Assembly (NCBI GenBank): GCA_964016885.1
Contig: OZ024748.1
Span: 57,846,001-57,910,000 of the forward strand
Reading direction: 5' to 3'
Length of the DNA stretch: 64,000 nt
Source: Eledone cirrhosa
Lineage: Eukaryota
Below are positions 1 through 64,000 of the stretch, in pieces; the first letter of the stretch is position 1, and every line of letters begins with the position of its first letter. The position numbers were made by a program, and so were the translations under genes. The notes beneath the pieces were generated by a model that saw only the letters and a program-made list of their open reading frames with translations, did no database searches and had not been told where the DNA came from.

Positions 1-810
1 GGGTGTCACTCTCAATTCTACTGTTTCCATATTTTCGTCAATATATATGCGTTCATTTATATAACTATCCTCTCATCATTTACATAATTATTATATAAGG
101 GAAACATGATGTGTCACATGGGCTGTTGCGAACACGTAATTACAGCCATTAAACTCTCAAAAAAGAGGAAACGTAATATGATATCTCTCAAAAGAAAAAC
201 TTGTATTATAATTAAATATAGGGAAAAGCTCCTTTGAGAATAGAGGAAAAATTCATTTCAGATTATATTGCATCTTTCTGTAAATACAACAAAAATGAAA
301 CCGTATTTAGATATTTCTAAAATGTTCTTTAACATGACGTGATGTTAGCGGAAAATGAAATATAATGATGTAACGACTGGGTAATAAATAACGAAAAGAA
401 TCGATTAATGTAATCTTTATTCAACATTTACTGATACACTCGTATATCGATGAGAAGGAAATTTACACAAAAGCATGGCATACTATCTGTGTGTTTACAT
501 AAACATTCCCAGTTTAGCTTCATCTCCTTCCATCTCGCCCTCCGTTTTTCTTTTCCCTTCTTTCTTTCTTCTTTCTTACTCATTCTCTTTATATATATAT
601 ATATATGTTTGTGTGTGTGCTGTTGTTAGATATTTATATATGTAATACGCTATCACTCTGCCTACGACATTCGCAAATATACACAACCACCCACACAAGC
701 ATACATATAAGCTCTTTGCCATTATCCATTCATTAAACATATAATGCAATTAAATTTCAAATGGCGATATGAAATATAGTTTATCTAGTTATATATATAG
801 TTATATATAG

Positions 811-856
<46 letters not shown>

Positions 857-1459
857 CCATATAAACAACTATATATAGTTATATATAGTTATATATATAT
901 ATATATAACTATATAAACATTAATATTCAGCATTAATTTTGACGCTAAACCCCATTTGCAACATGAGATATTTTTCTCCACAAAGTTCGATCACCAGCAG
1001 TAGATTTTAAAGATCAAATCCAGTCCTTAAGTTGACATTATCAAGCCATCGTTTTGGCTGCCGGTCTTTGCTCTACTCACCAGCCATCCTTCCTTCCAGG
1101 CATAGCCTACTCTTACCACGAGTTAATCATTTTATGACCCTATAGTTTGTCTGAATGTGAATGCAGGTTGTTTTTTGTTTGTGCAATGTCGTTATAAAAA
1201 CAGGATGGAAACTTAGATATTCTAATATATCCGAGGTTTAAACTGGTGCTTCATAAACGAAATTTGTTCTGTGAATTTAGTACTGCATTTCGTTACGACG
1301 TTGGAGTTCTTTTCTTATACTTTGCCTGTTTTAACATTAATTTTTAATTACGGCTAACTAATTTACTATTCCATTTCGTTTCCACATTTGGAAACTTTCC
1401 CAATTCAAATATTGTAAATTGCCAAAATTGCCACAATTGTGATGTAAATCCACTCAGAA

Positions 1460-1527
<68 letters not shown>

Positions 1528-1702
1528 ATGCTTTTGGAGGGTAATGTTGCCAATAAGAAACACACGCACCAGTTACTTTCACTTCAATTTATTATAAATT
1601 AAATTTATAAATTTAGGAATTTATAAATTTCCGGTTGGTTGGTTCCACAACCAGACGATTGTTCATATATATGGTTATAAGTGTTGTATTATGTACGTTG
1701 AC

Positions 1703-1755
1703 AGTACGTTTCTGAGGGAGAATACCAACATTGAAACATCATATGTATTCGTACT
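1703..1755 (+). ncRNA. Degenerate type I hammerhead-like motif
   Basis: AGTACG-ttt-CTGAGGGA-gAAT accaac ATT-GAA-ACAT cat ATGT-A-tt-CGTACT. Helix I AGTACG/CGTACT, helix III ACAT/ATGT and a GUA triplet are present. The CUGANGA box has an extra G and the helix I junction is mismatched. Confidence 0.3.
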
Positions 1756-1889
1756 AGAACCTATAATGGCATATATTACGAGACATATTTATTTACATAT
1801 GATTTAATTGAAATGTTCTTACTACGTTCACATAGATTGTGATTAACGTTGTGTGTGTTTGTAAGTTGGTAGGTATGTACGTTTGTTTT

Positions 1890-2043
1890 ATGTTTGTGCA
1901 TGCATTCATTTTCCTATATATATTTAGTTCTTATATTTATATTTGTTCACATATCTATTTGATTCAATGTTTGTGCATGCATTCATTTTCCTATATATAT
2001 TTAGTTCTTATATTTATATTTGTTCACATATCTATTTGATTCA
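1890..2043. repeat. Tandem duplication, 2 x 77 bp
   Basis: ATGTTTGTGCATGCATTCATTTTCC...TCTATTTGATTCA occurs at 1890 and again at 1967. Confidence 0.9.
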
Positions 2044-2861
2044 CAAAATAATATTGAACTCGCGTATATATGAATACACATTCTTTAAAGTCAATCGCAC
2101 ACTCCTGTACACAGGCAGTTATCTGCACATACACATGAATCATAAGAGAATGAGAGGCAATGAGAATAATATTAAGTATATACTAAGTTGTCGTAATTTC
2201 TGCCTGAGTTAATTACAATCTACGCTACATATTATGAGCGGATGATATATATAAAAAAAACAATGTACTTGAATGGCGATTATAATCCAGGGGTAATCGA
2301 ATCTACATATTAACAGGGATATTGAAGGATATTCTTTGATCTGGAAACATCAGATCCTCGGAAGATAATTACTTATATTTCAGCACATACAACTATTACA
2401 AGAAATATATATATATATATTCGACCAATTATTCCAGGGAGGGTCGTGGTGTGTGCATATATGTATATATGTATAAATATATTATATATATATACATATA
2501 TATATATTATGTGTTGTGTGTGCGTGTGCGTGTCTGTGTACATTTGGTTATGCACAAAAGTATATATATGTGCGTGCGAATTCATTCAATCACTGATCAC
2601 TTGATGTTTTAGTACAGATATGTGTGTATATGTATGTACAACTAAAGACTTGCTCAGTAGATATACAGAATGCGTATAGGAGGTGTCGTAACGTAGCGAG
2701 GTAAGAGAAGTTTGACGTATGGTAAGAGAAATAATCATAGATTGGATTCTTATTACAGAATTATCTCATATAAGTATAACTATTGAAAATATCTTATCTA
2801 TATAATGATATATTTCTGAGTAACATTGTTCTTAATTCTACTCACACACACATACATAAAC

Positions 2862-2862
<1 letters not shown>

Positions 2863-2892
<30 letters not shown>

Positions 2893-2989
2893 TGTATGTA
2901 TGTATGTATGTATGTATGTATGTATGTATGTATGTATGTATGTATGTATGTATGTATGTATGTATGTATGTATCTATGTATGTATGTAT
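2863..2989. repeat. (TATG)n microsatellite
   Basis: Direct reading. Confidence 0.95.
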
Positions 2990-3198
2990 TTGTGTCGGAA
3001 GTCTCCCCCCCTATTGGGGAATTTTTCATTGTTATTTTTTTTATTACATCCTCTGTTTTTTTTACACGCAGAAATGCCCATTTGTACCGTCCTGTATTGT
3101 CATGTACTGTCCTTAATGTCTACTTTATGTAAACCCTTGTGGTTAATAAAGAAAGCATTATTATTGTTGTTATTATTATTATTATTATTATTGTTATT
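2990..3198 (+). mobile_element. Short 3' UTR fragment of an L1/Tx1-like LINE with (TTA)n tail
   Basis: Shares the motifs CCCTATTG.GGA.TTT, CCCATT.GTAC and TGG...AATAAA..GAAAG, in the same order, with the 3' UTR of the LINE at 42300-42990. AATAAA at 3145 is followed by a TTA/TTG tail, and TATG-like repeats flank it. Confidence 0.5.
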
Positions 3199-3429
3199 AA
3201 TGTATATGTGTGAATGTATGTATGTGAGTGTGTGGATATATATATATATATATATATATATTATTTTTTTTTTTTATTTAGTTTTTTTTTCTTCTCCTCG
3301 TGCAATCGGCCATACTCCATAACGAGGGGGCAGCCATCATGTATTTGTGTATATATATATATATGTATACACGAACCAACATACACATAAATAAATATAT
3401 ATATATATATATGTGTGTGTATACATTTG

Positions 3430-8260
<4,831 letters not shown>

Positions 8261-8267
<7 letters not shown>

Positions 8268-11200
8268 AATATAGACATAGAATATTCGAAAATATTCTGT
8301 ATGTTTATAATAAACATTTTGAAGACCTAATCGGTATAGAATAGAATACGTCACGTATTACAATTAGATTCTCGATAAAAGCAAGGGAAGTAATCTACGC
8401 GTTTCATTCTTGTTAGAAATCATCAGGACTACATATCCAGTGCTTTTATCGAGAATGACACAGCTAGAGACTTATAGAATACTTAGCTGTGTACAGGAAC
8501 TGGTTTGAAAGAGCGGTTGCCGGTCCGGCAGAAATTAGAAATTGGAATAAATGCTCTGAAATAGCGATATATATGTGAATATAGACATAGAATATTCGAA
8601 AATATTCTGTATGTTTATAATAAACATTTTGAAGACCTAATCGCTATAGAATAGAATACGTCACGTATTACAATTAGATTCTCGATAAAAGCAAGGGAAG
8701 TAATCTACGCGTTTCATTCTTGTTAGAAATCATCAGGACTACATATCCAGTGCTTTTATCGAGAATGACACAGCTAGAGACTTATAGAATACTTAGCTGT
8801 GTACAGGAACTGGTTTGAAAGAGCGGTTGCCGGTCCGGCAGAAATTAGAAATTGGAATAAATGCTCTGAAATAGCGATATATATGTGAATATAGACATAG
8901 AATATTCGAAAATATTCTGTATGTTTATAATAAACATTTTGAAGACCTAATCGCTATAGAATAGAATACGTCACGTATTACAATTAGATTCTCGATAAAA
9001 GCAAGGGAAGTAATCTACGCGTTTCATTCTTGTTAGAAATCATCAGGACTACATATCCAGTGCTTTTATCGAGAATGACACAGCTAGAGACTTATAGAAT
9101 ACTTAGCTGTGTACAGGAACTGGTTTGAAAGAGCGGTTGCCGGTCCGGCAGAAATTAGAAATTGGAATAAATGCTCTGAAATAGCGATATATATGTGAAT
9201 ATAGACATAGAATATTCGAAAATATTCTGTATGTTTATAATAAACATTTTGAAGACCTAATCGCTATAGAATAGAATACGTCACGTATTACAATTAGATT
9301 CTCGATAAAAGCAAGGGAAGTAATCTACGCGTTTCATTCTTGTTAGAAATCATCAGGACTACATATCCAGTGCTTTTATCGAGAATGACACAGCTAGAGA
9401 CTTATAGAATACTTAGCTGTGTACAGGAACTGGTTTGAAAGAGCGGTTGCCGGTCCGGCAGAAATTAGAAATTGGAATAAATGCTCTGAAATAGCGATAT
9501 ATATGTGAATATAGACATAGAATATTCGAAAATATTCTGTATGTTTATAATAAACATTTTGAAGACCTAATCGCTATAGAATAGAATACGTCACGTATTA
9601 CAATTAGATTCTCGATAAAAGCAAGGGAAGTAATCTACGCGTTTCATTCTTGTTAGAAATCATCAGGACTACATATCCAGTGCTTTTATCGAGAATGACA
9701 CAGCTAGAGACTTATAGAATACTTAGCTGTGTACAGGAACTGGTTTGAAAGAGCGGTTGCCGGTCCGGCAGAAATTAGAAATTGGAATAAATGCTCTGAA
9801 ATAGCGATGTATATGTGAATATAGACATAGAATATTCGAAAATATTCTGTATGTTTATAATAAACATTTTGAAGACCTAATCGCTATAGAATAGAATACG
9901 TCACGTATTACAATTAGATTCTCGATAAAAGCAAGGGAAGTAATCTACGCGTTTCATTCTTGTTAGAAATCATCAGGACTACATATCCAGTGCTTTTATC
10001 GAGAATGACACAGCTAGAGACTTATAGAATACTTAGCTGTGTACAGGAACTGGTTTGAAAGAGCGGTTGCCGGTCCGGCAGAAATTAGAAATTGGAATAA
10101 ATGCTCTGAAATAGCGATATATATGTGAATATAGACATAGAATATTCGAAAATATTCTGTATGTTTATAATAAACATTTTGAAGACCTAATCGCTATAGA
10201 ATAGAATACGTCACGTATTACAATTAGATTCTCGATAAAAGCAAGGGAAGTAATCTACGCGTTTAATTCTTGTTAGAAATCATCAGGACTACATATCCAG
10301 TGCTTTTATCGAGAATGACACAGCTAGAGACTTATAGAATACTTAGCTGTGTACAGGAACTGGTTTGAAAGAGCGGTTGCCGGTCCGGCAGAAATTAGAA
10401 ATTGGAATAAATGCTCTGAAATAGCGATATATATGTGAATATAGACATAGAATATTCGAAAATATTCTGTATGTTTATAATAAACATTTTGAAGACCTAA
10501 TCGCTATAGAATAGAATACGTCACGTATTACAATTAGATTCTCGATAAAAGCAAGGGAAGTAATCTACGCGTTTCATTCTTGTTAGAAATCATCAGGACT
10601 ACATATCCAGTGCTTTTATCGAGAATGACACAGCTAGAGACTTATAGAATACTTAGCTGTGTACAGGAACTGGTTTGAAAGAGCGGTTGCCGGTCCGGCA
10701 GAAATTAGAAATTGGAATAAATGCTCTGAAATAGCGAAATATATGTGAATATAGACATAGAATATTCGAAAATATTCTGTATGTTTATAATAAACATTTT
10801 GAAGACCTAATCGCTATAGAATAGAATACGTCACGTATTACAATTAGATTCTCGATAAAAGCAAGGGAAGTAATCTACGCGTTTCATTCTTGTTAGAAAT
10901 CATCAGGACTACATATCCAGTGCTTTTATCGAGAATGACACAGCTAGAGACTTATAGAATACTTAGCTGTGTACAGGAACTGGTTTGAAAGAGCGGTTGC
11001 CGGTCCGGCAGAAATTAGAAATTGGAATAAATGCTCTGAAATAGCGATATATATGTGAATATAGACATAGAATATTCGAAAATATTCTGTATGTTTATAA
11101 TAAACATTTTGAAGACCTAATCGCTATAGAATAGAATACGTCACGTATTACAATTAGATTCTCGATAAAAGCAAGGGAAGTAATCTACGCGTTTCATTCT

Positions 11201-12250
11201 TGTTAGAAATCATCAGGACTACATATCCAGTGCTTTTATCGAGAATGACACAGCTAGAGACTTATAGAATACTTAGCTGTGTACAGGAACTGGTTTGAAA
11301 GAGCGGTTGCCGGTCCGGCAGAAATTAGAAATTGGAATAAATGCTCTGAAATAGCGATATATATGTGAATATAGACATAGAATATTCGAAAATATTCTGT
11401 ATGTTTATAATAAACATTTTGAAGACCTAATCGCTATAGAATAGAATACGTCACGTATTACAATTAGATTCTCGATAAAAGCAAGGGAAGTAATCTACGC
11501 GTTTCATTCTTGTTAGAAATCATCAGGACTACATATCCAGTGCTTTTATCGAGAATGACACAGCTAGAGACTTATAGAATACTTAGCTGTGTACAGGAAC
11601 TGGTTTGAAAGAGCGGTTGCCGGTCCGGCAGAAATTAGAAATTGGAATAAATGCTCTGAAATAGCGATATATATGTGAATATAGACATAGAATATTCGAA
11701 AATATTCTGTATGTTTATAATAAACATTTTGAAGACCTAATCGCTATAGAATAGAATACGTCACGTATTACAATTAGATTCTCGATAAAAGCAAGGGAAG
11801 TAATCTACGCGTTTCATTCTTGTTAGAAATCATCAGGACTACATATCCAGTGCTTTTATCGAGAATGACACAGCTAGAGACTTATAGAATACTTAGCTGT
11901 GTACAGGAACTGGTTTGAAAGAGCGGTTGCCGGTCCGGCAGAAATTAGAAATTGGAATAAATGCTCTGAAATAGCGATATATATGTGAATATAGACATAG
12001 AATATTCGAAAATATTCTGTATGTTTATAATAAACATTTTGAAGACCTAATCGCTATAGAATAGAATACGTCACGTATTACAATTAGATTCTCGATAAAA
12101 GCAAGGGAAGTAATCTACGCGTTTCATTCTTGTTAGAAATCATCAGGACTACATATCCAGTGCTTTTATCGAGAATGACACAGCTAGAGACTTATAGAAT
12201 ACTTAGCTGTGTACAGGAACTGGTTTGAAAGAGCGGTTGCCGGTCCGGCA
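8261..12250 (-). mobile_element. Left arm of a 310-bp HHR tandem array (retrozyme-like), ~12.9 copies, ribozyme sense on the minus strand
   Basis: ATATGTGAATATAGACATAG starts at 8261, 8571, 8881, 9191, 9501, 9811, 10121, 10431, 10741, 11051, 11361, 11671 and 11981 (period 310). I saw only isolated substitutions (8334, 9809, 10265, 10738). There is one HHR per unit. Confidence 0.92.
8368..8456 (-). ncRNA. Type I minimal hammerhead ribozyme (unit 1; repeated every 310 bp, 13 copies on the minus strand)
   Basis: Minus strand reads GUAGUC-CUGAUGA-U UUCU AACA AGAA U-GAAAC-GC-GUA^-GAUUAC. Helix I is GUAGUC/GAUUAC and helix II is UUCU/AGAA. Helix III is the palindrome ACGCGU. Helix I is extended by a perfect 16-bp inverted repeat, ATTCTCGATAAAAGCA (8368-8383) / TGCTTTTATCGAGAAT (8441-8456). 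Confidence 0.88.
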
Positions 12251-13446
12251 CCAGTTCCTGTACACAGCTAAGTATTCTATAAGTTTCTAGCTGTGTCATT
12301 CTCGATAAAGCACTGGATATGTAGTCCTGATGATTTCTAACAAGAATGAAACGCGTAGATTACTTCCCTTGCTTTTATCGAGAATCTAATTGTAATACGT
12401 GACGTATTCTATTCTATAGCGATTAGGTCTTCAAAATGTTTATTATAAACATACAGAATATTTTCGAATATTCTATGTCTATATTCACATATATATCGCT
12501 ATTTCAGAGCATTTATTCCAATTTCTAATTTCTGCCGGACCGGCAACCGCTCTTTCAAACCAGTTCCTGTACACAGCTAAGTATTCTATAAGTCTCTAGC
12601 TGTGTCATTCTCGATAAAAGCACTGGATATGTAGTCCTGATGATTTCTAACAAGAATGAAACGCGTAGATTACTTCCCTTGCTTTTATCGAGAATCTAAT
12701 TGTAATACGTGACGTATTCTATTCTATAGCGATTAGGTCTTCAAAATGTTTATTATAAACATACAGAATATTTTCGAATATTCTATGTCTATATTCACAT
12801 ATATATCGCTATTTCAGAGCATTTATTCCAATTTCTAATTTCTGCCGGACCGGCAACCGCTCTTTCAAACCAGTTCCTGTACACAGCTAAGTATTCTATA
12901 AGTCTCTAGCTGTGTCATTCTCGATAAAAGCACTGGATATGTAGTCCTGATGATTTCTAACAAGAATGAAACGCGTAGATTACTTCCCTTGCTTTTATCG
13001 AGAATCTAATTGTAATACGTGACGTATTCTATTCTATAGCGATTAGGTCTTCAAAATGTTTATTATAAACATACAGAATATTTTCGAATATTCTATGTCT
13101 ATATTCACATATATATCGCTATTTCAGAGCATTTATTCCAATTTCTAATTTCTGCCGGACCGGCAACCGCTCTTTCAAACCAGTTCCTGTACACAGCTAA
13201 GTATTCTATAAGTCTCTAGCTGTGTCATTCTCGATAAAAGCACTGGATATGTAGTCCTGATGATTTCTAACAAGAATGAAACGCGTAGATTACTTCCCTT
13301 GCTTTTATCGAGAATCTAATTGTAATACGTGACGTATTCTATTCTATAGCGATTAGGTCTTCAAAATGTTTATTATAAACATACAGAATATTTTCGAATA
13401 TTCTATGTCTATATTCACATATATATCGCTATTTCAGAGCATTTAT

Positions 13447-13452
<6 letters not shown>
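12250..13452 (+). mobile_element. Right, inverted arm of the 310-bp HHR array, ~3.9 copies
   Basis: From 12250 the sequence is the reverse complement of the unit. ATATTCACAT recurs at 12481, 12791, 13101 and 13411. The arm ends at ATTTATTCCAAT, which runs into (TA)n. Confidence 0.92.
12321..12363 (+). ncRNA. Type I minimal hammerhead ribozyme (also at 12631, 12941 and 13251)
   Basis: GTAGTC CTGATGA TTTCTAACAAGAAT GAAAC GC GTA GATTAC is read directly on the + strand. Predicted cleavage is after 12357. Confidence 0.88.
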
Positions 13453-13506
<54 letters not shown>

Positions 13507-13534
13507 GTATATATATATATATATATATATATAC

Positions 13535-13588
<54 letters not shown>

Positions 13589-13597
13589 GTATATATA

Positions 13598-13684
<87 letters not shown>

Positions 13685-13693
13685 GTATATATA

Positions 13694-13766
<73 letters not shown>

Positions 13767-13775
13767 GTATATATA

Positions 13776-13858
<83 letters not shown>

Positions 13859-13875
13859 GTATATATATATTTATT

Positions 13876-13913
<38 letters not shown>

Positions 13914-13915
13914 CG

Positions 13916-14008
<93 letters not shown>

Positions 14009-14009
14009 G

Positions 14010-14046
<37 letters not shown>

Positions 14047-14047
14047 G

Positions 14048-14084
<37 letters not shown>

Positions 14085-14097
14085 GTATATATATATT

Positions 14098-14178
<81 letters not shown>

Positions 14179-14187
14179 GTATATATA

Positions 14188-14226
<39 letters not shown>

Positions 14227-14235
14227 GTATATATA

Positions 14236-14274
<39 letters not shown>

Positions 14275-14283
14275 GTATATATA

Positions 14284-14322
<39 letters not shown>

Positions 14323-14347
14323 GTATATATATATATACGTATATATA

Positions 14348-14386
<39 letters not shown>

Positions 14387-14439
14387 GTATATATATATTT
14401 ATATATATATATATATATATATATACGTATATATATATT

Positions 14440-14514
<75 letters not shown>

Positions 14515-14523
14515 GTATATATA

Positions 14524-14560
<37 letters not shown>

Positions 14561-14569
14561 GTATATATA

Positions 14570-14608
<39 letters not shown>

Positions 14609-14617
14609 GTATATATA

Positions 14618-14649
<32 letters not shown>

Positions 14650-14659
14650 CGTATATATA

Positions 14660-14698
<39 letters not shown>

Positions 14699-14749
14699 GT
14701 ATATATATATTTATATATATATATATATATACATATATACGTATATATA

Positions 14750-14822
<73 letters not shown>

Positions 14823-14948
14823 GTATATATATATTTATATATATATATACGTATATATATATATATATATACGTATATATATATTTATATATATATATAC
14901 GTATATATATATATATATATATATATACGTATATATATATATATATAC

Positions 14949-15004
<56 letters not shown>

Positions 15005-15024
15005 GTATATATATATATATATAC

Positions 15025-15082
<58 letters not shown>

Positions 15083-15095
15083 GTATATATATATA
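13453..15095. repeat. (TA)n microsatellite interrupted by CG and TTTA
   Basis: Direct reading. It has the same CGTA...TATTTATTTA sub-motif, in the same orientation, as 8080-8260. Confidence 0.97.
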
Positions 15096-16854
15096 AGTAT
15101 ATATGTGCAAATCACACACACATCGATTCCAGAATTACACCTATCTCTATACACACTTACCATGCATTAAATACTCCCATAATTTGCGGTTTCGTCTGTT
15201 TCCACACCACAGCACATGTCTGTCGCCTCCTATCTCTGTAACGTTATATCCAGGCAGCTGTATAATATAACACACACCAAGATTTTGTAAACTGCATATT
15301 AAAATATCAAATAAATTAGAATAATTTATAACCTAATTCATTAAATAATTTATGCCATAAGAAATTCACTCAATACATGATTTGAGGTGTGATCGTTTTT
15401 TTTTTTTAATGCGTCTAAACACATTTTAAACACAATCTTATACATAGAAATGCATAAAATTCAAATAGTAATATTTTTATTGCACGGTTACTCTAGTATT
15501 ATAAGTGTGTAAGCATATATGTGTGATTGAGTTTTACATACATACACATACATGCACACACGCACATATACATACACACATAAACTCATGCATCCATCCA
15601 TACATACATATGTGTGTATATGTGTTTCACATGGTATGAAATAGATATATTTGATGTGAATGTTATTGGTTTGTATTGATCGATAGGAATCCAATATAAT
15701 CTTGGTAATTACAGTATTGACAACAGATAAAAATAAAATAACAAACAAACAAGCAAACAGAAAAAAAACAATTCATTGGTCACAATCGGATCGTGAGGAT
15801 TTGAATGTGCTGTCACGTTTGAAGATCTTCACTTGTATCAGTCTTACGTAGTTATTATCATGACTTATGTGCATTGAGAACAGTATACGAGATTATTTCA
15901 AATCCAAGGTGTAATTCAAAAGATATGTGAATTGAACATAGTTTCATCATGAATCTATTTTACCATGATAATAGAATTGACCTACATTTTAATATGTATT
16001 TTCATCTTCTGCAATCCAAGATTCAGAAATATTAATTCTCTAGTCTATTGTTATAACTGCCTGCCATGAAATTCTTTGTCTTAAATTGGTATTACACACA
16101 CATTTGTTACGTTCAAGTGTTTATTATATTCTTATATTATATAATAGTAAACGTCATTTCATTAGCTATAATTCTAGCTCTTACAGAGACACCCGTGAAA
16201 GCAAGCCTCTTAGTGTTTAAGTTATTTTATTCAACACAGTAAATATACTAATTTCTGGTCTCGGTGGTGCGTTGTAACGTTAATTTTTTTCGTGATTCTG
16301 GAGATCATTATCTCGCAAAAATGAGTTATACCTGTAATCCATTGGCCCTTTAATTTGGCCATTACATTTATTTAACCCAAATTTGCCCTGTACCTGAATC
16401 AGAAACCAATTATTTTACCAATAAATGTAAATATATTTATATATATATTAGTACAAATATTTTGTATCTGTTTATGTATTTACGATTTTATTTGTATGTG
16501 GAAACATTGGTTTGGGAGCTAGCTTTTCTCGTGCAAACTAGCTTTTCTCGTGACACTGAGTCCACGTAGTTTGCAAAAATGAGTTAAAATCTAATTCATA
16601 ATATTTTCAATTTTTCCATTGTTTTTCACATAAAGATATAAGTAAAATACATTATATAACTTCAGAAGCATTACATGCAAGAAACAAATAAATTTAGACG
16701 GTAAAAACAAGCATTTCAAAATAATGTTCAGCATAGACACGATCCACCCTTACAATTAATCATTCCACCAAACATATATGTATATATACATATAAAGTTT
16801 TAGTAAAATAACAGGAGACCGGACTTATGTTCCATTAAACAGTTATTGTTGCAA

Positions 16855-16911
<57 letters not shown>

Positions 16912-17092
16912 ACAGACGTACAGTAGTATGTATATATATATACATACATGCACATATATATATATATAAGTACGTATGGATTCACCGAACATTTATTATA
17001 ATGCTCGGTGTGTTTGTAAACAAACATCCCGAATTAAGCCGTACAGTGTCTAGCAACCATCGTTGCTCATTTGTTCAACACTGACAAAGAAA

Positions 17093-17134
17093 CGCTGTAC
17101 TAGTTTCAAACTTATTGCGCTATCGTCAGCAACG
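17093..17134 (-). ncRNA. Type I minimal hammerhead ribozyme
   Basis: Minus strand: CGUUG-CUGACGA-UAGCGCAAUAAGUUU-GAAAC-UA-GUA^-CAGCG. Confidence 0.72.
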
Positions 17135-17428
17135 TATACCTTCCTGCCAGATGGTGTGAACGTCTGAAAGTATATATCGAGTGAGTTAATCGGCCGGGGT
17201 ACCGAAAACGATAAACGGAAAAAATGAAACGAAATTCCATTTCTCACTCTTAGTACGGCTGTTACTTAAATATAAGTGTGTATACGTACATACATATATG
17301 TATACAGACGTACGAAATGCAAATTATGCTGCTCAGCTGTACGATATGCAAATTAGGCTGTTCAGCCGTTAATATGCACAAGGAAAGTAAATACTTTCAG
17401 ACGTTCAACCATCTGGCAGGAAGGTATA

Positions 17429-17469
17429 CGTTGCTGACGATAGCTAATAAGCTTGAAACTAGTACAGCG
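17429..17469 (+). ncRNA. Type I minimal hammerhead ribozyme
   Basis: CGTTG-CTGACGA-T AGC TAATAA GCT T-GAAAC-TA-GTA^-CAGCG. Helix I is CGUUG/CAGCG, extended by GGAA/UUCC. Helix III is the palindrome ACUAGU. Confidence 0.8.
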
Positions 17470-18896
17470 TTCCTTTGTCAGTGTTGAACAAATGAGCAAC
17501 GATGGTTGCTAGACACTGTTTTAGGGATTCAAACTCACACATAGATATACATGCTCAGCTTTACATATATAGATAATATTTATGTTTAATCAAGAGCTAC
17601 GAAATTTAGATAAATTACATAATATTCATTCATTATCTATTCAACATAATCCAACTTTTTTTACTAACGGGATAAGAAATTATAAGATGGGCGTTGTCCG
17701 GAACGCCTCCCTTTATCATATTATAGATATATCTACAACATTTTGTTGTTAATCGTAATATTTGTTTCGAGATAATCTTTAATAAGGCTATAGAACGAAG
17801 AAGACGTTTCAATATTTTTATGTGTTCTACCGACCACCAAGAATTTGATACCTTTTAACATTTCAACGTTATTTAGGCATATCCAACATTGACACTATCA
17901 TCAATAGTAATTTTCTTTATATATAAGAATACCGAAAGGGCTATAATAATTGGTGATATGATTGAACATACTTCCACATACTTTTGGAAATTTATATACT
18001 GAACATCAGTTAGTATATAGGAAACATTATAGATGGTTGAGCAGATTGTATTCTGACATGTTATATATTCAGAATCTAAACAAACCTACCTGACTATATA
18101 AAGGCACTTCAAATTATTGACAGCATTAGCAGTTGGTCTTATGTGTAACAATTCACAATCTACATTTATATAAATATATAAAATATACCACATTTATAAA
18201 TGATTCCTAAATATGTCACGTTGCATCGCGTTACATAGAATAGCAACATGTTCGTTATATCTCATAACCTTTCTTCATTATGTTATACATGATCATTCTG
18301 ACATTCCTTCCGTTTGTACAAACATAGTTTCTTTCCTTTGAATTCATTTTACATCACGTTATGGTTCTGTCATACACAATCTTGATTATGAATCACGATG
18401 CAATACAAGATAGTAATTGAAAACTTGGCAGCCTGGACTGGTTGTGAAAGTTGTGTGACGTAAGTATATATTTCCGATGTTATAATCTCTATCCTGTCCC
18501 AAACCTCCACTGTTTTCATTATCGATATATATTCCACCCTTCTTGTGTCAGTTCTATATGTAGTTAGACAAAAGTGTGTTATGGTTCACTGCCAAACATT
18601 GTTGATATACCATGTTCTGAATTTAACTGTTTGGCTAGTCATAAAATGTCCTTAAATCTATGATCCACAACGCAATGCCTGCAATAAAATGTTCTTAGCT
18701 CACCATGTCACATGGCCTCAATCTTAGATTGTCTTTAACAGAATGAGAAATGAGTATAATATTTTACTAATTGTAGCACCCATTATGATATATTTTTATG
18801 CCAGCTCATTATTTATTCAATTCCTTGCAATTTCGTTTTATAAGATAATGAAGATGTGCTATATATTTACAGATGTTCAGTAATCAAATACATATA

Positions 18897-19070
18897 TAAA
18901 GGGTCAGTTGAAATGCTCGTAGGCTGGCCAAGATACTCTCGTGGAATGACAAAATGTGTATTTTCTTATGTATTACCCGAAAGGAAATAATGCAGTTATT
19001 AGGAGGAATATTCGAAATTAATGCATGCATGGTTTCACAGGTCTAGCATCAATCTTTCATAGTCACCCTA
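18897..19070. mobile_element. Possible decayed Tc1/mariner-type MITE
   Basis: Begins AAGGGTCAGTTGAAATGCTCGTAGGCTGGCCAAG and ends with the weakly complementary CTTTCATAGTCACCCTA. A similar decayed segment lies at about 52070-52230 (GGTTGAAAGGTTCATACACTGACCA...TTGGTCAGCCTA). Family assignment is from recall only. Confidence 0.3.
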
Positions 19071-19758
19071 TGATTGTATCAGCCTACCATCGTATATTAT
19101 ATTTTGTGAACAGGTCTTCCAAAACCACGTTCGTTTGTATGAGCATCTAGTATATGATGTGTTATTGGTGTGTTTCCATGGATTCAGAAGTAAAACAAAT
19201 TATACATTTATTAATGAATAATGTTACAAGAAAACATTTCAGTTTGACAATCGAATACATGAAATAGATGAATCACACGAATATAAAGTAATCATTGAAG
19301 GTGAAATTGCATTGTAACCATTTTGTAGTTGTTCAAGGAAAGGTGAACAGCACATGACGTTCAGTCAACTCTTTATTCGAAAACCAAACCTAATTCTAAA
19401 CGACAATAAAGGAAATGAAATAAAGGAGTAACCCAAATTATATAAACCTTTTTCTCTTAAAATGAAAGCAAATTATTCTCGGTTGCAATAAAGAATGTAT
19501 TCCAGATTAATTGGTTTAAACGCATAACTTTATAGTCAACTTTATTGCAAAAGCTTCTTAAGTCAATTACAACCAGATCTGTACACTTGTAGTTTTAGGC
19601 ATAACATAAAAAAAAACCGTGAGAAGGGTCAAGAACTGACCGACCTGACATCGTTGAGATGCTGTTTTAAATCGCCATGAGTTCATCTACCCCTTTTTTC
19701 CATTCACCAAGTTTATGTCACACAAGATATGAAATATTATTAGTATTATAATCTGAGC

Positions 19759-20134
19759 AGCCTTTATGATCTGAGTTCAAATCCCGCCGAGGTTAACTTT
19801 GCCTTTCATCCATACGGGGTCGGTAAAATAAAGTACCAGTAATGTACTGGATAATTGCTGGCCTTGTGCCAAAAGTAGAAACAATTATTATAATCTGAGT
19901 TCAAATCCCGCCGAGGTTAACTTTGCCTTCATCCTTACGGGTCGATAAAATAAAGTACCAGTAATACACTGGGTAATTGCTGGCCTTGTGCCTAACGTAG
20001 AAACAATTATTATAATCTGAATTCAAATCCCGCCGAGGTTAACTTTGCTTTTCATCCTTACGGGGTCGATAAAATAAAGTACCAGTAATACACTGGGTAA
20101 CGTGCTGGCCTTGTGCCAAAAATAGAAACAATTA
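19759..20134 (+). mobile_element. Three tandem 5'-truncated copies (~122-bp period) of the MetaSINE-type SINE
   Basis: B box (GAGTTCAAATCCC), central GCCTTTCATCC.TACGGGGTCGATAAAATAAAGTACCAG and tail GGCCTTGTGCC...AGAAACAATTA are repeated from about 19770, 19891 and 20013. Confidence 0.85.
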
Positions 20135-21525
20135 CTATAATTAGCTTGGTTAGGACACTACTTTTAAATTTTGCAATGTTTAATTCAACGAATATTTATC
20201 AACATTTTAATAGTTTATTTTTTCTTCTGTGTTTTGACAAGATTACTGACATACCTGTCAGGCTTCGTCGCTTTGTATATAATATACTCCGTAATATAAT
20301 TTTACCAGGGAAGGTTTAATAGCTATATGTAAAATACTAATTTCACAAATTCACTTCCTTGCTTTCAATATTCATAAACTATCATTCTAAAGCCGAATAC
20401 TACCAGAAATTTGTGAATAATATATCGTGGAATAATAGATGAGCAAGTAGATATTTCATGTCTGAATTGGAAGCCAGAAAAATATTGAAGGTGAATGACA
20501 ATTTGTGTTTTATATATATATATCACTTCTGCAGGACTAAAAATGTCCATAGGTATGTAGATAGACACACATGCCCACAACTACACACGTCCTACAGCAC
20601 ACGTAGACACACGCACATACACGTACGCACACTGACTCCATTAAGGCACACCCCTTGTTTTACACATTGGAAGAAATCTACAACAGCTTCAATATAATAG
20701 GAAATATTAGGATGTTAGAATTTCTTGAAGTTTAGAATAATAATATAACTATATTTTTAATCTCGATCTGTCAAATGGCTGTCAAATTACTGCAATACTA
20801 TTATGTCATTTAATAAAAAAAAATACTACCATTTGATTGACAACTTAATTCGATTTCACAGAAAAGCTTAGAAATTATTGATAACTTAATAAATTAAAAA
20901 TACACTACTTAGTACGGATGTACCGCTGAAATATACAGACAAATAAGATTTCTTCTATAAATCTGCTTTGTCAGGCAATTAGCAGATTAGAGCAAATTTT
21001 CGCTTTTATTTGGAATGTGAAAACACGTATATTTCTATCTCATAACTACGGCGTAGAATCAATTTATAAAAAAAACAACATGTTCCTTTAAATCGTCTAG
21101 AAACTTTGTTTTATCAATTTAATGTTGCTCATATTAAAAATATAATACGTAATATTAACTGTGAAGATAAAAGCATGTCCCTGCATTAGAGGAAGTTGCT
21201 TCATACCGAATATTATTTCCGCTCTGCTCCGCTGCGTAGCATCTGCGGTAAATATTGTTTACTGCAACGATGCATTCACCAATGCCCCTTGAGTTGTATT
21301 TGGTAGATAGACATTCAGAATCCATTTTTGTGTGTGTGTATATATATATATATAATAGTTGTGTGTGTGGGTGTGTGTGTGTGTGAGAGAGAGAATATGC
21401 ATGTCTATCTTTAAGTGTTTATGCCGGAGTTTATATCCGATAACCTTATTATGCGACAAAAGAGAGATCGAACCATATCTTCCACACCGCAAAAAGTGTT
21501 TAATGGAGTCAATGGGATAGAATAA

Positions 21526-21715
21526 ATAATTGTTTCTATATTTGGCACAAGGCCAGCAATTACACAGTGCATTACTTGTACTTTATTTTATCGACCCCAT
21601 AAGGATGAAAGGTAAAGTTAACTTCGTGGGATTTGAATTTAGGATGTCAAGGGCCATAACTCTATGCGTCGAAGCATAGTGTCAGACCCTCTACCGATAC
21701 TGCCAATCCACCTCC
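21526..21715 (-). mobile_element. tRNA-derived SINE (MetaSINE-type), full length
   Basis: Minus strand has A box TGGCAGTATCGG, a B-box-like ATTCAAATCCC, the Meta-like domain CCTTTCATCCTTATGGGGTCGATAAAAT and the 3' tail AGAAACAATTAT. Confidence 0.85.
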
Positions 21716-22260
21716 GCTTGCTGCCAATCCACTGTCAGTCCACCTACGAGGACTTACTCAAAGGACTGAATGCAGGACGAAATAAATATGAGAATAGAAG
21801 AAAACAGACAAACTATATTTGTAGAATTCTAAAAAGTTAGAGCTACTAAATACGAAGAGAATTAGATGTCATGCAATGGGTTTATCTAAGAGTGTATTGG
21901 ATAACATTGTCGCAAAGAAAAGATAATCCTTTCTAAACTGATTTCATTACTATATATTATTCAGAAAATATCTAGAACATGTTCAACTGTCCACTCAGTA
22001 ATTCGTTCAATCTGCAAGTAATACTAATCTGTATAATTTACTTACTTCTATAATAGCGAGATTCAATTTAGTAGACGTATCTCCTTAAGCCATATATTTT
22101 AAAGAAAGCGTGTTTCTATGTAAGTATTTCCTATTATCCTCCTTGAAAACTGGACAGACACTGTTGGATTGATAATGTATCCTATTTTCTGTAGTAGACT
22201 ACTTAAATTGTGCTTCTGAGAAATGATTTCACGAATTCTTATCTTCTAGAAAGAAATAAT

Positions 22261-22444
22261 TGTTTCTACTTTAGGCACAAGGCCAGCAATTCCCCAGTGC
22301 ATTAATGTTACTTCATTTGATCGACCCCGTAAGGTTGAAAGGCAAAGTCAACCTCTGCGGGATTTGAACTCAGATCGTAAAGGGACGTAACTATGGTGGA
22401 AAGCATGGCATCCGACCTTCTACCGATACTGCCAATCCACCGCC
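22261..22444 (-). mobile_element. tRNA-derived SINE (MetaSINE-type) with 18-bp target-site duplication
   Basis: Same family. The direct repeat CTTCTAGAAAGAAATAAT lies at 22243-22260 and 22445-22462. Confidence 0.9.
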
Positions 22445-22559
22445 CTTCTAGAAAGAAATAATGGAACTCATACACAATATCTCCCATACACTCAAACACT
22501 CGCAAAGACACGAACAGTTAGCCTCATAGACAACTATCAACCAACAAGCACACATACGC

Positions 22560-22608
<49 letters not shown>

Positions 22609-22615
<7 letters not shown>

Positions 22616-23308
22616 ACGTAAAATAAGAAAATAAAAAAAAAAATTAACTTACTTAAATTTTCACTCCAACTAATTAGTTTCTGCAATGGGATAGACGGTT
22701 ACGTAATCTAACTGTCGAGAATTCATTGCGTCATCAGGGAGTCTATTCTCAGCTAAGTCTCCAGGCAATACGCGGACACCGGGGACTCATATAAAAATAA
22801 TAATAATTCGGTAGATGGAACAGCTAGTGGGGTCTGAATTCCATGCACTGAAATCCTCGCTGCCTCTAGTCAAATGGCCGATTCTAAAGAATCAATCACG
22901 TGACACAGAGGCTAGTCAGTAGGAATGGGATGGTAAGATGACAGACGCCAACTAACACCCCCAAAAAAAATTTAGAAGTGGTTTTGGCAGGTTTGCTCGA
23001 CAAATCAGTGATTTGGAGATAAATATAGATGATTTAATATATCTACTAACATAAGCGCACAGATGTACGCTAATGCCAGCAAATACACAGGTTATGTCAT
23101 AGTACCTAGGTGGTTCAATGCAGAGGATGCAGAACAATAATATAAAGACGTAAAATAAGAAAATAAAAAAAAAAAATGTTATTAAAAATTTATATTATTG
23201 TTCTGCATCCTCCTGCATTGAACCACCTAGGTACTATGACATAACCTGTGTATTTGCTGGCATTAGCGTACATCTGTGCGCTTATGTTAGTAGATATATT
23301 AAATTATC

Positions 23309-23313
<5 letters not shown>
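22609..23313 (-). mobile_element. HHR-bearing element between TA tracts: ~532-bp monomer, partial second copy and 124-bp inverted arm
   Basis: TAAAGACGTAAAATAAGAAAATA(n) is a direct repeat at 22611 and 23143. Segment 23023-23146 is the near-perfect reverse complement of 23189-23313. An HHR lies at 22663-22742. Confidence 0.8.
22663..22742 (-). ncRNA. Type I hammerhead ribozyme with long helix II
   Basis: Minus strand: ACUCC-CUGAUGA-c GCAAUG...GACAGUUA gauuacg UAACCGUC...CAUUGC a-GAAAC-UAAUUA-GUU^-GGAGU. Helix I is ACUCC/GGAGU. Helix III is the 10-nt palindrome ACUAAUUAGU. Confidence 0.75.
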
Positions 23314-28310
<4,997 letters not shown>

Positions 28311-28496
28311 TCATAAAACATGTCTATAGAATCACAAGATAAAATATATACTATTTCCTCTCCCCAAATATAGACGTCGTTTTATTATATATAGCTCTTG
28401 ATTGTTTAATTTATTAATTTTTCATTGAGCCACAAAGTGACCGGTTGCAAAACACGTATATGTATGTGTATGTTTATATATATATATGTAAACTTT

Positions 28497-28530
<34 letters not shown>

Positions 28531-28760
28531 TAGGTATATATGTGTATTTATATGTATATATATATATAGGTATATATGTATTTATATATATGTATATATA
28601 TATATATAGGTATATATGTATTTATATATATGTATATATATATATATAGGTATATATGTGTATTTATATGTATATATATATATAGGTATATATGTATTTA
28701 TATATATATATATATATATATATGTGTATTTATATGTATATATATATATAGGTATATATG

Positions 28761-28809
<49 letters not shown>

Positions 28810-28818
28810 ATATATATA

Positions 28819-28936
28819 GGAACGAGTAGGACCCCGACGGCTGAGCTCAAAACCGTTTCGACGGCTAATTCTGGAGTCTATTGAGTACTTTGGTGCGTTA
28901 TGGTCCACCTGGTTCCTTACCACATTTTCCTTCGTT
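28819..28936. mobile_element. 118-bp mini-derivative of the 48.3-50.4 kb element (end A fused to inverted end B) in (TA)n
   Basis: 28819-28877 matches the segment starting at 48349 (GGAACGAGTAGGACCCC...CTGGAGT). 28879-28936 is the reverse complement of the segment starting at 48268 (AACGAAGGAAA...GTACTCAATA). Confidence 0.8.
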
Positions 28937-28992
28937 ATATATATAGCTACATGTATTCACACACACAAACACATACATATATACATATATAT

Positions 28993-29072
28993 AACGAAGG
29001 AAGTGTTGTAAGAAAACCCAGGTGGCCGATAACGCACCAGAGTACTCAGCTGCCGGTTCCTGACTCTGTTCC
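28993..29072. mobile_element. Diverged 80-bp mini-derivative of the same family, inverted relative to 28819-28936
   Basis: AACGAAGGAAGTGTTGTAAG...ATAACGCACCAGAGTACTC (end B) is joined to CTCAGCTGCCGGTTCCTGACTCTGTTCC-TATA (decayed reverse complement of end A). Confidence 0.65.
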
Positions 29073-30014
29073 TATATATATATATATGAGTGTTTCTCAT
29101 AAAGGAATTTCGATCTAAAGGAATATCAATATCATAAAGGAATATCGATAATTATTTCTTCAAAGTTACCTTTTTTAATTTAACTCCGTTTAAATGATGT
29201 ATCTAGTTAAATTCTAGGGTTTAGGATGAAACAAATCGGATAAAATTTGATAGTTGAGTATGACTATATTAGAAAGGGACGTGCCCTGAATCTTTCTAGT
29301 ATTTAAATATATTGTTTAAGGAACCAGCATCAATTATGCTTCATGAGTGGCCCAGTCGCTGGAAAGTTTGCTGCGGATGAAAAAAGAACAATGTGTCTTA
29401 CCCCCTCTTTCACTCCTTCTCACTGTCTAACAGGCTCTGGATGATGACAACGTTGGTGGGACCCGTAGACGGCTACGCTGCACTAGTGTTAAAGTTTTAA
29501 ATGCGGAGGTCAGAGAAACTGTCACGACAACATACCTAGTGTTCTATTAACAAGTTGGTTCCGTATCACATATCCATCTGAATTTAGGGAAAAATGTAAC
29601 ATATCTGTGATTTATTCAATCATAGTACAAACACTCATTTTCATAATTCACACTAACGTTTTGATAATCCACATGGCTACGTTAATTCAATGTCCTCAAT
29701 TCATGTTTGTTTTATTTGGCATTCACGCGACTATTATTACAGTTGTATATCTTAGAAAAATAAAACACAGCTTTAAAGCAAATAGAACATTTATTATGAA
29801 AAGAGCAGTGCTCCGTGTATTAGAACGAGTCCCCAATATACAATACTTTCTTTTATCTTTCCGACTGACCGTAGGAGATGTAACATAGAGCACCGTGCCA
29901 ATAGAGTTATTTATGCACTCCGATTAACTTAGAAAACTAAAATTAACTAAGAAAACTTAGAAACTATAGACACTCATATACACATACGTACTGATATAGG
30001 CATACATATATGCA

Positions 30015-30016
<2 letters not shown>

Positions 30017-30069
<53 letters not shown>
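30017..30069. repeat. (TC)n microsatellite
   Basis: Direct reading. Other (TC)n tracts lie at about 33008-33072 and 61022-61114. Confidence 0.95.
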
Positions 30070-30074
<5 letters not shown>

Positions 30075-30873
30075 GATGGGGATATATGCCTGCGTATATG
30101 TTAATATATTATGTATATACATACTAGCATCCAGAGCCGGGCTCCAAATCTTCCTCTTAGTTTCATCCAGGACTGAATCTCTGTGTATATGCATGGATGT
30201 GGATATATGTGTGTAGGTATGAGTGTGTGTATATTTGTTTATATGTATACATAGGGTGACTAACGGCGTGCAAAATACCATATCGAGAGCAATGTTTCGA
30301 AATCAAACGTGCGCAACATTGAGGAATCCTGCTGTAAATTATTGAAAGAACTTATATGCTTTCAAACACTGACGTGTGTTATAAACCTTGTAACATAGGC
30401 CAGTGTTTGTTTGTCGTACTTTTATTAATATAAACATATATATTCAGCTATATCAATACATAATCCAAATCACATGCATCCAAATGTGCAGAATATAATC
30501 GCTTTCTTTAATATATCTCACAATTATATTATGATTTACAACTGTGATATAGTCGAAAACAAACAAAAAAAGCAATATTCGTGTGATGCACGCATTCTGA
30601 ATGACTAATATACGCCATTATACTGCAAATAGTTTTGCATGAAATATATTTATCTCAACGTATTTTCCCATTCCCAAACAATATGGGAAATTACTCAGTA
30701 AGTATAACCATGAAGACTGATGTAAATAGCATCGTACAGCATTTGGCCTAGGGCAGTCTTTTCACATATCCGAATGGTATAAATAGTATCATTTCAGATA
30801 AGTTCATTCGAAACTCCATGTGCTTCATTACAGCATCGCATTACAAACATACCTTGAAATGATTTGAAGAGAG

Positions 30874-30916
<43 letters not shown>

Positions 30917-32860
30917 TGTGTGTGTATTTGTGCGTGTGTATTTATATATATGTGGTTGTGTCTTTGTATGTGTTTAATAATGTATAAATCGATGGCGTAT
31001 AGATTGAAGTTTCTAATGTGTTGGAAGAAGATAGATTGAAAAATGTTCTATTATACATGAACCTATACTTCTACATACAACCATAAAAACATAGCTACAT
31101 ACATATGTCTATCATTCTCTCAACCCCCACATATATATGCGTGTGCCACTGAAAAGTCTTTCAGAAGCAGTTTGTATATAATGACGGTAACGGAATACAT
31201 ACAATTAATTTAAGGCAGGAGGGGAAAAAGTATTAATGAAATATCGAATGTGAAAATAATGCTTTTTCATATATATATTTGTGCTTCATATCCAATATAT
31301 GGTGAAAATCAAGGTTAGCTATATTTTCATAACTGCCAGATTATTACAGGATGTATCGGGGTAATTTATTAATTTGAATGCATTAGATATTGGATCTGAG
31401 CAATGCAGTGAACATTCAATTAAGGATCATCATCCCTTAAATGAACAAACACATCAAAAATACATTTTCACCGGCTGGTGGTCCCTATTACAAATAGAAT
31501 GCAATATCTAGTGTAAATATCTTTCTGCTACATATACTGTTCTCCTATATAAATATGAAGACTGCTTAATATTTATGATTGTAAAAGTGTGCTTTTGAAA
31601 ACATAGCGGCAGAATATTTTGCTAAAATATTCGTTTTATAGCAAAATAATACCCTTTTTTCCGGATAAAATAAACATCAAATGGAAATCGTAAGATGAAT
31701 AATTTTGCGTCATGGTACTTGTTTAGAGGCAGAATCGTAGGTGGTCTGTGCAATGCCTGTTGGGAAAACGTAAGGTTTTAAATATCGAGTTGAAATGACG
31801 AAAGATTGGAAATAAATGATGAGTAAATTAAAAAAAAAATCAAATGGTGCATCAACAGAAATATATGACTGGAAACATTGTATTTCTCTTTAGGATTTCA
31901 AATTAATTAGCGCATTCTAGAACAACACCACATGTGCCAGTGATAAATGTTTTGTATTTCTCTCGTGCGTTTATATTTTTTATATTAGTGATACATCAAT
32001 AATATAAATCATTAAATAGGAAAGTATAAGAAAGTTTAATTTAAATCCGAATGATATTTTCAAGCATGATAATAAAATATTAATAAAATATAATAGACAG
32101 TTTAGGTCTGTCATTCAGTTCTACACTAACATTAAATGGCACTTAAACTCTGACTGAGCTGAAGGCCTGCCCTTCTGACATGATTTTACTTGGGCATTTA
32201 AAGCAGGAGCAGATCCTCCTACGCTTGGCCAGAGCACACCCAGTTGTGTCGACAGCAACAGAGATTATGACATAAAGGGAGATATTGTTTGAGCGAACCT
32301 AATTATTACACTTGAACTTTATTTATCGAAATAAGATAAAAGATAAGTTTTAACATGGTAAGAGCAGAATTTCTATCAGTGGGTTGCTATTCTTAGGGGA
32401 ATATAACCGACAGTTTGGTCGTTGTGTAATACTTTTTGTATGATTGTAGAATTACATCTTTTTTGGAGTGTTTATATTTATTGTAGGCAGGGAAAATGCA
32501 GAGATATACGATTACATTGAAAACATAATATATTGAAACTGTATTCTAGTATTCATTATGACACAGATTGTCCTTTCTTTTTCTATCTTTCTATTGTAAA
32601 TAAAATTCAGCAATGTTTTCCTATCGGAGGCTAATTGTCATCAATATGTATTTTACGAATAACATGATAGAAAAACGATACTTCGCCAACAGGCTACACG
32701 TAAAACTCTGAAATATTTTCGAATTGTCAAACGGAAAGAAACACGAACAACAAATAATGCAACCTATGTCTTTACCGATGTGATACAGAAATAAGTAACA
32801 TATTGAAATAAAACCAAAGTATTACCTTTAATATATATATATAATGCGTGTGTGTATGTA

Positions 32861-32999
32861 TCCAGGTTCAATCGGAGTAATCGCAGTAAGTAAGGTACTC
32901 AATACATAGTAGTATATAGGACTAGAACTGGTTCATTCGAAGCAAATCACCAGGGCTTTCCCGATGACTTCTTTCGAAAGAAACAGTTCTCTTCCTGTA
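32861..32999. mobile_element. Decayed mini-foldback with two outward-facing HHR relics
   Basis: Imperfect inverted repeat at 32915-32999. The right half reads CCGATGA-CTTC TTTC GAAA-GAAAC-A-GTT, and the left half on the minus strand reads CTGGTGA-TTTGCTTCGAAT-GAACC-A-GTT. The left tail has GTACTCAATAC..GTAGTA, as in end B at about 48316. Confidence 0.4.
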
Positions 33000-33004
33000 G
33001 AAGA

Positions 33005-33076
<72 letters not shown>

Positions 33077-35905
33077 ATATATATGTAATATTTAATTTGT
33101 TTGGAGTCCAACAAACTTAAAAGTTATAACTGATATAGAGCACTCAACAGTTTACTGGAGTAAATATTCAATATATTAATAATTTGAAATTTTATTTATA
33201 AAACCATAATTAGTTTATTAAATACATTTCAAGGGCGACCAAGCCAATCTTGGTGCGCTTTCATCAGATAAAATACAAAATTTGTTTTATAAATAATGAC
33301 ATAACCATGGAAAACAAACTTGACGGTTGAAAATAATGCTCACTGTAATTGAAACCAAAATAAAATGTAATACATAAACTAGTTAGAGTAAATTAAAGAC
33401 ATAGTGAGGACTATATGGAACTCTAATGGGGATGAGATATCTCATGATTTAAGCTGCGGGAAATAACTTACTTCACATTGAAACTAAAGTCAGAATTTTT
33501 AGTAATATATCTGAGATGAATTGAGATTACTAGCGTGGGAAGACACGTATCTCGCTTGAGGTCTGTATATATTTCCCTATTTTCTAGTTGACAAATCTAA
33601 TTCAAATATTACCTGACACATAATTGCATATATTATGGTAGTGTCAGGCAACAAATCTTTCGAAAACTAATATGTAACAAAAACATTCTTTGGAAAATTC
33701 TTACTGGGTCTCATAGTTAATTTAAAAAGAAAATCCTCGTTCGTATCAACACCTATTTCCAGGTGGATGGATTACATTAATAGAAATGTAGAAATGGAGA
33801 TTCTCATTATAGAGACAGTTCACTTTTGGAAACCTATAGCAGTTGCGAAAAAGTAAGTAAATAAGCTCTTATGCAATCCATATACTTACATATTTTTCCA
33901 TCAGAGGTTAGTAGTAGAAAACAGGCAACACATATAGATATATTTAATTTCAATTTTAATAACATTGGAAATGAATCCTACATTGGATATAATAATAATT
34001 CTATACAAAATACACTTGAAAATGTTGAATAGAAAATACCGTAATGCTAGACGGAAAATGAAATTATGTATTTTTTATACCTCCTAGATGTGCTTGAATT
34101 TAATTATTTCGGCATTGTTACTTAGGTATTGGTTTCTAAAGAACGGTGAATATGTCTCAGAGTATCTGGAAAAAAGGAGGATCGAGTCAACGTCAATTCG
34201 ATGTAATGGTAACTGAAAAAGAATATTTATTATAATATTTTACTCACTTGAAACATTGCACGAAATGTTATGTTAAAGGAGAATGATATAAGTACATACA
34301 CTCATGGGTGTGCGCTATATATATATATACGCAAACCCGCTCACACTCAAGCACTCACATACTCACATCATAATTGTTAATCGCATATGTGCTGACTATC
34401 GGATATGATGTCACATGAGAAGAAGAAGTAAGAATGGTTTGTGAAGGATCCTGAAATAACAAAACAGAAAAAGAAAACCCGAATTCATGAAATAAATGCT
34501 TCTTTTCTGTGTTAAATAAGCTTCTAAAGTTATAACATATTCTAACGTAGCTAAGTTACAGAAACAGCAATATCGTGGACAATTACTTGATAATTTATCC
34601 TTTAGTAATTACTCAATTACAACGAAAAGTTAAAAATCTATGGAGGAAAAAATATTTTGTTTAGAGTATACTTTTTATCGCAATAACGTCTTCAGGTGAT
34701 ATATAAAGTAGCACATATAATTCTACCTACGCTATTCCATAGCCTTCTAGCAATGTTATTCAACCGAATAGGATTTATCGCCGAATACTTCAAAACACAC
34801 AAAAAAGAAATGGTAGAATCGCAAATATTCTAGATTTCTCGATTAACAATAACATATGCTTCATAGATTCCAGAAGAAAATATTACACATGATGAACTAG
34901 GCGACCAATATATTTAGAGACGGGATTTATCAGTAGCACCGTCAATATATTCGCTCTATAGATATATCACCTGAAAAAATGGAAAGAAGGAAATTAATTA
35001 AAATAATCAATGAATTTCCTTTTTGAGTACAAAAAGGAAAACCATTTGAGGCAGTAAAGAAGTGAAGCGGCTTCATCTGTCTATATTCTTCTGACGTCAA
35101 TATTTTGAATGATCTTGGATATAACCGTCTGGAAAGATATTTCAAAATAATTTAACTAAATATTGCAAGATATACAGCAAATAAAATAGTATAGTTCTCC
35201 CTGAAATAAATGGTTAATTCTTCCGGAAATATGTTAGGGATATTTTCTTTATTTTTGTCTGGTAGGTTTCTATTTAAATTCGAACCAAAGAAATATATTC
35301 CTCTGTGATGTTGCTGCGTACTATTTTCATATACTAAACCACAAATATGGCAACAAATGTAGCCGTGGGACAAGACGTTTAACAACATATTTTTCTTTTG
35401 ATTCTCAAATAACGTTAATATAATTTTAGTTCTTCTACTCATTCATGAAATATAAGCTTATTAGCCGTAACTTTTACTTCGAGGAATTATGGTAGTAATG
35501 TTATATAGCCCTTTACAGATTTTCAATACAGTTGGTACAATTCCTTTTTTTTGTCATACTGAGATTATCATGTGTTGCTTTGTTTTTTTTTTTACGTGTC
35601 TTTCTTAGTAACATACTTGCTACGAATACGTGTATCTTTGCCGGTCACCTACCTAATACAGACATTCTCTATTAATCTCGCTAAATCAATTGCTCATATA
35701 TTACAAATTACTCTAACAGACAAAAGAAAAGTAAAACAAATTTTCGAAATACCAATACCATAATTCTTTATAATATTGGTGTACTTTGTTTCTCTTACTA
35801 CTAATAGAGAACAATTTCTCATTCATGCAGTTTAAGCACTGTCAGACATATCGCAACCAATAATTTACTGATACAAATCTATCACTCTAAGGGACTGATA
35901 TATAT

Positions 35906-36060
35906 TACCCAGTGAATTACTAGTACTTTATTTTATCGACCCCGTAAGGATGAAAGGCAAAGTTAACCACGATGGGATTCGATCTCAGAATGGCAAGAGT
36001 CGTAACACTATGCGTCAACGCATGACATACGACCCTCTACCGATACTGCCAATCCACCGC
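35906..36060 (-). mobile_element. tRNA-derived SINE (MetaSINE-type), 3' tail missing
   Basis: TTTTATCGACCCCGTAAGGATGAAAGGC...CCGATACTGCCAATCCACCGC. Confidence 0.85.
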
Positions 36061-37354
36061 AATTAAACTACTAATATATAATGACACAATAATATATTTA
36101 TATCCATTTTCTTTTGTTAGAAATTTTATTTACGTTAGATCACAGCATTCACGTATCGGACTAACTTCTATTACTATTTCCTCCTGTAATTATAGAATCA
36201 TCATATCATTCACTGTGGAAGTCAATTATCTATGTCGAACTGCAATATCCTGCATTCCTAACCGTCAGTTTAAGAGACGGTTAGATTGCGTTCATTTTCT
36301 TACGTTCCTGTACATAATATTCTCTTCGTCCTGCCAGCAACAGCTTAACATGATTCGACTCTTCACTATTGCAAAATAATGATGCGGTGTTTTTGGAAAG
36401 AGTCGCCTAGTATCTGTTTTAATGTCGTTGGCTAGGTCATTCATTTTTATTGTTAACGCTGCTTTAAATCTTCGCTCTTCTCCAAATTCAGCCTTTTCTG
36501 CCCTGTCATATAGAAGAATCTCGTGAAAATATTAATACCAAATATGTAATAATTAGACTGTTTACACTGAACTACCCGTGTTATCGATTCTTCTTCCTTC
36601 GCATATGTTTCCCTCGAATGCATGTGTTGTGTAACGGTGATATTACACTTTGCCCTCCTTGGTAAGTGCATTTTCTTATACACCAACACCAAGGTTAAAG
36701 TTTTGTAAATATCATTGGAGTGACAAAAGCTGTGTGCCTGTTGAATAGAGAGTACATATAATCCGAAGAGACAGTTTATCACGTCGAATCTCTACCACAA
36801 TTATATCATAACTACACCTATATGATATGTCAATGAAGATATATACTAACTACATATGTATGTTATTTAGTTCAGGGAACAATGTGAATACTTATTCCCG
36901 AAACCGACACCAAGTTATGTAATATTTTGTCTACAATGGTATATATGCAATAGGTACGCAATACTGATGCCATTCAATTCTACAGATATTCTGTTCAACC
37001 GTTTAATGATTACAAGAATCCAACGTTTTACGGTGAGACATTTTTAATACTAAATACTATAATCTTGAAATTCTGTATGAATCTGAACGACAATATGCTT
37101 CTTGTACACATATCTGCTGCTGAATTATATACATTAAGAACTATGTATATGGTAGCTGATTTTATAGTTAGATAACGACAGATTTGTACCTGTAGGTAAT
37201 CAAATCTAAATGTATTTCATAGCTAACTAAATTTAATACGGAATCAATGAGATATGTTTAGCTGCATACGAAATAGCGAATGGGACTTCCATCACTTTAA
37301 TTTATTATGTATTTACTTATGAAGTTTCCTCATATTATTTACGTGTGAATGGAA

Positions 37355-37550
37355 GGATGGTGGATTGGCAGTATCGGTAGAGCGTCAGGACTCCATGCTT
37401 TGCAGCATAGAGTTAAGGCCCTTTATGATTTGAGTTCAAATCCCGCCGAGGTTAAATTTGCCTCTCATCCTTACGGGGTCGATAAAATAAATTACCAGTA
37501 ATGCACTGGGATAATTACTGGCCTTGTGCTAAAAAGTAGAAACAATTATT
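37355..37550 (+). mobile_element. tRNA-derived SINE (MetaSINE-type), full length
   Basis: A box TGGCAGTATCGG, B box GAGTTCAAATCCC, Meta-like domain and tail AGAAACAATTATT. Confidence 0.88.
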
Positions 37551-39069
37551 TATTTGTGATTAAAAGGTTTGTGCGATAGAAGTATCTATGCCCATGGCTT
37601 TGCAAGGCCTTCTATAGCAGAGTGTTTAATTTGACTTGATATTGCTCTTCTATAACCTTAAGATGATAGTTATATGAACCACACAGAGAAGAAGGGAATT
37701 GCATTGGAACCATGTTCTTAGAAGGTAATTGGAATACTTTCAAACTGACAGAGGTCGTCCTTGGAGTAGAACATTCAGATGGGTATTTTTAAAATGATGA
37801 TAGAATATTATAAGACTTGGTCATTTCAGATTTGTAGCGATACAGTAGATATATGCAGCTGCAGTCACGTCTACGTATTACGATGTTAAATATCCCGCTA
37901 GATACATATACTTAACAATATGTACACTTCATTACAGTTCATATAATCATGTCTATTTCACACGCAATAACCCCTCACCGCAAACAAACACATCGACACA
38001 CACACAAATGTATATATTTGACTGATTATATATGTATATATGTACGTATATATATGTATATATGTGTATATTTGTATATATATATGTATACTACTTGTTG
38101 TTTCAATGAAATGATACCATTAGAATTTAATTAATGTTTGCCAAAATCCCCTTTGTAAACATATCTGTATCATTACTGAATTGGCACACCGTAAATTACA
38201 AATCTACTTGAAAGCATATCAAGTTTTAATTAGTTTTGTTGCTTACAAAGTATATGCTAGTGATACACTTTCCTCAAATGCTAGAAATATTTTGTAAATA
38301 CCAACAGTGTCGACAAATCAAAATGATTTCTGTGAAAGATGATACAGGTTGTTATATCGTTAAAATGATTTAGTTTGTTCGCCAGTTTAAAACAAACGAA
38401 AATGAAACTGAAACAATGGTAACCAAAAAGCAAACTCATATTTGAAATTGCATAAGAATATAAAATATGTGGTTGAAATATTTGTCCAATATTTGACTCT
38501 AGTTTGCGTAAATGACAACAGTAATGCCTCTGAAAAATCACGAAATTTATAAGGTCGTTCAGATCCTATTTGGCGGAAGATGCAAACGTTTTTACTAATC
38601 TCACGGAGCGAGCTGACATTTACTAAAACGTCAGAATGGTGTTGCAGAATAAAAGAATATAATTTATTGTTGAATTTTTATTCTGCTGTCGATTCAAACC
38701 GAGTTTCCGATGCCATGAAGGTCAACGTTTCCACTCCTCATTTCGATATCGATAAACAAGTATACGTCCTGTATTACGAAGATTCTTCCTCTATATATTT
38801 TTCTCACTGCGTTTCCTCTCTACCTTACCCAAACGAAGCGGCTGATTGCTGGAGAGGGATTTATATCCGCCGAGTGTTTAGTGCCCAACGCAGGCCTTAT
38901 ATCACATAGCATACATAAGACTCCCATTAGGAAATTCGGTTCTAATCATACATCTATTTAAGACAATGAATGTGTGATACAGCTGATGTTTGTGTGAATG
39001 ATTCGACTGCGCTACCACAAACTGTTCTTTTATTTCTCTAGGTGAAATATAGTTACAAACGCACCTCCA

Positions 39070-39141
<72 letters not shown>

Positions 39142-39198
39142 CAGGGTGAAAGAGACGATTATGAGGAAGAAAAATATATATTTTTTTCTTTTTTTTTT

Positions 39199-39232
<34 letters not shown>

Positions 39233-39235
<3 letters not shown>

Positions 39236-39754
39236 AAGTTTGAAGACTAAAATACAAAGAGGGCTCGATAAGAATAACTATCAAATATATAAGAACCGTA
39301 GAGCAAATATTCACTAAAATAACAGATTAAAGTGTAAGCAAAGAATCGCTGCTTTCACACTTAACGGGATCTTCTGAAACTAAAAAATTCAATCTGTGAA
39401 CGCAGAAGTAAATATTTCAAAAAACGTTGCAGCCGAAGGAAGACAGAAAGACGATACTTTGGTTCGTGGTAACGTTCCCTGGCACAGAACGGATAAAGAC
39501 AAAGATAATACGTCATAATTTGGTGCGGTGAAAACAATTACACCGCAGCAAATTATGACGTATTATCTTTTCTTTATCCGTTCTTTGCCAGGGAACGTTG
39601 CCACGAACAAAAGTATCGTCTTCCTGTTCTCCTCCGGTTGCAACGTTTTTTGAAATATTTACTTCTGCGTTCCCAGATTGACATTTTTTGTTTCAGAAGA
39701 TCCCGTTAAGTGTGAAAGCAGCGATTTTTGCTTACACTTTAATCTGTTATTTTA
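39233..39754. mobile_element. Foldback element in (TA)n: ~215-bp inverted arms, 10-nt loop and ~80-bp extra left tail, with HHR-like relics near the arm tips
   Basis: 39315-39530 is the near reverse complement of 39541-39754, with loop AAAACAATTA. TA runs lie on both sides. Confidence 0.85.
39674..39746 (+). ncRNA. Hammerhead-like relic (mirror copy at 39323-39396, minus strand)
   Basis: CAGATTGA...GTTT-CAGAAGA-TCCCGTTAAGTGT-GAA-AGCA gcgatttt TGCT-T-ACAC.TTAATCTG. Outer helix CAGAUUGA/UUAAUCUG and helix III AGCA/UGCU fit. U4 is replaced by A in both arms and helix II is weak. Confidence 0.4.
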
Positions 39755-40017
39755 ATATATATATATATATATATATATACAAATAAGCGTGAAACTAATA
39801 GGATTTCGTATAATTGTGTGTTTATATATATGTGCGTGCGTGTATGTATATATAAATATATATATATATATAAGAATATTTCGCTCTACGTGGCTGATAA
39901 ATGTACTCTGAGTGTTTCCAATATTAATAACAACATTCGATTCGTTTGCAATTATGCAAACAAGTCTCAATTTTATAGACATGTCATTAGAATGAACCCT
40001 TCATTCTTGCTCTTGTG

Positions 40018-40097
40018 TTGGCATGTCAACAGAACTGCAGATACTAATGTTTCTGGGTATCCCCCTTCATCAGTACAACTCACTGTTCACCTGCCAA
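40018..40097 (-). ncRNA. Solo type I hammerhead ribozyme motif in an insert between TA-rich tracts (~39871-40217)
   Basis: Minus strand: UUGGCA..AACAG..AGUUGUA-CUGAUGA-ag GGG gaua CCC a-GAAAC-auua-GUA^-uc-UGCAGUU CUGUU..UGCCAA. All core nucleotides are present and helix I has three stacked segments. There are 2 extra nt after the cleavage site. Confidence 0.6.
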
Positions 40098-40842
40098 ACT
40101 GTCTGAGCTAGTAAAAATATATGCTATTTTCAAAAATACACAGTGAGTGATCGGCCTGTTTTGCATACTAGCAGACTGGCTGAACAGTCTGATCTGCATA
40201 TTAGCAGGTCCACTGATGTATATAGATATATAGAATGGATAGAGAGAGAGAGACAGAGCTAGAGAGAGATATAGAGAGTGAGAGAGAGAGAGAAAATTCC
40301 GACTGCGCTGTCAAGTGGTTGCAGCTTGTGTGTTCAGCAAACAATTTCAATATAATATACATATATGTTGAGAGAAAGATGGATATGATGCTGCTAGTAA
40401 GACAATTAATTATTCAGTTTATTTCTTTATATTAATGATGAGTATATCCTCATGTCTGATCGTTTCATTGGGTTTAAGCTCCATCACCCAACATCTCGAT
40501 CGATAGCCGAGAAGATGCTAATCAAATAAACTTCCATAAAACAGGAATTAACTCAGACCTATATAACTGTAAAATAAAATCTATTACAAATAAAAAAAAA
40601 CATGAAATCACACTATTTAATTACACAATGACTATTCCAAACCATAAATTCATGATTTCAAATATTTTATCAGCATTTTGTGTTAGCTTTATGAATTCGG
40701 TTTCGATGTAGACTCTCTCAACCCATTCAGTTGTCAGTTATAGCCTCTGTTATAGGCCCGCCTCTGATGATATACATTTCAATGGAATGAAATCAGATAA
40801 TTTTCTGATTTGGTATCGAAAGTGTAGAAGCTTAACAATTAT

Positions 40843-41051
40843 AATAGTTTCTCTTTTAGACACAAGACCAACAACTATTTGTGGTGGTGGGGGTGCAATT
40901 CTATGACATAGGCCTCAGTACATTATTAGTGTTTTATTTTATCGACTCCTTAAAGATGAAAGGCAAAACTAACTTCGGCGGGATTTGAACTCAGGACGTA
41001 AAGGAACCACACAGTATGTTGCCAGACACTTTATCTATACTGCTAATCCAC
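40843..41051 (-). mobile_element. Older MetaSINE-type SINE subfamily
   Basis: TTTTATCGACTCCTTAAAGATGAAAGGC, GGGATTTGAACTCAG, TACTGCTAATCCAC. Longer 3' region than the young copies. Confidence 0.75.
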
Positions 41052-42299
41052 AATAATTTATCATGAAATTAGGTAATGTAGTGTTCCTCATTAAGCCATG
41101 TATTTAACTAAGAATATTTCCTGTTGGAATGTTGGAAGAAAGCTATAAAGTTCTTTTTTTTTTGTTAAATAATAGCGTTACGCCATGTTGTCAATATGGC
41201 ACCTTAACAATACTACATATTCTAAAATGTTTCTATATTCTGAAGAACATTCACAAGTTTTGATCGGATTTAATATATTCATGTTTCTTCACGTATTCTG
41301 TTTGGTATTGATTTTTCTTGTATTGTGTAGGATTTGCATAACAAACATTATATAAAACCGTTACATACCTTTTTGATGATATCCGAGCATGAAGACAATT
41401 CGGTGATCCGATTCAATGTCTCATGATTTGCATTATATTTGAAGAGTCATCTGATAAGAGAAGCGTTATCATGTTCAAAGATTGGGCATTTGTACAGATT
41501 AATGGGATGCGTCAGTTGGTTTAAGAGGAATATATGTATAATATATTATCGAAAGTTTCATGTGGCCACGTCATATTCTCTTTCATACATATAAGCAAGT
41601 ATATCACTAAGAAACCGTAACGGAAAGGAAAAAAATGCTATGCAGCTCCATTTTAGCATGTCGTCAAATACAAGTATATGCTTTATTATAGGCAATACAC
41701 TTGACTATAACTTAAATTGTCTAAATTCTACCTCCTCTTTATTTCTCTACCGTGATTTCCTGAAAGTATACTTTGCTTCAGTTTATCAATATATGCTACC
41801 AACAAGATTGTATATACAGACTGAGAAATTGTGGCCACGGAAATAGATAAAACAATCAGATATTGTATATTATATACAGCAATAATTCTTTCAGCAAAAG
41901 TTCGTTTTATATATAGATTGTACTTCACTTTTGATGTGCTGATATATATCGCGTTGAAAAAAAAATTAACCATAGAGAATGAGGATAAATATAAGCGAAT
42001 TATAAATTGAAGTTAAGAACATCACTGAAAACGATTATATTGTTTATATGAATAGCTTTGGGTGTAAAATAATATACTATTATTTGGGAAATTTAGAATC
42101 TCGAAAAGCCGCACATTGGCTTAGATTTAAGACGATATACAACACGATTCTTCGGACGTTGACATTTCGAAATGTCGAGATGTGGAATTCAAAGGGCATG
42201 AATTAATACCTGGATTTAGATATAAATACTGGATATTCAGGTATTTTACTTCCATTCTCTTATTAGTAGATTTATACATGTAATTATGTATGTATCTAA

Positions 42300-42990
42300 A
42301 AAGATGTGTCCCAGATGCGTGTGCGACGATGAAACCGTTGCACACGCATTGGTACACTGCTCGGGCATTGCCGATCTGTGGGGCTATGTCGAACGACTCC
42401 TGTCACGGGTGGGACCGATCCGGTTGACCACCGAGTCTATTGTAACGATCAAGCCGCCTCCTCTCTTCAAAAACGAAGGAGAGGCGGCGTTTCTGTGCGT
42501 AATAGCCATGGCGAAAAAGGTTGTATGGTGGACGCGTCTGAAAGGACTGAGGTCAGACACCTTTCTCTCTGGCCAACAACTGGTCCGTTTCTTCCGATAT
42601 AATTTCGGAAGAAGGATCAGGATGGAGAGAGAGGTACTGCACCCCAGCCGTTTCTATGAAAGATGGGTGAAAGTGGCGAGAATGGCCTGTGTGAATGGGC
42701 CTTCACTCTACATCAGACTGTAGGTGAGAAAGATGAAAGATAATGGGAGCACCCTCTCTCTGTGCTCCTGACGAGAAGGGTTGCACACTTTTTTCGGGGG
42801 TGTGTGCGACCCCCCAAGGCGCCTCCTCCCTATTGAGGATTTTGTTTTTCAATGTATTTTTGTTATAATTTATATTTTATATTTTTATATTTTATTATTG
42901 CCTCCTCCTTAGTGAGGACGCCTTTTTATGAAAACTCCCCCATTGTACTTGTTCCACTCTTTGATGACCTGGTGGCAAATAAAAAGAAAG
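42300..42990 (+). mobile_element. 5'-truncated L1/Tx1-like LINE (C-terminus of ORF2 plus 3' UTR)
   Basis: A GC-richer insert within TATG repeats. Its ORF ends at 42723, followed by a T-rich UTR and AATAAA at 42978. Confidence 0.8.
42304..42723 (+). pseudogene. LINE ORF2 C-terminal fragment with CCHC zinc knuckle
   Basis: CPRCVCDDETVAHALVHC is a C-x2-C-x8-H-x4-C motif. It is followed by 'LW' and 'AKKVVWWTR', as in the C-termini of L1/Tx1-clade ORF2. Confidence 0.8.
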
Positions 42991-43288
42991 TTATCTATAT
43001 ATGAATGTATGTGTACATGAATGTATGCATACATGTATGTTTATATGTATGTATCTATTTGATCTTGAGCCGGTATGTCTACGTTTATGTTATAGACGGA
43101 AAAATAATAAAGATGGAACATAAATTGAATAATATATGAATATATGGAGAGTTATACTGCTGAAATATAACAGGATTGAAAACATAGAGATACACGATTT
43201 CATATTTCTAGTATGTTATAACTTTCGTAATCAGCCCCTACACTAATTTCTGTGAAACCTCAAAGATAAAAATATATATTACGGGCGT

Positions 43289-43541
43289 TTAAAATCCCGG
43301 AGAGCTCAATTTGCTGGCCACTGTCACCGTGCCAGCAATGAAATCATATCCGCTCTCTTGCTCTGGAACCCTGACTCCAGCCTGACTAGGAGTAGGAAGC
43401 GGTCATTCACTGACGTTATCTCCAGGGATACGGGATTCAGCAGACAGGACCTGGGGGTAGCGATGGGGGACAGGGGATTCTGGAGCATGAGAGTGAGATC
43501 CATCATCTCGACAGTAGTCGACAAGTGATGATGATGATGAT
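43289..43541 (+). mobile_element. 5'-truncated RTE-like LINE 3' end with (TGA)n tail
   Basis: The frame from 43289 (absent from the ORF track) reads LKSRRAQFAGHCHRASNEIISALLLWNPDSSLTRSRKRSFTDVISRDTGFSRQDLGVAMGDRGFWSMRVRSIISTVVDK*. It has the RR..FAGH..R and AM.DR..W motifs of RTE-group C-termini. The stop codon overlaps the TGA repeat tail. Confidence 0.8.
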
Positions 43542-43996
43542 TTCGCAGCAAGGTAAAAATATTGGTTACTAAAACTGCAAAGTGTTAAAAAGTTATCTTT
43601 TCGTATTGATATAGGAATAAGGTTGATGATGACGGTGATGGGGGGAGGAGGGAAGGACGAAAAATAACATAAACCAATTATCATTTTATCTTCACTTCAG
43701 TCTCAACCCTTATCCAGGATTACGTTAATATAATTTAACGCAGTGCATGAAAGGTAACCCTAACAACGTTAATGAAGTAGAAAGTAATGAAAAATTCATA
43801 TTATACTGCAAATTAACATCGTTTGCCTAATGATGCGTTTGATTGCTACACACATAGCATATATATATATATATATATGAGTGTTGCCGTACATGGGAGT
43901 GAAATACGGTGAAAGCTTATCATTTCTAATTTCTAATTTTCAAACTCGCGCACCGTTTCAAAAAACATACTTACATGTTTACATTTATAATTTGCT

Positions 43997-44035
<39 letters not shown>

Positions 44036-44954
44036 GTATGTATATATATATGTATTTGTGTATGTATATATATATATATTTGTATATGTATGTGAGTCTG
44101 TGTGCACGTGTGATAGCTGCGTACATGTATGGCAACACAATTATAGTCATATATTGATGTGGTATGTAGTATTTGAATCTCGGTTTCCAATTAGACAAAT
44201 CTTTCAATATTAGTTAACATATAGATATTTAAATAAAACTGCAGGACTTCTTTTATCAGAACCTCTTGTAAATCGATCGATAACTTCTGAATAATTTATC
44301 GTTGTTGACTGGTAATTTCAGAAAAGAAATCGATTAATATAAACCACTTAGTTATATATAATGAATAATATATTATACAAAATTATACATAATTTGCTAT
44401 ACGCCTTGGGTTTCCAAAGTTCGTATTAATTTAGGTAACGAATATCATTATAAATCCTTTATAATGATTGCTTCCCAACACGGTTTCTATCTGTTACAGT
44501 GTAATATATATTGAGATTGTTGCTAATAAATACAAACTAATTGAATCAGAACGTGAATTATGTTATTTTCCTTGTCATTAATAACGATTTATGTTCAGAC
44601 AATTTATGTTGATGTATACGTAGATGAGTATATATACACGAATCGTGTGTGTATATGACAGTATATTTCTGTCTGCGTATGTCATGGGTTCACCCAAACA
44701 GGCATAAACAGATAATCGTATATATGTATGTAATGTATATATGCATACAAACGCACACACACACACACACATCAAAAATAGGGATGAGAGGAGAGCTGTG
44801 TGGTTACTAATGACGTGTGTTAGAATGCAAGAAGACATAAACAAGATGTGGACAGTCTCACTTCGTCAGGGCACAGATGGATCGTCGCATTAACTACAAT
44901 ATATATATATATATGATATATATGTATATATGTATATATATATATATATATATA

Positions 44955-45041
44955 GGAACGAGTAGGACCCCGACGGCTGAGCTCAAGCCATTTCGACGGG
45001 TAATTCTGGACGTCCAGAATTAGCCGTCGAAAAGGCTTGGG
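44955..45041. mobile_element. Hairpin mini-derivative of end A of the 48.3-50.4 kb family
   Basis: TA run, then GGAACGAGTAGGACCCCGACGGCTGAGCTC..., folding back on itself around TCTGGAC|GTCCAGA (centre 45011/45012). Confidence 0.75.
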
Positions 45042-47007
45042 GAATATACTTTCTTTATTTTCAAATGTGTTCTGAACAAGAATGATGTTGAGCAAAGATA
45101 TTACCTCGTTTCACTGATTATGCTATCCATGATAATATGGAGACATCGTGACTAAATTTTTAAGAATCTCCCATCATACATTCCAAGCCCAGTATATTAG
45201 AAAGACCTAGTAACGTATTCAATGTATTTTCATTAAATCGTATCAAACACGTGTCTCACAAACTATGTTCTGTTTCAAAGAATTCGAACTCCCAATGTGT
45301 TATTTGCTATATAATATATAAACAAGCTACCGTATTGTAACTATGATTAACATTATTTACTTGAGCGACCACACATACACACATATGTACATATATATTT
45401 ATATATACACAGATATATGTACATATATATACACACACATATATAGATATACACACACATATATGTACATATATATATATATACACATATATGTACATAT
45501 ATACATATACACACATATATGTACATATATATATATACACACATACATGTACATATATATATATATAGTTAAAAGAATAGAGGTGTAACACACAAGTTTA
45601 TATTGGTAAGCGGAATAGAAAATGCTGACAAATTGTTCACAGTTGAAAAATGGTTTAATTAGGAATAAAAGAGTATTAGTGATTGTATGGGTTAGTATTC
45701 AGGTGTGGTTTTAAGTTTTTTGGGTTCTTACCGGTTGCGCATTTCTAAATGCTTTTCAAAAATAATTTTGAGATAGAGTGTCCGTGCTGTTTGCTCTGAT
45801 CTGATTAGTTTTGGGAATTCTACCTGTTTTTATGTTAAAAAAGTGGCTCCAGCAAAAATTCTTGGTCAAAACAATTTTGATTGGTCGGTAGAGGTCATGT
45901 GGATAAAAAATTGGTTTTGCGCCAAGATTGAGAAATGACTCTATATATATATATACACATATATATATACACACACACATGCATATATGTATACACACAC
46001 ATACACACACACATATGTACACACACACACACATATATGTGTGTGTGTATGTATATATGTACGCTATGTGTATGCATATATAGGTACGTATATTTATATA
46101 TAGGTGTGTGCCTGTGAATATATGTGCATAAATGTATGAATATAGTAAAGCAATTTACTATATAATCATGTAACTATGTTATTCATAATCCTTCTTATCA
46201 ATGTGGATAAACTTGAAATATAGTCATTACTATCCGGCGGTGAACTTCTTCAAATTTATGATATCACCAATTATTATGTTCGAGACAGGAAATAGCCTGA
46301 AGTAGCAATTTATAAGGAATATATATCGATCGCTCGAGGCAATAATGGAACATTTCGGTGATTGATATATATAATATCTATATAAAAATCTTACACATAC
46401 GTATTAATGAGTTCAACTTAACTATTAAAAGTGCAGTTTGTATCTTAAGAGTCTCATACTTCCCCTGAAATTAAATTTAGATTTTCTAAAATTATACGCA
46501 GCCTATTGTGATTTTGTGTAGAGAATATTAATTATCCAATGGTTATATGGGACCCCATATTGGTATGATGTTAAGACAGGAAATTGTGTTGAATATGTAA
46601 GCACCGTCATACAGATACATCTAATATTTAACACGATAATTATATTCTAAGAGTTTATGTATAATCACGTGCAAGATTGTCACAAGTGCAGGTAACTTCA
46701 TAAAGACACTTGAACTCTGTAGATGGAATTATTATGAAATTACAACTTAGTGCATACGGTGTCAGATATAGTGAATAAATGAGAAAAGATAGTGAAATAC
46801 TGTGTATTTAATAGTCATTTTTAAGAAATAGTTAACTGATGTTTTACCAAGAACTCATTGATAATGTGATACTTGACTACTGACAAATGACCCCATTATA
46901 TGAACTGCAGCGGTATAGCTGGCTTCATGACATTGACTATTGTATATTAAATCTGGCGGCACACATTGCTTTCCAGGTCAGTCTATATATATATAGAGAG
47001 AGGTATT

Positions 47008-47146
47008 GGTGGCGAAATGGCTGAGGCGTTAGAGCGTTGAATTTAATGTTCGGTGCTGTTCGTAGCATATCACCGTCCTTTGATTTCAAATTGTGACGAT
47101 GTCAACATTGTCTTTCATCATTTCAAGGTCTATAAAATAAGTAACG
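47008..47146 (+). mobile_element. Highly diverged MetaSINE-type SINE
   Basis: A-box-like TGGCTGAGGCGTTAG, B-box-like GATTTCAAAT and GTCTTTCATCATTTCAAGGTCTATAAAATAAGTA. Confidence 0.55.
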
Positions 47147-47384
47147 CCCCAGGAAAAATGTCGATTTCTTCTGTATATTTACTTGCTCTCTCAGTCTCTC
47201 TCTTTGTCCCTATTTTTCTCTGTATCTCTCTATATCTCTCTCCCTCTACCGTTGTCTCTCATTCTCTAGAATTGGTTTTGTATAATACTGGAAAGGGATC
47301 GCGTCTGCGAGGTACAGCATACAGAGGAAACGTGATATATACCTATTAGTAATAAATACATAGATATTACTAAATATGTATAAC

Positions 47385-47568
47385 TGTTTCTACTTTAGCC
47401 ACAAGGCCAGCAATTACCCAGTGCGTTACTTGTACTTTATTTTATCGACCCCGTAAGGATGAAAGGCAAAGTCAATCTAGGCGGGATTTGAACTCAGATT
47501 GTGAAGGGACGTAACTATGCTGGAAAGCATGGCGTCCGACCCTCTACCGATACTGCCAATCCACCGCC
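47385..47568 (-). mobile_element. tRNA-derived SINE (MetaSINE-type) with 19-bp target-site duplication
   Basis: Full-length copy. ATTACTAAATATGTATAAC (47366-47384) and ATTACTAAATATATATAAC (47569-47587) flank it. Confidence 0.9.
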
Positions 47569-48054
47569 ATTACTAAATATATATAACGTTATACTTAATG
47601 TATAAAGTGTTAAAAGAAAAAACGTAATTGAACCATTTTAAATAATGGAGCAGTGTATATCCTAAAACTGTATTCTTCATTTATTCCAACTCACACATTT
47701 ATGTGAGTGACTGTCTATTGCCGCGGGGATTTTGCATTTTAGCAACTAAGAGGAAAATATCACTTAATTAAGAATTATTTTGGGTGCAACATTCAGTACA
47801 TTTCACACTGTAAATTACTTTTTATGTATTTTAATGTTTCATTCTCATAGAACAGTTCATTAATTAACTGATATAAACAAGGTGTCGTAAATTTCAAATT
47901 CTTCCAATTATATATATATATATATATGTGTATCCATGTGCACCATGTATATAATATATATATAGATAGATAGATAATTTGTATGTGCATATATCTATCT
48001 ACACACACGCACGCACGCACGCACGCATGCACGCATGCACGCACGCACGCACGC

Positions 48055-48085
<31 letters not shown>

Positions 48086-48176
48086 ATATTATGTATACTC
48101 CAGTCCTACAAACTGTTGAGTGCTTCTTATCCGATATCTGCATTGCTTGATTGTACTACAATAAAACTCACCTCCT

Positions 48177-48222
<46 letters not shown>

Positions 48223-48348
48223 TGTATGTGTGTGCGTGTATATATATTTGTATGAATATATATATATAACGAAGGAAATGTGGTAAGGAACCAGATGAGC
48301 CATAACGCACCAAAGTACTCAATACTTAAGGTAGTAGAGTTGGTAATT

Positions 48349-48461
48349 GGAACGAGTAGGACCCCGATGGCTGAGCTCAAGCCGTTTCGACGGCTAATTC
48401 TGGAGTAAACGAACATTTTTATCCTGGTACATGAATAGCCGAGCTTCTCAGGGGTAATTCC
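48349..48461 (-). ncRNA. Variant-core type I hammerhead motif (left arm; triplet mutated to AUC)
   Basis: Minus strand: ACCC-CUGAGAA-gcu CGGCUA UUC...GAA u UAGCCG uc-GAAAC-GGCU ugagcuc AGCC-AUC-GGGGU. Confidence 0.55.
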
Positions 48462-50257
48462 ATATATGGTAAAAGTGATTGTCACAAGGATTGGTCAAAA
48501 GTTTGTTGTTGAGACACATAATTCTATCATGGCATTTTGTGGAAGGAAGGGGTAGCTGAACTTGCCAGTAGAAGAAAGAGGGAGAGGGAGTGGAGGAAAC
48601 CCAGTCGTGCGTTGATAGTGCCAACTACAGCAGGATCCTAAGGATAAGAGGTCAAGAGAAGTATACTAGGGAGGAGGAGGGGAGGAAGTCGAAACAATAA
48701 GTAAATCAATATGGAGTAAATATATAGAAGAATAATAAGAATGTTAAAATATTTAAAATAAAACAATTTCTGGTTACTATTCCCCTACCACAATTATCAA
48801 GTCTCTCACTGGTACTGCCAAACTATAGAAACATTTAATAGGTGGGACGGAATACTAAATACGAGATTGTAGTGAAAGAATGTTATGAGTTAGTAGTAAT
48901 CGTCCAAATCTATCTTACAGTGACAGGTCAACAAGTAGTGGGCCAAAATACTAAAGAAACTACTACGAAATAATAATTCAGAGTCCCGAAACTAATACGA
49001 AATAATAATTCAGAATCCCGAAAATGAATACTAATACGATATATAAGAGTACCGCTACAATACATAAATTCTAATACAAACTACATAAATGCTCGCACGA
49101 TATATATGAAAAATTAAACATCGAAATATTAAATCAGAATCCCCCCCCCCCAATAAATATTGATATACGAGAAACTAAAGCAGAGATACCACTAAGAAAT
49201 ATAGAAAACACGGAAATGGGGCAGCAATCAGATAAGAAAGCAAGTATCTGGGGTCTATCACATCAGCTATAAAAAGCGGAGTCAGCCAATTCTATCATAG
49301 AATAGGGGATAGGGTGGGGGTACTGAGGCTACAAAGGACCGAAGGGCTGGCTCGGGGTGGGCGAGAAACTGAAAAGGACGACGACAAAGAAGGAGAACTG
49401 GGGTGGAAGGACTAGGAAGGGATGGGGGAGAAGAAGGAAATTTAGAGGAAACGATAACAAATATATAAGAAAATCTTACGTCTACCTTTGCAAGCAGGGG
49501 TTACCCATTACAAAGTCGGCAAGTGGGGTGTTACAGCCCTTGTCTACCCACCTCCCCCGGGTCATTATGGATTTGAGGGCGAGGTAAGTCCTACGCAATC
49601 TGTGTTTAATTTTTCATATATATCGTACGAGCATTTATGTAGTTTGTATTAGAATTTATGTATTGTAGCGGTACTCTTATATATCGTATTAGTATTCATT
49701 TTCGGGATTCTGAATTATTATTTCGTATTAGTTTCAGGTCTATGAATTATTATTTCGTAGTAGTTTCTTTAGTATTTTGGCCCCCTACTTGTTGACCTGT
49801 CACTGTAAGATAGATTTGGACGATTACTACTAACTCATAACATTCTTTCACTACAATCTCGTATTTAGTATTCCGTCCCACCTATTAAATGTTTCTATAG
49901 TTTGGCAGTACCAGTGAGAGACTTGATAATTTTGGTAGGGGAATAGTAACCAGAAATTGTTTTATTTTTTATATTTTTAACATTCTTATTATTCTTCTAT
50001 ATATTTACTTCATATTGATTTACTTATTGTTTCGACTTCCTCCTCCTCCCTAGTATACTTCTCTTGACCTCTTATCCTTAGGATCCTGCTGTAGTTGGCA
50101 CTATCAACGCACGACTGGGTTTCCTCCACTCTCTCTCCCTCTTTCTTCTACTGGCAGGTTCAGCTACCCCTTCCTTCCACAAAATGCCATGATAGAATTA
50201 TGTGTCTCAACAACACACTTTTGACCAATCATTGTGACAATCACTTTTACCATATAT

Positions 50258-50370
50258 GGAATTACCCCCTGAGAAGCTCGGGTATTTATGTATCAAGATA
50301 AAAATGTTTAATTTAGTCCATAATTAGCCGTCGAAACGGCTTGAGCTCAGCCGTCGGGGTTCTACTCGTT

Positions 50371-50372
<2 letters not shown>
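50258..50372 (+). ncRNA. Variant-core type I hammerhead motif (right arm)
   Basis: GGAA tt ACCCC-CTGAGAA-long helix II-GAA-ACGGCT tgagctc AGCCGT-C^-GGGGT tctactcg TTCC. Helix I is ACCCC/GGGGU plus GGAA/UUCC, helix III is 6 bp and the GUC triplet is at 50353-50355. The core is CUGAGAA instead of CUGANGA. Confidence 0.65.
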
Positions 50373-50413
<41 letters not shown>

Positions 50414-50741
50414 TTATATATAATTGTGTGTGTGTGTATTTACATACATACATAGCGAAATATAAACAGGGAAGTGGGTAGCATGATGGAAACGTGTTAG
50501 AGTGCGAATAAAAGTAGGTGCATAATGTTTTGGATTATTGTTTGAAGTCGAGTGTTCAGTAGTGAAATATATCAGAATTCAGGCTGGAAAAATCAGAAGT
50601 ATTTTCTATAATACTCATAAAAATGTATCTCTCGCTGTAGGGCAAATACAAATTAAGAAAATCAAATTCACACTTTTTCTATGTTCTGTCTAATAAATTG
50701 TTCAAAATCGATTATATCAAAGCATAGCCATCAACAATGCT

Positions 50742-50939
50742 TTCTGATTTAAACAAAAGGCCAACCATGTGTTGGTGTAGTGGGAATCAATTAAATCAAG
50801 CCTAATACCTTACTGTTGCTTTATTTTATCGACCTCGTATTGATGAAATGCAAAGCTAACCTCGGTGCGATTTGAACTCGGAATATAAAGAGCCGCAACT
50901 CTAGTAAGACGCTCTACTGATACTGCCAATTCACCGCCT
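50742..50939 (-). mobile_element. Older MetaSINE-type SINE subfamily
   Basis: TTTTATCGACCTCGTATTGATGAAATGC, GATTTGAACTC, GATACTGCCAATTCACCGCC. Confidence 0.75.
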
Positions 50940-53900
50940 TTATAGCTATTTATAATAAATGAGGGTTAAAAAATGAAATATATTAGACATCAATATTTCA
51001 GAAGAGGTGTAAAGACATACAATACATGGCCAAGTAGATAGAATATATTGTTTGAGATATTATACTAATTGACATTTTGTTTCTCTGTTTAAATATTTAT
51101 TTGTTAGACGTAGATTAAACATGAAAAATATGTGGGAACGCATCTCCTTTGAATTTCATATGTGTACATATATTGCATGCAATGTAATTTTTTAATCTCA
51201 TAATTCTATGTACTTTATTAATTCTAAAATATTGCAATAAAGCGTTTACAAATTAATCTGTCAAGATAGACGTTATTCGAATGAACAGATGTTTACAAAT
51301 TTAATCATATCGTTGAAGTACAATATTTGATAATAATAAAATATTACAATTCTATAGATTGTTTATTCAGAATTGTGTACTGTTTCCGATAAGAGTGAAA
51401 TTGGTTTAGAACTAAATTGCAGCAATTTTCATCTAGAGGAGTTAATCTTCGTTTATGATATTGGCTGCAATGAGTGAGGATTTAGATATATTCCCCCGAG
51501 TTATGCCCTGATAATCCCGGGAAAGAACAGCCATTATTATATGTATATAAGATATGAATGAAATTGTTAACTGATTAAATTAAACTAAATCACAACATGG
51601 ATATTTCGTATATTCTAAGAACTGCCTGATGTTCTCCATCAAACGTTAACCAATATCATTCTAAGCCTACTCCTTTCAGAATATCCAATTAACTTGATTA
51701 ATACCAGCTGTAAGGAGCCACACTATATTTTATGCATTCGTATTTAACATCTATCGATGCGTATACCTCGGACCTCTTCCAACTGTGTTTCTAAATACTA
51801 TCACATATAGAAATTCTATAAAAGTGTGTCTTGTGTAGAAAATGATTTATAAGAAACCCATATCGTTAAAAAGCACTTTCCAATATTCCCTTTGCTAAAA
51901 TTCCTTTCAACATCATTTCCTCCCTTAACATGTGTATTTCGAGAACATCTTAAACCAACCTATGCAGAACGATTCTGTTTAGACCACGTGTAACTTTGCC
52001 TAATAATTATATACCAAAACCCTAATAAACCTCATAAGCACAAATTTGGCGATACTGAATCACTTACGAAAATCGGTTGAAAGGTTCATACACTGACCAT
52101 GAATGATTGATGTTAGAGTTGTGAAATCTTGCATATATTATTTGCAACCCATCTTATAAATAACTTCATTGTATCTTTCCAGGGGCTATGTTGTAAAATA
52201 AACCTCAACTTGGTCAGCCTAACCTCATAAATGAAAATCAACTGAATCGTAAATATATTTCTAAGATTATTTAGTTCGCTAATCTAGTATAAAATGCGAA
52301 TCATGATTTGTATAAACATCCACCAACAGTTGTTAAAAGTTATTTAATCTTTTTGGACGAGTAATATTATTAAAGGAATAGCACACAATAAGATCAATAC
52401 TTTTTTGTTTCAAGTAAAATATTTTTCGAATAATTAAGAATGTGTAAGATAGTTTTAAAATGGTAATGTTATAAGCTTGTATGCTTTCATTTCAAACGTA
52501 TTTTGATAATACCATAAATCGGAAAATAAATAGTCATATTCCAAATGAGATGTCCATTATAACATAGTTAGGATTCGAGGATTTATACTAAATTCCACCT
52601 CAGATTAAATTATTAATTTGTTTCACGCCACGAAATGCGGATCTCATATTATTGTAAAATTTGCCAATTCAATAAGTGACTAGAAATTATTTCACGTATG
52701 TAACATTAAGATTTCATTTCGTTTGCCAACTGTTTTTATAGGAGAAGGTGCGTGGTTAAATTGTTAGGTTCAGCAGGCACCTGCCACCGATTTGTTTCTG
52801 CACTTTGTGTCATTCGACCAGTCAAGTTTTTTCACATTCCTGCAGTTCTGTTATGTAGATTCTAATTCAAGGCCCCTCCCGTAAAATTGTCCGTTTTATC
52901 TTCAGTCACTTGCACGTTAAGGCCATGAGTAGACTACTTAGTTGATCGAATCAACTGCAACTCGTATCGCTCAACCGAGTGAAGGACAGCACTCAGTCAT
53001 ACCAGAAAAAGCAGGACCCATCACATATTTAGTATCCTCTATCATTGATATTTTCATAAACCCTTTAGACTGCGGTGTTGTTTCAAATATGCTTGTGTTT
53101 TATGCTCTATTGTCAATAGGCATATTTGGAGAAACAACTATCGAACTACGCTTAATGTTTGTTTTAGGTGATCCGCGGATTTAGAGGCAAGTGAACGTTG
53201 CTGTACAGGAAATATCTATATCAATGTGATATTTAGAAAATTCTTCGAATATCATTTATTAATTTTCAAATATGCGACATATTTATCATCTAAATACTTA
53301 ATTCGAAAATAATTTCATTATATATTAATTCCACTAAACGAGTCCAAAGGTGAACTATCGAAACTAATGAAAAATGCTCCACAAATAGATATATATATTA
53401 CATTAACATTGTAGACCGAAACATTTAGTATTTGATTGCAAATTGATTACAATGACAATCAATCGATCATAATTTCTACTCTCGCTTCGAATCATAAACT
53501 AGTTTGATTCAGCTTAATGATTGTGCAGCTATAAAATAATATAACTGAAAATAATTATATTAGTAACCACTTTTCAGGTAAATTGAAAAATATAAAAACC
53601 GAATATATTTTATGTTGATTTACACACAATTACTGAATATGCTGTTTTTTATTTTTTTTTTTTTTACCAGGTGATATTAGGACTTCTGTATTTACAATTC
53701 CTCCTATCCGTTTCAGGTCAATACATTTGTAAATTATCGGTTAAACAATTATTGATTGTTCACAAACTCTCACACTGATAATGTGATAGAAACTGTATCG
53801 CCACAAGTTAATGGATGATACATTTCTTTATCGCGATATGAAGCATGAAATAGAAAGATCACTCCGCCTCCGGATTTGAAATAACAAACAATAATATATT

Positions 53901-54313
53901 GCAAACCGCAGTAATTGACATTTGTGTTGCGTTAAAGAGAATGAGTAAAATAATATATCGACATACAAACAGAGATATATCGACATACAAGCAATGATAT
54001 ATTTTGGAGTTTTGTCAAACAATATCTGTTTCTACTTATTAATGCTTGTCCACCTTTTATATAATTTGTGCGGTTATAAGATTTTAAAGAAATGTCTGCA
54101 GTATATAATATTTAAATGAGTGTAAGCTGAAATATTTTATGACAGATTTCAGCTAATATTTTAAGCTTATCTAGCGTGATTAACATTATCCGATTTATGG
54201 AAGTTTTTTCCTCGTTCTCAGCATTCTCATGCAGAAATGTCTTGTTACTGTGACAGATAACAATGCAATAAAAATTACCACTATTTTGGCAACACGCAAA
54301 CCAGTATACACAA

Positions 54314-54364
<51 letters not shown>

Positions 54365-55078
54365 GGTAACACAAAAGTTAATTCACCATACCGAGAACAA
54401 TTGTTTCACCATAGCGGATCCGCAGCTCCAAAATTAAGAAAAGTCGACATATTTGACCTGACATTTCATTTTAAAACATATATATATATATTAAAAAAGT
54501 GAAATGACAGGAGGCCAAATATCACTAAGTATCGATTACTCTTCAGCGATACAGTCTTCATTTTCATACTTACTAGACTTAATAGATACGTTACGAATGA
54601 CGTGCACTTGCATAATCACGCCAGGAGACAATCACCTAGCGGGTGGTATATCTGCGCATACAGCTATGCATTATAAATAGTCTCATAATAGAGTGTTTAA
54701 TCAGTGGACCCTGTAAGTGTGTGAATCTTGCAAACTCCCATTTGGTTAGCATGCTGCACCAGCGTTATTGGCACCATATAACGGACTTCTCTTTAAAATA
54801 ATTGTTTCTACGTTTGGCACAAAATAATATGACCTGTAATTCTTCCTGATATTAGTGAATTGTGATTTTAAACTTTAGCTCCTACTTTCTAGGCAACTAA
54901 TTGAATTAACTGATCCATAACATTATTCCAAATCATTTTCGATATATATCGATCAGGCGTTTGATTGAGCGTAACCTTTCCAGCAAATGAAAATTCTATG
55001 AATGTTTGCAGTTGGAATTAGTTTGCCTATGTGTAATCAGCTTAGTAGGTGTTTTATTTGCAGCATGCAGTTACAGAG

Positions 55079-55267
55079 ATAATTGTTTCTACTTTAGGCA
55101 CAAGGCCTGCAATTACCCAGTACATTACTGGTACTTTATTTTATCGACCCCGTAAGGATGAAAGGCAAAGTTAACCTCGGCGGGATTTGAACTCAGACTG
55201 TAAAGGGACGTAAGTATGCTAGAAAGCATGGCGTCCAACCCTCTACCGATACTGCCAATTCACCGCC
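55079..55267 (-). mobile_element. tRNA-derived SINE (MetaSINE-type), full length
   Basis: Near-consensus copy with A box, B box, Meta-like domain and tail. Confidence 0.9.
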
Positions 55268-58200
55268 CTATGTTCTCCAGTCACGGTGAAATCTAATAGA
55301 AATTGGTTATGGTAATTATAATTATCCACGTTATATAATTATGTATTAGTCCAGATAACCATGTAGTTAAAGCGTTATATCTGAATATACGATGTTCCAT
55401 TAAATACTGGTGGACTCGTTGAAGCATCGTCATGATACAGGGCGTGTCATAACCATTTTTATCCTGGCATAACCCGCAAATCTTTTCGTTTTGACACACC
55501 ATATTTCTAATAGAGAAAGAATGTGTGAAACTGAAATCCACTGAGAGAGCTTACTGATGTATCACCCCCGTATTTAACTGGTACTTCATTTATCAATGTC
55601 ACAAAGCTGAAATGCAGAATAAATTCTGGCACGCTAACATCTCCCGCAATGCACTGTCTTATTTGAATATTAATAAACTGTAACGTAAGGATGAAATAGA
55701 AACCAGTCAAACAGTATTATGTTTGCACATAGCACAAGATGATTTATCCTGAAAATTAGTAATTGGAAGTGATGTAGAAATGGAACGAGAAATATCACAA
55801 TCATTTGGATTCTATATACTCCACGTGAAATATGTATGCACATATTTACTAAGTCGTAGATGAATCTTTATTATATATATATATACATTTATTTCAGTAC
55901 TATTAATATAATTGGTATCAGTGGCTGTCTGGGTCTAAAAACATTGATTGCTAGGAGTTAAAGGTGGCCCACACACATACAGAATGCTATCATTTCATTT
56001 TGGTAATGAATAAATAAGATTTTCCAAAAATACGTAAGTGAAAGCTAACTAGTACAAGCAAACTTTTGAGGAAAATGTAATTTGTTTACTAATTATAGTG
56101 TATATATATACAGGACATATTACTGGCAGTAAACAGTAATACGAAATGTTAATACAAAATGTTATAATTGGAGTTTTTGAATAATCGTGAATGTATAGTA
56201 TACTGTTATTTAGATTAGAGTACACAAGTGATCGTTCTTACTTTCTCCAATATAAAATGTAAAGTACATTGTGAAATGTACATATCCAGAGGATTTCCAT
56301 AATGACCTTTGATCTTTCACATTCAGTCAATATATGTATCCGGGAGTGTGTGTATGCGTGTAGATATACATGTGTATATATAGATTTATATATATGTATA
56401 CATACATGTTGTCAACTTGTACAAACATGTTTTGGCGACTCATTCTGCCTAGGGACATTAGACTGAAGAACTGACAACTAATTGATTTTACATATATCTT
56501 TAACCCATTGATTCATATATTTTAGTTTCTATTAATTCCCTAGGGAATTGTTTGACCAAATGCTTTGCATATTTGTTTATTTATTTAATTATTCTTCCTC
56601 TGACTTCTTTTAAAGATATTTCATTAAAGCAACGCATTGGACACTAAATACTACGGTGGAAGCCTGCAAGGTTTCCAAGGTCCCTCTGGGGCCCACTTGC
56701 CATTTAGCAAATAGGCCAGTCCGCCACTGGTTGGTGGTTTATATAATAAGTCCATCCGTTATGTATTATCTTGCGGGTTTTACGATAGTATGTTCTGCGA
56801 GATCATAAAACAAATCTCTATCTTAGCCTAGGAAACTAATGCAGGATGCGTCAATATTTTAGGGTTAGCAGCTAAATCACTGATTCACCCCCCACATTCG
56901 TAACACAAACTGTATTGGGGAGTAAGAGCTCTGAAAAAAAAAATTATTATGAGATTGCCAGAAAAAGAGCGCCAGTATTCATAAATATCTCACAGCCTGG
57001 ACTGTCTTAAATAAAATAATTTAATATAAAAAATAATATAATTGTTACATAGAACCCAAGTTGTACGGCAGTTTAATAACATTTTGCCCAGCCATTTTGT
57101 ATTCAGAGATGACAGTAGGTAACTGAATTTACTAATGGAATTTAAATAATGCAATTTAGGAGACATTACACAACACGTTCTTGCGGCAGTGATGAATGGG
57201 CATTCATATGTTAAAAGATAATAGAGACTGAGATTCATATTGGGAGATGTTTTTTATGGCTTCAATGGAGGTCTTTTCTAAAGAAACCTAATATTTACGT
57301 ACATCAGACAGACATTTATATACTTGAAATGAAATTATCACGCAGTGTACATAATTAAATAACTTCTAAGCTAAAATTACATTATACAAACGCTCACACA
57401 CACACGCACACGCACACGCACACGCATACGCACACATCCATCCACATGCACATACCCCCCCCCCCCCTACACACACACTCACAACAGCTAAGTATCTCTC
57501 TGTATGAAATCATGCATGTATATATATATTGAAAACCCTGGCCAATGGAGGGCAGCGTGTGCCCGTGAACCAGCCAATGATTTGTTCATCAAAATCTGAC
57601 GAAATGAAATATTAAGTTCGATGCGTATATCTCCAAACCTAATATCGATAATCTGCGCCTGCATCAATTTGTGAACTCCACACTGAAGTAAATTGGATGT
57701 AAATTTTATCGAATGCAATATTTAACGGATCCATAATGATCTTGGCTCGTCTAATTCCAATCTGATGAAAACATATTGCTACGTTTACTGAACAACAGAT
57801 TCGTATAAATATTTCTATTGTAAAGCGTTGTATTGCCGTATGAGTCTATGCGTCCAGTTTATTTCTAAATGTGCATATGAGGAAATAAGTATGTTCTACG
57901 TTATTTATGTGGAGAAACTGCACACCTAGCATTCTGAATGGTCCGATTGTCCGTAAAAGCATAAGTTACGAGGGCGACACAGGAATTAAATACGACTAGC
58001 CATCGAAAAATAATTATTGGTATAATTAACAATCGAATTATCAGCAAATCGTGTGTTACAGAAAAGTTTGTTTAACGGAACATATTACTATAATTATGTT
58101 CCACATAAATGACTGATTTCCGATTATTTTCTCATTTTCGTAAACCAGTCTGAGTTTTAGTGGAAGAGAGTACTGTGTTGGGTTTCTGGTTCCGGTCACT

Positions 58201-61018
58201 GATTCTTCAGAATCGGAGACAAGGAATATCTTTATTTCTTATGATAAATAAATGGTAAATAAAGCATTACCCAATTTGGCATGACGTCAAACATGCATAA
58301 CTAATACCATTAATATTGAGATAATGTAATTTACTAATATAATTATTCCACCATTGAGAAGCATCATATCCGAGTGAATATTGTCTAGCAGTTTATACAA
58401 TGCTGTCAAAAGACAAATTCTAATTTAAACTCAGAACATCTGTGGTGGTGGTTGTGGTGGTGGTGGCTGTGGTGTTGGTGGTCTGGCACTTGGAAATAAT
58501 ATTGTTGCGATTTGTTTCTTGGGTTTGTGTAAATCAGTCATTGTGGTTTGTTAGACACTACATATGTATACGATGTCTAAAGATGTTTCTCATATCCGTG
58601 TATACTTAAATGCAAAACAAGTATAATTTAAAACGAGAATAGTTTAAACTCTGTGAGCAAATCAGACGCAAACATCCGGAACTACACATTCATGACCCAT
58701 TTTTAACTTGGAGATGATAAAGTTTTAAACGTTCCAGATAATTAATGTTATATTTAATGGGTTATTTATATGTGATGCTGCGATTTGAATCTTTATAAAT
58801 CATGTTTGTTTAACCTTGATCGACAGCTTACATTTAGCAAGACATTATCTCTCTTGTATCACACTTTATATCATAATAGTGAATGGACACTTTAGCCAAG
58901 GTCTGTGTGTGCGTGTGTGAGCAAATTGGTAACTCTGTATTAATGATAACATTAAAACAGCTTACAAATGGAATATTAGGCAATGGTTTTAATTTTGCTC
59001 TTCCATTAGTATGTTGTTGCAATCCAAATTGCCATTCAATGTTTGTTTAAGAGAGTATCATAATATATAAATGATACATACGTGTGGACAATTTCAGGTT
59101 ATTCACAAAGTATATTATATTGAGATCAGTATTCATTTATACACGTTAGTTACTATTGTTTAAATTTCCAATACCAGACGATACCAATAATATTAAATAA
59201 GATGAAATAAAATAAGACCATTCTAAACCGATGTTGTGGGCACGGGCTCAGTTTCAATTTAATATATCTATTTAATTTATCTATGCTGAATATCATTCTT
59301 AAGAGGACCCAGCTTTAGTTTAGTTTGCCATATTATGTCAAGGACAAAATTAACACCTCCATGGTATAAAACGTGCGTGTTCTTTTACGCACATTTGGTT
59401 ATTTATGTAACGTAGATGCTCTGCATGTGGAAGCTAGGCAGAAGGTCATCTTAGGTGGCTCAGAGTTTGTATTGACTTGGGGAGGGTGACGTGTAACATT
59501 TGGTCATATAGGATAATTCTTGACTTAAATTATTAAATTATAATATATTCGCAGAGTAACTCGACTCCTCATTTGTATCATAGAATGTCTTTAGAGCGTT
59601 TCAAAACTATCAACATTTATGAGAATGTTTTCGTTAAGTTAAATATATGAGCGATGTTCTATGACTTGAATAAAATGGATTACAGACTCAGGAAAAATCG
59701 TATGGGCAGATAATTAATCAATTATCTTGGGATTTAGATAAATGCAGACCGATATGATAAAGAGGAAAATGCGTATCATGTAAGTGAAGTTGGTTCTCAT
59801 TTAAGGATTAAAGCAGCGGTCGGTGAAATGTTTATAAACAATACTGCTTATTCAGTGGTTGTTGCTCTAAGATGCTTGGAGTTTAGGGGCAAAGGCGCCA
59901 GGTGCATCAAAGTCTTACGTGAGGTTTCTTTGAAAAGCATGTGTTCAACGCAGGAGTGGTGGTTTAACGTGATGGAGAAATCGTGTTGCAATGCTATATA
60001 TGTGTGATTGCTTTGATTGGCCATCATAGTTTGTGAGGTTTAGCATTTTAACGATTTTTACGTTATATTTGTCGCGTGCATCATAAGATTGTGGAGGACA
60101 ACTACCATTCAATATTTATTTTTGTCCGGGTTCCTGCTAACGGAAAGAATGTACACTATTTTCATATATTTAGTGTGTACGGCTATGAAAATATATTGAT
60201 ATAAATATTATTGAAAAATGAAATATTTTATGTTCTGCATGAGATCTGTTGTTAGAATTATGCGCTGCTAAGTTGTAAATGTTTCACAATCATTCACCTT
60301 TCTTTGTGTCTCTGGGTTAAGCTGGGAATTGATGGAGCAAATAATGCAACAAATATTAACATTTAGCCTCGCGTCATCTCTACTTGAGAATCTGTACCGC
60401 CAAAGACCTCCAGCGAAGAATCGCTTAGATTTTATTTTCCATATATTTTATCCACAAAATCATTATTTATAATTCATAGGATATTAGTATTTGATTTGAA
60501 GGAGGCTTGAATGCTATCTTTAACATATCGAACGGACGTATCTGTATTTCTTTGTGTCTTAAGGGTTTCGTTCTTAGCTAGAATCCGGTTTGGAAAGATA
60601 TCGTTTTAGAGGTCCTGTCATTGCAATATTTATTAGAATGATTGTAGCGAACTATTTGTTGAATAACATATGTTTCTGCTTCAATAGTATAGGAGGAACT
60701 ATTTCATTTTTCTTAGATTTTTCTGGGTGATTTTGTGTGCTGCTATTTAAAGCACATATTTGAAAATGAGATTGGCATATGTAATATCTACAGTGGCATA
60801 TGGAATCAAGTTTTTTTTTTTATTAGACTGGGTGTTTCTGATAATTATAACACAAGTAAATGTGTGCTGATTCCACACATGTCATTCATTGTAACATTTT
60901 ATATATGATGACATATAGTTTGCCGAAATCTCAGATCTTCATTCATCAAAGAGAACTTTCTTAAAAATTCGATTATTCTAATATAAAATTATATATATAT
61001 ATATATATACACACATAT

Positions 61019-61116
<98 letters not shown>

Positions 61117-61838
61117 GTGTGTGTGTGTATTACGTTGTAGGTGGGTATATCATTATCGAGATAAATATAGAATTGGGAAAAACACTGAAATCTAATAAGT
61201 AAATAGATGTATTAAAAATACGACAAATCAATGTATGAATGAAGCAAATATAATTAAATGATAACATAAAAGAGAATCTGTCACAGAAAATTTCGATTTT
61301 CGATACAAGTCCTCTATATTTCCAGGCAAAAAAGACCGATACACGTGAGATTATAACGAATAAAGAAAGGAATAATTTAAAGGAAGATATTCAATTATAT
61401 TTTTATACACGTAATTCCTTTGAGAATAAAGAAATCCTGCGTTATTTCAATTTCAACTTGCTATTGAAAATACAGTTGAAGATTAGGAAATAAGTAAATC
61501 CTTGACAGAAAACTACGTTGTCAAAAGAAAACTTAATTTACGAAGTAAACCCCCTGATTCTTTATGCAGCTGTGATACTTCCCCTACCATGGATTTACAT
61601 TCTGCAAACACGCACACATATACACATACATGCACAGTATATTTATGTAAAAGTGTACATATGTGTGCGCACCTGAAACCTGGAAATATTGTTCACATAT
61701 ATCAACCTGCTGAATGTAAATGCGTGGCAGGGGAAGAATCACAGCTGCATAAAAAGCATACTTGTATAACATAAGGAATATACAATTCTAAATCTATAGA
61801 TATAGGGATTGAAATGTAACTGGGGGGGGGGGGTTATC

Positions 61839-61925
61839 GTCTTCTTCTTTGAGTTCCTCTTTCTTCTTCTTCTTCTTCTTCTTCTTCCACTTCTTCCACT
61901 TCTTCTTCTTCTTCTTCTTCTTCTT
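61839..61925. repeat. (TTC)n microsatellite
   Basis: Direct reading. It explains the poly-R and poly-L ORFs here. Confidence 0.9.
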
Positions 61926-64000
61926 TTTATTCTCACGTCCTCCTCATTTATTACACTTTGCTTGTCTTCCTCCCAGCTTAGTTCATTGTATCTAGAAATG
62001 TGGTGTTGGTTATTACCAGATCCTGCTGGTTTGACGGTCTTTTTTATTATTTATGTGCCATGTCGCTAATAAATCTATTTCCTTCAATATGTTAGCATTA
62101 CGTTTGGTTTATTATAATGGCTAACATTTAATTATTGAAACAAAATTTCTAATATAGGTTACGAAAAGGTTCATATATGTACTTTTGGTTGGAATAATTC
62201 AATAAGGACCTATCACAGATTGGCTATTCTGCTTTATAAAGGAAAATATGTTTCACAGTTCATGTAATACATTACTGGTTATGGACAGCTAGTTATGTGC
62301 ATAACATTCGAAACACTGCTAACAATGGATGAACATCCACTCATAAATCAATATGGACATTATAAGTTGAATATGGTATGAAGGTAGGTATCACACATTG
62401 CATCATCCATGTAGTAAACATAAAGGGGATATATATTAATATCATTTATTAGGCAATACATGTTTCAACGACCATGATTTAAATCTGCTACTTCCTGCAA
62501 CTCATGGTTACCCGTTGCCTTATAATATATTTTCCCTGACTTGGTGATACATACTGAGAGGCGTTGACTGATACCCTGACTGTCAACACGTATGATACTC
62601 GTTTGAGAGACTCGTATTTCCGCACCATACCTCATTGCTGGAGGCGGAATCTAGAGAAAAGCACAGTGATGCTATGTAATTAGCTACTGGAATGTTGATA
62701 CCACATATTAAATGCAATTTCTTGTATTGTTTTAATGCAATTGAAATATTTCTATTCAATTCAGGATTAGTGGATAGTATGACTGTGGACACCCAGGAGC
62801 GATAAAGGCATTTAATAGATCATCACGTATAACCGCAAGTAGGAGACACTAAGAAACGGTTAACAGATAATTGTCAATGGTATTTACAATTGCTTTCTTT
62901 GGTTAAACTATTTTGTGTGGTGACACAAAATCACCTTATCGTTTTCATGCGTTTGCTTTCTGTAGATTTCATGGATTTACGTAAATCTGTCTAAAAGCAA
63001 TCATGTCGTCCGTAAATTAATGCGGTCGGAGACGTACATTGAAACACAAACAATCTTTGATCACATCGAAAAGTTTGTGACTTGATCTTATATTTATGGC
63101 CACATTTTCCTATAAATTTCTTCAAACCACATTAATATTGCCTTTGATGTTTGTCTCATCATTGCCATTAGTTTGCTTGTGCAACATGTTTGTATTCTCT
63201 GTGTGCATAATAACAAAGACGACCCGTTCTTAATATTAATCCATATAAACGATAATTGTAATGTATCATTTTATTGTAGGAATTAGTGGTTGAAGATACT
63301 TTACCTCTGATAGTTTATACTAAAGGAGTGGGGAAAATGGGAGGCTTTGTTTTGTCACTTGACCAAGAGAAAGCTATATAATTTATACGATTGTAAAATG
63401 TTGCTGTTAATCACACGCTCATCAAAATCTGTTTATCACCCAATGTATGAGTATATGCTCATGCTGGAATAATATCGGTTGGATTTGAGAACTGCACAAA
63501 TCACAGAATTATAAGTTCTATTATCTATTGTCACCGAACAGATAATAGAACTTATCATATATCATATTTACGTTTATATCATCTGGACTGATATTTATAG
63601 TATTTCCTGGTGAATACAATGAGTCGCAGTTCTAAATCTTGTTGTGGTGGGGCTGGTTAAATCTAGGGAAAATTGCAGGGGGTATAATAGCTGACTTTAA
63701 TATCTTTGGCTTTGAAAATACGGTATTTGTGATGTCTGAGGAATAGTTTATGGGAATGGATGAGAAATAATTTATCAAAGCACCTGTTTATTTTAAGATT
63801 ATTACATAAATTATTACATTTTATGATTAATATGGTTGTGATGAAACCTCATTATAATAAACTGTTACTTCATTCAATGCAGTTTCATTTTACAAGTTGC
63901 GTAAACGTCGCATATTATTTGAAAGATAATATTCATGAATACTGTTTGCTTGTTTGATTTATTATGGATATAATGTAAAGATTGATTAAGAAGAAAACAT

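Follow-up and report, generated by a model that had tools for sequence, protein, structure and literature searches.

Penelope-like elements are known for insertions in which partial tandems stand next to an inverted, 5'-truncated copy and a tail of 30 to 40 bp (PMC8557442). The passages of that study on which we rely ascribe the (TA)n bias of Naiad and Hydra elements to the endonuclease linker, report canonical hammerheads in Hydra and not in Naiad, and name the origin of both the tandem/inverted structure and the microsatellite preference as open questions; among the families in its supplement are Naiad and Hydra elements of octopus that prefer (TA)n. A type I hammerhead with a long helix II and a short helix I has been described in PMC4209133, which also suggests circular RNA for copies of more than one unit. 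Furthermore, tandem repeats with type I hammerheads are presented as non-autonomous partners of Penelope-like elements (PMC7229834; bioRxiv 10.64898/2026.07.22.740005), and the preprint argues that retrozymes are non-autonomous Penelope-like derivatives. A purified Penelope-like protein cuts AT-rich DNA and extends both strands, starting at two internal sites on an uncleaved RNA that show no homology to the target (PMC11167929). For L1, twin and dual priming have been defined in PMC2837659.

We analyzed a 705-bp insertion in the genome of Eledone cirrhosa (GCA_964016885.1, contig OZ024748.1, within positions 57,846,001 to 57,910,000), and found that it is most probably a non-autonomous Penelope-type retrozyme insertion. 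The whole stretch of 64,000 nt, here called the window, is AT-rich and dense in microsatellites and interspersed repeats (Table 1). The earlier note on this DNA contained neither the hammerhead nor a family name; the family is already known.

Table 1. Features of the 705-bp insertion and of related or neighboring elements (positions in the window)
Feature	Position	Strand	Remarks
Left (TA)n tract, presumed target	22560-22612	.	TRF; last 5 nt (22608-22612) also fit the element's ATATA
Long arm, 1.07 units of the 532-nt monomer	22608-23176	-	RNA sense is minus, RNA 3' end at left
One 532-nt unit	22613-23144	-	no coding potential found; strand-specific folding
Type I hammerhead motif	22663-22742	-	descriptor and shuffle control
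Second copy of the terminal 36 nt	23140-23176	-	ends in A-run, 23 nt before next ribozyme cut
Filler of 12 nt at head-to-head junction	23177-23188	.	no template found
Inverted arm, copy of 23023-23146	23189-23313	+	RNA sense is plus, 3' end at right
Right (TA)n tract	23309-23331	.	first 5 nt common with the element's ATATA at 23023-23027
Array of 310-nt units	8257-13452	minus then plus	12.9 copies of minus-strand hammerheads head-to-head with 3.9 plus-strand copies, inside (TA)n
Third hammerhead element	16968-17519 (left end approximate)	minus left, plus right	arms 17043-17176 and 17388-17519, 95.5% identical
Foldback family in (TA)n	48259-50375; short copies 28816-28945, 28981-29087, 44952-45039	.	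no hammerhead by descriptor
Foldback between (TA)n tracts	39138-39755	.	identity of the arms about 92%, the left one longer, with 16 nt between them; the descriptor found no hammerhead
SINE-like loci	19761-20141, 21521-21715, 22250-22461, 35904-36081, 37359-37555, 40848-41007, 47380-47586, 50741-50958, 55075-55269

The left terminus of the element (22608-22643) recurs at 23140-23175 with 36 of 36 nucleotides identical and a spacing of 532 nt (BLAST within the window, E 5e-13), which bears out the redundancy of about 35 bp seen previously; the A-run is 11 nt long in one copy and 12 nt in the other. Likewise, 23189-23313 aligned with 23023-23146 as its reverse complement, apart from one substitution and one inserted base, so that the right 124 bp are indeed an inverted copy, with a boundary that had been placed one base off. 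The longest match of the intervening filler to the 532-nt unit is 7 nt, which leaves it with no clear template. To the right of the element, the (TA)n tract passes into about 5.5 kb of degenerate TA/TG repeat including a 200-N gap. No second copy of an element with the 532-nt unit was found in the 64-kb window, and a distant blastn of the unit against a plasmid collection gave no match.

The longest stop-to-stop frame of the unit encodes 80 amino acids, and no informative open reading frame (ORF) was found in it. Scanning of five frames from the element yielded one sub-threshold match of 15 residues to a phage tail, which was judged noise, and no match to a Penelope-like reverse transcriptase (RT) or GIY-YIG domain was obtained among ten ORFs, including five from the element and four from the foldback at 48 to 50 kb. 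Since an autonomous Penelope-like element is recognized by an ORF with RT and GIY-YIG, the element does not qualify as one.

The minus strand of the unit carries a predicted hammerhead with a helix I of 5 bp, a CUGAUGA core starting from 22737, a long-looped helix II of 6 bp whose basal pair is a C-A mismatch, GAAA, and an 8-nt palindrome as helix III. The predicted cut lies after the U at 22668 in a GUU site. None of 5,000 dinucleotide shuffles of the unit gave a descriptor match on either strand. The fold constrained to the hammerhead reached -14.9 kcal/mol versus -17.4 kcal/mol for the free fold. This deficit of 2.5 kcal/mol for the active fold counts against the motif, as do the C-A mismatch, the GUU site, and the negative Rfam result. 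Rfam models detected no hammerhead in 22610-23030, probably due to the long loop of helix II; in the scan of the whole window, the 150 of 580 matches listed were miRNA-like hairpin or microsatellite noise, all below gathering scores. Loose pattern matches at 40042-40073 and 58171-58210 were rejected as hammerheads, as they failed the helix descriptor.

Circular folding of the unit gave a z score of -5.4 for the minus strand and -1.0 for the plus strand (25 shuffles each, with none of the 25 as good on the minus strand); a linear fold gave -5.3, and eight control stretches ranged from -2.9 to +2.9. Taken from the sequence, the hammerhead motif and the strand-specific folding support a minus-strand RNA intermediate for the element at 22608-23313. 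Since the long cDNA crosses the ribozyme cut site, the template would have comprised more than one unit and would have been uncut or religated at that site.

Across the 64 kb, the strict hammerhead descriptor gave 19 matches, all of them in three head-to-head elements (1 in the element described above, 16 in the 310-bp array, and 2 in the third element), and in all three the RNA 3' ends point outward to the flanks. The 310-bp array represents a textbook case of a retrozyme array and is of very recent origin, although its copy number is possibly affected by assembly. It consists of tandem repeats with at least two ribozymes, as is required of an active retrozyme, and its 17 near-identical units show six differences, none of which is common between units; in a single unit, the ribozyme core (near 10286) is mutated. 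Its Rfam match was Hammerhead_HH9 with an E value of 0.026, below the gathering score. The third element has the core CUGACGA and a right flank that is not (TA)n. Eighteen nucleotides of its spacer (about 17296-17313) recur at 16884-16901, which is perhaps an abortive start. No similarity beyond shuffle level was detected among the three hammerhead units, with a shuffle control for the two comparisons that involve the 532-nt unit.

Both ends of the 532-nt element overlap the flanking (TA)n by 5 nt (ATATA), confirming that they merge with it at internal AT tracts, and together they occupy two of the four alternating AT tracts of the unit. An overlap of at least 5 nt is given by 0.0235 of the start positions and phases in the unit, so the chance for both ends jointly is near 5e-4; the overlap at the right end was read off the raw alignment, in which the substitution adjoins that junction. 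For the 310-bp array, a beginning at an internal AT tract had also been claimed. This holds at the left end, which lies at an 8-nt AT tract (null 0.0145), but not at the right end, where the overlap is only 2 nt (null 0.25). The overlaps at the four assessable junctions of hammerhead elements are thus 5, 5, 8, and 2 nt.

The foldbacks without a hammerhead behave differently: all four of their (TA)n junctions that were scored have an overlap of 0 nt, and three share one exact start. Hence, (TA)n targeting without microhomology occurs in the window, although these neighbors may use other enzymes. The three junctions belong to the family with the 48-50 kb foldback, which has two fixed starts about 85 nt apart; the 780-bp arms of this foldback are 95.9% identical, and no Pfam match was found in the four frames tested. 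The short copy at 28816-28945 consists of two arms in opposite orientation, one from each fixed start. Because these arms do not overlap, the copy was not made by fold-back, and priming from both target ends can give such arms. The zero overlap of the foldback at 39 kb was scored at its right end. Across the foldbacks in the window, the arms differ by 0.2 to 8%.

The earlier note had further proposed that microhomology explains the targeting of (TA)n and that the element has no fixed termini. The former is not supported, given the four of four hammerhead-less junctions with 0 nt, the role attributed to the endonuclease linker (PMC8557442), and the homology-free start described in PMC11167929. 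Most likely, the endonuclease directs insertion to (TA)n and microhomology only fine-tunes the start. The latter lacks support as well, as the cDNA starts lie 55 to 177 nt 3' of the cut and the neighboring ribozyme-less family has two fixed starts, one of them without microhomology.

The starts are located 55 to 60 and 172 to 177 nt 3' of the ribozyme cut in the 532-nt unit. The corresponding distances are 131 to 139 and 163 to 165 nt for the 310-bp array and roughly 130 and 55 nt for the third hammerhead element. Four of these starts come from units of known length, and for them the chance of such clustering is 0.036, a weak and post hoc value. At its other end, the long arm of the 532-nt element stops 23 nt before it would reach another cut site, and a linear RNA with a 5' end generated by an upstream ribozyme therefore fits as well as a circle. 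Modulo 532, no more than 7 nt separate the inner end of the short arm from the priming site of the long arm; in the 310-bp array, it is the long arm that stops 11 nt ahead of the other start (modulo unit). The joint chance of both is 0.009, post hoc and with n = 2. A stop at the start of the other arm is a signature of twin priming, with two primers on one RNA. On the other hand, the arm ends are 30 nt apart on the unit in the 532-nt element and 25 nt apart in the 310-bp array (joint chance 0.019), and four of the six foldback spacers measured do not exceed 42 nt (about 42, 25, 16, and 2 nt versus 211 and 482 nt). Close arm ends and short spacers are a signature of fold-back, and one locus alone cannot separate the two.

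In our reading, the 705 bp are probably one insertion of a non-autonomous, hammerhead-bearing retroelement of the non-LTR retrozyme type that was copied in trans by a Penelope-like RT/GIY-YIG enzyme. The enzyme would bind minus-strand RNA longer than one unit and would cut both strands of the (TA)n tract. This RNA would measure 568 nt or more, and about 690 nt if a single molecule was used at both ends; it would be either a circle or linear, in the latter case with its downstream ribozyme left uncut. Each (TA)n 3' end would then prime cDNA internally, 55 to 60 and 172 to 177 nt 3' of the cut, with a 5-nt AU tract settling the exact start. The 3'-most cDNA (124 nt) would halt at the site of the other primer, and the other cDNA (568 nt) would read through the ribozyme site and come close to the 5' end of the RNA, before end joining with the 12-nt filler produces the head-to-head fusion. 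The homology-free start of the anole element in vitro (PMC11167929) speaks against the priming step, and further points against this reading are the single copy in the window, the lack of an RT or GIY-YIG match among the ten ORFs, and a unit longer than those quoted for animal retrozymes.

For the 124-nt inverted arm itself, we lean slightly toward twin or dual priming. The narrower version, in which both (TA)n ends anneal by 5-nt microhomology to one ribozyme RNA, possibly a circle, and the first cDNA halts at the second primer, is tentative and rather doubtful. In the open-access literature searched for Penelope together with twin priming or microhomology, no statement of this single-RNA model was found in the text available; subscription papers or supplements may have one. 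Whereas architecture, target, and the idea of a circle are already in print, microhomology at both starts and the stop at the other primer are possibly new, with n = 2 elements.

That (TA)n 3' ends prime internally from both sides of the break, as proposed before, agrees with the outward RNA 3' ends in three of three elements and with the microhomology, but the inverted arm is explained by fold-back, too. The 3' end of the long cDNA could have snapped back onto its own ATATAAA and copied 124 nt of itself, so that only the left end was target primed, while a 5-nt microhomology later served to link the arm to the (TA)n end on the right. The spacer of only 42 nt between the arms and the short spacers at four of six foldbacks argue for this, and the 30-nt distance of the arm ends (25 nt in the array) is what fold-back directly predicts; moreover, self-priming has been put forward for head-to-head Penelope repeats in PMC3846280. 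However, fold-back gives no reason why the right ends should lie 55 to 177 nt 3' of the cut like the left ends, weak as this clustering is (chance 0.036), and it cannot yield the non-overlapping arms at 28816-28945, which belong to a different family without a hammerhead. The variants of the 310-bp array cannot settle the question, because none of the six differences is common between units. Overall, we regard fold-back as a less probable source of the arm. The full model of the earlier note, a freely permuted circular RNA of 532 nt primed at any AU tract, with microhomology as the cause of microsatellite targeting, appears unlikely. A template of more than one unit with a cDNA that crosses the cut site stands, as does the position of both ends at two of the four AT tracts, and the 17 units with six unshared differences are as expected from rolling-circle copying of one molecule. 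Circles of animal retrozymes are documented (PMC7229834), and a circular template was suggested as early as 2014 (PMC4209133). Yet a circle is not required, since linear RNA leads to the same product if one ribozyme stays uncut, and in vitro the anole element works on unprocessed RNA (PMC11167929). The 2-nt overlap at the right end of the array, the four of four hammerhead-less junctions without overlap (three at one exact start), and the confinement of all six starts to a window 3' of the cut also speak against free permutation.

Slippage during or after insertion could have made the (TA)n flanks grow from the AT tracts of the element itself, in which case the overlap would be an effect and not a priming signal. 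Kilobases of degenerate TA repeat do adjoin the 532-nt element and the 310-bp array, but foldbacks with 0-nt overlap likewise lie in (TA)n, and insertion into (TA)n has been documented for several Penelope-like clades (PMC8557442), which makes this a very improbable account. Telomerase-like reiterative copying as the source of the long TA arrays was dropped on visual inspection, as the flanks lack repeats of the first templated bases. We give hardly any credence to a DNA transposon derivative (a MITE with a TA target) or an assembly fold-back artifact, despite the TA-rich flanks and the 200-N gap 1.1 kb away. Beyond ATATA, the two ends do not form an inverted repeat (local score 13), which sets the element apart from MITEs with their terminal inverted repeats. 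The arms differ at two sites and are separated by a filler, the foldbacks in the window differ by 0.2 to 8% between arms, and an artifact would not point the ribozymes outward in three of three elements.

Like the non-LTR retrozymes described in passages of PMC7229834 and bioRxiv 10.64898/2026.07.22.740005, the element has a unit that is non-coding, low in GC, and equipped with one type I hammerhead, a palindromic helix III, and highly self-paired RNA, and the mismatch at the base of helix II is shared with axolotl HHR_Amex2. In contrast, the unit size quoted for animal retrozymes is 150 to 450 bp versus 532 nt here, and an active non-LTR retrozyme has at least two ribozymes in tandem. With only 1.07 units and one ribozyme, the locus at 22608-23313 could not excise a monomer itself, and it is what the 2026 preprint (bioRxiv 10.64898/2026.07.22.740005) would call a "monomer" derivative. 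The words "inverted" and "microsatellite" do not occur in the main text of PMC7229834, and the portions of the retrozyme sources used here do not deal with head-to-head arms or (TA)n junctions.

With the Hydra and Neptune clades of Penelope-like elements, as portrayed in the relevant parts of PMC8557442 and PMC3846280, the element shares the partial tandem, the adjacent inverted 5'-truncated copy with offset ends, the (TA)n target, the absence of a discernible target duplication, and the type I hammerhead (PMC4209133). It differs from endonuclease-positive Penelope-like elements in having no ORF. The 36-nt redundancy is similar in size to the Penelope tail of 30 to 40 bp but sits between the 3' end and the inner junction and is not simply that tail. 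An exact 12-nt search found none of five motifs from the elements of the window in the part of the PMC8557442 supplement that was covered, and the Hydra-1_Obim ribozyme given there was rejected as a match, since it differs from the hammerheads of the window. The Poseidon element of the green anole (PMC11167929) resembles the locus in that both strands of AT-rich DNA are cut and extended, the start is internal and downstream of the ribozyme, and cleavage is not needed; it uses two fixed, homology-free starts, whereas both starts here show 5-nt homology. L1 twin and dual priming (PMC2837659), as defined there, also involve cDNAs from opposite target strands, an internal primer with microhomology, and end-joined inverted arms. 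Unlike L1, the locus shows no priming at a poly(A) tail, both primers are internal, the template exceeds one unit, and no target duplication is visible.

Several other repeats were observed in the window. Degenerate (TA)n arrays that are kilobases long (3387-8264, 13451-15104, and 23361-28818) adjoin the two youngest insertions; the last of them has an extreme G skew and contains the 200-N gap at 24424-24623. An abundant SINE-like family of about 200 bp occupies nine loci, one of which is a 122-bp tandem of three. ARAGORN predicted 0 tRNA genes in the window; decayed SINE heads escape this program. A 165-amino-acid frame at 42226-42723 has a weak zf-RVT match (E 0.0024) and no homologue at E 1e-10 in a protein search; it is probably a LINE 3' end. 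Short, decayed inverted repeats are located at 61561-61753 and 63508-63558.

The value of the locus lies in its testable geometry; the element itself is an ordinary new family. In short non-autonomous units, both priming and both stop sites are visible in one locus, and with several such insertions per 64 kb, a cheap, large-sample test becomes feasible that compares twin priming, dual priming, and fold-back as well as circular and linear templates. If true, twin priming on a single RNA would account for the long-unexplained tandem/inverted structure of Penelope-like insertions, and base pairing would determine the starts in some retrozyme families, in contrast to the initiation without homology observed in vitro.
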